Part shown: piece by piece, positions 1 through 58,541 of the stretch | Layout of the letters: the number at the start of each line of letters is the position of its first letter | Position numbering within the stretch: position 1 is the stretch's first letter | Source of the DNA: Methanobacteriota archaeon | GTDB taxonomy: Archaea; Thermoplasmatota; Poseidoniia; Poseidoniales; Thalassarchaeaceae | DNA length: 58,541 nt | Assembly: GCA_002708695.1 (NCBI GenBank) | Contig: PAOZ01000033.1 | Location: 1-58,541 of the forward strand | Direction of reading: 5' to 3' | Position numbers and translations under genes: made by a program | Notes under the pieces: model-generated | Told to the model about the DNA's origin: nothing | What the model saw: the letters and a program-made list of their open reading frames with translations, nothing else | Database searches by the model: none

Positions 1-114
1 AGTTTGGGGGGAGGGAGGGGGAAATAACGAAAATTGCAAAAATCTACCCAGTTTAGGCCTCGCCGGGATTTTTAGGGCACCAACGGGTCCCCCGCTACAC
101 TCTCCGAACTACTC

Positions 115-735
115 ATGTGCTCCTCGCTCCAGCTCTCGCAGATCATCGACCACCTTACCGAGAACAAGTACAGCCGCGACGGCGCTCTGAAGCTCCTGGA
201 GAAGGAGGGACTCCTGCCGAAGAACATGATCCCCAAGGTTAAGGAAGAGAAGCCAGAGTCCCGCTTCGCCTCTCAGGCGGCGCAGGACGCTGCAGACGCT
301 ACCATGCTCGACTTCTCAGAGTGCCAGGGGACCAGCAAGAACGGCAAGATCACCGTGAAGGACGTGAAGGACTTCGCGGCTTCCAAGGTTAAGAAGGTCA
401 ACGCCAGCCCGGCTGCGGTGACCTACGCCAAGGACCACGGACTCAACCTGGAGGAAGTCACTGCCACCGGCAAAGACGGCAAGATCACCATCCAGGACGT
501 GAAGAAGTTCGCCGCTCCCGAGGAGAAGAAGGCTAAGAAACCCAAGCTCTCCCCGGGCGCCCTGAAGCTGGCCAAGCAGTGGCAGCTGGACGAGGACGAC
601 CTTGCGGAGGTGAAGCCAACTGGCTCGGGCGACACCATCAAGAAGTCCGACCTCAAGGAGCTGGTCGAGGCGGCTAAGGAGGCCTGGGCGGCTGAGGAGA
701 CGGACGAGGACTTGGGCACGGACTCTGACGCTTGA
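115..735 (+). CDS. Protein with three tandem E3-binding/PSBD-like (HeH-fold) repeats and an acidic tail
   Basis: Three repeats: ASQAAQDAAD..GTSKNGKITVKDV, ASPAAVTYAKDHGLNLEEVTATGKDGKITIQDV, LSPGALKLAK..PTGSGDTIKKSDL. They match the 2-oxoacid dehydrogenase PSBD pattern (ASP..R..A....+DL..+.GTG..GRI...DV). GC-rich codon usage. Confidence 0.7.
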   Translation: MCSSLQLSQIIDHLTENKYSRDGALKLLEKEGLLPKNMIPKVKEEKPESRFASQAAQDAADATMLDFSECQGTSKNGKITVKDVKDFAASKVKKVNASPAAVTYAKDHGLNLEEVTATGKDGKITIQDVKKFAAPEEKKAKKPKLSPGALKLAKQWQLDEDDLAEVKPTGSGDTIKKSDLKELVEAAKEAWAAEETDEDLGTDSDA

Positions 736-767
736 AGAACATCGACTAAACACCAAAAAACAAAAAA

Positions 768-795
768 CCCCTAAAAAGAGCCCTCTCGAGGGACT
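768..795. terminator. Intergenic hairpin, family B (CCCTAAAAA..GAGCCCT-CTCG-AGGGA)
   Basis: Imperfect stem-loop downstream of the 115..735 stop; related to the hairpin at 1466-1501. Confidence 0.4.
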
Positions 796-831
796 AAAAA
801 CACCGTAACGAAGAAGAGGAGACCATCACCA

Positions 832-1149
832 ATGCTATCAGACCTTCCCAAGGATCTCCATCTTCTCATCTTGGAACATGACGAAGAGAAGAAACGCCTG
901 AAAGAGGAAAACGAGAGGTTGAAGGCTCAGGTGAAGATGACCCAACTTATTCTCCTTGGACCCGAGCGCGTTGGGTGGGCGTCGTCCTTCCCTCGAGAGG
1001 TCGAGGTCCTCCCAAGTGAGATGTACAGATATTATAAAACCTTTGGGATTGTACAGTTAAAAGACAAAGTGAGGAGTTTGGGTCTCTCTGGGTATGGAAA
1101 TTCAAAGCGTGTTCTCATCAAGCGTCTTATCGAATACTACCTTGATTGA
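832..1149 (+). CDS. Hypothetical protein with N-terminal coiled coil and C-terminal Rho-N/SAP-like HeH motif
   Basis: ATG start; C-terminus IVQLKDKVRSLGLSGYGNSKRVLIKRL fits the LK...R.LGL.GY....K..LI pattern. Confidence 0.55.
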   Translation: MLSDLPKDLHLLILEHDEEKKRLKEENERLKAQVKMTQLILLGPERVGWASSFPREVEVLPSEMYRYYKTFGIVQLKDKVRSLGLSGYGNSKRVLIKRLIEYYLD

Positions 1150-1155
1150 GTATAT

Positions 1156-1192
1156 AACCAGCAGCGCTCCTAGGAGCGCATAAGTCTGGGTA
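1156..1192. repeat. Intergenic palindromic repeat, family A copy 1
   Basis: aaccagcagcgctcctaggagcgcataagtctgggta contains the perfect 16-bp palindrome GCGCTCCTAGGAGCGC; 36/37 identical to 3661-3697. Confidence 0.9.
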
Positions 1193-1210
1193 GAGAACTT
1201 AACGAAAACC

Positions 1211-1462
1211 ATGCCTACGCTGAGTCGCGGCAAGCTCATCCCCGCAGCGGTCGCGACCGAGACGTGGAAAACCCTGGTTAAGCCTTACGTCCCCCCAAAG
1301 TGCCTGGAAGTTCTAGATCATTTCACTGAAATGGCTATCGAAGCACACTTCCGAGAGCAAGTGGCAGAAGCTATTCTAGCGTCTTACGGAACAGGGTTGA
1401 CAATCACCGACGCCACTGAAAGCTGGTGGACTGAAGCCAAGCGTGTAAATACACCCCCATAA
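1211..1462 (+). CDS. Hypothetical protein
   Basis: 83-aa ATG-initiated ORF between two intergenic hairpins, co-oriented with its neighbours. Confidence 0.55.
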   Translation: MPTLSRGKLIPAAVATETWKTLVKPYVPPKCLEVLDHFTEMAIEAHFREQVAEAILASYGTGLTITDATESWWTEAKRVNTPP

Positions 1463-1465
1463 ATA

Positions 1466-1501
1466 CCCTAAAAACCATGGTGAGCCCTTTCGAGGGCTCA
1501 C
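1466..1501. terminator. Intergenic hairpin, family B (GTGAGCCCT-TTCG-AGGGCTCAC)
   Basis: Perfect 9-bp stem with a TTCG loop just after the 1462 stop. Confidence 0.55.
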
Positions 1502-1561
1502 AAACCCCGTTTCTTTTTATTATTTAAAGATAAATAATATAAAATTATAATAACGGCAGAA

Positions 1562-2185
1562 ATGAATCCAAATTTACAAATGTATGAAAGAAAAGAAGAC
1601 ATTAACACCGTTCATAGACCAGATTTTAACCCAAGAAGGTACAATTCCATACAAGATAGAGTAAATTCTGATCCAGAGTTCGAAAAAATGTACATCGATA
1701 AATTAATTTCTGAAGGATGGTATAAATTACTTGATAATCGCTCAATTTTATCAGAGGAAATGAAAGGGCGCCATTTTAAATACCGTTTAAATGGAAAAAG
1801 TTTGTCTGGGGCTAAAAAAGGGACATTTAGGAGCGGTGGAATTATCATTGGGAGATCAAATGACGATGACGACGGTAAATATATAATGTATAAGGCTTAT
1901 AACGGAAGAATATTCCCTCTTCAAATCAGTGATATATTAGAAATATATACAAAAGATCCATCTATTAAAATCCAGGGCTCAAAAAAAGAACAGAGTGTGT
2001 CTAAAACTGTATTTTTTAATAGACCAGGTGGTATAACTAAATTCCCTGTTTATTTATTGTCTGAATTATCCGGAGAACGAATTCCTATCTATTACGCAAG
2101 GGATAAATACTCTCAAGAGAGATTTGCGGCGTCTAAAAAATATCAATATGCCCTTAAAACCGGCGATTGGAATTTTTCTACTTAA
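1562..2185 (+). CDS. Hypothetical protein
   Basis: 207-aa ORF with background AT-rich codon usage; TTTAAAG motif upstream. Confidence 0.7.
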   Translation: MNPNLQMYERKEDINTVHRPDFNPRRYNSIQDRVNSDPEFEKMYIDKLISEGWYKLLDNRSILSEEMKGRHFKYRLNGKSLSGAKKGTFRSGGIIIGRSNDDDDGKYIMYKAYNGRIFPLQISDILEIYTKDPSIKIQGSKKEQSVSKTVFFNRPGGITKFPVYLLSELSGERIPIYYARDKYSQERFAASKKYQYALKTGDWNFST

Positions 2186-2283
2186 AGAAACTTTTAACTT
2201 TTGAATATAAAGACTTTTGAATATAAAGAACTTAAAGAATCCCCCCAAAGTGCCATACTGTAAAAGTCCGTTTTTGTGGGACG

Positions 2284-2667
2284 AATTACATCAAATTACA
2301 TAAATGGGGGCGGACTTTTTTTATACCCGTAGTGTGGGTATAAAACCTCTTTTTATAACTTTTTTTTACGGGTATAAAAAAAAATTACACATGGTCCGCA
2401 CCAAAAAAGTTAGCTGAAATTTTTTTTTTTTTGAATGATTTTAAAAGTTTAAAAGTTCCTATTTAAAGAAATCACAATTTCTAATATAAAGACTTTTGTG
2501 ATTTTTTTTTACCCTCCGTTTTTTTTTTAAAAATAAAAAAGTTTTTCGATGCGGACTTACGGGAATTTTTTTTTCATACCCGTGAAAAATTTTAAAAAAA
2601 AACGAATTATACCCGTGGTGTGGGTATAAGCAAAGTCCGTTTCGATTTATGTAATTTGATGTAATTT
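2284..2667. repeat. ~380-bp non-coding imperfect inverted repeat with repeated TATACCC(G) and GTCCG motifs
   Basis: Arm 2284-2343 (aattacatcaaattacataaat..cggacttt..ttatacccgtagtgtgggtataa) mirrors arm ~2607-2667. Inner pairs: tacgggtataaaaaa/ttttttcatacccgtg and gtccgca/tgcggac. Confidence 0.8.
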
Positions 2668-2750
2668 GATAAAAATTGATGTAATTTTTAAAAACGATGA
2701 AATTTACGAAAAAATATTGTATTTAAAAAAAAGAATAAGATGATTTAATA

Positions 2751-3170
2751 ATGGAGGAACACAATAAAAGACCTACCTGGGAAGAATACTTTAAATCCCT
2801 GGTAAAATTAACAGCCAGTCGTTCACCATGTGAAAGACTGCAAGTTGGTTGCATTTTTATAAAAGATAATAGAATTATTGCACAAGGTTATAATGGCTAT
2901 ATACCAGGATGTGATCATAAGTCAGTTATAAAAGATAATCATAATGTAGCTATAATACACGCAGAACAGAATACAATAACAGATTGTGCTAAAAGAGGTG
3001 TAAGTTCTCATGGATGTTGTGCTTATGTAACACATAGACCCTGTTATAACTGTATGAAATTAATGGTTTCATCTGGTATAAAAGAGGTAAAATATATAAA
3101 TGATTATAAAAATGATGATCTTGTTACTGATTTGTCTAATGAATGTGGTGTAAGGGTTTTAAAGATTTAA
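2751..3170 (+). CDS. dCMP deaminase
   Basis: Motifs RSPCERLQVGC, IIAQGYNG, HAEQN and PCYNC (zinc deaminase HAE/PCxxC). Confidence 0.93.
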   Translation: MEEHNKRPTWEEYFKSLVKLTASRSPCERLQVGCIFIKDNRIIAQGYNGYIPGCDHKSVIKDNHNVAIIHAEQNTITDCAKRGVSSHGCCAYVTHRPCYNCMKLMVSSGIKEVKYINDYKNDDLVTDLSNECGVRVLKI

Positions 3171-3226
3171 AATTTGCTAAAAAATATTATAGTTAAAAAA
3201 TAATTATATGTGTAGGATATATTACT

Positions 3227-3649
3227 ATGGACGAAAACAATTGGGACGGAATAACCATAACAGTTATGACTCCAAACCTTATTAATAAATTTGTAAGCAT
3301 CCCTGGTAAAACGTGGGAAGAAAAACTTATGTCTTGTATAAATTGTGAATGTTGTCCAAGACATATGATTAATAGACCCACTGAGCTTAAACCATGGATT
3401 GAATTGCCTTGGAGTGGAAACGAAGAAAAGTATGAAATGGATGGTTGTGTTTGTCCTTGTAGACATAATGCTAGATTCATTTGTCGTCAAGTAGAAGAAC
3501 CGGTTTCATTGTGTCCCCAAGGAAGTCCAAAGGAGGTTGATGATTTTACAACCGTTCTTACACCAGTCGAGAGAAATGCATGGCTTGACAGATTGGATGT
3601 CCAGGAAATGGAAGAGGCAATGGAAGTCCTTACAACATCTGAAAGTTAG
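3227..3649 (+). CDS. Cys/His-rich hypothetical protein, paralog of 7434..7889
   Basis: CECCPRH and CVCPCRHNARFICR motifs shared with 7434..7889. Confidence 0.7.
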   Translation: MDENNWDGITITVMTPNLINKFVSIPGKTWEEKLMSCINCECCPRHMINRPTELKPWIELPWSGNEEKYEMDGCVCPCRHNARFICRQVEEPVSLCPQGSPKEVDDFTTVLTPVERNAWLDRLDVQEMEEAMEVLTTSES

Positions 3650-3660
3650 AAATAATATAA

Positions 3661-3697
3661 AACCAGCAGCGCTCCTAGGAGCGCATAAGCCTGGGTA
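3661..3697. repeat. Intergenic palindromic repeat, family A copy 2
   Basis: aaccagcagcgctcctaggagcgcataagcctgggta; one mismatch to copy 1. Confidence 0.9.
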
Positions 3698-3710
3698 AGT
3701 AAATTGAGTA

Positions 3711-4205
3711 ATGGAACAATCAGAGCTATTATTGCTCGAAGGTGAACTTTTAGCGTGGAATGTCGATGGAAGCGGTGACGCGATGGTCGAAGGAGGATCA
3801 TGGATCGGTTACGCAGAGAAAGTTACCGGTCGGAAGCGCGGACGCTGCTCATACTCCGACTGCGTAAACGATTCAGAGGTTGGTGGTCACATCTGGATTT
3901 CCCGTGTTGGTTGTGTTATAGCTCCAATATGTAAGTCGTGCAACTGGCCCGAAAACAAAAAAAGGTGGCAGGGGTCTGGTTCGAAGATGCGCAGTAATAT
4001 TGTAGTTTCGCGGACGGAGTTGACAGACGGTATGAAGATGGCTCCCCGGAGGAGATTGCAGGACCCTCTCTGGAATGACGGTGACCACTATATTGATACT
4101 TCATTACGTATGTGTGTATCGTGTAAAAAAGACATTACATCCAGACCCAGTAATTATACACAGTGTTATAATTGCTGGAAGATAGATAACAAATATAATT
4201 ACTAA
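3711..4205 (+). CDS. Putative zinc-binding hypothetical protein
   Basis: CSYSDC..GGHIW..PICKSCN, plus C-terminal CVSC..QCYNC. Confidence 0.65.
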   Translation: MEQSELLLLEGELLAWNVDGSGDAMVEGGSWIGYAEKVTGRKRGRCSYSDCVNDSEVGGHIWISRVGCVIAPICKSCNWPENKKRWQGSGSKMRSNIVVSRTELTDGMKMAPRRRLQDPLWNDGDHYIDTSLRMCVSCKKDITSRPSNYTQCYNCWKIDNKYNY

Positions 4206-4221
4206 TTAAATATAATAGATA

Positions 4222-4257
4222 AACCAGTAAACTCTTCGGAGTTCTTAAGGCTGAGTA
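4222..4257. repeat. Intergenic hairpin repeat, family A copy 3 (diverged, compensatory changes)
   Basis: aaccagtaaactcttcggagttcttaaggctgagta aligns to copies 1 and 2; inner stem ACTC-TTCG-GAGT. Confidence 0.7.
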
Positions 4258-4260
4258 AAG

Positions 4261-5397
4261 ATGGTTTATCTATTATTTTCTTTAACAGCGTCATATGTTT
4301 TACAATTGAGAAAACCATCTGAATATAGTATTGCAAAAATAAGTACTATGTTAGAACGCACCAAGGGTCAAAAAACAATACCCATAAAAGCTACATTTAA
4401 TCGAGACTATGTTGTTAATGACGAAACAATGAGATGGTATCTTTCTTCTATAGGGTCTAAACGTCTTTTAGAAAAAGATGAAGAAATACAATTAGCATTG
4501 GCTGTAAAACATCTAATAGAATGGAATAATGCCAGGGAAGAGCTCAAAATAAATCTAGGACGTGAACCCACTAAAAAAGAATGGGCTATGAGTTTAGGTT
4601 TTGACGGAACTAATAAAAGTCTTAATAAATTTGAAAAAAGACTGGAACTATTTGAACAATGTAAAGAATGTATGATAACAAGCAATCTTAGGCTTGTAGT
4701 TTCAATAGCAAAAAAATATACTAATAAAGGAGTTAATATACAGGATTTGATTCAAGAAGGTTCAATGGGTTTAATTAAAGCAGTTGAAAAGTTTGATATA
4801 GAGCGTAATTGTCGTTTTTCTACTTATGCACACCATTGGATTAAACAGGCTATAACAAGGGGTGTTGCTAGATATTCTAGACCAATTAGAATTCCTATAT
4901 ATATGTCAGATTGTGCAAATAGTATTAAAAGAGCACGTAAAATTTTTTACTTAGCTAATGGTTACTCACCTACGGATAATGAACTCGCTGGTATATTAGG
5001 AATATCGGAGTCAAAATTTCGAAAAGCCTTTGATTCTAATAGACTCTTGTTATCTTTAGATGCACCATATTATCAAAACATATTAACAAATGAGGAAAAA
5101 ATTTGGATTGATATAATTCAAGACAAAAAAAGTGTTCCAGAAGACTCTTTTCAAGATAGTCAACTAAATCAAGAACTTTATAAAATTATAACAAATGTTC
5201 TTAATACACAAGAACGAGAAATATTATTTTTAAAATATGGTTTGATGGGTAGAGATACTCTTACCATGGATCAAATTAGCAAAATTTATCAGTGTCCAAA
5301 AGATACGATACAGAAGATACATTTAAGATCTTTAAGAAGACTTAGAAATACACCCCAAAAAAGTAAATTGTTTTTACCCGAATATAAGTTTGATTAA
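4261..5397 (+). CDS. Sigma-70 family RNA polymerase sigma factor, plastid/cyanobacterial type, with putative bipartite plastid-targeting leader
   Basis: Region 1.2 MRWYLSSIGSKRLLEKDEEIQLA; region 2 SNLRLVVSIAKKY..QDLIQEGSMGLIKAVEKFD..RFSTYAHHWIKQAI; region 3 PTDNELAGILGIS..SLDAP; region 4 LNTQEREILFLKYGL; cyanobacterial/plastid-type LGREPTKKEWA insert. Confidence 0.93.
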   Translation: MVYLLFSLTASYVLQLRKPSEYSIAKISTMLERTKGQKTIPIKATFNRDYVVNDETMRWYLSSIGSKRLLEKDEEIQLALAVKHLIEWNNAREELKINLGREPTKKEWAMSLGFDGTNKSLNKFEKRLELFEQCKECMITSNLRLVVSIAKKYTNKGVNIQDLIQEGSMGLIKAVEKFDIERNCRFSTYAHHWIKQAITRGVARYSRPIRIPIYMSDCANSIKRARKIFYLANGYSPTDNELAGILGISESKFRKAFDSNRLLLSLDAPYYQNILTNEEKIWIDIIQDKKSVPEDSFQDSQLNQELYKIITNVLNTQEREILFLKYGLMGRDTLTMDQISKIYQCPKDTIQKIHLRSLRRLRNTPQKSKLFLPEYKFD

Positions 5398-5407
5398 GTA
5401 AAATATA

Positions 5408-5435
5408 ATCTCTTAGGAGTTTTAAGAACGAGGTA
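5408..5435. repeat. Family A hairpin repeat copy 4 (degenerate)
   Basis: ctcttaggag core followed by ttttaagaacgaggta, 8 nt before the ATG at 5444. Confidence 0.55.
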
Positions 5436-5443
5436 AAAGAAAT

Positions 5444-5713
5444 ATGTATTCTCAACTCGTAGATGAACCCGAAATTCTACCAGCGTCTGATGCTCGACTA
5501 CAGATGTATATTAGATATCTTCTAGCAACTGAAGACTTAAAGATGGCTAATCAGCTAGCATCTCATAAGAGAACCCTTGATCTAGATGAGGCCGCCCTTG
5601 TTTTGGCAGCTTCACAAAAAATCCCTGAACTTAGATCTAACACAAGAGCGCTTCATAAGAAACTTACTAAACTCTTTATGCAAGAGGTTCTTGATATTAC
5701 TCCGCCAAATTAA
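5444..5713 (+). CDS. Hypothetical protein
   Basis: 89-aa helical-looking ATG ORF within the co-oriented array. Confidence 0.55.
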   Translation: MYSQLVDEPEILPASDARLQMYIRYLLATEDLKMANQLASHKRTLDLDEAALVLAASQKIPELRSNTRALHKKLTKLFMQEVLDITPPN

Positions 5714-5770
5714 ATTTATAGTAAGAATAGATTAATTATTATGTGTGTTCTCTATAAAGGATAAAGTAAT

Positions 5771-6265
5771 ATGTCTGTTCCACGTTTAGCTGACAAAGCA
5801 TCTTTAACTCTTCTATATAACAATAATAATGAGGTAGACTTTACACCATATGTTTCGTGTTGTAAAAATATACAACGAGTATTTACCAAATACATTAAAG
5901 AAAAGAAAGCAGTAATTTATATTCAAAAGATTTTTAGAGGATTTATTTGGAGAGATGTCTTATTTGGTTATTTTCCCATGTCGGATGATGTAGATTTTGT
6001 ATCAAGAATAGTAAAAGTATTGAGACCTGAATGGTCTCTTCCAGCATGGAGAGTTTACATTGAAGCAGGAAGAATCCCCCCTTGGAGATGTTCCTGGTCA
6101 AGTCTTACACCCGATAGAAGCCCTTGGTATGAATGGGGTAGATTTTATGATAGGTGGAGTGTAGCGTTTGTTTTTTATAAAAGACCTTATTTGGCCAGAA
6201 GAAAATTATATTTTAGAACTGCTATTAGAAATTTCTGGATAGAAAGGAAAATATATGTACTTTAA
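5771..6265 (+). CDS. IQ-motif protein, paralog of 6303..6818
   Basis: AVIYIQKIFRGFIWR fits IQxxxRGxxxR; N-terminus SVPRLADKASLTLLYN is shared with the next ORF. Confidence 0.7.
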   Translation: MSVPRLADKASLTLLYNNNNEVDFTPYVSCCKNIQRVFTKYIKEKKAVIYIQKIFRGFIWRDVLFGYFPMSDDVDFVSRIVKVLRPEWSLPAWRVYIEAGRIPPWRCSWSSLTPDRSPWYEWGRFYDRWSVAFVFYKRPYLARRKLYFRTAIRNFWIERKIYVL

Positions 6266-6267
6266 AT

Positions 6268-6296
6268 AAACTCTTAGGAGTTCATAAAATAAGGTA
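6268..6296. repeat. Family A hairpin repeat copy 5 (degenerate)
   Basis: aaactcttaggagttcataaaataaggta, 6 nt before the ATG at 6303. Confidence 0.55.
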
Positions 6297-6302
6297 AAGA
6301 AA

Positions 6303-6818
6303 ATGCATATTCCTACCCTGGCAGATAAAGCAGCTCTTTCTCTATTCTATAATAGCAGTAGTGTAATAGATTTTTCACCTTTTGATGATTTTGCAACTAT
6401 TATACAGAAATTTTATAAATTATACATTCTAAAGGTTCGAGCAAGTGTTTATATTCAAAAGATTTATAGGGGATATTCGTGGAGAATTTGTATATATGAT
6501 TTCAGAGGATCTCATAGGGATTACATTTGTAGAGTAGTAGAAAAACTAAGACCTGAATGGCCAATAAGAGGGTGGAATTCTTTTGTAGATCGTGATGGTA
6601 TCAGAGTTTGTCGTAGATATTTACCTGAAGGAGTTGTTCCTTGGTCTCAGTGGGCTAATTTTTATGATACCTGGAATACTGCATTTTGTTATCATCTCAG
6701 ACCTAATTTATCCAAGAGAAGAATGAATTTTCATGCAACCCTGTTTCACACGCGAGAGAAGTATAGATATAGCAGAGCTCCCGACAGATATTATACCCCA
6801 GTTCCGTGGATGGCATAA
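6303..6818 (+). CDS. IQ-motif protein, paralog of 5771..6265
   Basis: ASVYIQKIYRGYSWR IQ motif; LRPEW, PW..W..FYD.W..AF and RP.L..R shared with the upstream ORF. Confidence 0.7.
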   Translation: MHIPTLADKAALSLFYNSSSVIDFSPFDDFATIIQKFYKLYILKVRASVYIQKIYRGYSWRICIYDFRGSHRDYICRVVEKLRPEWPIRGWNSFVDRDGIRVCRRYLPEGVVPWSQWANFYDTWNTAFCYHLRPNLSKRRMNFHATLFHTREKYRYSRAPDRYYTPVPWMA

Positions 6819-6831
6819 TTGATTAGAATAT

Positions 6832-6872
6832 TTAATTACGACTCCTAGGAGTTTAAAGGAGGGCGTAATTAA
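6832..6872. repeat. Family A hairpin repeat copy 6
   Basis: Outer stem ttaattacg/cgtaattaa encloses the inner palindrome actcctaggagt with a 3' bulge. Confidence 0.65.
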
Positions 6873-6889
6873 GTATTACATTAAAAAGA

Positions 6890-7093
6890 ATGATTGTAAA
6901 TATCATAGGAATTGGTTCATTTCTGTATCTTATTGGTTTTTATTTTGGTTGTACACCGACTACCAGAACTAAAATACAACCGAATTTTTTTAAGACGGGG
7001 GGTTGTCCTTATAATCAAACTACAAAAGATCCAATGGTATTAAAATTAAGAAAGTGTAATATTAGTGTTCGTCGTAGAATTAATGATGAATAA
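6890..7093 (+). CDS. Small hypothetical protein with hydrophobic N-terminus
   Basis: 67-aa ATG ORF following hairpin copy 6. Confidence 0.45.
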   Translation: MIVNIIGIGSFLYLIGFYFGCTPTTRTKIQPNFFKTGGCPYNQTTKDPMVLKLRKCNISVRRRINDE

Positions 7094-7101
7094 AAGGGGA
7101 C

Positions 7102-7174
7102 TAGGGCACATGGGGATCGAACCCATGACCACAAGATTAAAAGTCTTGCGCTCTGCCTACTGAGCTAGTGCCCC
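7102..7174 (-). tRNA. trnK: tRNA-Lys (anticodon UUU)
   Basis: Minus strand folds as GGGGCAC TA GCTC AGTAGGCA GAGC G CAAGA CT-TTT-AA TCTTG TGGTC ATGGG TTCGATC CCCAT GTGCCCT A; CCA not encoded. Confidence 0.96.
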
Positions 7175-7204
7175 TTTTATTTATCTTAAATCTTATATCA
7201 GTAT

Positions 7205-7399
7205 TTATACCATATTAAAATCAGAAAACTCTCTAGGACCAAATGGGAAACTATTGGATGATGTATTATTGTATAAAATGTCATCAAGTTTAATAGCATA
7301 ATCAATTTCTTGTTTCTTTGAAAGATTATCGTGAGCATATAGCCATGCGAACCATATAATAAGATATGATATAAAAATTTTAAACGGAGGTGGATCCAT
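7205..7399 (-). CDS. Small single-TM hypothetical protein
   Basis: ATG start, one hydrophobic helix, CTTAAAG motif upstream. Confidence 0.5.
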   Translation of the reverse strand: MDPPPFKIFISYLIIWFAWLYAHDNLSKKQEIDYAIKLDDILYNNTSSNSFPFGPREFSDFNMV

Positions 7400-7433
7400 T
7401 GTTATCTATTAATACATACATATTGTCTTTAAG

Positions 7434-7889
7434 TTATTTTCTTTTATTTTTACCCTGAAATGCATCTACTATTTTTCTTAGTTCATCTCTTGCTTCCTTA
7501 GTAAATTTAAATTCTCCCTCATCATCTTCTACAATAAAATCATGAATTGAATCATCGCTATCAGCCTCTGATTCTTCAGAAGTTTCTTCATCTGTATCTG
7601 TATCTATTACGTCTACTTCATTTACACGATCCCATTCTCTACAAATGTGTCTAGCTATATGTCTACAAGGACAATCACAATTACAACCCCAGTTATTATA
7701 TTCTTCTGGTTTTGGAGACGCGGGTAAATCACACTCTAGAGTGGGGAAATTAAATTTATGTCTTTTACAACACTTACAATTAACTAATTCGGCGGGTAGT
7801 GTTTCTAGATCTTTACATGTGTTCATTTTTTTATCAAAATACGTTTCGGCGTCCATATTTTTAAGTTTCAGATAATCTTTGAAATTCAT
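7434..7889 (-). CDS. Cys/His-rich hypothetical protein with acidic tract, paralog of 3227..3649
   Basis: CKCCKRH and CDCPCRHIARHICR motifs. Confidence 0.7.
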   Translation of the reverse strand: MNFKDYLKLKNMDAETYFDKKMNTCKDLETLPAELVNCKCCKRHKFNFPTLECDLPASPKPEEYNNWGCNCDCPCRHIARHICREWDRVNEVDVIDTDTDEETSEESEADSDDSIHDFIVEDDEGEFKFTKEARDELRKIVDAFQGKNKRK

Positions 7890-7926
7890 TATACATTATG
7901 TTATAATATATATAATGCCTTTAAAT

Positions 7927-8547
7927 CTATTCCGAATCTACAATAGAACACATAATTTCCTTTTCAATTGGTTCTTCTTCTAGGTCGGAATCGGAAGATA
8001 CTTCAAAATTTCTCCAATCCATTCCGTGTCTAAAACAGTAGTAATTATTTGCCCCATCTGGTTTTGTCGTTCCAGGATGCTTACACGGATCTCCCGATTT
8101 GTTCATTCCACAACACTTATTAACAGTCTTTTCCTTACTTAGATTTTTATACCAAGGTTCTCCTTGATTACTAGCTACAGTAGTATTTTTTTTGGGTTCC
8201 TTTTTGGTTGTTAGCTTATTAGCCTTTAGGTATGTATTTATATCACTCTTAGTAATCTTACCATCCTTTAGTGTCCCGATGTCAAAATCGTCAAGTGTCA
8301 AATTGTTTTCTTGTGCATATTCTGCGGCAATTTTAGTAGCAAATCTCTTAACAGGGGGACAACCAGGGGAATTGTCAGATGTTGTTTTCTTTACATTGGT
8401 TTTCTTTACACTTACATTCACATTGGTATCATTGATTAGTTTATGGGCTATTTCAATAAAAGCATCATTAAAAAGTCCTAGCATTTTACCCATAGCTTCA
8501 TCATTTAGATTGTATTCAGTTTGAAATTCTTTGAATCTAGCCTCCAT
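7927..8547 (-). CDS. Hypothetical protein with one PSBD/HeH-like repeat and a C-terminal zinc-finger-like motif
   Basis: FATKIAAEYAQENNLTLDDFDIGTLKDGKITKSDI resembles the 115..735 repeats; CCGMNKSGDPC..YCFRH. Start moved from TTG 8556 to ATG 8547. Confidence 0.65.
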   Translation of the reverse strand: MEARFKEFQTEYNLNDEAMGKMLGLFNDAFIEIAHKLINDTNVNVSVKKTNVKKTTSDNSPGCPPVKRFATKIAAEYAQENNLTLDDFDIGTLKDGKITKSDINTYLKANKLTTKKEPKKNTTVASNQGEPWYKNLSKEKTVNKCCGMNKSGDPCKHPGTTKPDGANNYYCFRHGMDWRNFEVSSDSDLEEEPIEKEIMCSIVDSE

Positions 8548-8665
8548 TGTGCCCAATATATTACTTTATTAATTATTTTTTTAAGTTAAATCTTTTTTTG
8601 TAAAATTTATAATTCTTTTTTCTCTAAATAGAGATTAAGAATTATAAATAAATTTGAATTTAGAC

Positions 8666-9235
8666 CTAGAACAGTTGCTTACCCTGTGCAAGTTCTTGGG
8701 CAACAATTCCGACAAATGCAATCATGGCTAGCCTGCCGTTGCTTAGTTCCTTATTCAAAAGATCATTACTAATGCTTGTCATATTATACTTTCCAAGGTT
8801 TCCTGGTTGATACCCTTGTTCAAGTGTAAAAGTCTTATTTGGGTCAATTCCGTCATCGGTAAACGGATTTACCCAACCCACGCCCATGCGAAGAGTTTCA
8901 TAATTTAGAAGAGTAAACCAGAAAGGTACTTGGTGATTAAAATCAAGAGAGCTTAGATAATTAATACCTAGTGTAGAATCGGTTTGATCCAAAACTTCTA
9001 GAAGAGGAATTCCAATTGTTGCTAGCATGGCTGTGCGACCATGCATAAGCTCTGCTTCGCGAATAAACTTAAGCCTGTTATCTGGAGTATTTTCTACTAC
9101 ATTCAATGGGTCAAAATTCTTAAGAGGTTCAATAGACCCTACATAGCGCCACCCGCTGTAGGATGGTGTTGAGATAGAAGATGAGGGTACAAGACCAAGG
9201 GGTGAAAACAGATTCATTGCAATTACAGCCGACAT
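8666..9235 (-). CDS. Light-harvesting complex (chlorophyll a/c-binding) protein, LHCX/LI818-like
   Basis: FDPL; helix 1 REAELMHGRTAMLA; helix 2 YETLRMGVGWVNP; YQPGNL; helix 3 KELSNGRLAMIAFVGIVAQE. Confidence 0.93.
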   Translation of the reverse strand: MSAVIAMNLFSPLGLVPSSSISTPSYSGWRYVGSIEPLKNFDPLNVVENTPDNRLKFIREAELMHGRTAMLATIGIPLLEVLDQTDSTLGINYLSSLDFNHQVPFWFTLLNYETLRMGVGWVNPFTDDGIDPNKTFTLEQGYQPGNLGKYNMTSISNDLLNKELSNGRLAMIAFVGIVAQELAQGKQLF

Positions 9236-9276
9236 TCTTTATTATAATATACTATATTGTATTACTTTATACTCAT

Positions 9277-12200
9277 TTATTTTTCTTTTTTTACACGTGT
9301 TTTCTTTTGTTTAGCCGGAATAATGTCTAACCATAGTTCTGGGATATTGTCCATCATTGGTGCGAATATAGTTTCGATAACTGATTTAAATTGGTGTTCA
9401 AAGTAGTAAAGATAATCAATTGGTATATTGTTTTTTCTAACATATTCTGGATCTTCTACCTTTTCAAATTGTTTTGTACTGTTGTATGTTGCAAATACAA
9501 AAGAAATGCGGTCTCCCGAATTTACAACGTCCATTCTATCTCTTTCTGCTCTTTTTCTAGCTAAAGCTACGTGGGGAAGATTAGCCGGACATTGTTTGAA
9601 TGTAGTTAGTTTTGAACAATTAGGACAGGTGTGTTCTCTCTTTAGAAAATCCTCTAAGATAGTTTCTTTCGGATTGGTGTCTTCAATCGGTTTTTTCCAA
9701 AGAACTGTGATGTCCATTTCTTTTTTACCAGTTACGTTTATTTCATAATATGTTTTAGAACAATCATTACATACGGCTTTACGATCAAATGCATAACCAG
9801 TTCTTAGAGATTTTGACAACAAAAGATCATTCATCGGAATTTCTCCGTTTATTAGCTTTCTGATTTTATCCCTAGCAAATTCTTTAGATGTTTCTATAAG
9901 TTCGTCTACTGTATCAAATGTGTAATTTAGGACCTTTTCATTTAGGAAGATGTATTCGAAAATCTTTTTAGCATTGTTTCTTACAAACGCGCAATTGTCT
10001 CGCCTTACAACCTGAATTCCTTTATAATCTATGTAGTCATATTTTAGAGGGTTTGTCCAGAATAGACTTGCATATCTCTTTTTAGAATACAATATGAAAG
10101 GATACATAACCTTCTCAAACTCGAGTTCAATAGGTTTTTTAAATGTAGCCGAGATCCTATCTGCACATTCTGGTGCAACCTTAAATACGTAATTCATATG
10201 ATCTTGACCCTTTAAGTCGCTCTTGAACTTTACATAAATAGAATCTGTATCACCATAAACAACTTCACAATCATACCATTCTTCAGCACATTTCTTCGAA
10301 TGTGCAATCATGTTTCTACCACTTGCAGTTACAGCCGCCGCAATCTTTTTATTAGGAAGCCTTCCATATTTTGCACCTGTAAAACCATAAATACTATTCA
10401 TAGAAACCTTGATAGCAAGTTGTACCCCATTTAGAACAGCATACAAAGAGTCTTCTGGGTTTAATGTTTTCATTTGTTTGCGAATGTCTTTTCTTTCTTT
10501 CCACAGGCGTTGTAGAATCTTAGGCATAATACCTTGTTGATTTTGTACAAATTTAACAGGGCCTTCTCCAAAGTCTATCGATTCGTATGTAATGTCTTCT
10601 AGATTATCATACTCTGGATTATCTACTATTGTTGAGTAATCATAGTTGTGAGCAATCATAATAGAAGGGTATAGACTAGCAAAATCAAGACCTGCAATTG
10701 GTTGGAAATGAGCACCAGGTGTAGCATCTAGAACTGTTGCACCCACAAAATTATCTTCATCATCGTCTATTTCTCCGGCGGGTTTGTAATCTGTGGTTGG
10801 AATAAGAAAATCTTCTTTTTTAGTCTCGTATGCAATTTGAGTATGAACCCTGATTTGCTGACCTCTAAGTTCAATATCTTGCATAGAAACCATAGTAATA
10901 TTAGACATACCAATCATATTAGTTATAATTCTGAGTTTAAGAATGAGTTCTATAAGAAGCCATGTATCTTGCGCGCAATACTTGACTACAAGCGCTATTT
11001 TATCTTTAGTTGATGTGTTATATTTAAAAAGATCTGCTGGACTAAGGTCGTCCTTAGAATCTCCAATGAAGTGTTCAGAAACGCTATTCAATTTGTAAGA
11101 TTCTAGTTTATGTTCTTTCTTAATAATAAACATAAGATCAAATTGGGTAATACCATGTGTTTTCATGTATTTCATGGTATTGTCTCCATAAGCAGATGTG
11201 CTAAGACGACTTTCAAAAAACTCAGCTGGTTTAGAATTTATTCTACTAAGATTTTGTAGAACATATTCTATATCAAGTACTTTAGCTCTTGCGTATAAAT
11301 AACTCCAATCGAAACCATATCCGTTATATTGAACTAGAATGTCAGGATCTGTATCTTTAATGAATTTTACCCATCCTTCAATTAGTTCTTTTTCTGTGTC
11401 GTAAGTTTCTATTATTACACCATCTACTGGATCACAATCATTATCAATCGGGCTTTTAATGGTAACAACATGTTTAACTTGTTCTTTTGTTCCAAATTTA
11501 TACAAACTAGTGCCAATCTGAGTAACAATGTCAAGTGGGTTTTCTGGGTTAGGGAATTCATTTAAATTTAGATGTCTAGATGAGTAAGAAAATGCCTCAA
11601 TATCCCAAGATCCGATAGTCAAGTTACAGATGTCCTGTTTATCATATGGTCTAACATTTTGATAATGACAAATGTAACTATGTTGACATCTTGACATATC
11701 CATGTCTTGAGTAAGGGCTTTCGCTTTTACCCACCCAGCCATTTTAATTTCCATTTTGTGTGTAAATCTCAAATAAGGATCTATATTAGATTCATATAGA
11801 TCAAATTTTAGAGGAGATACCTTATCAATATTAGAAATCTTCGGAAGTTTTGATTTTTCTTTAGGATTTAGTATGTATCTTATCCTATTAAATGTATATA
11901 GATTCTTACAAACAAATCTCAAGAATTTAAATTTTTTACCATTAGTAAAACCTTTGTATTTTTTACGTTCGACGAGATCAACTGAGATGAGATCGTTTTT
12001 TGATTTGAATAGTTTATTACGAATAAATCTTTCTACTTCCTTTTTTGAGTAATCAGTGAAGGAGTTTTGATGTTTATCAGGAACGAGTGCAAATAAATAA
12101 GGTCTATAATTTTCAAATCTAACACAGACAGATTCTCCTAATTCATTTACACCAAATGTGTAAATGTGATATCTTTTATCAACTACATTAGGATCAGGTT

Positions 12201-12321
12201 CGTCGTCACCTGAGTAGTCTTGTTCGATATCTTCATCAAATGCTTCCCAAGATAAAATTTGGTACACCAATTCATTGTGATCAACCTCTTCTGTATACTG
12301 AGGACGTTTAAATGGTAACAT
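9277..12321 (-). CDS. polB: Family B DNA polymerase
   Basis: Exonuclease motifs WDIE, YNGYGFD, YCAQD; polymerase motifs DFASLYPS, KVSMNSIYG, YGDTDS, KKRY. No intein seen. Confidence 0.99.
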   Translation of the reverse strand: MLPFKRPQYTEEVDHNELVYQILSWEAFDEDIEQDYSGDDEPDPNVVDKRYHIYTFGVNELGESVCVRFENYRPYLFALVPDKHQNSFTDYSKKEVERFIRNKLFKSKNDLISVDLVERKKYKGFTNGKKFKFLRFVCKNLYTFNRIRYILNPKEKSKLPKISNIDKVSPLKFDLYESNIDPYLRFTHKMEIKMAGWVKAKALTQDMDMSRCQHSYICHYQNVRPYDKQDICNLTIGSWDIEAFSYSSRHLNLNEFPNPENPLDIVTQIGTSLYKFGTKEQVKHVVTIKSPIDNDCDPVDGVIIETYDTEKELIEGWVKFIKDTDPDILVQYNGYGFDWSYLYARAKVLDIEYVLQNLSRINSKPAEFFESRLSTSAYGDNTMKYMKTHGITQFDLMFIIKKEHKLESYKLNSVSEHFIGDSKDDLSPADLFKYNTSTKDKIALVVKYCAQDTWLLIELILKLRIITNMIGMSNITMVSMQDIELRGQQIRVHTQIAYETKKEDFLIPTTDYKPAGEIDDDEDNFVGATVLDATPGAHFQPIAGLDFASLYPSIMIAHNYDYSTIVDNPEYDNLEDITYESIDFGEGPVKFVQNQQGIMPKILQRLWKERKDIRKQMKTLNPEDSLYAVLNGVQLAIKVSMNSIYGFTGAKYGRLPNKKIAAAVTASGRNMIAHSKKCAEEWYDCEVVYGDTDSIYVKFKSDLKGQDHMNYVFKVAPECADRISATFKKPIELEFEKVMYPFILYSKKRYASLFWTNPLKYDYIDYKGIQVVRRDNCAFVRNNAKKIFEYIFLNEKVLNYTFDTVDELIETSKEFARDKIRKLINGEIPMNDLLLSKSLRTGYAFDRKAVCNDCSKTYYEINVTGKKEMDITVLWKKPIEDTNPKETILEDFLKREHTCPNCSKLTTFKQCPANLPHVALARKRAERDRMDVVNSGDRISFVFATYNSTKQFEKVEDPEYVRKNNIPIDYLYYFEHQFKSVIETIFAPMMDNIPELWLDIIPAKQKKTRVKKEK

Positions 12322-12350
12322 TATAAGTAAATATGTTATATTTATTTAAG

Positions 12351-13619
12351 TTAATTATTATTCTGTAAAAAACTGATACCGAATAACAAAGCAGAACCAA
12401 ATCCAGCGCTTTTTTTAATGAGACTTCCATCTGAAGTAGATACACCAAAAATAGTAAAATCTAACCACTTTTCTGATAATATATTTCCTAATATAATCCA
12501 ATCGAGGGTTGTAGAAGAAGAATCTGCTATATTTAAAGTAACTATTTCTAATTTTCCATTAGTTTTTTTATGAATTTTTTCATCCGGTATTTTAGATAGA
12601 AATTTATTTATAAATTCTATAGATTTAACATATTTTAATACTCTATTTCTTTGCATAGCATATTTCATCATATACATTAGTAGTGCTATCTGACAAGATA
12701 TATACACTATCGTGGGATGTATTAAATATCTATCATGATTTTCAAATTTAATATCTTTTATTTCATCTGCATCAGGTGGGATGATATCTCTTATAAAAAT
12801 GGCAAAGGATAAACCACCCAATAGAGTAGTTATACTGATTATGTCATTATAGTAAGATATAGTAGTTTCTATATTTCTTCTTATTATTACGACGTCTTTT
12901 ATTATTTTAGTTAAAGGAGAATCACATTCTTCACACCATTCGTTGATCTCTAAATTAGTTATAAAATCTTTAAAAATATGTATATGTGAATCCATCACAA
13001 ATACAAATGAAAAAGCATATAAGAATATAGCAAGTCTTGAATATATCCACTCAATTATTATAAAAGCGAAGAATAAGATGTCGTTTTTAAATAAATGTGT
13101 CCAGTAATAATCATTATAAAATGATGTTATATCTAAAAAGTTTATTATTATACTTAAAACAGCTGATGAATACACCAATGCCCTGTTTAGTTTTTTACAT
13201 TTAATTCTTTTCTCTAAATGATCACTTCTAAAGTACAACTTTTCCCAAATGTATATCAAGGGTACATTTAAATGTGTTAAAAACGAGGTTAAAAATTTTA
13301 GATCTGATCTATCCTTTGAGAAGTTATATAGTGTGTAAATTGGTTGTATACACAATATTAGAAATATCATTAAAGAGTAAATAGTATAAAACGTGTATAA
13401 TACTTTATCTTTTAGTTTCACATTAACGTTTTTTCTTAACTGATAAGTACTCAATTTAGGAGATGGTGTATCCTCTGCGATGAGTTTTAAAGTATTTACT
13501 GTTTTAGAATTTCTTAAATTATTATTCCTTGGAATCTCTTGTATACTGTGGCGCATAACTGGGAAAAAATTTATTTCCCATGATTTAATACCCAAAAAAA
13601 ATAATAATATATCTATCAT
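12351..13619 (-). CDS. Multi-pass membrane protein (~7 TM), candidate gustatory-receptor-like 7TM ion channel
   Basis: About seven hydrophobic segments, long loops after TM4 and TM6, C-terminal LSEKWLDFTIFGV..LIKK..ALLFGISFL. Confidence 0.55.
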   Translation of the reverse strand: MIDILLFFLGIKSWEINFFPVMRHSIQEIPRNNNLRNSKTVNTLKLIAEDTPSPKLSTYQLRKNVNVKLKDKVLYTFYTIYSLMIFLILCIQPIYTLYNFSKDRSDLKFLTSFLTHLNVPLIYIWEKLYFRSDHLEKRIKCKKLNRALVYSSAVLSIIINFLDITSFYNDYYWTHLFKNDILFFAFIIIEWIYSRLAIFLYAFSFVFVMDSHIHIFKDFITNLEINEWCEECDSPLTKIIKDVVIIRRNIETTISYYNDIISITTLLGGLSFAIFIRDIIPPDADEIKDIKFENHDRYLIHPTIVYISCQIALLMYMMKYAMQRNRVLKYVKSIEFINKFLSKIPDEKIHKKTNGKLEIVTLNIADSSSTTLDWIILGNILSEKWLDFTIFGVSTSDGSLIKKSAGFGSALLFGISFLQNNN

Positions 13620-13632
13620 AATATATAAAGTA

Positions 13633-14121
13633 ATGTTACTATTAGTTATTATTATTTTCTTTGTCGTATATTATTTAGCTGGAGCATGTCTTAATTCACA
13701 TGTGGCAGATTCAGGTAGAAGATATTATTCTCGAGATAAAAAAACAGCTGAATTACTTGATGTCCTTCGAGACATCTCTGTTGATTTAATATATGATGAA
13801 AATATAGACCCAGAAGATTCTAAACTTCTTAAGATTAAATTACAAAATACTAGTTATAGAGAATTGATAGACATGGACCCTAATTTGATGGCATGGAATT
13901 ACGATAAGGGTAGAGAATTAGGATTTAAAATTTACAACAGGGATGGCACTCCGGTTCCTGCAGGTGAAATAATTAATTCTCTTTTACATGAGCTAGCTCA
14001 TTCGTTGTGTTGGGATTACGGTCATCACGAAAAATGGCAAAAGAAAAATCGATACCTACAGGATAACTTTCATCAGAAATACGTAAATATTTTAATAAAT
14101 AAAACATTCCTGACAAAATAA
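13633..14121 (+). CDS. Zincin (WLM-like) metalloprotease with N-terminal membrane anchor
   Basis: LLHELAH..GHHEKW (HEXXH) preceded by AWNYDKGRELGFKI. Start moved to ATG 13633. Confidence 0.8.
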   Translation: MLLLVIIIFFVVYYLAGACLNSHVADSGRRYYSRDKKTAELLDVLRDISVDLIYDENIDPEDSKLLKIKLQNTSYRELIDMDPNLMAWNYDKGRELGFKIYNRDGTPVPAGEIINSLLHELAHSLCWDYGHHEKWQKKNRYLQDNFHQKYVNILINKTFLTK

Positions 14122-14125
14122 GTAG

Positions 14126-14890
14126 ATGAATGATCTATTTATCGGTGGAGGGGGTATAGATGGTATTACTTTCATAGGAGCATTAGAATATCTTCATCAA
14201 AATAAACTACTAGAACTGAAAAGATTTTACGGATGTTCTATAGGTTCTCTTATAGGTGTATTATATATATCTGGTATTTCTCCTACTAGGATTTTATCTA
14301 ATTTTATGAATATTGACTTACATGAACTAATAAAGTATGATTTTTCAAACATGAAAAATAACAACTCTATCATGGATAATAAATTATTAAATAAGTTTAT
14401 ATCCACCTTAGATGATTATGAAAATATTACTATTGAACAATTTTCAGATAAATACAATGTAGATATAAATATATACGCAACTAATATTAACACTTATTGT
14501 TATACTACCTTTAATAAGAAATGTTTCCCAGAAATTAAATTAAAAGACGCTATTATAGCGTCGATGAGTGTACCATTTATATTTCCACCTGTAAAAATAA
14601 GAGAAGATTACTATATAGACGGGTGTGTTAAAAATATGACAGGGTCACCCCCGAAGGAGATTTGTATTTTGGGATACAGCATAATATTAAAAAACATAAG
14701 TAAAACTTATATGGGTACTGTTATAAAAAGTATGGTAACAGATGAGCTACCAAATAGTTTGTACATAATAGAGTGCGATTGTGATAATAGTTCTAGAGAC
14801 ATTTTAAAAGCTGCAGAAAAATTAACACCAGAATATATATTTAGGTTATATAAATCCGGGATAAGTTGTGCTAGAGAACAAATACAGTAA
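14126..14890 (+). CDS. Patatin-like phospholipase
   Basis: GGGGIDG, GCSIG nucleophile elbow, ASMSVPFIFPP, YIDG. Confidence 0.9.
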   Translation: MNDLFIGGGGIDGITFIGALEYLHQNKLLELKRFYGCSIGSLIGVLYISGISPTRILSNFMNIDLHELIKYDFSNMKNNNSIMDNKLLNKFISTLDDYENITIEQFSDKYNVDINIYATNINTYCYTTFNKKCFPEIKLKDAIIASMSVPFIFPPVKIREDYYIDGCVKNMTGSPPKEICILGYSIILKNISKTYMGTVIKSMVTDELPNSLYIIECDCDNSSRDILKAAEKLTPEYIFRLYKSGISCAREQIQ

Positions 14891-14891
14891 T

Positions 14892-15476
14892 TTAAATAGG
14901 ATCTATCAGGATTATAGAATTATTATTACGATGAGTCTGTATTTTTTCATATGAATTATTAATAATCTTAATAATTTCATTTAGTGATTTTTTTTCTTTA
15001 GATACTTTATTGTTTATATTGTTAAATTCTTCAGAGTTATCTACAACTTTAAAGTTTTTAAAAATTTCATATGTTGCCGCCTTTTTAAATGCTCCTTTAA
15101 TTTTTCCTTCATACGTTTCTCCGTTTAGAAAACACATTCTAGTGTGTTCACTTATAATGATGTATGGAATTTTATTTTCTTCACACACTTTAATTATAAA
15201 GGAAGGGGATGTAGTATATTCTATGAAATTATGAAAAATTATGCAGATGTTCATATTTTTTATTATTTCATAATAAGACTTTTTAGGTTCTTTATCATCT
15301 ATGTTTCGTCTATAGATGTCAAAGTCGTTATCGAATGTTATTTTACTTACATGGGGTAAATGTTTACCGTAAATGTGGTGTATCCTTGTATTATCGGGCA
15401 AATAATTCTTAGAAATGTATTTTGAAATAAGAGCATAGTTGTCCCAGTTATCATCCTCAACTATAAACACGTTCAT
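14892..15476 (-). CDS. Hypothetical protein
   Basis: 194-aa ATG ORF filling the space between neighbours. Confidence 0.6.
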   Translation of the reverse strand: MNVFIVEDDNWDNYALISKYISKNYLPDNTRIHHIYGKHLPHVSKITFDNDFDIYRRNIDDKEPKKSYYEIIKNMNICIIFHNFIEYTTSPSFIIKVCEENKIPYIIISEHTRMCFLNGETYEGKIKGAFKKAATYEIFKNFKVVDNSEEFNNINNKVSKEKKSLNEIIKIINNSYEKIQTHRNNNSIILIDPI

Positions 15477-15552
15477 AGGTTATTTAAATTATTTTATATT
15501 ATTTCTTATTATGTGTTATTTATTGTAAAATTTTATATAATTTTAATTTAAT

Positions 15553-15993
15553 ATGTTGGAATTATCTATATCTGTTTTAATTATTATATTATCTTTAATA
15601 GCCTTATATTTTTTACATACATCTTTTATAAATTTCTCAGAATATAAAAGGGTTGTAAGAAAACCAGATGATATTGTAATTATTCCTCTAAAAACAGAAA
15701 ATGTTATTGTGTTGAGTAGAGAAAATTGCCCATATTGCACTAAAATAAAAGATAAATTGAAGGATTATAAAGATTATATAATAATAAATTATAATCTAAA
15801 TAGTGGTCTTGAATATGGTGAAGATTTTACTAAGCTTCCACAAGAAGAAAGAGAATCTATTACAACTACATTAGATAAATTTATCGAGGATAGTAAACCA
15901 TTTGGTATGTATTTCCCAACTGTATTATATGGTTCAGAATTAATAATTGGGCTTCCAACCGATAATTACATTAATAAAATATTTAAAAAATAG
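15553..15993 (+). CDS. Membrane-anchored glutaredoxin/thioredoxin-fold protein
   Basis: N-terminal TM helix, CPYC active site, FPTV cis-proline motif. Confidence 0.8.
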   Translation: MLELSISVLIIILSLIALYFLHTSFINFSEYKRVVRKPDDIVIIPLKTENVIVLSRENCPYCTKIKDKLKDYKDYIIINYNLNSGLEYGEDFTKLPQEERESITTTLDKFIEDSKPFGMYFPTVLYGSELIIGLPTDNYINKIFKK

Positions 15994-16009
15994 TTAATAC
16001 TATAACAAA

Positions 16010-16936
16010 ATGAGTGTTAATAGAGTAATATCAATTGGAGATATCCATGGAGACTTTACAATATTTAAAAGACTCTTATATATGTGTAAAGTTATAGATA
16101 AAAGTGGAAATTGGGTTGGGGGTTCTACTCATGTTATACAAATGGGAGATACTGTAGATGGTAAAAGACCTGGTATTAAAATGGATAAAAAGTATATACA
16201 AGAATCTGGAGAACTTGAGATAATATTATATATTCTTATTCTAGATTCTCAAGCAAAATTAAAAGGCGGTAGAGTGATATCTATTTTAGGAAATCATGAG
16301 TTATACTCACATTATTTTAGAGATGATACTAAAGAATATACCCGTGATTATATTAAAAAAGTTGATATTGATGTTTTTAAATATCATGGATTAGATAGAG
16401 AAAAATTTTTACTACCTGGAAAAGAAGGCGGAAAACTTTTCGGGAGAACCCGTCCAATGATTGTCCAGATTGGAGAATTTTTATTTATACACGGTTCTAT
16501 AACCGATGCAATGATAAGAAATAATTTAGACAACAATGGAATGGTTGATATAAATAAAATAAATAGCGAAGTATCATCCTGGTTAATGGGTAAAACAAAA
16601 GTTCCTAAATATCTAGAAAATATGGATGAAAATAATCCTATATTTTCTAGAGAATATTCAGATAAAAAGAATATATCAGATTTTAAATGTAATAAAATAG
16701 CTAAACAATTAATGAAATTTTATAATGCTAAATATGTTGTTATGGGACATTCTAGTTATGCATCTATAAATTCTACATGTAAAAAAATGTTAATAAGAAC
16801 TGATGTATCATTATCCAGGGCTTTTGGTGGTAATTTAGATAGTAAAAAACTACAGGCGCTTGAAATAATACAATCAAGAGATCAAAACCCAATTATTAAT
16901 ATAATTACATTTGATGGTAAAACTCCTTTAAAATAA
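16010..16936 (+). CDS. Calcineurin-like metallophosphoesterase (Shewanella-like phosphatase type)
   Basis: GDIHG, GDTVDG, GNHE, FIHG, VMGH and IRTDVSLSRAF motifs. Confidence 0.9.
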   Translation: MSVNRVISIGDIHGDFTIFKRLLYMCKVIDKSGNWVGGSTHVIQMGDTVDGKRPGIKMDKKYIQESGELEIILYILILDSQAKLKGGRVISILGNHELYSHYFRDDTKEYTRDYIKKVDIDVFKYHGLDREKFLLPGKEGGKLFGRTRPMIVQIGEFLFIHGSITDAMIRNNLDNNGMVDINKINSEVSSWLMGKTKVPKYLENMDENNPIFSREYSDKKNISDFKCNKIAKQLMKFYNAKYVVMGHSSYASINSTCKKMLIRTDVSLSRAFGGNLDSKKLQALEIIQSRDQNPIINIITFDGKTPLK

Positions 16937-17794
16937 TGTCTTTATAATTTTTTCATATCCACTGTGTATATCACCGGGGACTCCGTTTTTTATTTTTGCA
17001 ACGGGTATATCACCATTTTTAAAAACAGATTTTATATAAAAACGACTCTCAATGTCTTCTAAAATATAATCAACCCTATCAAAAAAATAAGATAGCTCAA
17101 ATTTAAATAAATTGAATTTGGTCTTCCATTTACCACCAGTAATGTCTATAAGTCCGTATTCATTATTATTTTCTATATCCGAATCAAAGATATATTCACC
17201 GTACTTCTGAACAATTTTACCCCTGGTTTTACCCATGACTAAAAGATAACCAAATAATTGATAAAGATCGTATTCATTTTTTCTCACATTAATCATTTTC
17301 ATTCTGGTTTTGATTTCTATTACAACATCATTTTTACACGCGTCATGAAAACCTCTTAGTTCCCATGAGTCATTGAATTTAAATTTATAAAGTTTATTAT
17401 TACCTTTTGTATATTTCATTCGTTTTATAACTGGATTTTCATTGTTAATTCCACAATCCTTTTTAAGAGATGATTGTAAAAAATCTTCTGCAATTGAAAC
17501 ATCTTCCTCTGTTATCTGTTCGTTTTCATTTTTTAATTTATCTATTATTTCATCTTTAACAATTTCTAATTCTGATACATCAGTTATATTTTTTTTATAT
17601 TCGGAATAAATGTTTTTTAATTCATTATCATATGTTTTTTTATTAGATTCAATTATAATTCCTTCTAAAAATAAATATCTCTTAATAAGTTTTGGATTAT
17701 TTCTACAAAGTAAAAGTAATATAGTCTTATCCACTGGTTCATATCTATTTTTATCACAAGCTGACCCAATATAAGATACTTCTAGATAATTCAT
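16928..17794 (-). CDS. PD-(D/E)xK nuclease, YqaJ/lambda-exonuclease-like
   Basis: LRGFHDACKNDVVIEIKTR followed by YQLFGYL. Confidence 0.7.
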   Translation of the reverse strand: MNYLEVSYIGSACDKNRYEPVDKTILLLLCRNNPKLIKRYLFLEGIIIESNKKTYDNELKNIYSEYKKNITDVSELEIVKDEIIDKLKNENEQITEEDVSIAEDFLQSSLKKDCGINNENPVIKRMKYTKGNNKLYKFKFNDSWELRGFHDACKNDVVIEIKTRMKMINVRKNEYDLYQLFGYLLVMGKTRGKIVQKYGEYIFDSDIENNNEYGLIDITGGKWKTKFNLFKFELSYFFDRVDYILEDIESRFYIKSVFKNGDIPVAKIKNGVPGDIHSGYEKIIKTLF

Positions 17795-17886
17795 AAAATT
17801 ATATTATTATATCCGATTTTTTTATATTTTATTACTAAAAATAAATAACATTAAATAAAAAATAATACATTACATTAGATTATACA

Positions 17887-18324
17887 ATGGAAAGAATTAA
17901 ATCCGAAATAATAAATGCTATTAGAGCGTCTCCGTCTAATAGTATTTTTAAAAAGGGGATTCCTATTGAAGATAGAATATATTCTGAAGTTCCCATATTC
18001 TTAAATTTACTTGAAACATATTTTTATGACGAAGAAAAATTCCACGGATACTTAAATAGTCATTATAGTACCTGGATAAATATATTTCAAGATGATTTTA
18101 TTAGACTTATTATAATGTATAACAGGGCCTATGATTTTTATAGAATTAAACAGGTTGAAAAAGAGGCTAAGATGATTAAAATGGCTGATGAATATAATGC
18201 AAATAAATTAATAGAAGATCTGGAAGATATGGGTTTATCTCCCAATATTGGCTCTATAACTAAATCATTAAGTAGAAGTAGAATAACAAAGAAAAAACCT
18301 AGTATGAAATCTAAGAAAAAATAA
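17887..18324 (+). CDS. Hypothetical protein with basic C-terminus
   Basis: 145-aa ATG ORF. Confidence 0.6.
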   Translation: MERIKSEIINAIRASPSNSIFKKGIPIEDRIYSEVPIFLNLLETYFYDEEKFHGYLNSHYSTWINIFQDDFIRLIIMYNRAYDFYRIKQVEKEAKMIKMADEYNANKLIEDLEDMGLSPNIGSITKSLSRSRITKKKPSMKSKKK

Positions 18325-18325
18325 T

Positions 18326-20008
18326 TTAAAATAATAATTCTTCACTTTCTCCAAATTCTGTATTAAATTCGGGAAATACGGGGGTTGTATCATCGGGTAT
18401 ATCTCCATATTTTGCCATAATACAGGCCGGACAATCTCCATACCTCGAAAGACTTCTATCCATAACCCTAGGAGTACATGTACATTCTGATGTACTAACA
18501 CATTTATTTCTTTTTACATATCTAACACTTGTTCCGCCGCTCTTTGTTTTATATTTCTCGGGTTTAAACTCTGATACATATTTAGCCCCGTGCATTCTAA
18601 GCATTCTTTCTTCTATTTCAGGTATAGTCATATCGCTTACTTTTTTCTGTTTTGTAATAGTCGGTTTTATCCCGGTTATCATTGGAATTGGCGGGGATTC
18701 ATCTGAATAATCCATATCATCATCAAGTCCTTCATACATAGCCGACATATCAAACGGGTCTTTTGTTGTTTTACCCTTTCTTTTCTTTACACCAAAGTTG
18801 CTTTCGTTTTCATTTCCAATGTCTTCTCCGAAATTACTTTCGTTTTCATTTCCAATGTCTTCTCCGAAATTGCTTTCGTTTTCATTTCCAATGTCTTCTC
18901 CGAAATTGCTTTGATCGTCACTTGCCAGAGATTCGGAATCTTCCCCAAAATATGAATCACCAAAAGAAGTAAAATGATTTCTTTCATCATAATTAAATTT
19001 AATTCTACATATAGTGTCATCATCTTGTTCTCTTAAAGCCGAATTTAATTTATCCATGACATCGGTTATGTTCTGATTTCTTATATCAGAAACTATTTTT
19101 TTTGTCAGTTTCTTACATTCTGTATTCAGTAATCTTGGGTTCATTTTACCTGTAGAAAATGTTATACCGCTAGAACTTACCTGTGGAAACAAATAAGATA
19201 ATTTATTATCGCTATCTATATCAACAAAGAAAATTGGCCACATTTTCATATAATCGGAGTCATCATTGAATTCTTTTCTCATAAATTCTACCGACTTCTT
19301 TTGTGTATTTATCGCTTTCATCATGGTATCAGACATTACATATTGTGGGTCTGGTTCTATATCTTCTTCGGGGGAATCCCCGCTAATGTTGTAAATATCC
19401 ACTGGTGGATCAAAACCTAATTTTTTATAATCCTGCGCCGCTTTGTATATATCATCTGGGACCGGAGAAAAATTATCATTATTATCTGGGTCGTCTCTTA
19501 AAGCTTGAAATACTTCTCTCTCGTCTGCTTCACAACGAGAATCCATAAATACATCCAACGGAACTGTATTATATGTCCATGTAGCGACCCCGTCTTCAAC
19601 TTCTCGGTTAATACCTGCTTGGATGTCAACATCAGAATCAAATTCTTTAAAATGATAATAAGATACTATATCATTTTCTACACTCGCTATTACATAACCC
19701 ATTCCATTACATTTAGTATATAGTTCTTCTAGGATGCTTCTAGAATCTGAACTTTGCGTTGGAGCACTCATTCTTCTACGCGCTAGACGTCCCCTGTATA
19801 TCCTTTGAACATCCAATGCAGCTTCATTTTGATCCCTTATTCCAGACCCCCCTGGTGTTCCAGATCCTCCTGGGATTTTGGAGGTATCTTTAGATCCTTC
19901 TTTGTTTAAACACGTTCTTATTTGATCTTCTGTTAAATTTTGAATCATCCAGTTTATTATATTTTCATTTGAAAGTTTGTCGAAGTATTTTAGTGTTTCG
20001 GCACTCAT
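18326..20008 (-). CDS. Acidic hypothetical protein with an IQ motif and 12-aa tandem repeats
   Basis: AALDVQRIYRGRLARRR; (NFGEDIGNENES)x3. Start moved to ATG 20008 to avoid overlap with the helicase gene. Confidence 0.7.
   Translation of the reverse strand: MSAETLKYFDKLSNENIINWMIQNLTEDQIRTCLNKEGSKDTSKIPGGSGTPGGSGIRDQNEAALDVQRIYRGRLARRRMSAPTQSSDSRSILEELYTKCNGMGYVIASVENDIVSYYHFKEFDSDVDIQAGINREVEDGVATWTYNTVPLDVFMDSRCEADEREVFQALRDDPDNNDNFSPVPDDIYKAAQDYKKLGFDPPVDIYNISGDSPEEDIEPDPQYVMSDTMMKAINTQKKSVEFMRKEFNDDSDYMKMWPIFFVDIDSDNKLSYLFPQVSSSGITFSTGKMNPRLLNTECKKLTKKIVSDIRNQNITDVMDKLNSALREQDDDTICRIKFNYDERNHFTSFGDSYFGEDSESLASDDQSNFGEDIGNENESNFGEDIGNENESNFGEDIGNENESNFGVKKRKGKTTKDPFDMSAMYEGLDDDMDYSDESPPIPMITGIKPTITKQKKVSDMTIPEIEERMLRMHGAKYVSEFKPEKYKTKSGGTSVRYVKRNKCVSTSECTCTPRVMDRSLSRYGDCPACIMAKYGDIPDDTTPVFPEFNTEFGESEELLF
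18799..18912. repeat. Coding tandem repeat, 3 x 36 bp
   Basis: Unit tgctttcgttttcatttccaatgtcttctccgaaat, repeated without spacers. Confidence 0.9.
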
Positions 20009-20033
20009 TTTAATATTACTTCTATATTTTATT

Positions 20034-23000
20034 TTAACTTTTATTTTTATATATATTAAGTTGATTTTTAATAAAATCCGGATGTTGCATAGCAATATCA
20101 ATTAAATCATCTAGTTGATTCATTTCGTAATCGCCGTATTTTATAAGTTCTAGAACCTTTTTAGTTAAAGTATCTTTCTTAGAGTTAATTGTAAAATAGC
20201 TATTAATTTTTTTTCTTAGAATGTCGTCTGATGTATCAGAACTTGTTAATCTTTTTATACAATCTATCAGTTCATTCGTATCACTTCTAGTAATTTCCTT
20301 AAAACTTATCCTATCTTCCCCTGTTTCATTCAAATGTTCTTTTCTAAGAAATGGTAATAAGTTATAATTTTTATATAAATTTACGATGTATTTTTTTAGC
20401 TCGGGTTCTAGTTCAAGGTCTGATAATTTTTTATCTGAATCCCATGCTTTTATGTTTTCTAATATATTTAAATCCTCGTTTATATCACTTTCGTCAAGAA
20501 AATCTGGGTCATCTTCAAATACTGTAAGAATACTATATCCGTCTTTACCTCCTTGGAACCCAGCTTCTGTAAATCTCAGAGGTAGATCTTTTCTAGGGAA
20601 TGAATAATCCCTGTTTTTTATTTGTTCAAATGTTAATTTATCGGGTATACCATCTCTAATATACATTCTGCCATTTGATGGATTTTTATAATGTATTTGA
20701 TACATACCCATACCAACTGGATTGCAATATTCTTCCAATCTTATTATATTACCATTTTTATTAATATTACAATCTATAGAACAACTTTTAATTATTTGTT
20801 CTAGATCATTGTTTATAGAGTATTTTTTAATAGATGCTTGTAACATTCTCTCTTCTATACTATCTTCTGCAAAACCTTTATAATTACCTCCAATCTTTTT
20901 TACAGCTTCATCGTCTACACCATTACCCGGATAAACTGAATAGTGTCTATATATATCTACATATTGCTCTTCTTTATCAAGACCGGAATGACTACAATAC
21001 CTAGAAGCACGTGCTAAAATTTGTTCTATCCTAGATTCGTTCCACCAAGGGTCTGTTATATGAACCTGTCTAACGTTTTTAAAAGATACACCTTCCATAA
21101 CAGAACGCGTTCCTAGAATTACTTTAAGTAAGCTACCATCTGAATTCATAGGTGAATTAAATGTATTTCTAGCCTTTTTTATCAATTCCTCGCCCCCCTT
21201 TTGAGTCTTAGTTGAAGAATTCCATATAAAAAATTTATTAGACTTCTCTGCGCTAACCGTGTTTTTAAAACTAGAAAATCCCAGAGTTTCTAATATAATA
21301 GCTAAGGGTTCAACACCGTATGTTAACCAATTTGAAAATATAAATACAGGACCTTTACTATCAAGGGTCATTTCTATTATAGATGCAAATTTTACAGAAA
21401 ATTCCTTTACATATTCTATAATATCGCGTATAGATTCGGTTCTTTTAGATAACATATTTCTTCTGAATTCGGATAATGATTTTTTTTTATCGGCTAGAGA
21501 TTTATTTACTCCACCCCCTATCCTAGGAAGTGTTATATTTGAATATTGCTGAGTTGTGATAAATATACCAGTAACTTTATCATCTTCCTCTCTATCATAA
21601 TTACCGATAAGTATATTTTCATAATTGCTGGACTGATTCTTTTCTAAATTGATTTCTCTATCTCTTTTAGTATCTGATGCAAGAGCATCTATATAATCTG
21701 TTTTATGTTTATTGGAGAAACCATGATTAACAGTTATAACTCTTTTATAAGGATATGCATTTGGATTACCCCCTTTAAAGTAAGATACATACCCAGAACA
21801 AATGTATTTAATAAGTTCTTCATTGATTATACACGATTCGTTAGTTATCCACGTTTTTAATGGAGATGTTTGTTTTTCACACACATCTATATCATTTTTT
21901 GTTTTTAATTCTCCAATAAAATGACTGTAAAAATCTACCGGGGTTATAGGAAATGGAACCCTAGGTCTTAATAAATTTATAGTTAATGCTAGTTCATATG
22001 GATTATCATATATCGGTGTCGCTGACATTAAAACCAATTTTAGACTTGGGTGAAAATAATACTTTACTGCATCATATAATTTCTTATAGAATGTACCTCC
22101 CGCACTTACCAATCTCTGTATTTCGTCTATTATCAATAACCCGTTTTTCTTAAATAACGCAGAATCATTTGATATAAGTTTTGTACCCTTAATAAATTCT
22201 TTATTAGTACCCGTTTTGTATAGTGATTCAATAAATTTATTATGGCTTATAATTTCGAATGTTTTTTTTATATTATCTCGTATACTGTCTTGATATCTTT
22301 CTAATTCAAATTTCTTAAGATCTACTTTTCTTTGTTGATTTGCAAAATTTTTTCTATTAACTGGAGTGTCTTCAAACTCAACTGATAATTCAGCTTCGTC
22401 TAATTTTGAAATTTCATTTTGTAATTTTCTTTGTAGATTAATTAGATTATTGTTTTTAGTTTCTGAAACATAGAAATTTCTGGTAGATTCATCTCCTTCT
22501 TGAGATTTACTTAAACAAAAAGACGGGCATGAAAAAAATGATCCATTTCTTATTTCCCCTGCAATTTCTTCAAAGTATTGATCTACGAGGGGTGCTGGAA
22601 CTGCATAAATAATTCTACTAGATGTAGAATTTTTAAGAGCTTCTCCTATTACAATTGAAGTGCAAGATTTACCAGAGCCTAATCCATGATAAACTAGAAT
22701 GTTGTTGAAATTACTAGATGGTCCCATTATTTGTCCCATAAATTTTTGTTGAGGTCCTAGTGACATATCAGAATTTTTACATATAGATGCATTGTCTAGA
22801 TTAATGTATTCTTCTGAAAATGTAAATGGACTATCCTCGGGAAAAGCATCGTTAGAATAGGTTTTATCTATAAACTCTAGTAATTCTTTATTATTAAATG
22901 TTTCCACGTCATTTAATTTTGGAAATGACATATTTTCACATTTAATGTTATATTTTTTAGAATCTTCTTCATTATTGTAATGATATTGTAAGCAATCCAT
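20034..23000 (-). CDS. Superfamily 2 helicase, poxvirus D6/D11-like (early transcription factor small subunit/NPH-I family)
   Basis: HGLGSGKS (motif I), IIDEIQR (II), MSATP (III), FSNW, EGVSFKNVRQVHI..WN..EQILARASR..SH (V/VI). Confidence 0.9.
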   Translation of the reverse strand: MDCLQYHYNNEEDSKKYNIKCENMSFPKLNDVETFNNKELLEFIDKTYSNDAFPEDSPFTFSEEYINLDNASICKNSDMSLGPQQKFMGQIMGPSSNFNNILVYHGLGSGKSCTSIVIGEALKNSTSSRIIYAVPAPLVDQYFEEIAGEIRNGSFFSCPSFCLSKSQEGDESTRNFYVSETKNNNLINLQRKLQNEISKLDEAELSVEFEDTPVNRKNFANQQRKVDLKKFELERYQDSIRDNIKKTFEIISHNKFIESLYKTGTNKEFIKGTKLISNDSALFKKNGLLIIDEIQRLVSAGGTFYKKLYDAVKYYFHPSLKLVLMSATPIYDNPYELALTINLLRPRVPFPITPVDFYSHFIGELKTKNDIDVCEKQTSPLKTWITNESCIINEELIKYICSGYVSYFKGGNPNAYPYKRVITVNHGFSNKHKTDYIDALASDTKRDREINLEKNQSSNYENILIGNYDREEDDKVTGIFITTQQYSNITLPRIGGGVNKSLADKKKSLSEFRRNMLSKRTESIRDIIEYVKEFSVKFASIIEMTLDSKGPVFIFSNWLTYGVEPLAIILETLGFSSFKNTVSAEKSNKFFIWNSSTKTQKGGEELIKKARNTFNSPMNSDGSLLKVILGTRSVMEGVSFKNVRQVHITDPWWNESRIEQILARASRYCSHSGLDKEEQYVDIYRHYSVYPGNGVDDEAVKKIGGNYKGFAEDSIEERMLQASIKKYSINNDLEQIIKSCSIDCNINKNGNIIRLEEYCNPVGMGMYQIHYKNPSNGRMYIRDGIPDKLTFEQIKNRDYSFPRKDLPLRFTEAGFQGGKDGYSILTVFEDDPDFLDESDINEDLNILENIKAWDSDKKLSDLELEPELKKYIVNLYKNYNLLPFLRKEHLNETGEDRISFKEITRSDTNELIDCIKRLTSSDTSDDILRKKINSYFTINSKKDTLTKKVLELIKYGDYEMNQLDDLIDIAMQHPDFIKNQLNIYKNKS

Positions 23001-23070
23001 TTATATTATAAATATAACAAATTTATTTATATTTATAATTTAATTTCATTTCATTTCATTTAATTTAATT

Positions 23071-26000
23071 TCATTTCATTAATAAAAATAGTATCAAGAG
23101 AACTATAACTACCCCAGCTCCTATCCCTCCATACTTAATCATCTTGTCTTTATTTTCAACTTTTTTCTTCTCTTCTTCTATTTTATTTTCAAGAACTGTA
23201 TTTTTACCTTTAAATATATCTATTTCTTTTTTACATTCATCTTTTTCTTCTTTTCTAATTTGTTCTGCATCTACGGGTACGTTATTCTTCGTCTTTTCCG
23301 CTTCTAATTCAGCTTTTAAATTAATTATCTCTTCGCCCAAGTCTTCTATCTGTTCCATCTTCAAATCCACAGTCTCGCCGCTCTTCTCCGCCATGCCGAC
23401 GATAGCCTCCGTCGCCTCCGCCTCCGACGCCAGCAGCTGATCCTGCAGTAGTTGGTTGGTCCCTCGAGCCGCCTCCAGCTGCGCCTTCAGTGACTCCACT
23501 TCGGCGCTAGAGGGACGCGCCGCCAGTTGCGCCTCCAGCTCAGCGACGCGCGCCGCCGCCGCGCCCGCCGCCGCCTTAACGTCAGTATCACTTACACCTT
23601 CTGATTCTTTAATAACATTATTTAATTTTTTTATAAACTGAACTGCAAATGTTATAGGTTTAGTATTTTTATATCTACTATCTAACAATTCTCTAAATGT
23701 TTCAATAATCCACTCACTCTCTCCTTTCATATGGAGACTAAGATACGCCATAAGCATTTTAAGCCCTTGCATTTCACTTTCAAAATTTGGATGATTTGCT
23801 ATAGTCACCCACACGGCGATATATTTGGACATTGGCGATGTAGAAGCATCAAGCTGAGGAACATTTTCTCCAAATTCATCTCTATTTTTTTCGTTGAATC
23901 TTTTGAGGCCTTGCTCAAAAGTGAGCTCAGAGGCCTTACCAGCATTGAAAATTTCTATTATTTCGGGAGGAAATGGTTCATCTTTTATAATCGCAGTGAT
24001 TAATAGTTTAGAAATCCTTTTAAATATTTCAACATTCTGTTTTGAAGGAAATGCAGGGACATCTTGTGCCCTCCCGGTCCCTACCTCTACCCCTACTCCT
24101 TCCCCTGTCCCTGTCGCTACCCCTACCCCTCCCCGTAGTTCGTTCAAGACTGTAATTTTCATTTCTTCTACTTGCCTGACATCCCTACCGGTCACCGCCC
24201 CCCTTGGTCTACTGTCAAGTTCCGCCAATTCCACTACTTCCTTGGTTAGAGGATGAAATCTCTGTGCAAAAGCTTCGTATTCAATATTAGTGAAACCTTC
24301 ATTTCTGGCTACCCCGCGAATAATGTCTGCCACGGCTAGCTGATTAGGATTAAGAGAATTGAGTATATTGAGCGTGGCGACAGTGGTGCCGGAGGGCGGG
24401 GGCGTCATGAATACAGCGGGGCCCCAATCGTCATCGTCGGGATCGACGTCACCCTCATCGTCAGTATCTTCAGGGGAAACGTTTCCGGTGTCAACCAGTG
24501 TGAAATTGCCGCCGCCTTTGTTTACAACGGCGACTGATGCGGTGCCTGGTACGGTGAGAGCATATTTGTAGTGATCTATTGTCAAGTCTACCCAACTATC
24601 CATCTCCTGATTGAGTACAGTAAAATACGCATCAGGATCATGGTCATGAAGTACAGTGTGATTTCCACAAACGTATACCAGGTTTACAAGTCTTATATTA
24701 TCAACCAATACCACTATGAGATTATTTATTATTTCTCTGAAATTGTTAACAAGTTCATTAAATTTCTGTTCCGTTAGTCGTCCGTCCTTATTCTTTGCCC
24801 TCTCTTCTTCGATGGCTAAATCCAGGCGCTTCCCAGAATTTGAAATAATATCCAAAAATGCTAATGTGATATGATTCATTAATTTAATTAACCATTTTCG
24901 TCTTATTTCCTTTTTAGATGCATTTTTTAAATTTCCATTAAGAATTTCAAATGTTAGTTCCTTGTATGCCTGTTTAGAGTGGTATAGTATATTAACGTTA
25001 CTCGCTTCAAGTGATTCTTGCCCGTCGGTAAAGGGTGTGCTTGCTTGCCCCTTGTTCCAATTCCAAGTATCTCTACCGGGTCCTGGTAGGTCTTCTAAAT
25101 TTCCACGGAACTTGTCTTCGAAGACATATTCGTCTAACGTAGTCTTCCAACACATATAGTGTTTTTCATCGTTCCACATTATGTTGTCGTATTTTAACCA
25201 CCACTTGTCGTCGGTAGACTTCTGGTTGATCTTCTGCGTACAGGATTTAGCGGCATTAAACCAATAGTCTATATCCTTTCCTTCAACTTCAGGTGGTGGG
25301 GCGCAGGCTTCGCCGCCACCCCAATTCTTTGGTAATTTACTTAAATATTCGCCGGTGATATTAGCATTGCCTAATCTGAACTGGTACACATTAGAAATTC
25401 CACAGTCAAAGTTATCTTTAAACCATTGTATATGACCATATAACTCCGATTTACCTTTGTACTTTCCAGTTAATAATTTGAAACCAAGGACATCCCACTC
25501 ACCAAGATTAGGCCTATACAATTGTGCAATGTTTATTTCAAAAACTTTCCCAGCAATCTCGGTGCCATAGTTGATGATCGGGTTTTGTTTAACAAATTCT
25601 TCCTGTGTAACTCCCTGCTGCCTCCGGTCAAAATTAGAGACAGCAATTATATTAGAATTTTCAAATTGTTCTTCCTTAGGAAAGACATTCGTGATACCCA
25701 CAGGAGCCCCTTTCATGTAACCACTTAAAATTCCAGGTATTCGATCGATTCCGGTGAAAAACAATTCGTCCCCACCTGGGGAAGCGTACTCGGTTATAAA
25801 ATCCGGCTCTGAGGGAATGGCGCACGCGCGGAACTTGTTGACCGGTGTAGTTGCTGGAAAAGCCACTGCGTTCATGATGGCCTCATTGGCTCTCTCTTTG
25901 TTGGTCATCGCCGGGTCGATGGAAGCAACGACTTTTTTGTTAGGAATATTTAGTGATTGATTGTTGGCCGGCCCTATCGAATCCGTTGGAATGGAAGCAA

Positions 26001-26625
26001 CGACTTTTTTGTTAGGAATATTTAGTGATTGATTGTTGACCGGAGTAGTTGCTGAGTCTCCTTGCTCGCGCAGCACGGGCACGTTGAGAGAACCGCAGGA
26101 CTGCGCCGGCCCGAATTCGTAGTTCTGCCAAAAATAATCGCCGAGCTCCTCTTTGTACTTCTCGTCACATCTATTGCGGACAAATTCTCTACAATGCTCG
26201 CAATCTGCGGGCAGTTTGCCTACGCAATTAGTCACCAATTTTTTGCAAGTGTTCAAGGCAATTCCCGTATCGTAACCACTGATGGAGGTTACGGTTGCGG
26301 TCGCCCTCGTCGTGTTCTTCGCCGGCGCCTTCGTCACTGTCTGCTGCGACGGTGGGTCGCACCCTTCCTCCTCCGCTATCATACACGATTCCTCATTCCC
26401 AGCCGCGCATTCGTGTTCAAGCCATTCGCACTGTTCATTTTCATATTTTTCTACTCTCTTTCTATTTCTAGGCTTAACTCTTTGTAGAACCGAATATGGT
26501 TTTTTACGAGGTTCCTTTTTTTCATAAAGTTCTTTAGAATAATGACTAGAACCCCCGCTCGTGGCATTATTTGAATCTATAGATGGTTCATGAGAAGATC
26601 TCTTGTATTCTTTATGGTATTTCAT
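23071..26625 (-). CDS. Large C-terminally membrane-anchored protein with Cys-rich N-terminus and coiled coil; possible virion or membrane protein
   Basis: Cys clusters near the N-terminus, duplicated NNQSLNIPNKKVVASI, heptad region before the TM helix GGIGAGVVIVLLILFLLMK. Confidence 0.7.
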   Translation of the reverse strand: MKYHKEYKRSSHEPSIDSNNATSGGSSHYSKELYEKKEPRKKPYSVLQRVKPRNRKRVEKYENEQCEWLEHECAAGNEESCMIAEEEGCDPPSQQTVTKAPAKNTTRATATVTSISGYDTGIALNTCKKLVTNCVGKLPADCEHCREFVRNRCDEKYKEELGDYFWQNYEFGPAQSCGSLNVPVLREQGDSATTPVNNQSLNIPNKKVVASIPTDSIGPANNQSLNIPNKKVVASIDPAMTNKERANEAIMNAVAFPATTPVNKFRACAIPSEPDFITEYASPGGDELFFTGIDRIPGILSGYMKGAPVGITNVFPKEEQFENSNIIAVSNFDRRQQGVTQEEFVKQNPIINYGTEIAGKVFEINIAQLYRPNLGEWDVLGFKLLTGKYKGKSELYGHIQWFKDNFDCGISNVYQFRLGNANITGEYLSKLPKNWGGGEACAPPPEVEGKDIDYWFNAAKSCTQKINQKSTDDKWWLKYDNIMWNDEKHYMCWKTTLDEYVFEDKFRGNLEDLPGPGRDTWNWNKGQASTPFTDGQESLEASNVNILYHSKQAYKELTFEILNGNLKNASKKEIRRKWLIKLMNHITLAFLDIISNSGKRLDLAIEEERAKNKDGRLTEQKFNELVNNFREIINNLIVVLVDNIRLVNLVYVCGNHTVLHDHDPDAYFTVLNQEMDSWVDLTIDHYKYALTVPGTASVAVVNKGGGNFTLVDTGNVSPEDTDDEGDVDPDDDDWGPAVFMTPPPSGTTVATLNILNSLNPNQLAVADIIRGVARNEGFTNIEYEAFAQRFHPLTKEVVELAELDSRPRGAVTGRDVRQVEEMKITVLNELRGGVGVATGTGEGVGVEVGTGRAQDVPAFPSKQNVEIFKRISKLLITAIIKDEPFPPEIIEIFNAGKASELTFEQGLKRFNEKNRDEFGENVPQLDASTSPMSKYIAVWVTIANHPNFESEMQGLKMLMAYLSLHMKGESEWIIETFRELLDSRYKNTKPITFAVQFIKKLNNVIKESEGVSDTDVKAAAGAAAARVAELEAQLAARPSSAEVESLKAQLEAARGTNQLLQDQLLASEAEATEAIVGMAEKSGETVDLKMEQIEDLGEEIINLKAELEAEKTKNNVPVDAEQIRKEEKDECKKEIDIFKGKNTVLENKIEEEKKKVENKDKMIKYGGIGAGVVIVLLILFLLMK

Positions 26626-26667
26626 TTATATTAAAGCAAATGTAATTTTTTTATAAAAAATAAACTA

Positions 26668-26700
26668 CATTTACAATTTACAATTTACAATTTACAATTT
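26668..26700. repeat. 7-bp microsatellite (ATTTACA)n in an intergenic region
   Basis: acatttacaatttacaatttacaatttacaattt downstream of 26707..27042. Confidence 0.7.
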
Positions 26701-26706
26701 AAATTA

Positions 26707-27042
26707 TTATCTCTTTAATTTACATCTACCATTAAACTGTAGGTATACTCCATATATAATAAGGATGGACATACCCATAGACCATAAAAATTCTATTGAA
26801 GAAGACTCTCTTGTATGTTTATATTCACACCTGGTTCCTAGAGGTGTTTGTACACAACTATTGGGTATCTCTTCCATTAAATTACTAACTATAGCGTTAA
26901 TAAATATTGCAGAAAAGAATATACCAAATCCATAAGAAAGGGGTATGTTAAAACAGTTAGAATACCATGCTGCAATAGCACTCGGAATCATTACTAAAAC
27001 CGCCAAAGCTGCTAAAAGATGTATAGGCCAGAGAATAGTCAT
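26707..27042 (-). CDS. Small multi-TM protein, paralog of 27090..27371
   Basis: MIPSAIAAWYSNC.NI.LSY.F and YG.Y.QF.G.CK shared with the next ORF. Confidence 0.7.
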   Translation of the reverse strand: MTILWPIHLLAALAVLVMIPSAIAAWYSNCFNIPLSYGFGIFFSAIFINAIVSNLMEEIPNSCVQTPLGTRCEYKHTRESSSIEFLWSMGMSILIIYGVYLQFNGRCKLKR

Positions 27043-27089
27043 TGTTATTTATTAATACGTTTGATTTTTTTTTATTTTATTTAATAATT

Positions 27090-27371
27090 TTAGCCCATCA
27101 ATTCCGAACCGGCTCCTAATTTACATTTACCTGTAAATTGACGGTATGTTCCGTATATAATTATAGCAGATGCTATAATAGCGTATATCTTCCAGAGTAT
27201 ATCGGCGATTCCTGGTGCAAAGCTAGCAATTGTACTTACAATTATTAACGGTAGAAACATAAGAAGGAATGCGTAACTAAGTCTAATATTCAAACAACGA
27301 GAATACCATGTTGTTATCGCAGACGGAATCATAATGAATATAAATAACAAACCCGCTATAATTTCAATCAT
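27090..27371 (-). CDS. Small multi-TM protein, paralog of 26707..27042
   Basis: MIPSAITTWYSRCLNIRLSYAF and YGTYRQFTGKCK. Confidence 0.7.
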   Translation of the reverse strand: MIEIIAGLLFIFIMIPSAITTWYSRCLNIRLSYAFLLMFLPLIIVSTIASFAPGIADILWKIYAIIASAIIIYGTYRQFTGKCKLGAGSELMG

Positions 27372-27609
27372 TCTTTAATACAATAATTCATTTTTTTTTA
27401 AAAATAAATTCAATATGTGAATTCTTTTTCAGACATCAAGAGACTAATTTATCTTGATGTCGTCATTCAGAATTCTAATAAGTGTTTTAGATAGTCGCAG
27501 GAAATACTGTGGATCATCCGAACTTAGAATTTCCCGGCTTTGAGGATCATCCGAAGCCAGCGATAGACATTTTCATTTTCATTGTCTTCTCAGCTGGCTT
27601 CTTCCCGGG

Positions 27610-37335: not shown

Positions 37336-38367
37336 ATGCCAACTGAAGAAGAAAAAAGACAAGAACTGATAAAGTGTATAACACGATACTTTAAGGCTGA
37401 AAACGATTATCTCAGAAGATGCGCGAGTGAATTAAAAAATTACGGGATAGTAGTTATAGACCTCAATTTGATTAAAAAAGAAAGTGACTTTTTAAGGAAA
37501 ACAGACTGGTTTTCAGAAATAAAGAAATTTCAATTGAGGGATTTCAAAACAGATAATCCACAACACGGATTTGTATTAGGAGCATTTGGGGCATTGGGTA
37601 ATCCATCTAGCTTTCATAATCTAGTTATGTATCAATTAAGATACGTTCTCTTTAAGAAACTTTCTAGAGTTTTTGGATACATGGACAATAAACGTTACTT
37701 AGAGTCTTTATTTGACCGTGTTGCAATCCGTAGAGAAGGTACAAGTATAGGTGGTGAGTCTTTTCACAGAGACACCTGTAGTGTTCAAAAAGATTCAGAT
37801 CACATTTACGGAGGATGGATAAATTTAGACAAACGTGGTAGTCAATATTTCTCCTGTGTTCCTGGTACACACACTTGTGCGGGACGTGGTGGTTTTGAAA
37901 AGATATCGGGTGATTATCCAAATAAAGTAAAAATAGAAATTAAACCAAAACAGGTTATTATCTTTAACCAGAACATTATACACGAAATTAATAAACAGAA
38001 ATTCACTACCAATTCAGTAAGGCTTTATCTGGGCTGGAGACACACTAATGAATCCGAACCTCTTTTTAACAGTAAAACCAACCCACAATTTAACATAACA
38101 CAAATTCTACAAAGACAACTTGTTCCACCGCTACCAAGTGGAGATCTCGCTGTTATGTATAGTAAAAATCATCCAGGATTATGGAAAAGTCGCATGGAAA
38201 TACTTTCATCTGAAATAAAAGATTATTACCTTGAGACAGATCCCAAAAAAACACAAAGATACAAAGACGGTAAAGTAGTTAAAAGGGCTCTAAAAGAGCC
38301 TATACAATTAGTAGAGATTCCTGATTATCTGAAAAAGATCTACCTGCCTAACAAATTCTTTTATTAA
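37336..38367 (+). CDS. Putative 2OG-Fe(II) dioxygenase (PhyH-like)
   Basis: FHRD (HxD), GWINLD, VPGTH, IIFNQNIIHE (distal His), VRLY. Confidence 0.6.
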   Translation: MPTEEEKRQELIKCITRYFKAENDYLRRCASELKNYGIVVIDLNLIKKESDFLRKTDWFSEIKKFQLRDFKTDNPQHGFVLGAFGALGNPSSFHNLVMYQLRYVLFKKLSRVFGYMDNKRYLESLFDRVAIRREGTSIGGESFHRDTCSVQKDSDHIYGGWINLDKRGSQYFSCVPGTHTCAGRGGFEKISGDYPNKVKIEIKPKQVIIFNQNIIHEINKQKFTTNSVRLYLGWRHTNESEPLFNSKTNPQFNITQILQRQLVPPLPSGDLAVMYSKNHPGLWKSRMEILSSEIKDYYLETDPKKTQRYKDGKVVKRALKEPIQLVEIPDYLKKIYLPNKFFY

Positions 38368-38399
38368 ATTACAATTTTTAATAATAATTAAGAATATAA

Positions 38400-39452
38400 A
38401 TGAATAAAAAATACATATTGGAGCTAAGGGAAATGGGTAGAAAAAAACTTATAAAATGTGCAGCCAATGCCAAAGAATTGGAAAAGAAAAATAAAGATCT
38501 TTTAACTAATTACCCATATAATAAACTATTTAAAAACCCATGTAAAAAATGTGATAACGATTTATATAATAGTAAAAGAGAAGATGTAATAGCAGGTATA
38601 GGAAATAAAACATTGATTAATTATTCCCCTGAATTAGAAAAACAGGTTGAATTGTTTGTAGAAAAACTACGAAATAAATATAACATACCTAAAATCGCAT
38701 ATGTAGAGTGGAGGAATAAGGGTGGAAGAGGACATAAGTTTGATTTTTTAATTATATTCACATGGGGTGATATAAAAAAAGAAGTTAAAGTTGAATTTAA
38801 ACATAATACTATCACTATTGAAAATGCTCCTCAGTTTTTTTCTCCTGGAAAACCATCTCAATACATGGATAATTGTTTTGAAGACTATTTTTTTGATAAT
38901 GGTTTAAAAAAAATAGCCAAAAAATTTAATCTAGAACTACCAGATAAAAGTGTATATATAAAAACTAACACAACAAACAAGGTTAACTGTTTGAAAGAAT
39001 ATAAAGAATTATACGACAGAAATTCAGAGTTTAATAATTTTTGTAAAAGTATAGATCATGCTGTTATAGAAAAATTCATAAAAATTACAAACTTGAACAT
39101 AAACAAATTATCTAAAAAAATTCTAGAGGACCAGATGGACAAGAATTATATGTGCTATAAAGACGGAATAATTTATCATCGCGAACAGGATCCAAATCTC
39201 TTTATTATAGAAGAAGTCATAAGTAAAACACGTAATAGCTTTATATGCAAAACCAGAGGTGGTATGACATTAAACGTTATGTTAAGATTTAAGAACGGTC
39301 TTGGACTTCAGTTTCCAGCATTCCAAATTAGCCGAAAAATCCCAACAGTAAAGGAATTAAAAATTATTTGTCGTGAGAATAATATATCCCCCGTGCCTAA
39401 ACTTAAGAATGATATAATTGCGGTATTGAATGAAAATAGAGTTATATTTTAA
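38400..39452 (+). CDS. Putative type II restriction endonuclease with C-terminal SAP/HeH-like motif
   Basis: GGRGHKFDF..VKVEFK (PD-(D/E)xK); convergent with and overlapping a methyltransferase gene; tail TVKELKIICRENNISPVPKLKNDII. Confidence 0.7.
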   Translation: MNKKYILELREMGRKKLIKCAANAKELEKKNKDLLTNYPYNKLFKNPCKKCDNDLYNSKREDVIAGIGNKTLINYSPELEKQVELFVEKLRNKYNIPKIAYVEWRNKGGRGHKFDFLIIFTWGDIKKEVKVEFKHNTITIENAPQFFSPGKPSQYMDNCFEDYFFDNGLKKIAKKFNLELPDKSVYIKTNTTNKVNCLKEYKELYDRNSEFNNFCKSIDHAVIEKFIKITNLNINKLSKKILEDQMDKNYMCYKDGIIYHREQDPNLFIIEEVISKTRNSFICKTRGGMTLNVMLRFKNGLGLQFPAFQISRKIPTVKELKIICRENNISPVPKLKNDIIAVLNENRVIF

Positions 39453-40675
39453 TTATAAATTGGGATAATATTTAATAATTCAGTTTTATTAATAGCTGAA
39501 TTACCAAAGTATAATGAAATGAATTCGCGTGTTCGTTTATCATCAAAAGATTGAATAATCTTTTTATATTCTAAAATAGATTCTTCTATTGACATCCTTT
39601 CGGGGGGGATAATATACATTAAATGGTTCTCTATTAGGTATTCTTTATTTGTATTTTCATTTATAATACAATATTTAAAATCATATACTCCAGTGCCATA
39701 ACCTCTATTTACTATTAATATTGGCTTTGTGTACCCTGTTTTGTTTATATAATTTTTTTTATCTATATTAGAATAATCTTTTGGATAATAAGTTTCATTA
39801 TTGATATCTGAACTATATATAAGTCTAGTTTTTGATTCGTCATCTGTAAGAATTTTTTTACATTGATTCCATACTACAGAACCGATACCCGTATTAAATC
39901 CCATAACAGAAAGTGTAGTTGTATTAACGTATAAATTTTTTAGTTTTATGATAGTTTCCTCGGAACTAAATATAATATATTCGTTTATTTTAAGCACGTA
40001 TTTATTATCAATTTTATCATTTGGTTTTTTGTTTTGTATAATTATGAGAACTGTGTCTTGTTGGGTTTCTATATATTTGTGATTACAATTAACAATCTTT
40101 AATATTTCAAAATTGTTATTTATATATTTTCTTGTTTTTTCATAATATAAACAATTCATAAAATTTCTAGGTATAATAAAACTTAATACCCCGTTTTTAC
40201 TTAACATTTTTAGAGATTTTATAATAAATATAATAAAAAGATTTGGTCTACCTTCAAAATAATTATAATATATAGCGTCAATATCATCTTTCTTTATAAC
40301 CGAATATGGTGGGTTGCCGATTATAAGATCAAAAGTTTTCTCAGTATTAAAATTTAAAAAATCTATATTAATCAGTTCCACGTTAGGACTTTGAAAGCTT
40401 TTTATAGATTTAAATATATATTGGTTTAATTCTATACCAGTTATATGAGCCGATGGGTATAATTTATTTATTTGAGTAATAAATTCACAAGATCCACAAG
40501 ATGGTTCTAGAATCCTATTAAAATTAATATTATATTCTTTTAAATATTGTAATGTTGTTGAAATTGTAGCAGGTGGAGTAAAAAATATCCCATTGTTTTT
40601 TTTAATATCCTTATCTATATCTTTAGTGAGATCTAAAGATAGTTTAGAAAACCCTTTATCTAATTTATCAACCAT
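39449..40675 (-). CDS. N6-adenine DNA methyltransferase (gamma class, TaqI/Eco57I-like)
   Basis: GIFFTP, ILEPSCGSCEF (motif I), DFL, IIGNPPY (motif IV), C-terminal TRD-like region. Confidence 0.92.
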   Translation of the reverse strand: MVDKLDKGFSKLSLDLTKDIDKDIKKNNGIFFTPPATISTTLQYLKEYNINFNRILEPSCGSCEFITQINKLYPSAHITGIELNQYIFKSIKSFQSPNVELINIDFLNFNTEKTFDLIIGNPPYSVIKKDDIDAIYYNYFEGRPNLFIIFIIKSLKMLSKNGVLSFIIPRNFMNCLYYEKTRKYINNNFEILKIVNCNHKYIETQQDTVLIIIQNKKPNDKIDNKYVLKINEYIIFSSEETIIKLKNLYVNTTTLSVMGFNTGIGSVVWNQCKKILTDDESKTRLIYSSDINNETYYPKDYSNIDKKNYINKTGYTKPILIVNRGYGTGVYDFKYCIINENTNKEYLIENHLMYIIPPERMSIEESILEYKKIIQSFDDKRTREFISLYFGNSAINKTELLNIIPIYN

Positions 40676-40762
40676 GAGTTTATTTTAACTGTGTATACAT
40701 TATTTTCTTAAATGATTTAAAAATTAAATACATACACATTTAAATACTGGTGTTTAGTTCGT

Positions 40763-41299
40763 TTACAAATGAGAATGAAAATCGCTGGTGTTTGGTTCGT
40801 ATTTGTTTACATCTATATTTAATAGTTCTTTTACTCTATTATTTAGTATTTCCTCCAGCTTAAAATCGCCAGGGTTCGGGCAAAGTTCATTTAGTCTTTT
40901 ATTTAGTATTTCCAGCTGCGCAGAGTTTTTCTGCTTCAATGACTTCAATCGCCTTTCCTCTACCTTGATACTTTTCTTTAACGAGTAAATTTCCATCTGT
41001 TTTTTCTTTTCTGGTGATAATGAACTTGGCTTTCCATCGGGACGGACAGGTTTTCGCTCATTTTTTCGCATAACCTTACTATCCCATTCTGGGTCTGTTA
41101 TAGTAGGACAATTGTTAGCATAATGCCCATACTTTAAACATCTATAGCATACTACTCCTTTACGCGTGGGTGGATCAGAATTTCTTAAAAATTTTATAAG
41201 AGCTGTTTTATCTTCTGAAGGATTATTTTTATTTTCCAGTTCAAGATTTCGCCTTAACCATGTATTATTTTGAAGTTCATATTTTTGTTGTGGATTCAT
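40763..41299 (-). CDS. CCHC zinc-knuckle protein with coiled coil
   Basis: CYRCLKYGHYANNCPTITDPEWD. Start moved from TTG to ATG 41299. Confidence 0.75.
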   Translation of the reverse strand: MNPQQKYELQNNTWLRRNLELENKNNPSEDKTALIKFLRNSDPPTRKGVVCYRCLKYGHYANNCPTITDPEWDSKVMRKNERKPVRPDGKPSSLSPEKKKQMEIYSLKKSIKVEERRLKSLKQKNSAQLEILNKRLNELCPNPGDFKLEEILNNRVKELLNIDVNKYEPNTSDFHSHL

Positions 41300-41375
41300 A
41301 ATAATCAATTATAAATCTTATTTTTAAATTAAATTATATAAACATAAAATATATACATCTTTACGGGTATATTTT

Positions 41376-42110
41376 ATGGACAAAATCAATGAATTGAAAT
41401 CAATTCCCATGCATGAACAGCGTTCTGATGCGTGGTTCAAACAAAGAGAAAACAAATTGACATCAAGTGACGCAGGAACAGTTCTAGGATTGAATCCTTA
41501 TCAAAAACCAAAAGAAGTACTTTTTAAGAAATGCGGTTATGATCCAAAGCCATTTGTTGGTAATATTGCTACTCGTCACGGTCAAAAGTATGAAGACGAG
41601 GCTATTGAAAAGTATTGTAAACTAACTGGTCAAAAGAGTTACGAATTTGGTCTTATTGCACACGAGGATGTTCATAAATCCGATGAATATCCATGGCTTG
41701 CTGGTTCGCCAGACGGTATTTCTATTAATGTAACAGACCCCGATGCAAAGCCTATTCTATTGGAAGTTAAGTGTCCTTATAAGCGAAAGATTATCCCAGG
41801 AAAGATTCCAGAGTATTATTATCCTCAAGTTCAGTTGAATATGTTCATTTGCGGACTAGAGGTTTCTGATTTTATTGAATATTTCCCCCCGAAAACTATG
41901 AGTATTGTAAGAACTTACATTAATCATAAGTGGCTTAAGAAGAATTTGCCTATTCTGGACAAGTTTTGGAAGGATGTAGTTCATTATCGCGAAGTGGGAA
42001 TTAAATGTCATCCCGAATTTAAACACCCTAAGAGAGTTCTAGATCTTACTACAAAAGACAATTCAGACGTTTCACCTGTTAATCTTACTGAATGCCTAAT
42101 AGTTGATTAA
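41376..42110 (+). CDS. YqaJ-like viral recombinase/lambda-type exonuclease
   Basis: QRSDAWFKQR..LTSSD, HGQKYE, AGSPDG, LLEVKCP, YYPQVQLNM. Confidence 0.93.
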   Translation: MDKINELKSIPMHEQRSDAWFKQRENKLTSSDAGTVLGLNPYQKPKEVLFKKCGYDPKPFVGNIATRHGQKYEDEAIEKYCKLTGQKSYEFGLIAHEDVHKSDEYPWLAGSPDGISINVTDPDAKPILLEVKCPYKRKIIPGKIPEYYYPQVQLNMFICGLEVSDFIEYFPPKTMSIVRTYINHKWLKKNLPILDKFWKDVVHYREVGIKCHPEFKHPKRVLDLTTKDNSDVSPVNLTECLIVD

Positions 42111-42173
42111 ATTCATTCAAAATGAATTTAATTTCGTTTAATAGTTTAAAAGAATAAAATATACAAAATGTAA

Positions 42174-43121
42174 ATGGGAATTAGAGGATTAAATGCCCTT
42201 ATTAAAAAACATTCTCCAGACTGTATAACATACAATGACATTAAAAAATACTATGGCAAAATTGTTGCTATAGATTGTAGTATACTACTTTATAAGTTTA
42301 AATATGCATCTAAAGTAGAAAATTCTCATCTAATCGGTATAGCAAATAGAGTAAAATTTTACGTAATGAATGGAATTCTTCCCGTGTTTATTTTTGATGG
42401 GGTTCCTCCAGATGCAAAGAGTATAACATTAGAAAAAAGGCACGCCGCCAAAGAAAAGATATACCTTAGATTAGAAGAATTAAGAGAAAAAGTTCCTGAA
42501 AATTTTCAGGATGAAAAAGATATAAGTGATGAAATTGAAAAACTTCAGTCTCAAATTATAGTAGTAAAGAAATATCATGTAGAACAATGTAAAGAATTCC
42601 TTGAAAAATCTGGAATTCCTTATTGTACAGCACCAAGTGACGCAGAAAAGTATTGCGCCTTTCTCCAAAGAAACAAATTGGTAGATTATACAATAACAGA
42701 TGATTCTGATGCTCTTACATTCGGATGTTCTAATGTTCTTAAGACTAGTATAAGTAAACAAATAACCGAGATTAATTTAGAAAAACTACTATCAGACATA
42801 GATATGAATATGGATAATTTTGTGGATTATTGCATTTTATCCGGTTGTGATTATACCGAGTCTATTCCACTTATAGGACCAGTAACTGCATACAATTTAA
42901 TTAAGAAACACAAGTGTATAGAAAATATAATAACCAATGAAAACAAGATACCTGAAAATTTCAATTTCAATATATGTAGAGATATATTCACTACATTCGA
43001 TTATGGTATACCAGAACCATTCTGTATGAAAAAGACAAATAAACAAGTTTTGATAGATTTTATGAATGAACACAATTTTAGAGATAATGTAATTTGTAAA
43101 TTTATAAAAATTTTAATTTAA
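42174..43121 (+). CDS. FEN1: FEN1/XPG-family flap endonuclease
   Basis: MGIRGL, AIDCS, VFIFDG, APSDAEKYCA, DDSDALTFG, ILSGCDY, IGPVTA. Confidence 0.93.
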   Translation: MGIRGLNALIKKHSPDCITYNDIKKYYGKIVAIDCSILLYKFKYASKVENSHLIGIANRVKFYVMNGILPVFIFDGVPPDAKSITLEKRHAAKEKIYLRLEELREKVPENFQDEKDISDEIEKLQSQIIVVKKYHVEQCKEFLEKSGIPYCTAPSDAEKYCAFLQRNKLVDYTITDDSDALTFGCSNVLKTSISKQITEINLEKLLSDIDMNMDNFVDYCILSGCDYTESIPLIGPVTAYNLIKKHKCIENIITNENKIPENFNFNICRDIFTTFDYGIPEPFCMKKTNKQVLIDFMNEHNFRDNVICKFIKILI

Positions 43122-43179
43122 TTCATTTTATTTTTGAATTAATTTTAATTTAATTTCTTTTCTATATATTAAAATAAAT

Positions 43180-43626
43180 ATGTCCGACTTACTTGATCTA
43201 TATTTTGGCGCCAAGCGCCGCCGCCGTCGTTCGCGTTCGCCCAAGCGCAAGCGTACTCGCTCGCCCCTCCGCCGCCGTCGCACCCGCAAGATTTCGAAGG
43301 CTAAGACTTCGATTGTAGTTGCCGGCCGTAAGCGTAAGCTTTACAAGGGTAAGACTGGTGCCCTTTACTACCGCTCCAAGGGCCGTAAGGTTTACATTGG
43401 TAAGAAGCGCCGCACCCGCAGAAGCAGAAAGACTCTTCGCCGCAGACGTACCAGGAGACGTTTAAAGATGACTAAGGCTGCCATTCGTGCGCGTCGTGCC
43501 TACCGTCGCCGCAATCGCAAGTCCGCTCGTCGTGGTCGCAAGAGAAAGCTAAAGATGACTAAGGCCGCCATCAAGGCTCGTGCTGCTTACCGCCGCCGCA
43601 CGCGTTCGCGCTTCGGTCTCTGGTAG
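43180..43626 (+). CDS. Arg/Lys-rich protamine-like protein, putative genome-condensing core protein
   Basis: Dominated by R/K; duplicated LKMTKAAI(R/K)AR(R/A)AYRRR; strongly biased CGC/CGT/AAG codons. Confidence 0.75.
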   Translation: MSDLLDLYFGAKRRRRRSRSPKRKRTRSPLRRRRTRKISKAKTSIVVAGRKRKLYKGKTGALYYRSKGRKVYIGKKRRTRRSRKTLRRRRTRRRLKMTKAAIRARRAYRRRNRKSARRGRKRKLKMTKAAIKARAAYRRRTRSRFGLW

Positions 43627-43746
43627 ATGTGTAATTTAATGTGTAGCGTGTAGTGTGTAATGACATTTTAGTGTGTAAATTAAATGTAATTAAATCATAT
43701 TAATTCTTATTATGAATTTAAATGATTTAGTTAAAATTGGAATGTT

Positions 43747-44655
43747 TCATTTTTCTAGACTAAGGATGTCGTCAAATGTTATATTTTCTATCTTAAGATA
43801 TAATATTTTTTCTATCATCCTTATAGTAGTTGGTATAGTTTTATCTTTAATCACTTTAATTATCTCTAACTTTTCGACAGTTTTATTAAATTCGATTATA
43901 CATCTATTTTGATAATTTTCAAGACTCTTTATATATTCAATTTGTTTCTTTCCTTCTGGCGTATTTTCTTTAATTTTAGCAAATAAAACCAATCTTTTAA
44001 AATTGGTTGTATATAAGTCAATATCCTTATTGTTTTCTTCTACTAGTAAATTAAATGTAATTCTATCTACTGGCTTCCATTTAAAACAAGAATAATTTAC
44101 ACCGGTTGTTATAGGTAAATTATTTGGTATCATGAAAAGCTCTTCATTTTCATTAAGTTTTGAAAATTCTATTATGTTTTGAGACCAATAGATAACATCT
44201 AGTTCAATAGATGATTTTAATGTATTGTTTTTAAAATAATAAGCCTCTGCTAGTCTATCCAGATAGGAACTTGTATTAATTTTATTTCCTGCAGACATAA
44301 ATGAATCACATATTATAATTTTTTCTTCCGTAAACGATATATCAAAAATACTTCCATAGAAATATTCATATGAACAATTTATATCCAATTTATAAACCGT
44401 AAAATCTTTAAATATAATAACAGATGTATTCTCAGAATGAGAGTTAATAAAAGTAAACAATATAGCCCTTTTAGTATTTATAGTGTCTTTTTTAGCGAAG
44501 ATATAATCATAATCATTTAATTTTGTAAAATGACATCTTTCGATATTAACAGATGTTTGGGCAGGAAAATAACGATCGGTTCTTCCTGTCCAGATATTAT
44601 TTAGTAAAAATATAATCTGCTTTTTATATTCATCATCTAATATTTCAATTAACAT
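43747..44655 (-). CDS. mRNA capping guanylyltransferase homolog with degenerate motifs
   Basis: YFPAQTSVNIER..FAKKDT (KxDG position), GSIFD, IIICD, EELFMIP..G..FKWKP, DKTIPT..ENIT. Confidence 0.7.
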   Translation of the reverse strand: MLIEILDDEYKKQIIFLLNNIWTGRTDRYFPAQTSVNIERCHFTKLNDYDYIFAKKDTINTKRAILFTFINSHSENTSVIIFKDFTVYKLDINCSYEYFYGSIFDISFTEEKIIICDSFMSAGNKINTSSYLDRLAEAYYFKNNTLKSSIELDVIYWSQNIIEFSKLNENEELFMIPNNLPITTGVNYSCFKWKPVDRITFNLLVEENNKDIDLYTTNFKRLVLFAKIKENTPEGKKQIEYIKSLENYQNRCIIEFNKTVEKLEIIKVIKDKTIPTTIRMIEKILYLKIENITFDDILSLEK

Positions 44656-44690
44656 ATATTTTAAAGTATAATTATAATATAAATCACAGT

Positions 44691-44708
44691 CTTTAAATAT
44701 ATTTAAAG
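44691..44708. promoter_or_regulatory. Divergent pair of TTTAAAG motifs between the capping-enzyme homolog and 44731
   Basis: ctttaaa at 44691 and tttaaag at 44702; the same motif lies ~25-45 nt upstream of polB, FEN1, primase, dCMP deaminase and TFIIB. Confidence 0.45.
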
Positions 44709-44730
44709 GTTCTTTATATTTTTAATTATT

Positions 44731-45291
44731 ATGTCCTTTTCAAATAGGGAAGAAACACTTGTTAATTTTCTTTTAACGTATTACAAAAATAAAATGTCAC
44801 TTCTTCGTGATATAGTTAATCAAAATACCCCACTTAGTCTAAGATTGTTAGACTGGCTTGTAACAAACTATTCAAAAAAATACAATATTATTTACCCTCT
44901 TTATAAAACAAATGGTGATATAATTTATTTTAATATTTATCTTGATTATAAAAATCAATTAAAGGCGTATTCAAAAAAATACTTCGACCCATTTTGTAGA
45001 CAGAGGAGAATATTAATAGATAGTAATACATTAAAGTGGAAAGAATACTCACCTGATACTATTATAGAAGATAAACAGATAATAACCACAGTTGGTCAAC
45101 TTAATTTCTTCAAATGGGTCATAGAGAATAAAATATATGATTATGCATTAAGTAATATCACCCTAATAGATTCCGATATGAATACAACACTTCTTAACAA
45201 GAGAAAAGATAAGAGAACTGTTTTATCTCCTAGTGCAGTGAAAGGAGTTTATACAAATAATTACAAAGTAACAATTAAATTTAAAGGCTGA
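44731..45291 (+). CDS. Conserved NCLDV hypothetical protein
   Basis: SLRLLDWLVTNYSKK, YK.QLKAYSKKYFDPFCR and TTVGQLNFFKW motifs, typical of a conserved giant-virus family. Confidence 0.8.
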   Translation: MSFSNREETLVNFLLTYYKNKMSLLRDIVNQNTPLSLRLLDWLVTNYSKKYNIIYPLYKTNGDIIYFNIYLDYKNQLKAYSKKYFDPFCRQRRILIDSNTLKWKEYSPDTIIEDKQIITTVGQLNFFKWVIENKIYDYALSNITLIDSDMNTTLLNKRKDKRTVLSPSAVKGVYTNNYKVTIKFKG

Positions 45292-45329
45292 TTTTTAATA
45301 TATTTAAAGTTTTAAGATATACTTATATA

Positions 45330-46604
45330 ATGGATAATCCTCTTACAACCTGGTTTTATACAACTGGTAAATTTGTAACGGATTCTGAAAAACAAGAAGT
45401 TACTCATTTTTTACTAGACGGAGGTAAATTAGACATTTCTAAAGATTATGAATTATTTCAAGAAATGTATTCTAAATACATTCATTTTAAAAATTGTATA
45501 GTAGAAAGGAAGACAAATTTATTTAAGTTTTTTATAGATTTTGATTTTAATTCTACAGAGATTATAGATATATCAGGATTTATTGAAGTTATACAAGATG
45601 TTATAGAAAATATATATGGGGTTCCTCAATTATGTATAATAACCTGTGCTGATAAATATAAAGAAATTATTAAATCCGGTATTAAATATATAAAACAGGG
45701 CTATCATCTACATTGGCCGGATATTCTTGTTGATAAAAATACTGCTAAAAACATCCGTAAAAATATCCTCGTAAGAATGAAAACCGAGTTTGGTGAAATA
45801 GAATCATCTTGCGATAAATGGGAAAAAATTATAGATAAATGTGTTTATGATGCAAATGGTCTTCGAATAATAGGTTCGGATAAATGTTCTATATCAGACG
45901 GTATTAAATTTTATGAAAATAGAGTATACGAAGTTAAATCGGTATATAATGGGAAAAACTTTGAAAAGGAACTTACAAAAGAATACATTAGTAATAATTT
46001 ATTGGCTATTAGGAAAACAAGTGTAAGATCAGATGCAACTTGTATTACACCATATAAGAACCTTCAATTTTATGAAGAAACAGAAGACTCCGGAGAAACT
46101 TCTTCGATGAGAGGATTTAATAGACTTGATAAAGATTCTAATGAATATATATCAATTATTAAATTCTTTAATAATTATATTCCTCACTACAAATCTGAGG
46201 ATATTCGTATAATTCAAAAATCTAAAGACAACCCTGTATATATAATAGCTACAAAATCTAAGTACTGTCAAAATAAAGGAGATTTTCATTCTCATAATAA
46301 TATTTATTTTAAGTTAACCCCGTCTGGATTTTGTCAAAAATGTTTATCTGAAAGTCAGGGTGAATTTGGTTGTTGTAGAGATTATCAGAGTGAACCCGTA
46401 CCTATTAGTCCTGGTTTAGAAAGCGCCTTAGGGTGGAAAAAACCTAAAGAAAACCCCGGAGATTTGCCTAATTCTGAAAAATTCACATTGGAAAATATTC
46501 TATCTGGTATGGAAAATAGAATAACAAACAAACAACAATCTCTAGGACCCACTAAGTGTAAAAAAAATAAATTTAAGGCTGATTTAGTAAAGAAGAATTA
46601 TTAA
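45330..46604 (+). CDS. Archaeo-eukaryotic primase (PrimPol-like) with C-terminal Zn-binding domain
   Basis: FFIDFD (DxD), GYHLHWP, IDKCVY..GLRIIGSDK, KYCQNKGDFHSHNNIYF..QKC. Confidence 0.85.
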   Translation: MDNPLTTWFYTTGKFVTDSEKQEVTHFLLDGGKLDISKDYELFQEMYSKYIHFKNCIVERKTNLFKFFIDFDFNSTEIIDISGFIEVIQDVIENIYGVPQLCIITCADKYKEIIKSGIKYIKQGYHLHWPDILVDKNTAKNIRKNILVRMKTEFGEIESSCDKWEKIIDKCVYDANGLRIIGSDKCSISDGIKFYENRVYEVKSVYNGKNFEKELTKEYISNNLLAIRKTSVRSDATCITPYKNLQFYEETEDSGETSSMRGFNRLDKDSNEYISIIKFFNNYIPHYKSEDIRIIQKSKDNPVYIIATKSKYCQNKGDFHSHNNIYFKLTPSGFCQKCLSESQGEFGCCRDYQSEPVPISPGLESALGWKKPKENPGDLPNSEKFTLENILSGMENRITNKQQSLGPTKCKKNKFKADLVKKNY

Positions 46605-47067
46605 TTATAACAGCTAAAGATATCAATAACGCTATTACAATTTTCCCCTTTATGTTAACTTTGTCTATAGATTCCATTATATAAGGAAATGTATCATTAA
46701 ATATTTTATAAATAGGGGATGAATTTAATATAATATAACTAAATAAAATTACAATAATCATTCTGTGATTTTTCTTATCTTTTATATCATTTATTATAAT
46801 CTGTAAAGCGGTATCTCTTACTAGAGACTTTTTATCTATTTTTGTTGTTTTAGAGTTTGAGATATCGTTCTTTTCTCGCATACCACTTCTAACAGAAACT
46901 GGAGAGTTTTCTCTCTGTGGTTTCTGTTTGTTAAGCGTATTTAATTTATTGGGAATCTTTTCACTCATATTGTCGCTGTCATTGTCATTGTCATTGTCAT
47001 TAATATGATTATCGTTTGAAACAGGGGGTGTTTCTAATTGTTTTACATTGCATTCAAATTCTGACAT
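46573..47067 (-). CDS. Hypothetical protein with two C-terminal TM helices
   Basis: Low-complexity N-terminus (NDNDND) followed by two hydrophobic segments. Confidence 0.6.
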   Translation of the reverse strand: MSEFECNVKQLETPPVSNDNHINDNDNDNDSDNMSEKIPNKLNTLNKQKPQRENSPVSVRSGMREKNDISNSKTTKIDKKSLVRDTALQIIINDIKDKKNHRMIIVILFSYIILNSSPIYKIFNDTFPYIMESIDKVNIKGKIVIALLISLAVIINNSSLLNQP

Positions 47068-47155
47068 TAAGATATATTATATTATACATTTAATAAAAAA
47101 ACTAAAATTTAAACGTTTTTATTAAAAAAAAAATATATATGATTATATAAAAGAT

Positions 47156-49255
47156 ATGGGTATTAGTAATGTAGCCATCAAGACGTTTAATTCATCAGGT
47201 TCTCAATCTGTGTGTAGAGCCAACAAATTTAAAGAAGACACACTGATAGAATCTGATTTTTTAACCAAATGCACTACAAGTTATATATCTGGAACTGGTC
47301 AGAGTGTTATTCAGGGTAGTATAAAGGGTTTCCCCACTGGTCTTCCATCTCAGGCAAGCAATCATGACATATTTGATATTCCGGATGATGTTGATGCTAT
47401 TAGTGATATTGTATTAACTGGCACAATAAATTTCGACATTCCAGAAAATCCATCTAATGAAATAACATCATATGTAAATAGCACATCCATTTACTTTTCT
47501 GATTATCTATTTTTAAGTATGATAGATAAAATAGAGATTAAATTAGGAGGATTAATTATAGACACTATTACATCAGATTCAATTTATGCAAGAAACGTAA
47601 CCGAACTTGATGGCGAAGTATGCAAATATTCTGGTTCCAAAAGAATGTGTGAAAGCCCCAACGTTTATACAAATAGAAGATTACCACTTGGTGAGCGCTC
47701 TGACCATCCAAGTGGAGTCAACAATGGCAGCCATACTAGGAGCGCGCCTACAGGAACTTCTAGTATAAAAAATAATAAAGTAGAATGGTCTATATCTATT
47801 CCATTTACTGGAAGGGGTAGCCAAATGACTAATGCTTTCTTACAGGCTGGATCTACAACAAATACACTCTCGATGAAAGTTTACTATAATAATTTCGACC
47901 CATTAAGATTTCATGCTATTAGAAAAGAAATTTGTGATGCGTCGGTGGCGAGCATCACCCACGCCGATGGCTCAGGCGGAAGCATAACCTACCAGCCACT
48001 AACAAATGAAAATAGTGAGGGGTGTGGAATAGCAGCATGGCCTCTATTTGGATATCATCAGGCTACTTACGGAGTTAATCAGGAAGCCACTAATTGGAAA
48101 TTCTCAACATCGGCAACTATAACTACCCATATGATAACAGAGACTGAGAAAAACTTTATTAGAAACAATATAGTGAATAGAATTTTAAAAACATCAGAGA
48201 CACTTGAGTTTCCAGAACCCGAAAAGCTCTTAAATTCATCTCCCACTGGTTCAAATGACGCAAATGGCTCCGCGATTATATCAAAAAAACCACCCGGGGA
48301 ATATACAGAAGTAATGTTCGATATTAGTAACTTCGAATGTAATTGCAGTCATATTATATTATCTCTTAGGTTACCTTCTTTCGTTAATAACAGTTTAACT
48401 AAACATATTGACACAGCCTCTATCGCTGCCGCCATTGATGCCTCCGTTACGGCTAATACACAGGGTTTCTTGAATAACCACCTTCAATACCGCCAGAATT
48501 GGCCTTCATCCCCAGGACTTTTTTTCAATGCTGATAAGATTGACCCAACGATCTTCGCGCCTGGTCCGTGGCCACGCATCTCCATGAGCGCTGGATACTG
48601 GAGTGGTATAGATCATTTAGAATCTTATAGTCCACTAATCCCAGATGATAATCGTGGAGATTTTAATTCTTCTGAAACGATAACTCATTACCCTCTTATA
48701 CCATTCGATGTAACAGATTTCCGCACAGGTGGCATGGATTCTCAATGGCTCCATGCTAGCCTTGCGAACTACCACGCATTTACGGGAACTAACCCTATCC
48801 TCAAAAAACCTCATTATCCCGAGGTTCCTAGAGTAGGATATGTAAACGATTGGTTACACTCCGTTGAACTTGTAATAGGAGGCGAAAGAACTGGTTTTGT
48901 TCCCGGTACAGCTCTTAAGATTTCTCAATTAAGTGATTATGGATTAAAAAATCATAATAATGAAGGTATATATGTTTTAAAACTTTCAGATTCTGCATTT
49001 AGTACATCTGGTGTACCCCTTGCCAAATGTAATAGTGTAAAATTAAATATAAGGATAAACAATGATATATATAACCCAATAGCGAAACGAATTGGTACAT
49101 CTTCGGGAGATATATTGACTAGCACTAATTATGATTTTACCGGTGATACTCTAGATGGTACTTCTATAGCAGCAGGGAAACCAAAATTAGTTGCTACAGC
49201 TGTTGGTACTACAGTCCAAACAACTGTTGGTGGTTCTATCTCACTTTCAGCCTAA
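47156..49255 (+). CDS. Divergent double-jelly-roll major capsid protein paralog
   Basis: DVDAISDIVL..; LSMIDKIEIKLGGLIIDTI; SISIPF; MKVYYNNF; SHIIL; LHSVELVIGG; PLAKCNSVKL; VATAVGT. These follow the NCLDV MCP pattern. Confidence 0.75.
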   Translation: MGISNVAIKTFNSSGSQSVCRANKFKEDTLIESDFLTKCTTSYISGTGQSVIQGSIKGFPTGLPSQASNHDIFDIPDDVDAISDIVLTGTINFDIPENPSNEITSYVNSTSIYFSDYLFLSMIDKIEIKLGGLIIDTITSDSIYARNVTELDGEVCKYSGSKRMCESPNVYTNRRLPLGERSDHPSGVNNGSHTRSAPTGTSSIKNNKVEWSISIPFTGRGSQMTNAFLQAGSTTNTLSMKVYYNNFDPLRFHAIRKEICDASVASITHADGSGGSITYQPLTNENSEGCGIAAWPLFGYHQATYGVNQEATNWKFSTSATITTHMITETEKNFIRNNIVNRILKTSETLEFPEPEKLLNSSPTGSNDANGSAIISKKPPGEYTEVMFDISNFECNCSHIILSLRLPSFVNNSLTKHIDTASIAAAIDASVTANTQGFLNNHLQYRQNWPSSPGLFFNADKIDPTIFAPGPWPRISMSAGYWSGIDHLESYSPLIPDDNRGDFNSSETITHYPLIPFDVTDFRTGGMDSQWLHASLANYHAFTGTNPILKKPHYPEVPRVGYVNDWLHSVELVIGGERTGFVPGTALKISQLSDYGLKNHNNEGIYVLKLSDSAFSTSGVPLAKCNSVKLNIRINNDIYNPIAKRIGTSSGDILTSTNYDFTGDTLDGTSIAAGKPKLVATAVGTTVQTTVGGSISLSA

Positions 49256-49329
49256 ATACATAACTCTTAATTGTCTTATTTTTACGAATTTAATTGTAAT
49301 ATAATATATATCGTTATAGTATATATTAT

Positions 49330-52300
49330 ATGGCAACTGGTTCATTTGCCGCTATAGCATCATATAACGGAACCGGTACGCAGGGGTTAGCCGTTGTGGA
49401 TAAAATAAAAGATGACGATGAAGATGATGTAATGTCTGTATTCTGGAACAAAACAGATACAGATAAACAAATTTTACACGGATCTAACATTCTAGAGATT
49501 CCTACATCAACATCTAATAAACAAGGAACATGGGGTGGCAGTCAGACTTTCAGTGTTAATCCAGAAGTTGATTGTATAGGAGACATTTACTTAGCATTGA
49601 ATGTAGATTTTAACATCCCTGAATCTTCACTGGTTGAAGAACAATATCCAAGAACAATAACCACGTTATTACAAAAACCGTCTGATCCAAATCATGAATT
49701 TTTAAACAATACACAACCAGTTGGTTATTCTCTTAGGGGAACAAAGAAAGGTGATACAGAACCTAAGAGTAGTATAATAGGTTATCAACAGGGTTTTAAA
49801 AGAGATGAATCAACTAGTTATGATTCTAATGGAATACCGTCTGCATATTCTCAAAATGGATATCCAAATAGAGGAGAGGGGGATGATGAACATTGGATGG
49901 AACTTCCCGCTCAGAGAAAAACATTAAAAGGGATAAGAACTTATTATGATACTAACCCATCATCAGGAGAAGAACCTAATGAATTAGTTAATACAGGTAT
50001 GTTATCTAAATCTGATTCTGTTCATATGACAACAGTTGATACTCAGGTGAATCAACCCCATGATAATTCAGGTAATATTCTAGAAGGATTTAATAACTGG
50101 ATAAACACATCATTAATCGAAACCGCAAACGATAATCATTTAAGCGCTAAAGTAACAGATGGACCTCCCCCTGGTAGATTTCCTGGAGTATTAACCGAAG
50201 AAGACGCCAACGAAATAAAACACACTGGCAACGAATTTTTAGCTTTAGATGAAAACGGGGAATTTGAGATATATAATTCCGAGGGGGTTGTAGCAAGTGA
50301 TCTATTTAAATCTTATCTTAATAGAAATGACATCGATAATTTAGTGAATTATTATAATGACAGTACAACACGTTCGCATCCCCTCGAGACATTAAACGAG
50401 ACATCCGGGTTACAAGATGGGGAGGTTAAAAGTATAACAAAAAACAGTTTTTCTATAAATGATCAGGAAGTCGGTAACGCAGATTTTAATGGAGAGTGTG
50501 TTGCTATAAGCGAAGATGGTAATACAATGGCAGTTGGGCAGGGGTTTACAATATCTAGAGACGGACTGGTAACAGCAGGTGTTAAAGACGTTGCCCATAA
50601 CGCTCCATGGAACACATACACACCAGCCGAGACTCCTTATGGAACCTGGTCTCATGATAATAAAGTAGAAGGAGTACCAATTGGGCATTATATGAAAAGA
50701 CCTGATAATTTAAGCATAGATGATACTATAAGACATATTGGAAAAGTTAGAGTATATAAAAAGAAAAAAGGGATTTGGATGTTATCAGGAGTATTACATC
50801 CTCCAAAATCTACCTTTACACCACCCAAGAGACCCGGTATAAATAATACTATTGTACCGGGTCCTCAGAACGGGTTTGCTAATGGTAATACTATTTTTAC
50901 AGACCCGTCTTCTAATGGTATGACTTTAGAATGGACAGGGAAAAATCAACATAGTAGCGTCGTAAACCCAGATTTTACTGCTAATACACCCACAGATCTC
51001 AATGCAGAGTCTACTAATTTTACCGGTTTTACACAAGGTGGACTCCACGGTTTTACAAATAATAAATACATTAGTATAAACGCCGATGGTACTCGTATAG
51101 TAGTAGCCGAGTCTAATAAAAATTCAGGGGCTCCATATAATGGATGGAGTGGTACATTTGATTATACAGAAACCGATGGGTGGAAATTTATTAATGAAGG
51201 TTATGTGGGTAGATACAGTAGAGCCGATATGGATTACAAAGGAATTCCTGGTGCTTGGGATGTATCATTATCAGGCGATGGAAATTCTTTAGCTTCTTTA
51301 GACTTAAGAGCTTTAGCTGGGAATACAATAAATAACAGACACGCTTGTGCACCTATTGAAATGATAGATTATGAAAAATGGAAGTTGGGAGGAAGTGAAG
51401 ATTGGGATAAATTTCTTCCAGGAGATTATGATAATATTGATGAATATGTCGTAGATTATGATAACTACGCGAGCATCACGAACCCCGGTGCGGTGATTGA
51501 CGGGCGATTTTGGCAGCAATCCCCTATTACAGAAGAAAACCCTCAAAGTGTTCATAAATGGAAATGGGCATGGTTTATTTCTGAATTTGGAAGAAGACAT
51601 CGTTGGGATAGTAATTACGATGTAAATCGCGAAGGAGGGATAAAAACACATAGTCTTTCTAAATCTTGGGCAAGGGCATCATTGGAAAGAATTTTAGATT
51701 CTAAAACAGTTCCTTTTTCTGATTTTATTAGAATGAGACCTAGAATTGGTCATAGAATTTTACAATCCCCGGAATCGACAAATATGGGAGATTTTTTTGA
51801 CTTGGACCCCAACAATAGTAATACGGAGGTGACTGAGGACATTCCACGTGGTATAAAAGCTTCTAATTCAGGGTATATGAATTCTATTAGTTTTAAAGAC
51901 AACGGTATTAAACCAAGTAATCCTTATGAACCAAGTCTTTCACATAAGGAAAATTTTGACATACCAAGAAATACTATAAATACTGAAAATCAAACAAATG
52001 AATCCGGTACAACTTTTCCTGAATCGACTATTCCATTCAACCATTATGCATATTTTAAAGAGGCTGTATTTCCAGGCGGAGGTTCAGAAGCATATAAACC
52101 ACACCCGTGTAATGTTTGGATTAGATACTGGGATCCTACAAATCAAGGACCTAATAAAGATAATATAGGAGGAATAGGATATAATGAATCGGATAGAATA
52201 AATGGATGGGTAAATCATAAGGTAGATTATATAAAAGATTCAGGACTTTTTGGACGAGGAGATAAAGATATTTGGCATCAATACATATACAGAAAAATAT

Positions 52301-55300
52301 TAAATTTAGACGAGGCTCTTAAAGAGCATTGGGTGGCATTTCGCAACGCCGGCGTGGGCGGGTGGGGGAGCCCCGGCTACACCGGAAAAATCCATGACTA
52401 TCCACTGGGTGCAATCGGCGCCACGCTGCCGCCCGGGACGGTATCGGACGGCGGGGCAGACGGCTTGATAGGCGTCGGCGTCTACAAATGGCTCCATAGC
52501 CCGATGAGCGGTGGCGTAGCCCAGGACGTGGGTTATGTACCACCTCATGGTGGTGACGTTATTCAAGGCATGGCCGTGCCAGATGTATTTCTTGACACAA
52601 TAATACCTTTATACGCTGACGAGAATATGGAACAAAATGAGACGCCGCCTGGTTATGGAGAAATATCTAGAGGAAGGGCAAATTGGGGTTATTATGGGCA
52701 AAATATGGAGGACGAGGTTAGCTCCGAAGTCCCTGATGACTGGCCAACAAAGACTGATGTACATGCTATGAATGTTAATCCAAACTATCCATTTAATAGA
52801 ATGAGTGAATTTCAGCTCGGAATATGGGACCCAAGTCATCCTCAACATTCTCATCTTCAAAACTTAGACTATAAAATACCTGAAATATTAAATTTATACA
52901 TTAGAAATACATACATAGCGGGAGAACCAGAAAGATGGGCTGCAAAAGGTGTTAAAATGAGTTCAGATGGTAATAGAATAGTGTATATAACAGATGCTCC
53001 AACTCCTGTTGATAGAAGAAGTTTACCTTTAGAAACTTATAGTCCAGCCTCGGGGGCTTTGGGGTTGAATAGCATCGGAGGACAAATAACAAACATGCCA
53101 ACTTGGCCAACTCCTGCAAATTGTGAAGTGAGAGTTATAGAAAAGAATTCAGAAGGGAATTGGGTATATATGGCACATTCGTCTGGGGATATGTATTCTG
53201 GACTTAATGTTCCAGCTGGTCACGAGGCTATTGATATGACAATGAGTTCAGATGGTAATACCGTAGCTGTATACTCAAAAAGACCTAATTTATATCCAAG
53301 GTGGGCATGGGAAGAGGTTCGTAGACTAGAAAATGGGAAACCTATCGAGATAGAGCTTGATCCTGAAGAACAGGCTCGCGAGATAGTTTATTCTCAAGTG
53401 GGTTCTAATATAACCCCACCCACTAGCGATCCTTACGGATGGAATTATGCTAATGGTAATCTTGGTTCATCTATTGCCTTAAGTGGGAATGGGACGAGGC
53501 TTATTATTGGAGCTCCCGTGACTACCGGCGGCGGCGAGTTCGGCGACAACGGCGACCAATGGGGTAATGCATATATATATGATTGGGTTATAACCAATGG
53601 CACTGGTTCATGGCAGCTCCTCCCCGCGTACGTGCATGGCGACGCACCGGGTAGTCTTTGTGGTTCTTGCGTAGCGATAAATTATGATGGAACAAGATTT
53701 GCTGTAGGTTCAAATGATGGTGTTCGTGTATATGAATCTAATTTCCACGAGGGTAGCACACCTGGGCAGGGCTACTGGACGTTGGACATTATAGGCCCTG
53801 ATCCTTATGGTTCATTAACGGGTTTCACTCCAGCCTCTATATCTATGAATGGCGTTGGTGATCGTATTGTTATTGGGAACCCCACCAAAAATGGCAATGC
53901 AGGTGAGTGGAAGATCTTGTTTTACAACCCCACAAGACCCATCGACCCTGGATGGTACAGCCCCTGGGGGCACTACGGTGGTGCTAGCTCGATGACGGGG
54001 TTGTCTGTGGATATGGATGATTCTGGCGATAGGGTAATTATTGGATGTGGTGCGGCTTCACCCGAAGTTTGGCAATATGATAAAGGAGTTGATAGTGTGT
54101 GGGCACGGGTTTTCTCGTTGGGACGACTTTCTTCAGCTCATATATCAAATAACGATAGTGTGTCAATAAGTGCAGATGGGCTTATAGCGGCGGTAGGAAA
54201 TTCTACTTATGATAGCGGCGGAGTGACTGATCGTGGTGCGGTCATAGTCTTCGAAATTCCTTATGTAGTTGGGGTCGACGCGGAATACTCAGAACCTTCT
54301 GGCTCCGCCCATTTTTCCATCCGTCAACAATTTGAAGGCGGCGAACTCGACACTGGTGGTACTGGCGAAGTTATTGGTAGATCAGTTGCGTTGAACAATA
54401 ATGGTACTATTCTTTCTTTCGGGGGTGTTCATTATTTAAGTTCTGTTAGTAGTTATTATCCAAATAGAGGTAGTATAAGAACATATTTATGGGATGGTAA
54501 TCAGTATAATAGCGAATTAATTAAAGGCCCTCATGGCCAAGAAGTCCCCGGTAATTATATAGTTGGCGACCCTCAAGATATGATTGCAGTGGCTAATCAC
54601 GAACCCTCGGCACCCACGAGTCTCTCAAGTCATAATACTTTATCTATTAGTGCAGATGGACTTACTATTGCAGCCGGGCTTCCTTTAAAAAATCCTGATG
54701 GAGAGGCTCGTGTATTTAAAGGAGTTTATAGTCACCTGGGAGCGGGGTCAAGACCCGGGTCTTATTTTATTTCAGTTTACCCGGCAACCAGTGGCCTCAT
54801 ACAGGGTGGTGTGTTTTATTTAAATGATCAATTATCTCCAAAATTAAACTTTATCTACGGAAATTTATATGTTTTTACTTGGCCAAACGAATATCCTTTG
54901 AGTTTTTCTACTACACCAGATGGTATTCATAATGGAGGGGTTGATTATATTCCAGTTGATGGAACTAATGTTCAACCCGATAGCAAAGGTGGAATATATA
55001 GCGGACCTGATCCCATATATAACATTTTTCAAGCTGTCCCCGGTTTTGGCCATACTGTTATCCGTGCTGCAAAATCAATGCCAACACTTTATTACTACTG
55101 TAAAAATCAAGCTAATATGGGAAATAGAATCACATTTCAAAGAGCTGTTCCATGGGTAGAACCTATTCCAGAAGATGACTATACCGTATACAATTCTTTT
55201 ATAAACGACGGACTAAATGATATAAGCAGGGGAGTAGGAGAACCCGCTATTACAATCCATAGTATAGTTGATGGATCTTGGACACAAATAGGAGATACAA

Positions 55301-58300
55301 TATATCCTTCTGGATATCACGATACGGGTTTTAGACACAGATCGGTAATAGGAGATCCTATAGTAGGTTCTGAAGCTCCAGTTTTTGAAAGTCCTTTGGA
55401 TTTTATAGACAACCATTGGAAATATCCCCGAATGAAATACTCGCTAGATTTAAACTCAGACGGTAGTCGTCTAGTAATCGGGGCACCGATGAATATACCT
55501 GAAGATTCTGGACCTAAAACCGTTGAATATAATGTAGACGTAACGAGTTCAACTTTAATAAATCCTATTAGTGGCACACCTTTTATTATTTATTCTTATG
55601 AGATAAATGATAAAATTCAACCTAACCTCGAATTAGTAAAATTAAACACTTATAAGTTCAAAGGGAAATCTTTTATACAACAACCTGAATTTAAAGTAAC
55701 TTTAAAGATTCATTACCCTAGCACCGTCCCTTCCTCTACCCAGGGGTGGCAAGAGTATCATTCAACTATTATTCAGGGTCACGTGCAAACGCAAGATTAC
55801 CCTCCCAACCTTCCAGGTTCTAATTCTACATGGCCTCTTGTTATAACATCGGATAATGTATTTGATTCTAATCACCAGTACTCACAATATTATACCGCCG
55901 GGGGGGCGCCGCCTACAAGTAATTATTTTGACGTGGCTAAGTTAGAAGCGGCTGGCATGGATTTTTCGAGTGAAAAGGATGTAGTATATTTTCCGAGTCA
56001 TATTCAGTGGGCAATGTTTATAACTGGTGAATTCACTAAAAGAACTATAGTTTATCTTGTTATTAAAGATTCCTTGCTTAACATGGGCGCCAACGGGGAG
56101 GGGCGCGATCAAGACTTAAGTTCTTGGCAATTTTTGGGTCAAGACGAAGATCTTGTAATTGCCAGCGGGGCGTCGGGCTCCTCTGCGCAAGGTCCCTGGA
56201 AATTATATAAAAAGATTTATGAACCGGGTATTTATGAATATGAATTTAATTGGGACATTTCATACCATTTTTATCAAGAATCTGAAACACAACCTATCCG
56301 TCCAGATCCCATTATTAGATTTTCGACAACACCTAATGGGACACATAATTCAGGTGTAGAATACACTAAAGGGGTAACTATAGATCTAGAGAATAATATT
56401 ACAACTATAGAAGTATCTGATGACACACCAACCCTTTATTATTATTCCTCGCAAAACGATCGTATGGATGGCCTAGTAACTATTCTTGAAAGAACGGCTA
56501 AAAATTCAAGTGATTATTATAGAACATTTAATGGAGTAGACGAATATATAGTTCCTTGTGGTGAAGTGTTAGTTTATGATAAAAACCTTGATAATACATA
56601 CACTCTTAAAAACAGGATATCAAAAGACAACCAACATAATAAATCAGATTATTCAACTACAATTCTCACTCAACTTACCGGGGATGTGATACCTTATACA
56701 AGAACTGATTCTAACGGGGATTTATTACCTCATTCCCCTTACGTAGAAGGAATTACTACAATAAAAACGAGTATAGATTACATAGGTAGTGGACAAGACA
56801 GTGGATATAGATTTGGTTCATCAGTTTCTATCTCAGGGGATGGTAATACAATTTCTATAGGAGCACCAGAAACTGGGGTTCAAACAGTAGATGGAAGTGA
56901 AGTCATAAGCGGTGCTTCTGATATAGCCAATACATTTACGTATACTGCTACAACAGCTCCAGTGCCCGGACCTAAGAAAAAACCCGGAGATAAATTCGCA
57001 AAAGCATTAGATGTATTTAATCTAGTAAACCAGGCTCAAAAAAGATCTAATCACGATATAACAGATTTTTCTAATTTACCAGATATAGGCGAACCTATTA
57101 ACTGGAAGAAACAGTTTAAAGAAGTTCCCGAAGGAGCTATATTACCTCCTGAGCTTGACGAATATGATAATCCACAGTGGGCAAGTTCAGATTTAAAAAG
57201 TAAAGTTAATTTCCCCCTTTCTAAAATAATAAAACGAATAGAATTTACTGTAGGTACACAAATATGGCAAATACTAGAACATGATGATATTTTAGCTATC
57301 AACGCAACCGAGTTACCCGAAAGCTCTTATAGACGTTTAGGTCTTCAATCACACGGATTTTTAAGATCGGATGGTACTAGAGAATCTACAAAAATTGATA
57401 ATTGGATACCTGGTAAATCATATCAGGCTGTAATTCCTCTCCCTGTTTTAACTAAAACAATTGGAGGTCAATTAGAAAATTTTACCCAAAATACAGAGGA
57501 TGGTTACTTATCTTTTTTGGCAAAAGATCAAGAAGTTAAAGTTAGAGTTTTTTATTCTAATTTTGAAGACATTTGGGATGTAAACGAAGTATTTGCAACA
57601 AAGGGTTTTACAGCTGCTATTTATAACCTTGAAAATAAACAGAGAGGTTTTGGTCAATATATAACAAATGCGCCCATACCATGGAAACCAGATGCTATAT
57701 TAACCAGTAAGTTATTTGGGAAACACTTCATTATGGCAAAGGAAGAAAAAGAATATTTTAAAAATAATCGGGGAAGGTTTGGTAAAAATATAAAAAGTAC
57801 ATCTACTCCGTGGAAACGAAATACTACACGCACTGGTAATTTATTTGGGAAAAACATAATTATGGCAATGCAAAAAGATACTATTATACCGAAAAGAGTT
57901 AAGTCATCCCAAAATGTAAATAAAATATTCCCACGAGAATTATATCCCGATACTAAAATAATAATAGACCTTGATAGTTTTAGTTTGTATTCATCTCATC
58001 TTATAATAACTTCTAATTTCCCAAGTTTTTCTGATAAAACAAAAATTCCAGTATTAAAAAGTGCAGAATTATTTTTAAATTCAGAATCGTTTTCTGGTAT
58101 AATGAATGCTTCTATACTTAAAGGTATTACAAATAAATCACTGGGATTATACTCAAATGAGTTTAACATAGACAATCTAGATACAGCAGCAGGTAATGAA
58201 TATTATGTTTTTCCTTTAGCTTCAAGAGCATTTGGGGGTTCTTCTATCCCTCTAGATCGTTTTGATAACATAAGACTAGAACTAATGTATACATCGCCTA

Positions 58301-58413
58301 GTTTAAATGAATTTGGAATTGAAATTTCAGAAATGGCTAATATTAACGTAACATGTAGAGGAGAAATGTTAGTAACGTATAAGGATGGAGTGTCAACTAT
58401 AAAGTTATACTAA
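49330..58413 (+). CDS. Giant MCP paralog (3027 aa) with a ~2,525-aa insertion of beta-propeller-like repeats
   Basis: MCP N-terminus (aa 1-97, ..VDCIGDIYLALNVDFNIP) resumes at ~57196 (SKIIKRIEFTVGTQIWQ, AVIPLP, EVKVRV, PLDRFDNIRL). The insert holds 14 (S/A)+S.DG..+.+G motifs. Confidence 0.85.
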   Translation: MATGSFAAIASYNGTGTQGLAVVDKIKDDDEDDVMSVFWNKTDTDKQILHGSNILEIPTSTSNKQGTWGGSQTFSVNPEVDCIGDIYLALNVDFNIPESSLVEEQYPRTITTLLQKPSDPNHEFLNNTQPVGYSLRGTKKGDTEPKSSIIGYQQGFKRDESTSYDSNGIPSAYSQNGYPNRGEGDDEHWMELPAQRKTLKGIRTYYDTNPSSGEEPNELVNTGMLSKSDSVHMTTVDTQVNQPHDNSGNILEGFNNWINTSLIETANDNHLSAKVTDGPPPGRFPGVLTEEDANEIKHTGNEFLALDENGEFEIYNSEGVVASDLFKSYLNRNDIDNLVNYYNDSTTRSHPLETLNETSGLQDGEVKSITKNSFSINDQEVGNADFNGECVAISEDGNTMAVGQGFTISRDGLVTAGVKDVAHNAPWNTYTPAETPYGTWSHDNKVEGVPIGHYMKRPDNLSIDDTIRHIGKVRVYKKKKGIWMLSGVLHPPKSTFTPPKRPGINNTIVPGPQNGFANGNTIFTDPSSNGMTLEWTGKNQHSSVVNPDFTANTPTDLNAESTNFTGFTQGGLHGFTNNKYISINADGTRIVVAESNKNSGAPYNGWSGTFDYTETDGWKFINEGYVGRYSRADMDYKGIPGAWDVSLSGDGNSLASLDLRALAGNTINNRHACAPIEMIDYEKWKLGGSEDWDKFLPGDYDNIDEYVVDYDNYASITNPGAVIDGRFWQQSPITEENPQSVHKWKWAWFISEFGRRHRWDSNYDVNREGGIKTHSLSKSWARASLERILDSKTVPFSDFIRMRPRIGHRILQSPESTNMGDFFDLDPNNSNTEVTEDIPRGIKASNSGYMNSISFKDNGIKPSNPYEPSLSHKENFDIPRNTINTENQTNESGTTFPESTIPFNHYAYFKEAVFPGGGSEAYKPHPCNVWIRYWDPTNQGPNKDNIGGIGYNESDRINGWVNHKVDYIKDSGLFGRGDKDIWHQYIYRKILNLDEALKEHWVAFRNAGVGGWGSPGYTGKIHDYPLGAIGATLPPGTVSDGGADGLIGVGVYKWLHSPMSGGVAQDVGYVPPHGGDVIQGMAVPDVFLDTIIPLYADENMEQNETPPGYGEISRGRANWGYYGQNMEDEVSSEVPDDWPTKTDVHAMNVNPNYPFNRMSEFQLGIWDPSHPQHSHLQNLDYKIPEILNLYIRNTYIAGEPERWAAKGVKMSSDGNRIVYITDAPTPVDRRSLPLETYSPASGALGLNSIGGQITNMPTWPTPANCEVRVIEKNSEGNWVYMAHSSGDMYSGLNVPAGHEAIDMTMSSDGNTVAVYSKRPNLYPRWAWEEVRRLENGKPIEIELDPEEQAREIVYSQVGSNITPPTSDPYGWNYANGNLGSSIALSGNGTRLIIGAPVTTGGGEFGDNGDQWGNAYIYDWVITNGTGSWQLLPAYVHGDAPGSLCGSCVAINYDGTRFAVGSNDGVRVYESNFHEGSTPGQGYWTLDIIGPDPYGSLTGFTPASISMNGVGDRIVIGNPTKNGNAGEWKILFYNPTRPIDPGWYSPWGHYGGASSMTGLSVDMDDSGDRVIIGCGAASPEVWQYDKGVDSVWARVFSLGRLSSAHISNNDSVSISADGLIAAVGNSTYDSGGVTDRGAVIVFEIPYVVGVDAEYSEPSGSAHFSIRQQFEGGELDTGGTGEVIGRSVALNNNGTILSFGGVHYLSSVSSYYPNRGSIRTYLWDGNQYNSELIKGPHGQEVPGNYIVGDPQDMIAVANHEPSAPTSLSSHNTLSISADGLTIAAGLPLKNPDGEARVFKGVYSHLGAGSRPGSYFISVYPATSGLIQGGVFYLNDQLSPKLNFIYGNLYVFTWPNEYPLSFSTTPDGIHNGGVDYIPVDGTNVQPDSKGGIYSGPDPIYNIFQAVPGFGHTVIRAAKSMPTLYYYCKNQANMGNRITFQRAVPWVEPIPEDDYTVYNSFINDGLNDISRGVGEPAITIHSIVDGSWTQIGDTIYPSGYHDTGFRHRSVIGDPIVGSEAPVFESPLDFIDNHWKYPRMKYSLDLNSDGSRLVIGAPMNIPEDSGPKTVEYNVDVTSSTLINPISGTPFIIYSYEINDKIQPNLELVKLNTYKFKGKSFIQQPEFKVTLKIHYPSTVPSSTQGWQEYHSTIIQGHVQTQDYPPNLPGSNSTWPLVITSDNVFDSNHQYSQYYTAGGAPPTSNYFDVAKLEAAGMDFSSEKDVVYFPSHIQWAMFITGEFTKRTIVYLVIKDSLLNMGANGEGRDQDLSSWQFLGQDEDLVIASGASGSSAQGPWKLYKKIYEPGIYEYEFNWDISYHFYQESETQPIRPDPIIRFSTTPNGTHNSGVEYTKGVTIDLENNITTIEVSDDTPTLYYYSSQNDRMDGLVTILERTAKNSSDYYRTFNGVDEYIVPCGEVLVYDKNLDNTYTLKNRISKDNQHNKSDYSTTILTQLTGDVIPYTRTDSNGDLLPHSPYVEGITTIKTSIDYIGSGQDSGYRFGSSVSISGDGNTISIGAPETGVQTVDGSEVISGASDIANTFTYTATTAPVPGPKKKPGDKFAKALDVFNLVNQAQKRSNHDITDFSNLPDIGEPINWKKQFKEVPEGAILPPELDEYDNPQWASSDLKSKVNFPLSKIIKRIEFTVGTQIWQILEHDDILAINATELPESSYRRLGLQSHGFLRSDGTRESTKIDNWIPGKSYQAVIPLPVLTKTIGGQLENFTQNTEDGYLSFLAKDQEVKVRVFYSNFEDIWDVNEVFATKGFTAAIYNLENKQRGFGQYITNAPIPWKPDAILTSKLFGKHFIMAKEEKEYFKNNRGRFGKNIKSTSTPWKRNTTRTGNLFGKNIIMAMQKDTIIPKRVKSSQNVNKIFPRELYPDTKIIIDLDSFSLYSSHLIITSNFPSFSDKTKIPVLKSAELFLNSESFSGIMNASILKGITNKSLGLYSNEFNIDNLDTAAGNEYYVFPLASRAFGGSSIPLDRFDNIRLELMYTSPSLNEFGIEISEMANINVTCRGEMLVTYKDGVSTIKLY

Positions 58414-58493
58414 TAGTTTTAATAATAAACAGTCAATAAAAATAATATACGAATTTAATTTAAAAAAAAAATATATTCGTATATTAAATAAAA

Positions 58494-58541
58494 ATGTCTG
58501 GAGCTGTAGCTGCTCATGCTTCGTATAATGGAAGTGGGACC
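58494..58541 (+). CDS. 5' end of a third MCP-family gene, truncated by the window edge
   Basis: ATG 58494 translates MSGAVAAHASYNGSGT, matching MATGSFAAIASYNGTGT of 49330. Confidence 0.75.
   Translation, partial: MSGAVAAHASYNGSGT

Follow-up and report, generated by a model that had tools for sequence, protein, structure and literature searches.

The window, a contig of 58,541 nt (C33), is a giant-virus contig mis-binned into an archaeal MAG, and the element described here is carried by an uncultured marine giant virus of the Nucleocytoviricota. Near its start lies an array of co-oriented accessory genes, among them a gene for a plastid-type sigma factor, which is punctuated by copies of a short hairpin element. 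Bit scores are those of a covariance model of the element.

120-2728 (no strand): terminal stretch, 100% identical to C8:1-2609
778-795, + strand: hairpin of a second family
832-7093, + strand: co-oriented accessory gene array
832-1149, + strand: SAP-domain protein gene
1158-1192, + strand: element copy 1 (type A'), 44.9 bits
1211-1462, + strand: array gene
1480-1501, + strand: hairpin of the second family
1562-2185, + strand: array gene
2751-3170, + strand: dCMP deaminase gene
3227-3649, + strand: array gene, paralog of 7434-7889
3663-3697, + strand: element copy 2 (type A'), 50.6 bits, between 3227-3649 and 3711-4205
3711-4205, + strand: array gene
4222-4257, + strand: element copy 3 (type A, which is commonest among relatives), 50.6 bits
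4261-5397, + strand: sigma-70 gene (plastid-type sigma factor)
5406-5436, + strand: element copy 4 (type B), 43.9 bits, between the sigma gene and 5444-5713
5444-5713, + strand: array gene
5745-5770, + strand: possible decayed copy, read from the sequence as CTCTATAAAGGATAAAGTAAT-ATG, upstream of 5771-6265
5771-6265 and 6303-6818, + strand: paralog pair
6267-6297, + strand: element copy 5 (type B), 55.3 bits, between the paralogs
6832-6872, + strand: element copy 6 (type C), 54.1 bits, fold z = -4.3, upstream of 6890-7093
6890-7093, + strand: array gene

The initial annotation had described the array as co-oriented, compositionally heterogeneous and including a sigma factor, and all three points are confirmed, with a GC content of 57% in the first kb of the window against 29-39% thereafter. 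The flanked genes are not all unrelated as had been supposed: 5771-6265 and 6303-6818 are paralogs, and so are 3227-3649 and 7434-7889. Several Tara Oceans samples independently yielded this array, which is therefore no assembly artefact; every contig encoding it comes from DNA metagenomes.

The stretch common to the window and contig C8 (~2.6-2.7 kb) is probably a terminal inverted repeat. Its inner boundary falls within an AT-rich imperfect palindrome (2284-2666), and many contigs of relatives stop either at this palindrome or at the G-rich terminus. The gene at 41376-42110 codes for a YqaJ-type exonuclease. An Rfam scan at gathering threshold returned tRNA-Lys as the sole match, and a permissive scan of 700-7200 placed no family on the elements apart from one sub-threshold match to PK-HAV on the opposite strand, whose 30.9 of 50 bits is chance level.

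Copies, fold and distribution of the element

All six copies listed by the initial annotation are present, with refined extents. The core CTCYTMGGAG gave nine matches at six sites, compared with 0.17 +/- 0.45 expected from 100 shuffles. Across the 1.77-Mb bin, the covariance model found nine matches, all of them in C33:1-7 kb and C8:1-5 kb, and none in the remaining 51 kb of the window. Contig C8 contributes two more distinct copies and a duplicate of copy 1 within the shared 2.6 kb. The scan of genome and relatives proposed at the outset thus yielded matches near two contig ends and in relatives, with covariation exceeding that of all shuffles. In relatives with 82-96% PolB identity, the element lies beyond the 3' end of PolB, near contig ends. 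Metagenome contigs hold 93 matches at 44 loci; together with the loci of relatives, the window and C8 these make up 77 distinct contexts, many of them orthologous, so that the counts overstate independent events.

The copies differ in elaboration. Copy 1 lies between the SAP-domain gene and 1211-1462, inside the stretch shared with C8, and has an outer stem CCAG (1158-1161)/CTGG (1186-1189), an inner stem GCGCTCC (1164-1170)/GGAGCGC (1173-1179) and the 3' bulge ATAAGT. It is 95% identical to copy 2 over 42 nt, and these two A' copies have the element alone in common, their flanks being different. Copy 3 reads AACCAGU-A-AACUC-UUCG-GAGUU-CUUAAG-GCUGAGU, and the ATG of the sigma-70 gene begins 3 nt past its end. 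Copy 6 combines a 9-bp outer stem (TTAATTACG/CGTAATTAA) with the inner stem ACTCC/GGAGT and an 11-nt 3' bulge. The outer stem reported for the best copies is real in copies 1, 2, 3 and 6 and absent or very weak in copies 4 and 5; copy 4 consists of the inner hairpin CUC-UUAG-GAG followed by UAAG and GGUAA, without an outer stem. At 5745-5770, the possible decayed copy retains the TAAAGG..TAAAG tail and has lost the hairpin, and the covariance model gives no match at this site.

The element is ~35 nt long (34-40 nt), and its commonest type (A) is YCAGU-A-AACUC-UUCG-GAGUU-CUUAAG-GCUGRG, usually with the loop cUUCGg. Eighteen columns are invariant, twelve of them in a single run, GGAGUUCUUAAG, which takes in the unpaired CUUAAG. 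The proposal that compensatory changes maintain the inner stem holds in an alignment of 18 copies, in which this helix is 98.9% paired with several pair types (AU/GU/CG/GC at one position, AU/GC at another). Among 33 distinct type A copies, one pair of the outer helix occurs as AU22/GC8/GU1 and another as CG15/UA5/UG2/AU1, changes that are truly compensatory. The covariation score of type A exceeds those of all 500 shuffles and of all slid controls. Counted over the copies on the sense strand, there are 62 G.U and 5 A.C pairs, or 21 and 5 without the one G.U pair that is invariant. This excess points to RNA, which we favour as the folded molecule, although G.T wobble is also possible in folded single-stranded DNA.

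Gene junctions and strain differences

Every copy in the window sits on the + strand between a stop codon and the next ATG, as first described, but the distance from element to ATG is ~3-24 nt and not 3-18 nt. Among the 77 contexts, a same-strand ORF ends just upstream in 68, at -8 to 42 nt in all but two, and an ATG-initiated ORF of at least 40 aa starts 2-30 nt past the outer stem in 71. One copy (L042 15287-15341) is in the spacer between two divergent genes and has no co-oriented gene immediately 5' of it, and one conserved family member is found between convergent genes. The stop codon before the element is TAG in 27/60 cases and extends to TAGA in 25/60, whereas TAGA occurs in just 2/60 other genes of the same virus. 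Downstream, the element occupies the -45..-8 region in which other genes of the virus have AT-rich boxes; such boxes, as found directly upstream of ordinary genes, here sit just 5' of the element (-15..-6). Since the array is compact, the spacings from stop to element and from element to ATG are both short, and position alone therefore cannot tell a terminator from a 5' leader or promoter.

The element does not accompany all array genes. No such hairpin lies 3' of 2751-3170, 5444-5713 or 6890-7093, and the element is accordingly not obligatory for 3'-end formation. The first genes of arrays (2751-3170, 3227-3649, C8 2637-3491 and C8 4046-4375) likewise lack it upstream. The array ends in a related hairpin of 11-13 bp, which lies between convergent genes and has no ORF past it; this hairpin is present in twelve relatives and in C8, and shows compensatory changes (GAC/GUC, UAC/GUA, AAC/GUU, CCCC/GGGG).

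Strains with 94-96% PolB identity differ by whole units of gene plus element, the variable units being the sigma gene, genes for 164-aa, 138-aa and 89-aa proteins and a duplicated paralog. Which genes the element joins also varies among relatives. Of the shuffled order anticipated by the initial annotation, the differences in presence and absence and the varied pairs are borne out, but shared genes are collinear. A tract of 95-100% identity with locus L016 stops at the 3' edge of copy 6 (6832-6872); this breakpoint could stem from a metagenome assembly that is chimeric and switched at the shared repeat.

Readings of the element

We tentatively favour a reading which may well be right, yet falls short of probable: the element acts in cis, as RNA, as a junction that stops one gene and starts the next, and its repeated copies also drive modular recombination. 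The unit would comprise the stop codon of the upstream gene (often TAGA), a short A/T-rich spacer, the ~35-nt two-stem bulged hairpin with the invariant GGAGUUCUUAAG and the invariant G.U pair, and a short A-rich leader before the next ATG. At the hairpin, the transcript of the upstream gene would most likely end or be processed, a sequence-specific form of the giant-virus 'hairpin rule', and the invariant 3' half with the A-rich tail would belong to the start region of the next gene, as promoter-proximal sequence or 5' leader. Any gene between two copies could in this manner gain both its end and its beginning from one compact module. Recombination between the near-identical direct repeats at both genome ends may add, delete, duplicate and re-pair modules, which would explain the cassette-like look. 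A structured promoter or terminator shared by plug-in genes, one of two initial proposals, is essentially supported by the sense-strand structure at junctions, the gain and loss of gene plus element, and the variable gene pairs.

It is possible, if rather unlikely, that the element takes no part in ending the upstream transcript and is a class-specific promoter and/or structured 5' leader. In that case, it would mark one temporal or regulatory class, for example immediate-early genes near the genome ends, and would make up the first ~35-45 nt of each mRNA, to which a viral or host factor would bind. The ORF start 2-30 nt downstream in 71/77 contexts agrees with this, as do the AT-rich boxes at -15..-6, placed as if the element had been inserted between promoter and ATG, the L042 copy in a divergent region and the invariant unpaired bases, which fit recognition by a protein. 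The conserved module, however, extends back to the upstream stop (TAGA in 25/60 against 2/60), the hairpin between convergent genes is conserved by compensatory changes with no ORF past it, and the first array genes do without the element. G.U covariation is not predicted by a double-stranded DNA promoter; a 5' leader would fit it.

A precedent for such a promoter is the immediate-early palindrome of medusavirus, a promoter-like motif of ~24 nt located 40-70 bp upstream of 95% of immediate-early genes, mostly of unknown function, and found in divergent, never convergent spacers (PMC8557863). Both are conserved palindromes of nucleocytoplasmic large DNA viruses, each upstream of a defined gene subset whose functions are mostly unknown. 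What is conserved in the medusavirus motif is its sequence, whereas the stems of our element covary with G.U pairs; moreover, the element is tied to the upstream stop and has a family member in a convergent spacer.

The other initial proposal, an attC-like site folded as single-stranded DNA and used by a dedicated recombinase, is improbable. What makes it attractive is that strains differ by exact units of gene plus element, that differing gene pairs are joined at the element, that the L016 breakpoint falls at its edge, that the structure is bulged and strand-specific, and that the A' copies share nothing of their flanks; in these respects, and in its row of co-oriented small genes each with one imperfect hairpin, the array resembles integron cassettes. 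The setting, however, is a eukaryotic virus, and there is no attI or Pc. No integrase is encoded in the window, as had been noted, nor on C8, and PF00589 matches in the whole bin are confined to C2 and C28 (three copies), neither of which carries the element. R and L boxes (RYYYAAC/GTTRRRY) are missing, since neither the 5' end YCAGTAAAC nor the 3' part GTTCTTAAGG fits them. With 34-40 nt against 57-141 nt for attC, the element has half the minimum attC length, and it is strongly conserved in sequence, including the loops and the 12-nt invariant run, whereas attC is conserved in structure only. Shared genes are collinear and not freely shuffled, and the L016 breakpoint could be chimeric. To explain the same pattern, ordinary homologous recombination or single-strand annealing between near-identical repeats of ~35-45 nt is enough, and the virus has the YqaJ-type exonuclease gene.

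A bolder idea, to which we give little credence, is a gene-capture joint of giant viruses, in which a putative viral factor would recognise a folded single strand (DNA in replication, or RNA) and insert, excise or swap units of gene plus element at the termini. Captured host-derived genes such as that of the plastid-type sigma factor would be expressible on landing between copies, and the whole would function like an integron that viruses of eukaryotes had evolved on their own.

A selfish miniature repeat (MITE- or REP-like) with no expression role would be short, repeated, hairpin-forming and free of common flanks, as the element is, but is very improbable. All matches in the window and C8 share the orientation of the array genes and fall in stop-to-ATG spacers or 3' of the last stop, a few kb at most from two contig ends, with zero copies in the remaining ~70 kb of both contigs despite many AT-rich spacers. 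The flanks have no target-site duplications evident by eye, and orthologous junctions retain the element, with compensatory changes, down to 82% PolB identity.

The regulatory signals of the abundant uncultured giant viruses of ocean algae are almost unknown. Here, a compact element of ~35 nt is clearly under selection, with a structure established by covariation and an invariant recognition sequence, and it marks exactly the genes that are gained and lost between close strains. One of these encodes a plastid-type sigma factor, which is unusual in a virus of eukaryotes. If the element is indeed a stop-start module, this would explain how newly acquired genes are expressed immediately, and also why accessory genes build up at genome termini. 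The covariance model is a tool for finding such arrays and genome ends in metagenomes, and GGAGUUCUUAAG within a bulged hairpin offers a concrete handle for finding the protein that reads it.

Relation to known systems and other hairpins

Hairpin-defined 3' ends are known from Mimiviridae, pithovirus, Marseilleviridae and Sputnik (Byrne et al. 2009; Priet et al. 2015, PMC4402537; list in PMC8557863). As in the Mimiviridae, the palindrome of our element is located just 3' of a stop codon in an intergenic spacer, is maintained by compensatory changes and is proposed to define an mRNA 3' end. Mimivirus hairpins have AT-rich stems of at least 13 bp, are not conserved in sequence and follow nearly all genes, whereas the element is short (5 + 5-7 bp), bulged, endowed with 12 invariant bases, restricted to about a dozen junctions near genome ends and placed 2-30 nt before the next ATG. 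The position 3' of the stop and the upkeep of structure are therefore shared with the hairpin rule; genome-wide use without sequence conservation is not. Under that rule, an RNase III-like enzyme cuts transcripts at the hairpin and a viral poly(A) polymerase adds their tails. No RNase III, viral RNA polymerase or viral poly(A) polymerase, the first and last being partner enzymes of the mimivirus type, was found in the bin, whose viral part is incomplete. Nor does a general hairpin rule operate in this virus: the 3' flanks of non-array genes fold weakly (mean z -0.45), and many of its convergent genes abut or overlap.

In phages, 'morons' are extra genes that bring their own signals for starting and stopping and form self-contained units of expression, and in non-segmented negative-strand RNA viruses short conserved gene-end/gene-start junctions punctuate a row of co-oriented genes. 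The likeness to both is one of logic only, as genome types, polymerases and signals differ.

A second family of hairpins, GC-rich and each 3' of a terminal-repeat gene, is represented twice. The hairpin at 778-795 (GAGCCCT-CTCG-AGGGACT, preceded by CCCTAAAAA) follows the stop of 115-735 and is kept in the terminal repeat of 8 relatives. The other, at 1480-1501 (GTGAGCCCT-TTCG-AGGGCTCAC, z = -4.2), follows the stop of 1211-1462, and between it and the ATG of 1562-2185 lies an ordinary AT-rich promoter-like spacer.

The hairpin element and its fold

The element between the genes of the array is a genuine structure under selection on the sense strand, and one face of it is sequence-specific. The initial annotation had placed six copies of it in the window, and all of them are present; the core CTCYTMGGAG is found at 6 sites as compared to 0.17 matches expected. 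The copies belong to four types:

1158-1192, type A'
3663-3697, type A'
4222-4257, type A
5406-5436, type B
6267-6297, type B
6832-6872, type C

Type A, the commonest, reads 5'-(A)YCAGU-A-AACUC-UUCG-GAGUU-CUUAAG-GCUGRG(U)-3'. Its inner stem of 5 bp usually closes on a cUUCGg tetraloop and its outer stem comprises 5-7 bp; the 5' strand leaves one A unpaired and the 3' strand has a bulge of six bases. Across 33 distinct type A copies, 18 columns show no variation, among them the entire run GGAGTTCTTAAG and the innermost pair of the outer stem, a U.G. Where the outer stem does vary, the changes compensate each other (AU22/GC8/GU1, CG15/UA5/UG2/AU1 and CG26/AU1/UA1/UG1), giving outer stems such as CUCAG/CUGAG, CCCAG/CUGGG, ACAG/CUGU, CCGG/CCGG, AAUCCAG/CUGGAUU and CAUGG/CCAGG. 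The covariation score of type A exceeds all 500 shuffles and lies far above each slid control. Types A', B and C retain the CUC-N4-GAG core, the UAAG box and the GUA at fixed distance. The inner stem of type A' is GC-rich, and GCGCUCC/GGAGCGC is replaced by GCACUCC/GGAGUGC in one relative; type C has an AU-rich outer stem of 9 bp. The outer stem described earlier does not extend to type B, the copies at 5408 and 6268 showing no convincing one.

On the sense strand G.U pairs outnumber A.C pairs by 62 to 5, by 21 to 5 when the invariant pair is subtracted and by 10 to 2 in the types other than A; therefore selection on the fold acts on the strand that is sense for the flanking genes. This excess, together with the UUCG loop, points to RNA as the folded molecule, single-stranded DNA being a possible alternative.

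No Rfam family matches the element. A covariance model (R1) built on 18 copies gave nine matches only over the whole 1.77-Mb bin, all of them in C33:1-7 kb, C33 being the contig of the window, or in C8:1-5 kb, a second contig of the bin with two more distinct copies. Confinement to the termini was tested in this bin and in relatives' loci of +/-10 kb. Among 36 IMG/VR loci with a related family-B DNA polymerase (PolB), the element occurs only at PolB identities of at least 85%, plus in one mosaic contig, always beyond the PolB 3' end, on the strand of the array genes and near the contig end. Six copies are found in the L042 lineage (82% PolB identity). Metagenome contigs scanned with an invariant 19-mer yielded 44 loci with 93 R1 matches. 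With the relatives' loci, the window and C8 added, the total comes to 77 distinct contexts and 69 distinct 55-mers, many of the contexts being orthologous so that counts overstate independent events. A 19-mer match in L057/L079 lies inside a coding region of a GC-rich contig resembling an RNA phage in its ORFs and their products, and was discarded as chance. Scans of viral contigs recovered relatives with PolB and nothing with a sigma-factor peptide or with the exact 27-mer of copies 1-2; the phage database gave chance matches only, to tRNA-like sequences and sigma-factor genes. Several Tara Oceans samples yielded the gene array, sigma factor included, in independent assemblies, and it is therefore no chimera; an identical array is present in the DNA runs ERR594284 and ERR594304. 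Exact look-ups of the array proteins matched DNA metagenome contigs only, mostly from Tara Oceans.

The window as a giant-virus contig and the probable genome ends

C33, one contig of a 57-contig bin, is a giant-virus contig. Its GC content is 33% compared with about 40% in the bulk of the bin. It encodes a family-B DNA polymerase, a fused type II topoisomerase, a helicase, an A32-type packaging ATPase, an AEP primase, FEN1/XPG, a YqaJ exonuclease, an LHC-like protein and a capsid paralog of 3,027 aa. Among cultured viruses, Heterosigma akashiwo virus 01 has the closest PolB (37% identity), and hundreds of uncultured metagenomic PolBs are 70-96% identical to that of the window.

C8 is likewise virus-like, with 35.5% GC, a ubiquitin gene and a tRNA. 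C33 120-2728 and C8:1-2609 are 100% identical, at the starts of both contigs, and a G-rich end forms the outer start of both. We infer that one linear genome probably ends in C33 on one side and in C8 on the other, its terminal inverted repeat measuring about 2.7 kb. The following features were noted at these ends:

1-60, G-rich terminal sequence TTGGGGGGAGGGAGGGGGAAA...AAAATTGC[A/T]AAAAT
120-2728, stretch common to C33 and C8
2284-2666, large AT-rich imperfect palindrome
C8:3500-4045, about 500 nt without ORF

The G-rich sequence is conserved at the contig ends of the relatives L082, L094, L099 and L066, which suggests that these contigs reach near the physical genome end. The common stretch is rich in GC, with 57% in its first kb, and carries genes for an E3-binding-repeat protein and a SAP-domain protein (832-1149) as well as two small ORFs. 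The palindrome, which is 65% self-complementary, marks the inner boundary of the common stretch and contains inverted copies of TATACCCGTGGTGTGGGTATA, a motif that is the exact start or end point of many relatives' contigs; it could be an origin, a resolution site or a mere assembly breakpoint. The ORF-free region of C8 has a raised GC content and no match in Rfam, and parts of it are found again at the contig starts of the relatives L063 and L084; it may be a pseudogene or a non-coding RNA of unknown kind. C2, another contig of the bin (19.4 kb, 33% GC), carries three tyrosine-recombinase genes 6.6 kb apart, two scoring identically and the third nearly so, as if an element of about 6.6 kb, plasmid or small virus, had been assembled in tandem. 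The hairpin is absent from C2.

Gene modules of the terminal arrays

Among the genes of the array are:

3227-3649, of a Cys-rich family, with a paralog at 7434-7889
3711-4205
4261-5397, sigma-70 factor
5444-5713
5771-6265, paralog of 6303-6818
6303-6818
6890-7093

The paralogies qualify the earlier description of the flanked genes as unrelated. The sigma-70 gene is complete, with regions 1.2, 2, 3 and 4. Collinear in relatives are the dCMP deaminase, the 3227 family, a variable part, the 6303 family, 6890 and tRNA-Lys, on to LHC and PolB. The variable part differs among relatives by whole units of gene plus element.

Composition of the variable part
L007-type strains: 3227-[A]-6303
L006: as L007 type, plus a 5444 homolog
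Window: plus 3711-4205, the sigma factor and a duplicated 6303 paralog
L116: another 138-aa gene with its own element, ahead of sigma

The sigma-70 gene, present in some strains and absent from L006, L007 and L046 (PolB 94-96% identical), is a module recently gained or lost. The pairs of gene families joined by the element differ across lineages (F2|F3, F2|F1, F0|F1, F0|F25, F0|F3, F4|F15, F4|F0, F4|F3 and F4|F29), and the two A' copies of the window have in common the 42-nt element alone, with no flank. A tally of the gene families with which the element travels favoured neither the upstream nor the downstream one, because an element sits at nearly every junction of two genes in the terminal accessory arrays.

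L016 (IMGVR_UViG_3300012954_002155) is 95-100% identical to the window from 5821 to the 3' edge of the element at 6832-6872 and about 70% thereafter; at this breakpoint either recombination joined the two at the element or the assembler switched at a common repeat. The contig is a mosaic, with 6303-family genes 93% and the LHC-like gene 97% identical to the window, PolB 73% and the 7434/7927 homologs 42-48%, reflecting either recombination of divergent co-occurring viruses or chimeric assembly. In L009/L034/L066 two neighbouring type A copies lie 139 nt apart, with a mini-ORF of less than 40 codons (starting MMIAAAA) between them, either a decayed module with persisting junction signals or a very small gene.

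Near-identical copies at both genome ends would, by recombining with each other, produce cassette-like gain, loss, duplication and re-pairing of genes, possibly helped by the virus's YqaJ-type exonuclease (41376-42110). A dedicated site-specific system is unnecessary for this pattern. The attC-like or integron reading proposed earlier fails on every defining feature accessible to a test, namely boxes, length, conservation pattern and linked integrase; in a generalised form it retains a small probability.

Ties of the element to the flanking genes

Upstream, most contexts have the end of a same-strand ORF 11-24 nt 5' of the outer stem, distances ranging overall from about -8 to 45 nt. The stop codon of this ORF is TAG in 27/60 and TAGA in 25/60 cases, over several unrelated gene families, as against 80% TAA and 2/60 TAGA among the other stops in C33 and C8; thus the conserved module extends back to the end of the upstream gene. 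The array on the C8 side is closed by a related hairpin (C8 4930-4949), CUUUUAUGACUCC-UA-GGAGUCAUAAAAG flanked by CCUUAAGG. The genes on its two sides, C8 4435-4899 and 4960-5472, are convergent and no ORF follows it, and this hairpin is kept with compensatory changes in twelve relatives and C8. The terminal repeat holds a second conserved hairpin family 3' of two other genes (778-795 and 1480-1501), the latter hairpin being followed by an ordinary AT-rich promoter-like spacer. Hairpins are known to define mRNA 3' ends in giant viruses (PMC4402537). A general hairpin rule was rejected as the whole explanation of the element.

Downstream, an ATG-ORF of at least 40 aa begins 2-30 nt past the outer stem in 71/77 contexts. 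The element fills positions -45..-8, the region of the AT-rich boxes in other genes of the virus, and similar boxes are also found directly 5' of it. One L042 copy lies in a divergent spacer beside an inverted DNA methyltransferase gene, and medusavirus provides the precedent of a palindromic immediate-early motif (PMC8557863). GGAG/GAGG as Shine-Dalgarno sequence was dismissed by inconsistent ATG spacing and by type A having no such box near the ATG, and G|GUAAG as 5' splice site by the ATG only a few bases downstream. TURBS-like termination-reinitiation is little supported, UGGGU not being conserved (variants CUGAGU, CCGGGU).

Stop-codon context, the convergent-spacer member, hairpin families with separate promoters and the giant-virus precedent tie the element to the upstream gene end; a consistently short distance to the ATG, its location in the promoter region, the divergent copy and the medusavirus precedent tie it to the downstream gene start. 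Since both ties exist, we tentatively favour a combined stop-start junction as the likeliest mechanism; it would serve where the upstream gene ends and where the downstream gene begins. The main rival, a pure 5' leader or promoter, we regard as less likely. Neither RNase III nor a viral RNA polymerase was found in the bin, which is uninformative because the bin's viral part is incomplete.

Hairpins and palindromes also noted in the window are:

765-795 and 1465-1501, GC-rich hairpins of the second family with the motif preceding them
8605-8649, minus strand, two-tier bulged hairpin
31485-31573, AT-only near-perfect palindrome of about 47 nt

The two GC-rich hairpins, with UUCG/CUCG-type loops and conserved in 8 relatives, each have CCCTAAAAA on their 5' side, with the plant/algal telomere unit CCCTAAA inside it. 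The hairpin at 8605-8649 lies between the stop of the LHC-like gene and 7927-8547; with an inner stem UCUCU-AUUU-AGAGA, a 12-bp AU outer stem and a fold z of -3.9, it may represent a distantly related form of the element beyond the array. The AT-only palindrome separates the convergent genes 30972-31484 and 31574-31837 and looks like a putative terminator of the hairpin-rule kind.

What the first reader, a model, noticed from the sequence alone, without database searches (positions are those of the whole stretch)
4261..5397. Eukaryotic giant virus encoding a plastid-type sigma-70 factor
This is a full sigma-70 (regions 1.2, 2, 3, 4) in an NCLDV context, where sigma factors have no role in viral nuclear or cytoplasmic transcription. 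It has the cyanobacterial/plastid insert (LGREPTKKEWA) and a leader MVYLLFSLTAS|YVLQ resembling the signal + aromatic (ASAFAP-type) plastid-targeting motif of red-lineage algae. Plastid-encoded RNA polymerase depends on nuclear-encoded sigma factors (established), so the virus could redirect or sustain chloroplast transcription. Core-binding region 2.1-2.2 is well conserved, but region 4.2 is altered (PKDTIQKIH versus canonical TRERIRQIE). That points to changed -35 recognition or a dominant-negative decoy.
Basis: partly seen in the sequence, partly recalled or inferred. Interest (0 to 1): 0.88.

Follow-up and report, generated by a model that had tools for sequence, protein, structure and literature searches.

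The report
Giant-virus sigma factor aimed at plastids
A widespread marine giant virus carries an intact, selectively maintained copy of an algal chloroplast sigma factor that keeps the alga's own import leader but has a rewritten promoter-reading helix, so the virus probably steers chloroplast transcription during infection, although this is so far predicted from sequence only.

Summary
ORF 4261-5397 (+) encodes a 378-aa sigma-70 protein with regions 1.2, 2, 3 and 4, of the cyanobacterial/plastid type. It lies on a contig with NCLDV hallmark genes: PolB, topoisomerase II, AEP primase, A32 ATPase and FEN1. The contig is mis-binned in a mixed prokaryote MAG, but 15 independent marine assemblies reproduce the same gene order, so it is not a mis-assembly.

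Five viral lineages (contig GC 24-45%) form one clade inside a family of GC-rich, unnamed environmental eukaryotic sigma genes, possibly from haptophytes. This indicates a cell-to-virus transfer.

Viruses and cells share the N-terminal leader M[VI]xLL[LF]SLT..|[YFW] followed by a basic, hydroxyl- and proline-rich stretch. This is the design of complex-plastid bipartite signals. The leader is under purifying selection (dN/dS 0.1-0.27), like the rest of the protein.

Core-binding and -10-reading residues are kept. Virus-specific substitutions concentrate in region 4.2, at R586, R588, Q589 and E591, and at H455 (Fisher p about 1e-4).

Best reading: the protein is imported into the plastid and is a PEP-binding sigma with altered or relaxed -35 reading. 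A dominant-negative decoy is the main rival.

The only precedent I found is the uncharacterised OtV-2 'putative sigma factor'. Import and activity are untested.

The parts
4222..4258 (+). Conserved intergenic hairpin element (..AAACTCTTCGGAGTT..GGCTGAGTAAAG) that ends 3 nt before the sigma ATG
   Evidence: Copies of the same element stand just before the ATGs of neighbouring genes (at 5408 and 6268, among others). This supports 4261 as the true start codon, and therefore translation of the leader (lead from note e1-5241160).
4261..5397 (+). Viral sigma-70 gene: 378 aa plus stop, group 1/2-like, cyanobacterial/plastid type, no region 1.1
   Evidence: In the AF2 model sigma2, sigma3 and sigma4 reach pLDDT 81-92. 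dN/dS is 0.12-0.24 against orthologues.
4261..4293 (+). Leader part 1: short hydrophobic signal-peptide-like segment MVYLLFSLTAS, with predicted cleavage before Tyr12
   Evidence: Conserved as M[VI][YHC]LL[LFY]SLT in all five viral lineages and in the MVHLLLSLTAVA|Y cellular subgroup. Mean hydropathy is 1.94 over 9 residues.
4294..4425 (+). Leader part 2: transit-peptide-like stretch (residues 12-55). It starts with an aromatic residue, has net charge +5 and is rich in S/T/K
   Evidence: dN/dS of codons 1-55 is 0.10 and 0.27, similar to the mature part. Low pLDDT.
4429..4506 (+). Region 1.2 (residues 57-82)
   Evidence: Pfam PF00140, 22.4 bits against a cut-off of 22.
4552..4584 (+). LGREPTKKEWA motif in the segment between regions 1.2 and 2.1, shared with cyanobacterial and plant sigmas
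   Evidence: Alignments.
4672..4878 (+). Region 2 (residues 138-206): core-binding 2.1-2.2 and -10 recognition/melting 2.3-2.4. Positions equivalent to Y430, W434, Q437 and T440 are kept; W433 is His
   Evidence: Pfam PF04542, 73 bits; the genome search 4672-4878; alignments.
4918..5070 (+). Region 3 (residues 220-270). Just upstream, region 3.0 carries the viral-clade-specific H455-to-Tyr change (residue 214, bases 4900-4902)
   Evidence: Pfam PF04539. Y214 is invariant in the 5 viral copies, while His is found in 33 of 33 non-viral sequences.
5197..5349 (+). Region 4 (residues 313-363). The -35 recognition helix (residues 346-362, bases 5296-5346) is remodelled: positions equivalent to R586, R588, Q589, E591, A592 and A594 are all changed
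   Evidence: Pfam PF04545. 11 of 19 positions conserved in cellular copies are changed in all viral copies. Fisher p = 4e-5 against regions 1.2-3.1.
8666..9235 (-). Viral chlorophyll a/b-binding (LHC) protein with a similar short hydrophobic-then-aromatic, Ser/Pro-rich leader (MSAVIAMN|LFSPLGLVPSSSISTP). It is a second putative plastid-directed protein on the same contig
   Evidence: Pfam PF00504, 84.8 bits; N-terminus read.
9277..12321 (-). Family B DNA polymerase (NCLDV hallmark), 4 kb from the sigma gene
   Evidence: More than 100 marine relatives at 70-96% identity.
31877..35113 (-). Fused eukaryote-type topoisomerase II (context)
35870..36691 (+). Pox_A32-type packaging ATPase (NCLDV hallmark; marginal score)
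   Evidence: 24.8 bits against a cut-off of 22.8.
45330..46604 (+). C962R-type AEP primase domain protein (NCLDV hallmark)
   Evidence: PF23162, 79.8 bits.

Best explanation
The gene is a host-derived auxiliary gene of an uncultured marine giant virus (Nucleocytoviricota).

An ancestor of the virus captured the nuclear gene for a chloroplast sigma factor from an alga with a complex plastid. The donor belongs to a GC-rich lineage known only from environmental sequence, possibly a haptophyte. The gene then spread or diversified into at least three viral genome contexts.

The protein keeps the donor's bipartite-type leader: a short signal-peptide-like segment, an aromatic residue at the predicted cleavage site, and a basic stretch rich in hydroxylated residues. 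After synthesis in the infected cell it is therefore most likely routed through the ER into the plastid stroma.

Once there, its well-conserved regions 2.1-2.2, 3 and 4.1 would bind the plastid-encoded RNA polymerase core in competition with host sigmas. Its intact -10 recognition and melting residues would allow promoter opening. Its remodelled region 4.2 and region 3.0 (H455Y) would change or relax the reading of the -35 and extended -10 elements. The result would be a shift in which plastid genes are transcribed during infection.

Shown: gene integrity, viral context, purifying selection, cellular ancestry, leader conservation, and region-4-specific divergence.

Inferred: import, core binding, altered promoter choice, and benefit to the virus.
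For: - Intact four-region sigma of cyanobacterial/plastid type. AF2 domains are confident.
- NCLDV hallmarks on the same contig, and composition matching the contig.
- 15 independent contigs with the same synteny.
- dN/dS of 0.12 (dS 0.17) and 0.24 (dS 0.35) against orthologues. Leader codons 1-55 give 0.10 and 0.27.
- The viral clade has 100/100 support and lies inside a 100/98 family whose other members sit on 61-69% GC contigs (GC3 84-94%). One of these contigs carries a eukaryotic AMMECR1 gene.
- The leader is conserved from virus to cell. It is recoverable in the P0031 and P0003 lineages from an upstream in-frame ATG that gene callers missed.
- 23 of 25 distinct leaders fit small-x-small|[FWYL] followed by a net-positive stretch. 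Only the sigma, 1 of 51 contig ORFs, fits the strict rule.
- The hairpin element fixes the start codon.
- The viral LHC on the same contig has a leader of similar design.
- Virus-specific changes are enriched in region 4 (17 of 39 positions against 20 of 150; p = 8e-5). Most are fixed to one new residue across viral lineages: Q588, L592, S594, Q575, S577 and Y455 in E. coli numbering.
- From established knowledge: plastid PEP depends on nuclear-encoded sigma factors, and plastids of red-lineage algae encode the PEP core.
Against: - There is no experimental or transcript evidence.
- No SignalP, ASAFind or HECTAR was available. The hydrophobic segment is only about 11 residues with no basic n-region, which is short for an ER signal peptide.
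- The host is unknown and no family member carries an organism name. The 'complex red-type plastid' therefore rests on the leader design and on one neighbouring gene with about 50% identity to haptophyte proteins.
- Residues at the positions of R584, E585, R586 and Q589 vary among viral lineages. That could mean loss of -35 reading, not a new specificity.
- The TIGR02997 score is below the curated cut-off.
- The gene is absent beside PolB in 82-86% PolB relatives, so the virus group can do without it.
Confidence: 0.6

Rival explanations
1. Dominant-negative decoy. The protein is imported and binds the PEP core through its conserved regions 2.1-2.2. Because its DNA-reading residues in regions 4.2 and 3.0 are damaged, it blocks productive initiation and shuts plastid transcription down. 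This would free nucleotides or disable plastid-derived stress signalling.
For: Residues invariant in all 33 non-viral sequences are replaced in all viral copies: H455, R586, R588, Q589 and E591. The positions of E585, R586 and Q589 differ among viral lineages, as expected under relaxed constraint. Core-binding regions are conserved.
Against: The -10 recognition and melting residues (equivalents of Y430, W434, Q437, T440, R441) are retained under purifying selection. A pure decoy would not need them. Most region 4 changes are fixed to the same new residue in lineages that differ by more than 35% overall, which suggests a new constraint and not decay. The virus also carries an LHC gene, which fits sustaining the plastid better than switching it off.
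Confidence: 0.17
2. The sigma works outside the plastid, for example as a DNA-binding regulator in the nucleus or virus factory, or with another partner. On this view the N-terminal segment is a membrane anchor or secretory signal, not a plastid signal.
For: The hydrophobic segment is short and could not be scored with a trained predictor. Import is untested.
Against: Sigma-70 factors are only known to work with bacterial-type core RNAP (established knowledge). NCLDV and nuclear polymerases are of the eukaryotic type. The leader is inherited from cellular homologues whose only plausible workplace is the plastid, and the aromatic +1 residue plus basic stretch are conserved. Core-binding residues are under selection.
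Confidence: 0.06
3. Recently captured passenger gene with no function for the virus (neutral hitch-hiker on its way to loss).
For: It lies in a variable, accessory region and is missing beside PolB in 82-86% PolB relatives.
Against: It is kept intact in five lineages spanning 24-45% contig GC and about 60% protein identity. It is fully adapted to viral codon composition (GC3 17% against 84-94% in cellular copies). dN/dS is 0.12-0.24.
Confidence: 0.04
4. Artefact: the gene is cellular or bacterial contamination, or a chimeric join, in a mis-binned contig.
For: The window is one contig of a mixed 'prokaryote' bin containing three composition classes and a second sigma on contig C42. One relative, P0055, is a clear DnaG-sigma assembly chimera.
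Against: The same order (dCMP deaminase ... sigma ... LHC-PolB) is found in 15 contigs from different samples and assemblers. The gene's composition equals that of the contig. The shared intergenic hairpin element flanks it like its neighbours.
Confidence: 0.01
5. The factor targets a cyanobacterial endosymbiont or nascent organelle of the host (for example a UCYN-A/nitroplast-like partner of a haptophyte) and not the plastid.
For: Cyanobacterial-type sigma. Possible haptophyte donor.
Against: There is no C-terminal extension of the kind reported for nitroplast-imported proteins (my own knowledge). The family ends 10-25 residues after region 4.2. The N-terminal design matches plastid bipartite signals.
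Confidence: 0.02

Closest known systems
Nuclear-encoded plastid sigma factors of algae and plants (e.g. Arabidopsis SIG1-SIG6; algal SIG genes) that serve the plastid-encoded polymerase PEP
   Same: Same domain set (regions 1.2, 2, 3, 4; no 1.1) and the same cyanobacterial-type segment between regions 1.2 and 2.1. There is an N-terminal targeting extension. The gene nests in a clade of eukaryote-like sigma genes.
   Different: It is encoded by a virus and has AT-rich viral codon usage. The -35 recognition helix and the H455 position are changed at residues that are invariant in the cellular, plant and cyanobacterial sequences examined. It is only about 40% identical to Mesostigma, Riccia and Porphyridium sigmas.
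Putative RNA polymerase sigma factor of the prasinovirus OtV-2 (Weynberg et al. 2011, as cited in PMC5371798 and PMC4468942)
   Same: A giant algal virus carrying a sigma factor gene attributed to transfer from a cell. It is uncharacterised functionally.
   Different: OtV-2 infects a green alga with a primary plastid. No named viral protein appears among the 120 best hits of the present protein, and its whole family lacks any NCBI-named member. This is therefore probably an independent acquisition from another algal lineage. No leader or region 4 analysis of the OtV-2 protein was found. Its sequence could not be retrieved here.
Cyanobacterial group 1/2 sigma factors (SigA; structures 8h3v, 9dvs, 8gzg)
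   Same: Best structural and sequence relatives with solved structures, at about 38-41% identity over regions 1.2-4.
   Different: Cyanobacterial sigmas have no hydrophobic leader and have a canonical VTRERIRQIEAKALRKL helix. They sit in the other half of the tree.
Phage-encoded sigma factors, including cyanophage sigma factors of the TIGR02997 type (PMC9878933) and the classical T4/SPO1 sigma switches
   Same: A virus brings its own sigma to redirect a bacterial-type RNA polymerase.
   Different: Here the polymerase would sit inside a eukaryotic organelle, behind several membranes, so a targeting leader is required. The virus's own genes are not transcribed by that polymerase.
Viral auxiliary photosynthesis genes (cyanophage psbA; LHC genes of marine giant viruses)
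   Same: Host-derived genes that act on the photosynthetic apparatus during infection. An LHC gene lies 3.3 kb away on this contig.
   Different: This gene would act at the level of organelle transcription and not as a structural component.

Membership tests
Sigma-70 family, group 1/2 (RpoD/SigA-like) | Regions 1.2, 2, 3 and 4 present in order | tested here: met
   PF00140, PF04542, PF04539 and PF04545 all score above their cut-offs. The AF2 model shows three confident helical domains.
Sigma-70 family, group 1/2 (RpoD/SigA-like) | Conserved -10 recognition and melting residues in regions 2.3-2.4 (E. coli Y430, W433, W434, Q437, T440) | tested here: met
   Y189, W193, Q196 and T199 are kept. 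The W433 position is His in the window and Tyr in most of the family. Numbering was derived from motifs recalled from memory.
Sigma-70 family, group 1/2 (RpoD/SigA-like) | Canonical -35 recognition helix in region 4.2 (R584, E585, R586, R588, Q589) | tested here: not met
   The window has K, D, T, Q, K at these positions. R586, R588 and Q589 are changed in all five viral copies but invariant in 33 non-viral sequences.
Sigma-70 family, group 1/2 (RpoD/SigA-like) | Binds core RNA polymerase and directs promoter-specific initiation | not testable with these tools
   Only conservation of region 2.1-2.2 can be shown.
Cyanobacterial RpoD subfamily (NCBIfam TIGR02997) | Score at or above the curated cut-off of 384.5 bits | tested here: not met
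   264 bits. It is the best-scoring model, with full-length alignment 2-298 of 298, but is below the cut-off. The protein is a divergent relative, not a member.
Nuclear-encoded plastid sigma factors of complex-plastid algae | Phylogenetic position among eukaryotic nuclear sigma genes | tested here: inconclusive
   It nests with 100/98 support in a family on 61-69% GC contigs, one of which carries a eukaryotic AMMECR1 gene. No member of that family or of its nearest outgroups carries an organism name.
Nuclear-encoded plastid sigma factors of complex-plastid algae | Bipartite topogenic signal: ER signal peptide, aromatic residue or Leu at +1 of the cleavage site, then a transit-peptide-like stretch | tested here: inconclusive
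   A crude rule is met by 23 of 25 distinct family leaders and by 1 of 51 contig ORFs. No trained predictor (SignalP, ASAFind, HECTAR) was available. The hydrophobic segment is short, at about 11 aa.
Nuclear-encoded plastid sigma factors of complex-plastid algae | Import into the plastid stroma | not testable with these tools
   Needs localisation experiments.
Nucleocytoviricota (NCLDV) genome fragment | Hallmark genes: family B DNA polymerase, A32 packaging ATPase, primase, transcription factor, topoisomerase II | tested here: met
   PolB, Pox_A32 (marginal, 24.8 against 22.8), AEP C962R primase, a TFIIB-like protein (below cut-off) and TopoII.
Nucleocytoviricota (NCLDV) genome fragment | Double-jelly-roll major capsid protein and VLTF3 | tested here: not met
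   PF04451, PF16903 and PF04947 find nothing in the whole bin. The contig is a 58.5-kb fragment, so absence from the virus is not shown.
OtV-2-type prasinovirus sigma factor | Close sequence relationship to the OtV-2 gene | tested here: inconclusive
   No NCBI-named viral protein is among the 120 best hits. The OtV-2 sequence and paper were not retrievable.

The most novel reading that the evidence does not exclude
A clade of abundant marine giant viruses runs a phage-style sigma switch inside a eukaryotic organelle. The virus sends a captured and re-specified sigma factor, and an LHC protein, through the host's own multi-membrane import route into the complex plastid. There the new region 4.2 redirects the plastid-encoded polymerase to a virus-favoured subset of promoters, or to -35-independent promoters. 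This keeps selected photosynthesis genes running while host control by its own sigma factors is out-competed.
Probability: 0.3. Interest if true: 0.85.

Novelty: new variant of a known kind. Interest (0 to 1): 0.7.

Why it matters
Giant viruses of algae are known to carry metabolic and light-harvesting genes. Direct viral control of organelle transcription has not been demonstrated.

This gene gives a concrete, testable handle with three parts: a short leader that can be fused to GFP, a sigma that can be assayed with core polymerase, and a natural set of paired viral and cellular sequences that differ mainly in the promoter-reading helix. If the gene is active, viral infection would reprogramme chloroplast gene expression in abundant ocean phytoplankton, which would affect how infected cells photosynthesise.

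It also shows that host targeting signals can survive transfer into a virus and a drop from about 90% to 17% GC3. That makes such leaders useful for predicting hosts of uncultured giant viruses. In addition, gene callers truncate the leader in two lineages, so similar cases may be hidden in existing catalogues.

Tried and rejected
2. IMG/VR scan with a profile of the viral sigmas: 61 pattern matches, none confirmed.
3. Naming the cellular lineage: three cluster look-ups gave no organism for the family or its nearest outgroups. The only name obtained was Porphyridium purpureum SigA, for a distant clade. The neighbouring-gene approach gave only weak haptophyte affinity.
4. Naming the virus: PolB has more than 100 marine relatives but no named isolate. 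No capsid or VLTF3 gene is in the bin.
5. Donor subgroup: the first careful tree placed the viruses as sister to the MVHLLLSLTAVAYL subgroup (98/91). That alignment included leader columns. Without the leader the viruses are sister to the core cellular group. AU tests do not reject cellular monophyly (p = 0.11-0.12). I therefore dropped the specific-donor claim.
6. P0055, a DnaG-sigma 'fusion': rejected as a 1.8x-coverage assembly chimera that joins inside the highly conserved region 2.
7. 'Dense intronless genes' on the GC-rich contigs as a clue to the organism: rejected, because long spurious ORFs are expected at 61-69% GC.
8. The OtV-2 genome paper (PMC3126241) is not held.
9. Bacterial or phage origin: rejected by the trees and by the leader.
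Full report
**1. Observation**

The ORF at 4261-5397 (+) starts with ATG and encodes 378 residues. Pfam finds Sigma70 regions 2 (73 bits), 3 (37), 4 (32) and 1.2 (22.4), each over its curated cut-off, and no region 1.1. Among NCBIfam models the best is TIGR02997, the cyanobacterial RpoD subfamily. It aligns end to end at 264 bits, which is below the 384.5 cut-off, so the protein is a divergent relative and not a member. Among solved structures, cyanobacterial SigA chains score 197-215 bits and E. coli RpoD scores 146.

LGREPTKKEWA aligns with the segment that cyanobacterial and plant sigmas carry between regions 1.2 and 2.1. An AlphaFold2 model built on a 38-sequence alignment gives confident sigma2, sigma3 and sigma4 domains (pLDDT 81-92). 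Confidence is low for residues 1-52 and for the 3.2 linker, as expected for a sigma factor with a flexible leader.

**2. Context and authenticity**

The contig carries the following genes:
- a family B DNA polymerase (9277-12321)
- a fused topoisomerase II (31877-35113)
- a C962R-type AEP primase (45330-46604)
- an SF2 helicase
- a Pox_A32-type ATPase (marginal score)
- XPG/FEN1
- a YqaJ recombinase
- a TFIIB-like protein
- patatin
- thioredoxin
- dCMP deaminase
- an Eco57I-type methyltransferase
- an LHC protein

The window is the whole of contig C33 of a 1.77-Mb, 57-contig assembly scored as a 70%-complete prokaryote. By GC and tetranucleotide composition the bin is a mixture of three populations:
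- a main population near 40% GC, whose only RNAP large subunit is a 1035-aa archaeal-length ORF on C12
- eight low-GC outliers, including the window
- two 53%-GC contigs, one of which holds a second, unrelated sigma

The contig is therefore a mis-binned viral fragment. It is not a mis-assembly. A 96%-identical sigma (P0001) lies on 15 independently assembled contigs from Tara and other marine samples. All show the same order: dCMP deaminase, small ORFs, sigma, small ORFs, LHC, PolB. The gene's composition (GC 30%, GC3 17%) matches the contig. No capsid or VLTF3 gene is in the bin, which is unsurprising for a fragment.

**3. Relatives**

The word-indexed search and the exhaustive HMMER search agree. 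There is a tight family at 45-96% identity. Identity then drops to about 40% for cyanobacterial RpoD and for Mesostigma and Riccia sigmas. No family member comes from an annotated NCBI record.

The family splits by composition into two groups.

Viral copies:
- the window and P0001
- P0002 (84% identity), on a 24%-GC contig with a K+ channel, GIY-YIG, ubiquitin, TspO and dNK genes
- P0031 (62%), on four 45%-GC virus-like contigs
- P0003 (67%), on a 46%-GC contig

Apart from the sigma, these contigs share almost nothing with the window. The gene therefore sits in at least three genomic contexts.

Cellular-looking copies (P0004-P0054) lie on metagenome contigs of 61-69% GC with GC3 of 84-94%. On one such contig the neighbouring gene is a eukaryotic AMMECR1. 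Its best named relatives are an MMETSP transcript (77%) and the haptophytes Diacronema and Calcidiscus (about 50%). The next outgroups are also Ala/Arg/Pro-rich proteins with signal-peptide-like N-termini.

**4. Phylogeny**

In a 108-sequence quick tree and two careful trees, the five viral copies form a clade with 100/100 support on a long stem. This clade lies inside a family supported at 99-100. Cyanobacteria, green-lineage sigmas and Porphyridium SigA fall in the other half of the tree. This fits a single cell-to-virus transfer followed by diversification or virus-to-virus spread.

The exact donor is not resolved. With leader columns included, the viruses are sister to the MVHLLLSLTAVAYL subgroup (98/91). 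Without them, the viruses are sister to the core cellular group (95/90). AU tests do not reject cellular monophyly (p = 0.11-0.12).

**5. The leader**

The window begins MVYLLFSLTAS|YVLQLRKPSEYSIAKISTMLERTKGQKTIPIKATFN. The other viral copies begin as follows:
- P0002: MVYLLFSLTTT|YILQ
- P0003, from an upstream in-frame ATG that the gene caller missed: MIYLLLSLT|YILPAWRSP
- P0031, likewise from a missed upstream ATG: MICLLLSLRYFLPATLL

Many cellular copies begin MVHLLLSLTAVA|YLSPTWRVPLAPASP. Others begin MMIVAAVATSSLA|YF, MLLTTVIAAAA|W or MPVSLVTAAAALA|FF.

Of 25 distinct full-length leaders, 23 have small-x-small followed by F, W, Y or L within the first 28 residues. All are followed by a net-positive stretch (+3 to +7) that is poor in acidic residues. 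A stricter version of the rule is passed by only one of the 51 non-overlapping ORFs of the contig, and that ORF is the sigma.

The leader codons are as constrained as the rest of the gene. dN/dS is 0.10 against L013 and 0.27 against L001, compared with 0.12 and 0.23 for codons 56-378. The counts are small.

A conserved intergenic hairpin element ends 3 nt before the ATG at 4261, as it does before the ATGs of neighbouring genes. This supports 4261 as the true start.

The viral LHC on the same contig must reach the thylakoid to function. It has a leader of similar design, MSAVIAMN|LFSPLGLVPSSSISTP.

This design matches the bipartite signals of algae with red-type complex plastids (my knowledge of the ASAFAP/Phe-motif literature). 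I could not run a trained predictor, and the hydrophobic part is short.

**6. Functional residues**

I mapped positions to E. coli sigma-70 by motif; the numbering is recalled from memory and is consistent with the alignment.

Retained:
- region 2.1-2.2 is close to the cyanobacterial consensus
- the positions of Y430, W434, Q437, T440 and R441 are kept

Changed across the whole family:
- W433 is Tyr in most members and His in the window
- Y425 is Cys

I then compared the five viral copies with positions conserved in at least 11 of 12 cellular copies and counted positions changed in all five viral copies:

| Region | Changed / conserved |
|---|---|
| 4.2 | 11 of 19 |
| 4.1 | 6 of 20 |
| 3.2 | 6 of 14 |
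| 1.2 to 3.0 | 7-18% |

For region 4 against regions 1.2-3.1 the Fisher p is 8e-5.

The following positions are invariant in all 33 non-viral sequences but changed in every viral copy: H455 to Y, R476 to Y/F, P553 to T, R562 to K, E575 to Q, G577 to S, R586 to T/A/V/M, R588 to Q, Q589 to K/R/G, E591 to H/Y, A592 to L, and A594 to S.

Most of these are fixed to one residue across viral lineages that are otherwise only about 60% identical. That argues for a new constraint. The positions of E585, R586 and Q589 vary among viral lineages, which argues for relaxed reading of the -35 bases. The cellular homologues keep the canonical KERVRQIEARALRKL.

**7. Selection and distribution**

dN/dS is 0.12 at dS 0.17, and 0.24 at dS 0.35. 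The virus group is abundant: the PolB cluster has 72 members and more than 100 related clusters at 70-96% identity.

In relatives with 82-86% PolB identity, the helicase-to-PolB core block is syntenic. The other side of PolB differs and lacks both sigma and LHC. The sigma is therefore an accessory gene in a variable region.

**8. Mechanism**

Best reading (confidence 0.6): the protein is an imported sigma that engages the plastid-encoded polymerase and changes promoter choice, with -10 reading kept and -35 and extended -10 reading altered or relaxed.

Main rival (0.17): an imported decoy that blocks the core.

Minor rivals: action outside the plastid, a neutral passenger gene, an artefact, or targeting of a cyanobacterial endosymbiont.

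**9. Novelty**

The searchable literature contains only the unstudied 'putative RNA polymerase sigma factor' of the prasinovirus OtV-2, attributed to transfer from a cell (PMC5371798, PMC4468942), and cyanophage sigma factors (PMC9878933). Searches for giant-virus sigma factors, plastid-targeted giant-virus proteins or chloroplast transcription in this context returned nothing else.

Earlier notes of this scan describe, in another genome, a small ECF-like sigma and a ClpP with similar leaders. I did not test those notes and do not count them as evidence.

I file this as a new variant of a known kind: a host-derived sigma factor in an algal giant virus. What is new here is that it comes from a complex-plastid lineage, retains the bipartite leader, and has a clade-specific remodelling of region 4.2.

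Noticed in passing
whole assembly G000 (window = contig C33): The bin is a mixture. Most contigs are near 40% GC, and their only RNAP large subunit is a 1035-aa archaeal-length ORF on C12. Eight low-GC contigs (C2, C8, C27, C31, C33, C40, C43, C46; 27-36% GC) group with the window. C1 and C42 (53% GC) are a third organism that carries an unrelated 496-aa sigma.
   Followed up: partly
L003:2003-2095 and L018:154-210: Gene callers start the viral sigma of two lineages (P0031, P0003) at an internal ATG and so cut off the conserved leader. The upstream in-frame ATG restores MICLLLSLRYF... and MIYLLLSLTYILPAW.... Similar truncations may hide targeting signals in catalogues.
   Followed up: yes
L007 (protein P0055): An apparent DnaG primase-sigma fusion on a 1.8x-coverage contig. 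The sigma part is 89% identical to cellular P0007 and begins inside conserved region 2, so this is very probably an assembly chimera.
   Followed up: yes
window 1156, 3661, 4222, 5408, 6268, 6832: A repeated intergenic hairpin element (core CTC[CT]T[AC]GGAG, then ..GGTAA..) stands a few bases before the start codons of several genes of the accessory array. It may be a promoter, terminator or translation signal.
   Followed up: partly
window 8666-9235 (-): A viral LHC (chlorophyll a/b-binding) protein right next to PolB, with a leader MSAVIAMN|LFSPLGLVPSSSISTP. It is absent beside PolB in the 82-86% PolB relatives (L020-L022), like the sigma.
   Followed up: partly
window 36941-37240 (-): A small ORF beginning MKKAIIFALLYLFSTES|FVLKPPTRKELIKR, followed by a hydrophobic stretch. 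It is another candidate signal-plus-aromatic leader, flagged by another first-stage note.
   Followed up: no
window 49330-58413 (+): A 3027-aa ORF with no Pfam match. ORFs of 1184 aa (23071-26625), 699 aa, 591 aa and 561 aa are likewise unannotated.
   Followed up: no
window 1-2000 and 115-735: The first 2 kb are much more GC-rich (48%) than the rest of the contig. They hold an ORF made of repeated E3-binding (PSBD) domains.
   Followed up: no
L001 (14.9-kb contig, 24% GC): The 84%-identical sigma lies in a quite different neighbourhood: a Kcv-like K+ channel, GIY-YIG, ubiquitin, TspO/MBR, dNK and a 1032-aa helicase. TspO is another organelle-membrane protein family.
   Followed up: no

What the first reader, a model, noticed from the sequence alone, without database searches (positions are those of the whole stretch)
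8666..9235. Viral light-harvesting protein resembling photoprotective LHCX/LI818
All three LHC helices with chlorophyll ligands are intact. The E..R..GW..P signature after helix 2 is typical of LHCX/LI818 proteins, which drive non-photochemical quenching (established). Codon usage matches the virus, so the gene looks domesticated, and it sits next to polB. LHC genes have been noted before in giant-virus metagenomes, so the novelty is mainly its pairing with a sigma factor.
Basis: partly seen in the sequence, partly recalled or inferred. Interest (0 to 1): 0.62.

Follow-up and report, generated by a model that had tools for sequence, protein, structure and literature searches.

The report
Giant-virus LHCX-like light-harvesting protein
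A giant-virus contig carries an intact, conserved chlorophyll-binding antenna gene whose closest cellular relatives are the algal photoprotective LHCX/LI818 proteins; such viral genes are already known as a class, and this one lacks the acid-sensing residues of the cellular proteins.

Summary
The ORF at 8666-9235 (minus strand, 189 aa) is real and is a bona fide LHC protein: Pfam PF00504 E=1e-23, an AF2 model with three membrane helices, and all canonical Glu/His/Asn/Arg pigment ligands present.

The window is a giant-virus (NCLDV) contig misbinned into a bacterial MAG. The gene lies directly downstream of polB in four closely related viral lineages and evolves under purifying selection (dN/dS 0.09-0.17).

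It belongs to a large clade known only from metagenomes, with more than 230 proteins of about 180 aa. When added to the Dittami 2010 reference alignment, this clade falls inside or beside the LI818 (LHCX/LHCSR) superclade (UFBoot 100, SH-aLRT 99, also under a C20 mixture model). All 43 viral representatives score best against an LI818 profile. The E..R...GW..P motif is LI818-specific in the reference set. AU tests are inconclusive.

It is not a canonical LHCX. It lacks the GPAxx[H/Q] loop signature, the second FDPLGL motif, and the C-terminal lumenal carboxylates (LHCSR3 Glu221/Glu224) needed for pH-triggered quenching.

The N-termini look like ER signal peptides, which implies hosts with complex plastids.

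The sigma-factor "pairing" is not conserved. The sigma gene is a variable, host-derived plastid-type cassette, and is itself the more novel item. Viral LHCs are already published, so this is a new member of a known kind.

The parts
8666..9235 (-). LHC-superfamily CDS, 189 aa, member of a virus-specific LI818-related clade
   Evidence: ORF. Pfam PF00504 E=1.2e-23. dN/dS 0.09-0.17 against relatives. Trees.
9152..9235 (-). N-terminal presequence (aa 1-28): a hydrophobic, signal-peptide-like stretch (MSAVIAMNLFSPLGLV) followed by an S/T/P-rich spacer; a putative bipartite plastid-targeting signal
   Evidence: Of 115 family members, 91% have a hydrophobic 9-residue window of KD>=1.6 within about 25 aa, almost no acidic residues, and often a small residue followed by Phe. 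Low pLDDT in the model. Function is inferred.
8990..9082 (-). Membrane helix 1 (aa 52-82) with the E62-x-x-H65-G-R67 chlorophyll-binding/ion-pair motif
   Evidence: AF2 secondary structure. E62 is invariant, H65 and R67 nearly invariant, in 53 relatives.
8876..8941 (-). Membrane helix 2 (aa 99-120) carrying E113/R116
   Evidence: AF2 model; conservation.
8864..8899 (-). E113..R116...G120-W121..P124 motif (ETLRMGVGWVNP), an LI818-type signature
   Evidence: Present in 27/173 reference LHCs, all in the LI818 clade. Present in 106/117 close viral relatives and 118/120 diatom LHCX1-like proteins.
8684..8767 (-). Membrane helix 3 (aa 157-184) with E163-x-x-N166-G-R168 and Q180. The protein ends 5 residues later (…AQELAQGKQLF), with no amphipathic helix D or acidic tail.
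   Evidence: AF2 model. Alignment with Cre_24/Ptr_25. Tail statistics.
9236..9276 (-). 41-bp A+T-rich spacer between the polB stop and the LHC start; presumed promoter region
   Evidence: Sequence. No recognised motif found; function is inferred.
9277..12321 (-). Family-B DNA polymerase (viral hallmark), immediately upstream and co-oriented
   Evidence: Pfam DNA_pol_B 9e-100 and exo domain. The same adjacency occurs in L002, L003, L007 and L008.
4261..5397 (+). Sigma-70 factor of cyanobacterial/plastid RpoD type with a host-like N-terminal signal peptide. A variable accessory cassette, not part of a conserved unit with the LHC gene.
   Evidence: Pfam r1.2/r2/r3/r4. TIGR02997 at 264 bits. Absent in L002/L003. 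58% identical from residue 1 to GC-rich cellular homologs.

Best explanation
The gene encodes a functional, virus-encoded pigment-binding protein of the LHC superfamily. It belongs to a large virus-specific subfamily that descends from, or is sister to, the LI818 (LHCX/LHCSR) stress-antenna lineage of algae with chlorophyll a/c.

Proposed sequence of events:
1. The protein is made in the infected alga.
2. It enters the ER through its short N-terminal signal peptide and is passed on into a complex (secondary, red-type) plastid.
3. It inserts into the thylakoid as a three-helix protein that binds chlorophyll a (possibly also c) and xanthophyll at the conserved Glu/His/Asn/Arg sites.
4. There it most likely replaces or supplements host LHCX-type proteins, whose supply is presumed to fail during infection. 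It would act as a safe sink for excitation energy, keeping photosystems working and limiting photo-oxidative damage until lysis.

This would be the eukaryotic-virus counterpart of cyanophage hli genes. The protein lacks the lumenal C-terminal carboxylates that make LHCSR3 pH-switchable. It is therefore predicted to act constitutively, or through a partner, rather than as a pH-gated quencher.

Shown here: the gene, its viral context, the fold, ligand conservation, purifying selection, LI818 affinity, the missing pH-sensor and GPA signature, and signal-peptide-like N-termini. Inferred: import route, pigment content, quenching role and host type. The confidence given (0.45) is for the whole statement including the photoprotective role; that it is a functional viral LHC related to LI818 I put at about 0.8.
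For: - Family and fold: Pfam PF00504. AF2 LHC fold with pLDDT 79.7, and all Foldseek top hits are LHCs. Ligand residues are invariant or nearly invariant in 53 relatives.
- Selection: dN/dS 0.09-0.17.
- Viral context: polB, Topo II, A32, primase-type AEP and other viral genes on the window. The same polB-LHC arrangement occurs on independent contigs L002, L003, L007 and L008.
- Family source: more than 230 homologs, none from MMETSP/EukProt transcriptomes. Of the homologs looked up, only one cluster carried a taxon label ('viral metagenome'), and several sit on contigs of 100-440 kb.
- LI818 affinity: the LI818 superclade including the viral clade has UFBoot 100 / SH-aLRT 99 and SH-aLRT 99 under C20 PMSF. 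43/43 viral representatives score best against the LI818 HMM, with a margin of about 13 bits for the query. The E..R...GW..P motif is restricted to LI818 in the reference set.
- Targeting: signal-peptide-like N-termini in 91% of members.
- pH sensing: the LHCSR3 pH sensors are Asp117/Glu221/Glu224 (PMC4817166). The viral tail ends before the Glu224 position, and about 90% of viral proteins have no acidic residue there, against 0% of cellular LI818 proteins.
- Literature: an LI818 role in stress response and NPQ is established (PMC3008699).
Against: - No expression, localisation or pigment data exist.
- The LI818 loop signature GPAxx[H/Q] is absent (0/159) and the second FDPLGL carotenoid-pocket motif is lost. 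Pigment binding and quenching chemistry may therefore differ from LHCX.
- AU tests do not reject the viral clade being outside cellular LI818 (p=0.33), or even joined to LHCF (p=0.175). The alignment has only 131 columns.
- The best solved-structure sequence matches are PSI-associated antennae (FCPI-3, VCPI-1, Lhca4), not the one LI818 chain in the PDB. That chain is a divergent long-branch member (Tps_21).
- Published authors proposed increased light harvesting instead (PMC7136201).
Confidence: 0.45

Rival explanations
1. Antenna booster. The viral LHC is an ordinary light-harvesting antenna, possibly docking to PSI. It would enlarge the absorption cross-section and raise ATP supply (for example by cyclic electron flow) for virus production, compensating for host LHC shut-down.
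For: - All chlorophyll ligands are conserved.
- No pH-sensing carboxylates are present.
- The best sequence and structure matches among solved structures are PSI antenna subunits: FCPI-3, VCPI-1, Lhcf6 of PSI-FCPI, and Lhca4.
- This is the function suggested in the literature for NCLDV chlorophyll a/b-binding proteins (PMC7136201).
Against: - Trees and profile scores place it with LI818 rather than LHCF, LHCR or Lhca.
- PtLHCX1 itself also scores well against the same PSI subunits, so those hits are not discriminating.
- Loss of the second FDPLGL motif is unusual for bulk antennae.
Confidence: 0.22
2. Pigment scavenger or assembly helper. The protein would transiently bind chlorophyll released during thylakoid remodelling or degradation in infected cells (an ELIP/LIL/HLIP-like role). 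This would prevent photosensitisation, without acting as an antenna or regulated quencher.
For: - The architecture is small and minimal (about 160 aa mature), with truncated termini and altered carotenoid-pocket motifs.
- Related giant viruses carry chlorophyllase and other pigment-related genes (co-PelV).
- A TspO (tetrapyrrole-binding) gene lies on the related sigma-bearing contig L011.
Against: - The full three-helix LHC with the complete ligand set is conserved under strong purifying selection. That is more than one-helix scavengers need.
- Its phylogenetic affinity is to LI818, not to ELIP/LIL families.
Confidence: 0.12
3. Dominant-negative decoy. A pH-insensitive LHCX look-alike would occupy host LHCX docking sites and block NPQ, so that absorbed energy keeps flowing to photochemistry for the benefit of the virus.
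For: - LI818 affinity combined with systematic loss of the C-terminal acidic residues required for pH-triggered quenching in LHCSR3.
Against: - Blocking photoprotection would raise ROS and risk premature host death.
- There is no evidence on docking.
- The divergent lumenal loop (GINYLS instead of GPAxxH) argues against precise mimicry.
Confidence: 0.08
4. Not viral. The gene would be a cellular (algal) LHC gene that ended up on the contig through chimeric assembly or binning.
For: - The contig sits in a bacterial MAG bin.
- The contig's first ~2 kb has aberrant G+C, including an 86% GC3 ORF.
- The LHC gene's codon usage is atypical for the window.
Against: - The gene is flanked on both sides by viral genes and lies 41 bp from polB.
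- The same arrangement recurs on at least 5 independent contigs from different samples.
- GC3 is 0.33 and there are no introns.
- The whole clade is absent from algal transcriptome sources.
Confidence: 0.02

Closest known systems
LI818 / LHCX / LHCSR stress-related light-harvesting proteins (e.g. Phaeodactylum LHCX1 = Ptr_25, Chlamydomonas LHCSR3)
   Same: - Three-helix LHC fold with the same Glu/His/Asn/Arg ligands.
- Helix-2 E..R...GW..P motif.
- Short helix1-helix2 loop.
- Groups with this superclade in ML trees and in profile scoring.
   Different: - No G-P-A-x-x-[H/Q] loop signature; it has G-I-N-Y-L-S instead.
- No second FDPLGL motif; it has YQPGNLGxY instead.
- The C-terminus ends about 5 residues earlier and lacks the lumenal acidic residues (LHCSR3 Glu221/Glu224; the Glu of LHCX1 'ILENL').
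- Forms its own virus-only clade.
- Encoded by a virus, with an A+T-rich gene.
Published giant-virus LHC genes (CeV, PelV-1/co-PelV, GVMAGs of Schulz 2020, NCLDV MAGs of Moniruzzaman 2020)
   Same: - The same kind of gene: PF00504 proteins encoded by marine Imitervirales-type viruses.
- Loci L002 and L005 are GVMAG contigs.
- The literature describes deep-branching viral clades and a Mesomimiviridae + SAR cluster.
   Different: - I could not obtain the CeV or PelV sequences, so co-membership of the same clade is not shown directly.
- The papers I could read do not assign the viral clade to LI818 and do not mention the missing pH-sensor residues or the signal-peptide-like N-termini; two keyword searches found no paper that does.
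Cyanophage hli (high-light-inducible, one-helix LHC-like) and psbA genes
   Same: Works like: a virus carries a host-derived member of the extended LHC family, presumed to keep the photosynthetic apparatus protected and running during infection.
   Different: - Hli proteins are one-helix proteins of cyanobacteria.
- This is a three-helix eukaryotic LHC that must be imported into a plastid.
- There is no homology beyond the shared chlorophyll-binding helix motif (from established knowledge, not tested here).
Haptophyte/dinoflagellate LI818-like group (Ehu_05/10/11, Karlodinium Kmi_01, polyprotein P0121)
   Same: Nearest cellular neighbours of the viral clade within the LI818 superclade in the LG+G4 trees (36-row subclade, 95/94).
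   Different: - They keep both FDPLGL motifs.
- They lack the E..R...GW..P motif (0/5).
- They are longer or occur as polyproteins.
- The grouping changes under the mixture model.

Membership tests
LHC superfamily (Pfam PF00504, chlorophyll a/b-binding) | Significant match to the family profile over the whole domain | tested here: met
   E=1.2e-23, 84.8 bits against a cut-off of 22.3; profile positions 10-162 of 162.
LHC superfamily (Pfam PF00504, chlorophyll a/b-binding) | Three membrane helices, with helices 1 and 3 carrying ExxHGR / ExxNGR motifs that form the crossed Glu-Arg ion pairs and ligate chlorophyll | tested here: met
   AF2 helices at 52-82, 99-120 and 157-184. E62/H65/R67 and E163/N166/R168 are present and conserved. 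All Foldseek top hits are LHC chains.
LHC superfamily (Pfam PF00504, chlorophyll a/b-binding) | Actual binding of chlorophyll and carotenoid | not testable with these tools
   Needs in-vitro reconstitution or purification from infected cells.
LI818 / LHCX / LHCSR family | Phylogenetic placement within the LI818 clade that contains PtLHCX1 (Ptr_25), Cre_23/24, Ppa_46, Sco_01 and Esi_02 | tested here: inconclusive
   A 66-row clade (all LI818 references, the viral clade and LI818-like metagenome sequences, and nothing else) has UFBoot 100 / SH-aLRT 99 and SH-aLRT 99 under C20 PMSF. However, AU tests do not reject cellular LI818 being monophyletic without the viral clade (p=0.33), nor viral+LHCF (p=0.175). 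The data fit either a nested or a sister position.
LI818 / LHCX / LHCSR family | Conserved G-P-A-x-x-[H/Q] signature in the helix1-helix2 loop ('all LI818 proteins', Dittami 2010, PMC3008699) | tested here: not met
   0/117 close and 0/42 deep viral members, against 118/120 diatom LHCX1-like proteins. The query has L-G-I-N-Y-L-S at that place.
LI818 / LHCX / LHCSR family | Helix-2 motif E..R...GW..P | tested here: met
   The query has ETLRMGVGWVNP. The motif is in 27/173 references, all LI818, and in 106/117 close viral relatives, but only 8/42 deeper viral members.
LI818 / LHCX / LHCSR family | Lumen-exposed protonatable residues that trigger quenching (LHCSR3 Asp117, Glu221, Glu224) | tested here: not met
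   In the alignment Glu221 corresponds to Gln187, and the protein ends before the Glu224 position. About 90% of viral proteins have no acidic residue in this tail, against 0% of cellular LI818. The Asp117 equivalent is uncertain: the loop has D83, D86 and D97. Residue roles are from PMC4817166.
LI818 / LHCX / LHCSR family | Confers energy-dependent NPQ in vivo | not testable with these tools
   Needs complementation of an lhcx/lhcsr mutant and fluorescence measurements.
Virus-specific LHC clade of marine giant viruses | About 180-aa protein with the family signatures F/W-x-Y-x-G-S…FDPLN, GINYLS, GWxNPF and YQPGN, encoded on NCLDV contigs | tested here: met
   The query carries all of them. The clade is monophyletic at 100/98. 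Members lie on contigs of up to 440 kb and on IMG/VR and GVMAG contigs.

The most novel reading that the evidence does not exclude
The virus would carry a small 'plastid take-over' gene set. One part is an LI818-derived, pH-insensitive LHC that acts as a constitutive excitation-energy sink. In this lineage the other part is a host-derived plastid sigma-70 factor. Both keep ER-type signal peptides for import into a complex plastid. Together they would let a giant virus reprogram plastid transcription (via the plastid-encoded RNA polymerase) and photoprotection at the same time. I found no paper describing a giant-virus-encoded plastid sigma factor.
Probability: 0.3. Interest if true: 0.8.

Novelty: new member of a known kind. 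Interest (0 to 1): 0.45.

Why it matters
Viral LHC genes are widespread in ocean giant viruses, but their function is untested.

Showing that this clade derives from the photoprotective LI818/LHCX lineage, yet has systematically lost the pH-sensing tail, turns a vague 'light-harvesting AMG' into a concrete, testable hypothesis: a constitutive, virus-supplied quencher as against an antenna booster.

The signal-peptide-like N-termini point to hosts with complex red-type plastids.

The neighbouring host-derived plastid sigma factor suggests that some of these viruses also manipulate plastid transcription. If confirmed, that would be new biology.

Tried and rejected
- **Solved-structure sequences.** I tried to pull labelled LHC reference sequences from the PDB. 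Multi-domain LHCI polyproteins of entry 9vfj (PSI-LHCI of Euglena gracilis) occupied the alignment slots, so only one LI818 chain (8iwh_7) was recovered. Ranking by PDB score does not discriminate, because PtLHCX1 hits the same PSI antennae.
- **Source names.** Names in the protein collection were almost all 'hypothetical', so they gave no subfamily labels.
- **CeV paper.** The CeV genome paper (PMC5487555) is not held.
- **Large tree.** A 239-row IQ-TREE run timed out and was replaced by a 112-row set.
- **AU tests.** They lacked power with 131 columns. I did not run the LHCR, LHCZ or CAB alternatives.
- **Promoter motif.** A search for the Mimivirus-type early promoter AAAATTGA upstream of the genes found nothing informative.
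- **Sigma factor in IMG/VR.** The scan found no close relative.
- **Earlier findings.** The search of earlier findings returned nothing.
- **Capsid gene.** No NCLDV capsid gene is present elsewhere in the bin.
- **Cellular-contaminant reading.** Considered and rejected because of the conserved viral synteny.

Full report
**What is there**

An ATG-to-stop ORF of 189 codons lies at 8666..9235 on the minus strand. It matches Pfam Chloroa_b-bind (PF00504) over essentially the whole profile: E=1.2e-23, 84.8 bits, cut-off 22.3. It also hits hundreds of solved LHC chains.

An AlphaFold2 model built on 53 relatives (mean pLDDT 79.7, pTM 0.73) shows the LHC architecture:
- helix 1 at residues 52-82
- a short lumenal helix at 90-96
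- helix 2 at 99-120
- helix 3 at 157-184

All top Foldseek matches in the PDB are LHC subunits. The canonical ligand and ion-pair residues are present and invariant or nearly invariant across the family: E62/H65/R67, E113/R116 and E163/N166/R168. Q180 is also present in the query, but this position varies in relatives (many have Ser). Pairwise dN/dS against five relatives is 0.09-0.17. The gene is intact and under purifying selection.

**Context**

The window is a giant-virus contig. It carries:
- family-B DNA polymerase (9277..12321, directly upstream and co-oriented)
- topoisomerase II
- an A32-type packaging ATPase
- a TFIIB-like protein
- XPG/FEN and a YqaJ recombinase
- an AEP primase domain
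- dCMP deaminase
- patatin
- a thioredoxin

The contig is C33 of a 1.77-Mb, roughly 40% G+C 'prokaryotic' bin, whereas the window is 33% G+C. It was therefore misbinned. No NCLDV capsid gene is present elsewhere in the bin.

**Synteny**

Three other viral lineages have polB 94-96% identical to the window's: L002, L003 and L007/L008. In all of them the LHC gene sits in the same place next to polB. In L001, polB is only 74% identical yet the LHC is 97% identical. Two neighbouring ORFs (w6303, w5771) also match L001 best, while polB, w12351, w7927 and w7434 match L002/L003 best. The region is therefore a mosaic, and the LHC gene appears to have moved between viral lineages.

**Codon usage**

The gene is A+T-biased, with GC3 of 0.33. 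It is nevertheless among the least typical genes of the contig. The window median GC3 is 0.23, which puts the LHC gene at rank 38 of 42. Its RSCU correlation with the rest of the window is 0.25, the fourth lowest of 42 ORFs.

**The family**

A search of 5.8 billion proteins found at least 237 homologs of about 180 aa. None came from algal transcriptome sources, and several lie on contigs of 100-440 kb. Five IMG/VR loci, two of them GVMAGs, encode relatives.

An exhaustive search of 1.84 billion representatives and a first tree showed an 85-row clade of short proteins set apart from everything else. For its deeper members, cluster look-ups returned only metagenomic sources. One had the UniRef label 'viral metagenome', and contigs reached 258 kb.

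Giant-virus LHC genes are already published:
- CeV, PelV-1 and co-PelV

**Subfamily**

For labelled references I used the alignment of Dittami et al. 2010 (PMC3008699, Additional file 3). I transcribed 173 of its sequences. That paper names Ptr_25 as PtLHCX1 and names Cre_23, Esi_02, Sco_01 and Ppa_46 as LI818 proteins. A database protein retrieved with an LHCX1 probe (P0271) is identical to Ptr_25 over all 131 columns. Its best single-domain PDB hit is the 'LI818 clade' chain 8iwh_7.

I added 43 viral representatives and 23 other metagenomic LHCs with MAFFT --add. Results:

| Analysis | Viral clade | LI818 superclade including the viral clade |
|---|---|---|
| FastTree, 239 rows | monophyletic, 98 | 108-row group containing all LI818 references, 90 |
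| IQ-TREE LG+G4, 1000 UFBoot, 112 rows | 100/98 | 66 rows (every LI818 reference, the viral clade, LI818-like metagenome sequences, nothing else), 100/99 |
| IQ-TREE LG+C20+F+G4 PMSF | SH-aLRT 96 | same 66-row clade, SH-aLRT 99 |

Two further lines agree:
- Profile HMMs were built from seven reference groups. All 43 viral proteins score best against the LI818 profile. The query scores 78.6 bits, against 65.7 for LHCR, 65.3 for LHCZ, 59.5 for CAB and 35.2 for LHCF.
It is also in 118/120 diatom LHCX1-like proteins and 106/117 close viral relatives.

Caveats:
- The alignment has only 131 columns.
- An AU test does not reject cellular LI818 being monophyletic without the viral clade (p=0.33), nor a constrained viral+LHCF clade (p=0.175).
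- The position within the superclade changes with the model. Under LG+G4 it lies nearest a haptophyte/dinoflagellate group, Bigelowiella, and Ehu_04/06.

My reading is 'LI818-derived or sister to LI818', with about 0.8 confidence.

**Why it is not a canonical LHCX/LHCSR**

- Dittami et al. state that all LI818 proteins carry G-P-A-x-x-[H/Q] in the helix1-helix2 loop. This is found in 118/120 LHCX1-like proteins but in 0/159 viral ones, which mostly have G-I-N-Y-L-S.
- The second FDPLGL motif before helix 3 is replaced by YQPGNLGxY in all viral members (0/159 against 117/120).
- The viral proteins end about 18 residues after NGRLAM, against 23 in LHCX.
- About 90% of viral proteins have no acidic residue in that lumenal tail, while every cellular LI818 examined has at least one.
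- In LHCSR3, Asp117, Glu221 and Glu224 are the residues required for pH-triggered quenching (PMC4817166). In the alignment Glu221 corresponds to Gln187 of the query, and the protein stops before the Glu224 position.

LHCSR3-style pH gating is therefore unlikely. I propose a constitutive or partner-dependent role. An antenna-booster role is the main rival.

**Targeting**

The roughly 25 residues before the conserved mature start are hydrophobic in 91% of 115 members. They are nearly free of acidic residues and are S/T-rich. They often end in a small residue followed by Phe, as in …VSA|FLNV and …SA|FVPSP.

This looks like an ER signal peptide followed by a very short transit-like spacer, the arrangement used for plastids surrounded by extra membranes. 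That interpretation rests on established knowledge of the ASAFAP-type motif and was not tested here. It points to hosts with complex red-type plastids rather than green algae.

**The sigma factor**

The ORF at 4261..5397 has sigma-70 regions 1.2, 2, 3 and 4. It scores best against the cyanobacterial RpoD model TIGR02997, at 264 bits, which is below that model's cut-off.

It is not a conserved partner of the LHC gene:
- L002 and L003 lack it, together with the adjacent ORF w3711.
- L007/L008 have it (95% identical by tblastn), with two extra genes between it and the LHC.
- An 84% homolog (L011) lies among unrelated genes (TspO, ubiquitin, dNK, a helicase), with no LHC within 7 kb.

Its nearest non-viral-looking relatives are about 55-60% identical and have G+C-rich-type amino-acid composition. 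They align from residue 1, including the N-terminal hydrophobic segment: MVYLLFSLTA in the virus against MVHLLLSLTA. This suggests capture of a host nuclear gene for a plastid-targeted sigma factor, signal peptide included. Three keyword searches found no paper describing such a gene in a giant virus. This is the more novel observation in the window, but it was only partly followed up.

**Verdict**

The LI818 resemblance is supported at the level of descent, but not at the level of canonical membership or demonstrated NPQ function. The sigma 'pairing' is incidental in position, although both genes plausibly target the plastid. As a viral LHC, this is a new member of a known kind. Its value lies in the sharpened, testable functional hypothesis and in the neighbouring sigma factor.

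Noticed in passing
window 4261-5397 (+); L007 2432-3565; L011 6974-8110: A giant-virus-encoded sigma-70 factor of cyanobacterial/plastid RpoD type. It is 58% identical, from residue 1 and including the N-terminal signal-peptide-like segment, to cellular-looking metagenomic homologs. It is present in only some closely related viruses and sits at different genomic positions. It could redirect the plastid-encoded RNA polymerase. No literature was found.
   Followed up: partly
window 5771-9235 versus L001, L002, L003: Mosaic ancestry. The LHC gene (97%), w6303 (94%) and w5771 (78%) are closest to L001, whose polB is only 74% identical. In contrast, polB, w12351, w7927 and w7434 are closest to L002/L003 (polB 94-95%). 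This suggests recombination or gene exchange between co-occurring giant viruses involving the LHC gene.
   Followed up: partly
window 1-2000, ORF 115-735 (+): The left end of the contig has about 48% G+C. Its first ORF is 61% G+C (GC3 86%) and has two E3-binding (peripheral subunit-binding) domains, unlike the rest of the 33% G+C contig. This may be a chimeric assembly end or a very recent cellular acquisition. The ORF next to the LHC gene (7927-8556) also has a weak hit to the E3-binding region of PDH E2.
   Followed up: no
whole window = contig C33 of bin G000: A 58.5-kb NCLDV contig is binned in a 1.77-Mb, ~40% G+C prokaryotic MAG listed as 0.94% contaminated. Several other contigs of 27-33% G+C (C2, C27, C31, C40, C43, C46) may also be foreign. 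No NCLDV capsid gene is present in the bin.
   Followed up: partly
window 4205-4260, 3650-3710, 6266-6302: G+C-rich hairpins (for example ACTCTTCGGAGT and GCGCTCCTAGGAGCGC) lie just upstream of ORFs 3711, 4261 (sigma) and 6303. They may be 3'-end-forming hairpins of the preceding transcripts, as described for mimiviruses (recalled from memory, not tested).
   Followed up: no
window 49330-58413 (+) and 23071-26625 (-): Two very large ORFs (3027 aa and 1184 aa) have no Pfam match.
   Followed up: no
L011 5667-6059: The related sigma-bearing viral contig encodes a TspO/MBR (tetrapyrrole-binding) protein, an ion-channel domain protein and ubiquitin. These are further candidates for organelle or pigment manipulation.
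   Followed up: no
P0121, P0123, P0124 and others: Among the best-scoring cellular-type relatives are LHC polyproteins with 3-13 tandem LHC units (up to 1307 aa). The sampled units of P0121, P0150 and P0135 group with the haptophyte/dinoflagellate LI818-like set; those of P0123, P0124 and P0126 do not.
   Followed up: partly

Follow-up and report, generated by a model that had tools for sequence, protein, structure and literature searches.

The contig analysed here, 58,541 nt long and called the window below, encodes a 3,027-aa capsid-protein paralog (P0001; 49330..58413, + strand) in which one loop of the first jelly roll has grown by an insert spanning aa 98-2632 (nt 49621-57225). With a probability of about 0.6, we regard this giant as a rare, specialised capsomer subunit that would carry a built-in, exchangeable host-binding head. 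The contig sits mis-binned in an archaeal genome bin. It encodes PolB, topoisomerase II, an A32-like ATPase, a TFIIB-like protein, an AEP primase and FEN1, and in relatives the array of capsid paralogs is flanked by VLTF3 and TBP. The virus belongs to the nucleocytoplasmic large DNA viruses; it is marine and uncultured, and its host is probably an alga.

The first ~94 and last ~395 residues of the giant match marine proteins of ~500 aa that form one family, for which a word search returned 147 core homologs and an exhaustive search 107 cluster representatives. In the ~500-aa homologs, an N-terminal block (...D.LGD.Y strand) is followed by 19-60 residues and then by the strand 'II.R[IV]EF.VGTQIWQ'. 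In the giant, 2,546 residues separate the two motifs (aa 87 to 2633), the second longest distance among 136 family members measured. Judged by this spacing in the short homologs, the split that the preliminary description had placed at aa ~98-2622 (nt 49621-57195) was right to within ~10 residues.

The fold was modelled with AF2 on a short homolog rather than on the window protein; the model is of mediocre quality as a whole (mean pLDDT 52.8, pTM 0.57), although its strands reach 70-80. Against the PDB, Foldseek matched this model only to DJR capsid proteins at probability 1.00, namely those of PBCV-1 (E 4e-15), EhV-201, SGIV, faustovirus, ASFV p72, PRD1 and Sputnik (E 4e-15 to 1e-9), and against BFVD again to DJR capsid proteins at E 9e-15 and weaker; at the sequence level, Pfam Capsid_NCLDV gave no match for the family. 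The model thus supports the earlier proposal that the giant's flanks belong to the DJR capsid-protein family. With the strand order taken from the AF2 model of P0031, aa 1-94 (49330..49611, +) correspond to the N-terminal arm and strands B1, C1 and D1 of jelly roll 1, and aa 2633-3027 (57226..58410, +) to strands E1-I1 and the entire jelly roll 2. In the model, the insertion point comes after three strands and before two strands and a helix. Because the second jelly roll repeats the strand pattern of the first, the insertion loop is DE1, between strands three and four, which agrees with the outward loop of jelly roll 1 proposed before. In PBCV-1 such DE loops lie on the exterior, and in adenovirus and mimivirus they build the 'towers' (PMC9617893, PMC2671561).

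The insert proved to contain a seven-bladed propeller plus further modules, as the claim of propeller repeats and other modules had foreseen, and ~60% of it has no recognisable fold. Segment A (aa 98-390; 49621..50499, +) is proximal and conserved, and bears the motifs PRTITTLLQKPS and D..LV.YYND; it is common to all G1 giants, is 89% identical to L006 (dN/dS 0.15) and has no match in Pfam, PDB, NCBIfam or PHROGs. Segment B (aa 391-660; 50500..51309, +) holds three blade-like motifs (aa 393, 583 and 647) and is 91% identical to L006 (dN/dS 0.10), and segment D (aa 1196-1360; 52915..53409, +; dN/dS 0.18) holds two more (aa 1210 and 1305); the motifs of both were located by motif scan and blade alignment. 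Between them lies segment C (aa 661-1195; 51310..52914, +), a variable module with no assigned fold and no family match in Pfam, PDB, NCBIfam or PHROGs, which is 60% identical to L006, has a dN/dS of 0.85 against L001 (aa 1042-1195 only) and is missing in P0125, P0127 and P0129. Segment E (aa 1361-1835; 53410..54834, +) is the hypervariable tip. Segments F (aa 1836-2000; 54835..55329, +) and H (aa 2321-2440; 56290..56649, +) carry the first and second copies of a ~90-aa module ('FSTTPDG.HN.G..Y...PTLYYY' and 'FSTTP.G.HN.G.EY...PTLYYY', respectively), an internal repeat that is also found in P0124, P0129 and P0130. Both copies match phrog_6005, 'virion structural protein', weakly for F (E 0.036) and at E 6e-7 for H, whose dN/dS is 0.11. 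Segment G (aa 2001-2320; 55330..56289, +) starts with one blade-like motif (aa 2041) and continues as a variable region, 61% identical to L006 with a dN/dS of 0.79. Segment I (aa 2441-2632; 56650..57225, +) contains the last blade-like motif (aa 2501), a sub-threshold FG-GAP_2 hit (E 0.006) and a conserved return stalk with the motif NLVNQAQKRSNHDITDF..LP.IG.PI.W..QF.EVP. It is kept in all G1 giants at 40-79%, and its last ~80 residues align with the insert end of the 770-aa tower paralog (E 4e-13).

For the tip, all 26 of 26 stand-alone homologs of aa 1360-1835 contain PF14312 FG-GAP_2, a domain whose score in the window protein itself falls short of Pfam's threshold. The AF2 model of segment E (pTM 0.78, 28 strands) is an FG-GAP-type seven-bladed beta-propeller, and Foldseek matched it to seven-bladed propellers including the integrin alphaM headpiece. 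By BLAST, segment E did not match the equivalent region of L006 or P0124, with only ~30% similarity at the level of repeats, whereas L006 reaches 60-91% identity across the core and the remaining insert segments. The tip is also the fastest-evolving segment, with a dN/dS of 1.39 (61 nonsynonymous and 14 synonymous changes) that is not significantly above 1 (p 0.19). It differs from the core, with 8 nonsynonymous and 10 synonymous changes (Fisher p 0.003), and from the conserved insert segments (p 4e-7). GC3 is raised in all three variable segments (C 0.31, E 0.35, G 0.31).

Giants make up 12 of ~106 cluster representatives, and the architecture occurs in relatives whose core identity ranges from 98% down to 39%, one of which has two giants in tandem. 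Comparing insert content among relatives, we found different binding-type domains in the equivalent DE1 loop: divergent FG-GAP propellers, WD40 (E 2e-33) or a ConA-like lectin (E 6e-10). The giants form two clades of independent origin (support 0.999 and 1.0) that occupy different array positions; a second paralog clade acquired its giant insert in DE1 independently.

From this pattern we infer how the protein may have arisen and may act. The D1-E1 loop would have grown stepwise, first into a ~250-320-residue 'tower' such as the sister 670-770-aa paralogs carry in DE1, and then by the nesting of binding-type domains within it. The resulting insert would combine conserved stalk segments, blade motifs that perhaps close an outer propeller, and a distal part made of the FG-GAP-type tip propeller, two phage-virion-protein-like modules and two variable modules. 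With a jelly-roll base conserved enough for the capsomer lattice, few copies per virion would occupy special lattice positions, as homotrimers or together with the tower paralog as heterotrimers. At the host surface, the tip propeller would be the part that makes contact first, and it would evolve or be exchanged fast as hosts change. In giant viruses, FG-GAP proteins count as candidates for adhesion, and purified PkV RF02 virions contain one (PMC13620141, PMC11953307). A trimer would place ~0.84 MDa of insert on a footprint ~7.5 nm wide, a sterically demanding arrangement that counts against this reading.

It is conceivable, though on balance unlikely, that the DJR-derived base is only a trimerisation or docking foot, and that the giant is a free fibre on the capsid or internal membrane or has an intracellular role; the intracellular version, a scaffold like poxvirus D13 or a host-surface modifier, shares in this low probability. 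The giant core is without YLMAAAPHQ and the C-terminal GGAASLAMY, both invariant in short forms, so its fit to the lattice may be gone, and both giant clades lost identical motifs independently of each other. Further points for this reading are the very large insert and the region 5' of the gene (49256..49329, +), which holds a diverged copy of the upstream motif common to the canonical paralogs (TACGAATTTAATT), as seen by comparing paralog upstream regions; this motif may act as a promoter. However, the core retains 76 of 96 family-invariant residues (79%), N-terminal arm included, and is under strong purifying selection (dN/dS 0.19-0.21). Its N-terminal block (aa 1-94) is 53-60% identical to the N-termini of short and tower paralogs, and aa 2633-3027 are 98% identical to L001 (dN/dS 0.21). 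The C-terminal core exceeds P0124 and P0125 by 36 residues, apparently through a local duplication (KLFGKHFIMAKEEKE / NLFGKNIIMAMQKD). Moreover, diverged PBCV-1 capsid-protein variants stay lattice members (PMC9617893), and the giant remains within the capsid-gene array in every relative examined.

We consider it improbable that the insert is removed after synthesis by proteolysis or by protein or RNA splicing, which would yield an ordinary-sized capsid protein and a free adhesin. Introns do interrupt the capsid genes of some giant viruses (mimivirus and faustovirus), and both insert junction regions are conserved and could hold cleavage sites. Yet Pfam matched no intein domain in the giant, Rfam found no group I/II intron or other family in 47000-58541, and cutting a piece out of a loop would split the jelly roll into two chains, which is possible but for which we know of no precedent. 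The frame runs through the insert without interruption, as the preliminary description had stated, and a ~2,500-codon open frame in DNA of 33-46% G+C cannot have arisen by chance. In a 92%-identical relative, the 1,984 aligned codons contain neither stops nor frameshifts, and a colinear 3,019-aa homolog is 52% identical to the giant where the two align, over its first ~1,400 residues. Because this open frame is conserved and the proximal segments are under purifying selection (dN/dS 0.10-0.27), the insert is evidently translated. Misassembly or an intron, raised earlier as possible sources of the architecture, was rejected on this selection and on near-identical genes of the 3,022-aa cluster, which come from independent assemblies on at least seven contigs (NCBI, JGI, ENA, Tara, Logan).

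The view of the virus's capsid protein used as a display scaffold was borne out only in part: the DE1 insert with its propeller was confirmed, but the giant is not the capsid protein of the virus; it is one of at least five tandem capsid paralogs (~699, 3,027, 770, 492 and 528 aa), with canonical short forms directly downstream. Relatives carry five family genes in tandem, and the window contains genes 1 and 2 and the start of gene 3. Upstream lies the divergent 699-aa paralog P0122 (47156..49255, +), which hhalign matched to family alignment A1 over its N-terminal 150 residues (97.4% probability, E 1e-11); it retains 38 of the 96 family-invariant residues and has orthologs at the equivalent array position in L006 (652 aa) and L008 (668 aa). 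Downstream, the intergenic region (58414..58494, +) has a hairpin ATATACGAAT...ATTCGTATAT (fold -11.5 kcal/mol, z -4.2) and includes ~60 nt with identical copies 5' of the 770-, 492- and 528-aa genes in L001. After it come the opening 47 nt of the next paralog (MSGAVAAHASYNGSGT...; 58495..58541, +), identical to the start of the L001 770-aa gene; this next gene, which runs off the end of the contig, is a normal-type capsid-family copy. That the giant could itself be the principal capsid protein, with its insert on every capsomer as a thick outer coat, is very improbable: it is a full-length, conserved family member, but the near-invariant canonical paralogs of ~490-530 aa stand just downstream in the array of relatives, short forms are far more numerous and better conserved across the lineage, giants amount to only ~11% of family clusters, and the core of the giant is more derived than theirs. 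An assembly chimera or decaying pseudogene is scarcely credible, for although the contig is mis-binned, differs in composition in its first 2 kb and breaks at a repeat, the architecture recurs in independent assemblies from several sources, among relatives at 98%-39% core identity, and is free of stops and frameshifts.

A specialised capsomer subunit with a host-binding head would resemble the MCPv1-v5 variants of PBCV-1 (PDB 8h2i), where several capsid paralogs likewise share a conserved jelly-roll base and diverge in exterior BC, DE, FG and HI insertions, as the giant does in its exterior loop; these variants occupy few special lattice positions at sites of attachment structures, and some PBCV-1 capsomers are heterotrimers (PMC9617893). 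Among the structural matches of the family model, the variant chains of 8h2i rank at the top, with 8-12% identity in structural alignments and no detectable sequence similarity. However, the PBCV-1 variants measure ~400-520 aa, with the fibres P20-P23 docked on them as proteins of their own, whereas the giant carries ~2,550 fibre-like residues in its own chain. In adenovirus hexon (loops DE1, FG1 and FG2), an outward loop is also enlarged over an intact pseudo-hexameric base, and in mimivirus L425 a DE2 insertion of ~190 aa forms a surface tower; such towers have ~190-300 residues, are non-modular and occur on every capsomer (PMC2671561), while the giant's loop is about ten times as long, nests autonomous domains and belongs to a minor paralog. 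The FG-GAP and Laminin_G_3 domain vocabulary is shared with FG-GAP, discoidin and ConA-like adhesion proteins that giant and polinton-like viruses encode as stand-alone products; these are often transferred, lie in variable genome regions and include the FG-GAP protein ORF473, found in PkV RF02 particles (PMC13620141, PMC11953307, PMC12220804). Those are separate genes, and the giant embeds such domains in a capsid-protein loop.

Long capsid-annotated paralogs also occur in Klosneuvirinae (Catovirus 1,433 aa, Fadolivirus 1,442 aa, Hyperionvirus 1,451 aa); set beside the giant by annotation and length, they are DJR homologs far above 500 aa, and we found no discussion of them in the literature. 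The metagenomic canonical capsid-protein fragments P0246 and P0255 contain FG-GAP_2, which in P0246 (FG-GAP_2 at E 1.6e-29) lies inside a Pfam Capsid_NCLDV domain, but there the insertion is in the C-terminal domain and not in DE1. Unlike the giant, the Klosneuvirinae paralogs, P0246 and P0255 all belong to the canonical, Pfam-recognised family and reach at most half its size. Finally, phage tail-fibre tips similarly combine a conserved proximal part with a distal binding module that rapidly diverges or is exchanged, and the giant shares its repeated module with the phage virion protein family phrog_6005; tail fibres, however, are anchored at the tail baseplate, whereas the giant would be anchored as a subunit of the capsid lattice.

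The open reading frame at 49330-58413 (+) runs uninterrupted for 3,027 aa, and Pfam and PDB sequence searches found no match for the whole protein, its first 107 aa, its last 427 aa or the two flanks joined. The capsid models PF04451 (Capsid_NCLDV) and PF16903 (Capsid_N) gave no hit even at E ≤1, whether the query was the full-length protein, either of its terminal parts or the joined flanks. Using the last 427 aa as a query, a word search recovered 147 metagenomic proteins, and an exhaustive HMMER search for the family returned 107 cluster representatives, among which P0203 (2,574 aa) was rejected as a repeat-protein false positive. None of the 120 word-search homologs listed carried a precomputed Pfam domain, and a PDB sequence search with the capsid-family profile matched nothing. 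The standard Pfam model misses this whole capsid family with its more than 100 sequence clusters, so marker-gene surveys using that model may overlook the lineage.

Members of ~500 aa start with MSGAVAAHASYNGSGTQG...D.LGD.Y and, 19-60 residues on, reach the block II.R[IV]EF.VGTQIWQ. In the giant protein these two blocks lie at aa 87 and aa 2633, in agreement to within about 10 residues with the insert ends given in the preliminary description, and the 2,546 residues between them rank second in the 136 members measured, behind the 2,575 residues of P0124, a related giant. Elsewhere in the family, smaller insertions (79-302 residues) arose independently. In one member, P0148 (731 aa), the loop between strands D and E of the first jelly roll (DE1) contains three tandem ~90-residue repeats, with a weak, below-threshold match to the beta-barrel domain of a phage endosialidase (E 8e-4). 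The core of the giant protein is 36 residues longer than those of P0124 and P0125 at window ~57800-57960 (aa ~2826-2880), apparently through local duplication of the inter-jelly-roll segment (KLFGKHFIMAKEEKE... / NLFGKNIIMAMQKD...).

For the fold of the family, we modelled the short homolog P0031 (534 aa) by AF2 on a 38-sequence alignment. The model is mediocre overall (pLDDT 52.8, pTM 0.57), with strands at 70-80, and it contains 8+8 strands with a helix after strand F in each half. A Foldseek search against the PDB returned double jelly-roll (DJR) capsid proteins only, all with probability 1.00 and TM ~0.5; the best match was to PBCV-1 capsid chains (E 4e-15), and the others included Vp54, EhV-201, SGIV, faustovirus, ASFV p72, PRD1 P3 and Sputnik. 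Against predicted viral structures (BFVD), it matched only giant-virus and virophage capsid proteins, with a best E of 9e-15 and at 8-12% identity. For the family of the giant protein, the model thus predicts two consecutive eight-stranded jelly rolls in one chain, and the flanks of the giant itself are 34-54% identical to the modelled family, in agreement with the DJR that had been expected of them.

The strand order in the P0031 model is three strands, the variable loop, two strands, the helix and three strands, and the second half is alike; based on this order in both halves, we assigned the variable loop to D1-E1. In PBCV-1 the exterior insertions are BC, DE, FG and HI (PMC9617893), and DE and FG insertions form the adenovirus hexon 'towers' and the 190-residue insertion of mimivirus L425 (PMC2671561). 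The model and the exterior DE loops of known capsids therefore support the earlier proposal that the protein is split in an outward-facing loop of the first jelly roll.

An insert of this size could also be an artefact of assembly or be removed by splicing. Mis-assembly can be dismissed, since the 90% cluster of the giant holds 3,022-aa members from NCBI, JGI, ENA, Tara and Logan on at least 7 contigs of up to 167.6 kb, and 1,984 codons aligned between the window and its 92%-identical relative L001 contained neither stops nor frameshifts. P0124 (3,019 aa), moreover, shows a colinear arrangement, with 52% identity where the first ~1,400 residues of the giant align to it. For splicing, no Pfam intein family was found in the giant protein when intein splicing and Hint domains were sought, and window 47000-58541 gave no match at E ≤1 to group I or II introns or any other Rfam family. 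Against L001, dN/dS was 0.58 for the insert and 0.21 for the core, with values of 0.18, 0.11 and 0.27 for insert segments D (aa 1196-1360), H (aa 2321-2440) and I (aa 2441-2632). Against a second relative, L006, segments A (aa 98-390) and B (aa 391-660) gave 0.15 and 0.10. These proximal parts of the insert are constrained as strongly as the core, and the giant gene is real and translated.

The insert contains 14 blade-like motifs with the core S[VI].[ILM]S.DG.R....G.P. By motif scan and alignment, five come first (aa 393, 583, 647, 1210 and 1305), seven form a contiguous middle set (aa 1384, 1450, 1512, 1562, 1625, 1688 and 1785) and two follow (aa 2041 and 2501). Aligned with each other, they share only a short common core (G..S[VI].[ILM]S.DG.R....G.P), too weak for a profile. 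Searched alone, aa 1360-1835 recovered 26 homologs, all 26 with Pfam FG-GAP_2 (PF14312; best E 6e-13); in the giant itself this domain stays below the gathering score (15.0 and 17.1 bits, where 23 are required). AF2 predicts 28 strands in aa 1360-1835 (pTM 0.78), and Foldseek matched this model to seven-bladed propellers at E 9e-11 to 5e-9, including G-beta, RbAp48, RACK1 and the integrin alphaM headpiece (9t5z_A, TMq 0.53). This region is therefore predicted to be a seven-bladed propeller, the structural match being generic to propellers; a PDB sequence search with the same segment gave no meaningful match. A second propeller, enclosing nested domains, could be formed by the other seven motifs.

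A further module of ~90 residues (FSTTP.G.HN.G..Y...PTLYYY) occurs twice, and both copies hit phrog_6005, a phage family annotated 'virion structural protein' (E 6e-7 and 0.036). With the modelled propeller, it bears out the 'propeller repeats and other modules' of the preliminary description, which had proposed structure prediction of insert domains. A cupredoxin-like identity for the module, suggested by C-x2-H-x2-M in relatives, was rejected: a PDB profile search with seven copies found no cupredoxin, its best match being an unrelated Mycoplasma protein (E 0.004), and the motif is degenerate in the giant (YYYCKNQANMG and YYYSSQNDRMDG). Pfam searches of nine insert pieces gave nothing above threshold and NCBIfam searches of insert pieces gave nothing; segments A, C (aa 661-1195) and most of G (aa 2001-2320) matched no Pfam, NCBIfam or PHROGs entry.

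Conservation along the protein is uneven. Between the window and L006, identity is 88% in the N flank (aa ~1-94), 89% in segment A, 91% in B, 60% in C, 79% in D, 75% in F (aa 1836-2000), 61% in G, 86% in H, 79% in I and 77% in the core (aa 2633-3027), whereas segment E (aa 1361-1835), the FG-GAP-type tip, gave no BLAST hit at all. The regions equivalent to E in L006 and P0124 are also FG-GAP-like, with repeat-level similarity of ~25-33% only. Comparison of insert content among relatives, another suggested check, revealed FG-GAP-like, WD40 or ConA-like lectin domains in the same loop, with a WD40 propeller in P0129 (Pfam E 2e-33) and a Laminin_G_3 / ConA-like lectin in P0127 (E 6e-10).

Between the window and L001, segment E shows 61 nonsynonymous and 14 synonymous differences, a dN/dS of 1.39 whose excess over neutrality is not significant (p 0.19). 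The ratio differs from that of the core (8 nonsynonymous, 10 synonymous; Fisher p 0.003) and from that of segments D, H and I together (31 and 45; p 4e-7). GC3 is highest in segments C, E and G (0.31-0.35), compared with 0.19-0.25 in the conserved insert segments and 0.175 in the C-terminal core, which fits a later acquisition of C, E and G from outside the virus. FG-GAP adhesion proteins are enriched in giant-virus genomic islands and frequently transferred (PMC13620141), and one such protein was detected at low abundance in PkV RF02 virions (PMC11953307).

We built a capsid-core tree with the loop cut out. Giants make up 12 of ~106 cluster representatives. One group, G1 (P0001, the giant of the window, with P0124, P0125, P0127 and P0129), is monophyletic (support 0.999) and sister to the 670-770-aa tower paralogs (support 1.0), whose DE1 loop has 235-324 residues. 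A second, independent group, G2, is separate from G1 (support 1.0) and groups with 520-575-aa forms (0.997); its DE1 loop spans 1,386-2,090 residues, its insert content differs from that of G1, and by synteny a G2 giant occupies the last array position, adjoining VLTF3. The last ~80 residues of the giant insert align with the insert end of a tower paralog (E 4e-13), and on the proximal side the motif D..LV.YYND alone is common to both (E 0.03). Because its ends resemble the insert of the tower paralog, the giant insert looks nested inside an older tower.

The G2 clade comprises P0172 (L009 882-8447), P0162, P0169, P0177, P0181 and P0184, proteins of 1,817-2,521 aa with repeated SYDNGKTWE-type motifs and without Pfam match. 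A G1 relative, L008, carries two giants in tandem, at 4182-9962 (1,926 aa, with a P0127-like lectin-like region) and 10001-18910 (2,969 aa, with a WD40 propeller).

The window is a whole contig at 33% G+C, mis-binned from a virus into a bin of 1.77 Mb that is mostly at 40% G+C; further low-G+C contigs of this bin (C2, C27, C31, C40, C43 and C46) may be foreign too. The contig of the giant itself carries Nucleocytoviricota hallmark genes, and its genes encode PolB, topoisomerase II, an A32-like ATPase (24.8 bits against a cut-off of 22.8), a TFIIB-like protein, a C962R-type AEP primase, FEN1, a YqaJ nuclease, a helicase and a DNA methyltransferase. For the PolB there are over 90 close relatives from uncultured marine sources; the nearest named one is Heterosigma akashiwo virus 01, at only 37% identity, and the contig of one relative is a published giant-virus metagenome bin (IMG/VR GVMAG-S-1040241-73). 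Egovirales (gut-associated) and Proculviricetes (polar only) were ruled out as the virus lineage by habitat. A complete sigma-70 factor with regions 1.2, 2, 3 and 4 (Pfam E 1.6e-20) lies at 4261-5397 (+) in the low-G+C viral part, which is unexpected for a eukaryotic large DNA virus. The first 2 kb (1-2000), at 48% G+C against ~30% in the rest, includes an ORF for E3-binding domains (115-735; Pfam E 3.5e-22) and may represent either a gene acquired from a cell or the chimeric end of the contig. At 23071-26625 (-), a 1,184-aa ORF without Pfam match has 43% G+C and a GC3 of 0.41, well above its neighbours.

The gene was first described as the capsid protein serving as a display scaffold; this has to be revised, since it is one paralog in a tandem array, with canonical forms downstream in L001 and L006 and the start of one in the window. 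Directly upstream, a 699-aa ORF (47156-49255, +) is a very divergent member of the capsid family (hhalign 97.4%), recognisable only in its N-terminal 150 residues, with counterparts of 652 and 668 aa in the same array position of relatives. The next gene begins 81 bases past the stop of the giant with MSGAVAAHASYNGSGT, and the contig ends there. In L001 the order is the giant (3,022 aa), 770, 492 and 528 aa, VLTF3 on the other strand and TBP; in L006 (77% identical) it is 652, 2,986, 759, 494 and 514 aa, then VLTF3. An A+T-rich element of ~60 nt with a 12-bp-stem hairpin precedes three consecutive canonical capsid paralogs in identical copies (window 58434-58494; L001 5981-6041, 8377-8437 and 9940-10000), and only a diverged version stands upstream of the giant gene. 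The element probably serves these genes as a common late promoter and/or forms the 3' hairpin of the gene before it, and its identical repetition is the likely cause of the assembly break at the contig end. Like the PBCV-1 capsid-protein variants, the giant coexists with a better conserved major paralog; its core is conserved and its DE1 loop differs.

Taken together, these results show a DJR-family paralog whose base is conserved, whose exterior loop carries a giant modular insertion and whose binding-type tip is variable. By analogy with the PBCV-1 variants, the giant would enter the capsid shell at few positions, and its head would make the host contact; in PBCV-1, 6 of 336 capsomers per five-fold unit bear fibres (PMC9617893). 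At ~110 Da per residue we estimate the insert at ~280 kDa per chain and 0.84 MDa per homotrimer, on a footprint ~7.5 nm wide, and this mass on such a footprint argues for a low copy number. The bulk of the insert may also make trimers mixed with the sister tower paralog more likely; type V and VI capsomers of PBCV-1 are heterotrimers. However, two motifs that never vary in the short forms, YLMAAAPHQ and GGAASLAMY, are missing from the core of the giant; both giant clades have lost them, and this loss counts against lattice membership. With a probability of roughly 0.35, we tentatively propose that in this abundant marine lineage the capsid lattice itself is the host-range device, in which one or two 'display' paralogs take up whole foreign domains (FG-GAP, WD40, ConA-like lectin, Asp-box-like repeats) as exchangeable DE1 cassettes and form heterotrimeric capsomers with the tower paralog at defined positions. 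If so, host switching would be a cassette swap inside the capsid gene, with no change of a fibre gene.

Most lineages of marine algal giant viruses are uncultured, and little has been learned about how they recognise their hosts. If our reading is right, host-binding modules could be read in metagenomes from one easily recognised gene, providing candidate receptor-binding domains for expression and a marker of oceanic host-range evolution. The known tolerance of the jelly-roll capsid protein is also extended, to an insert ~10 times the largest described tower, with nested autonomous domains, that arose at least twice; this is relevant to capsid evolution and to engineered display on jelly-roll scaffolds.

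Capsid towers and capsid-protein variants are already known. In the literature searched, we found no description of a recurrent, multi-domain insert of ~2,550 residues nested in a jelly-roll loop with swappable tips; capsid-annotated proteins of 1,115-1,451 aa in klosneuviruses and related environmental sequences are a partial precedent. Another partial precedent is P0246, a JGI metagenome fragment of a canonical Pfam-type capsid protein: FG-GAP_2 (E 1.6e-29) lies inside its C-terminal domain, with Capsid_NCLDV positions 60-196 at aa 445-573. This fragment and a second one, P0255, display the same strategy in an unrelated capsid-protein lineage.
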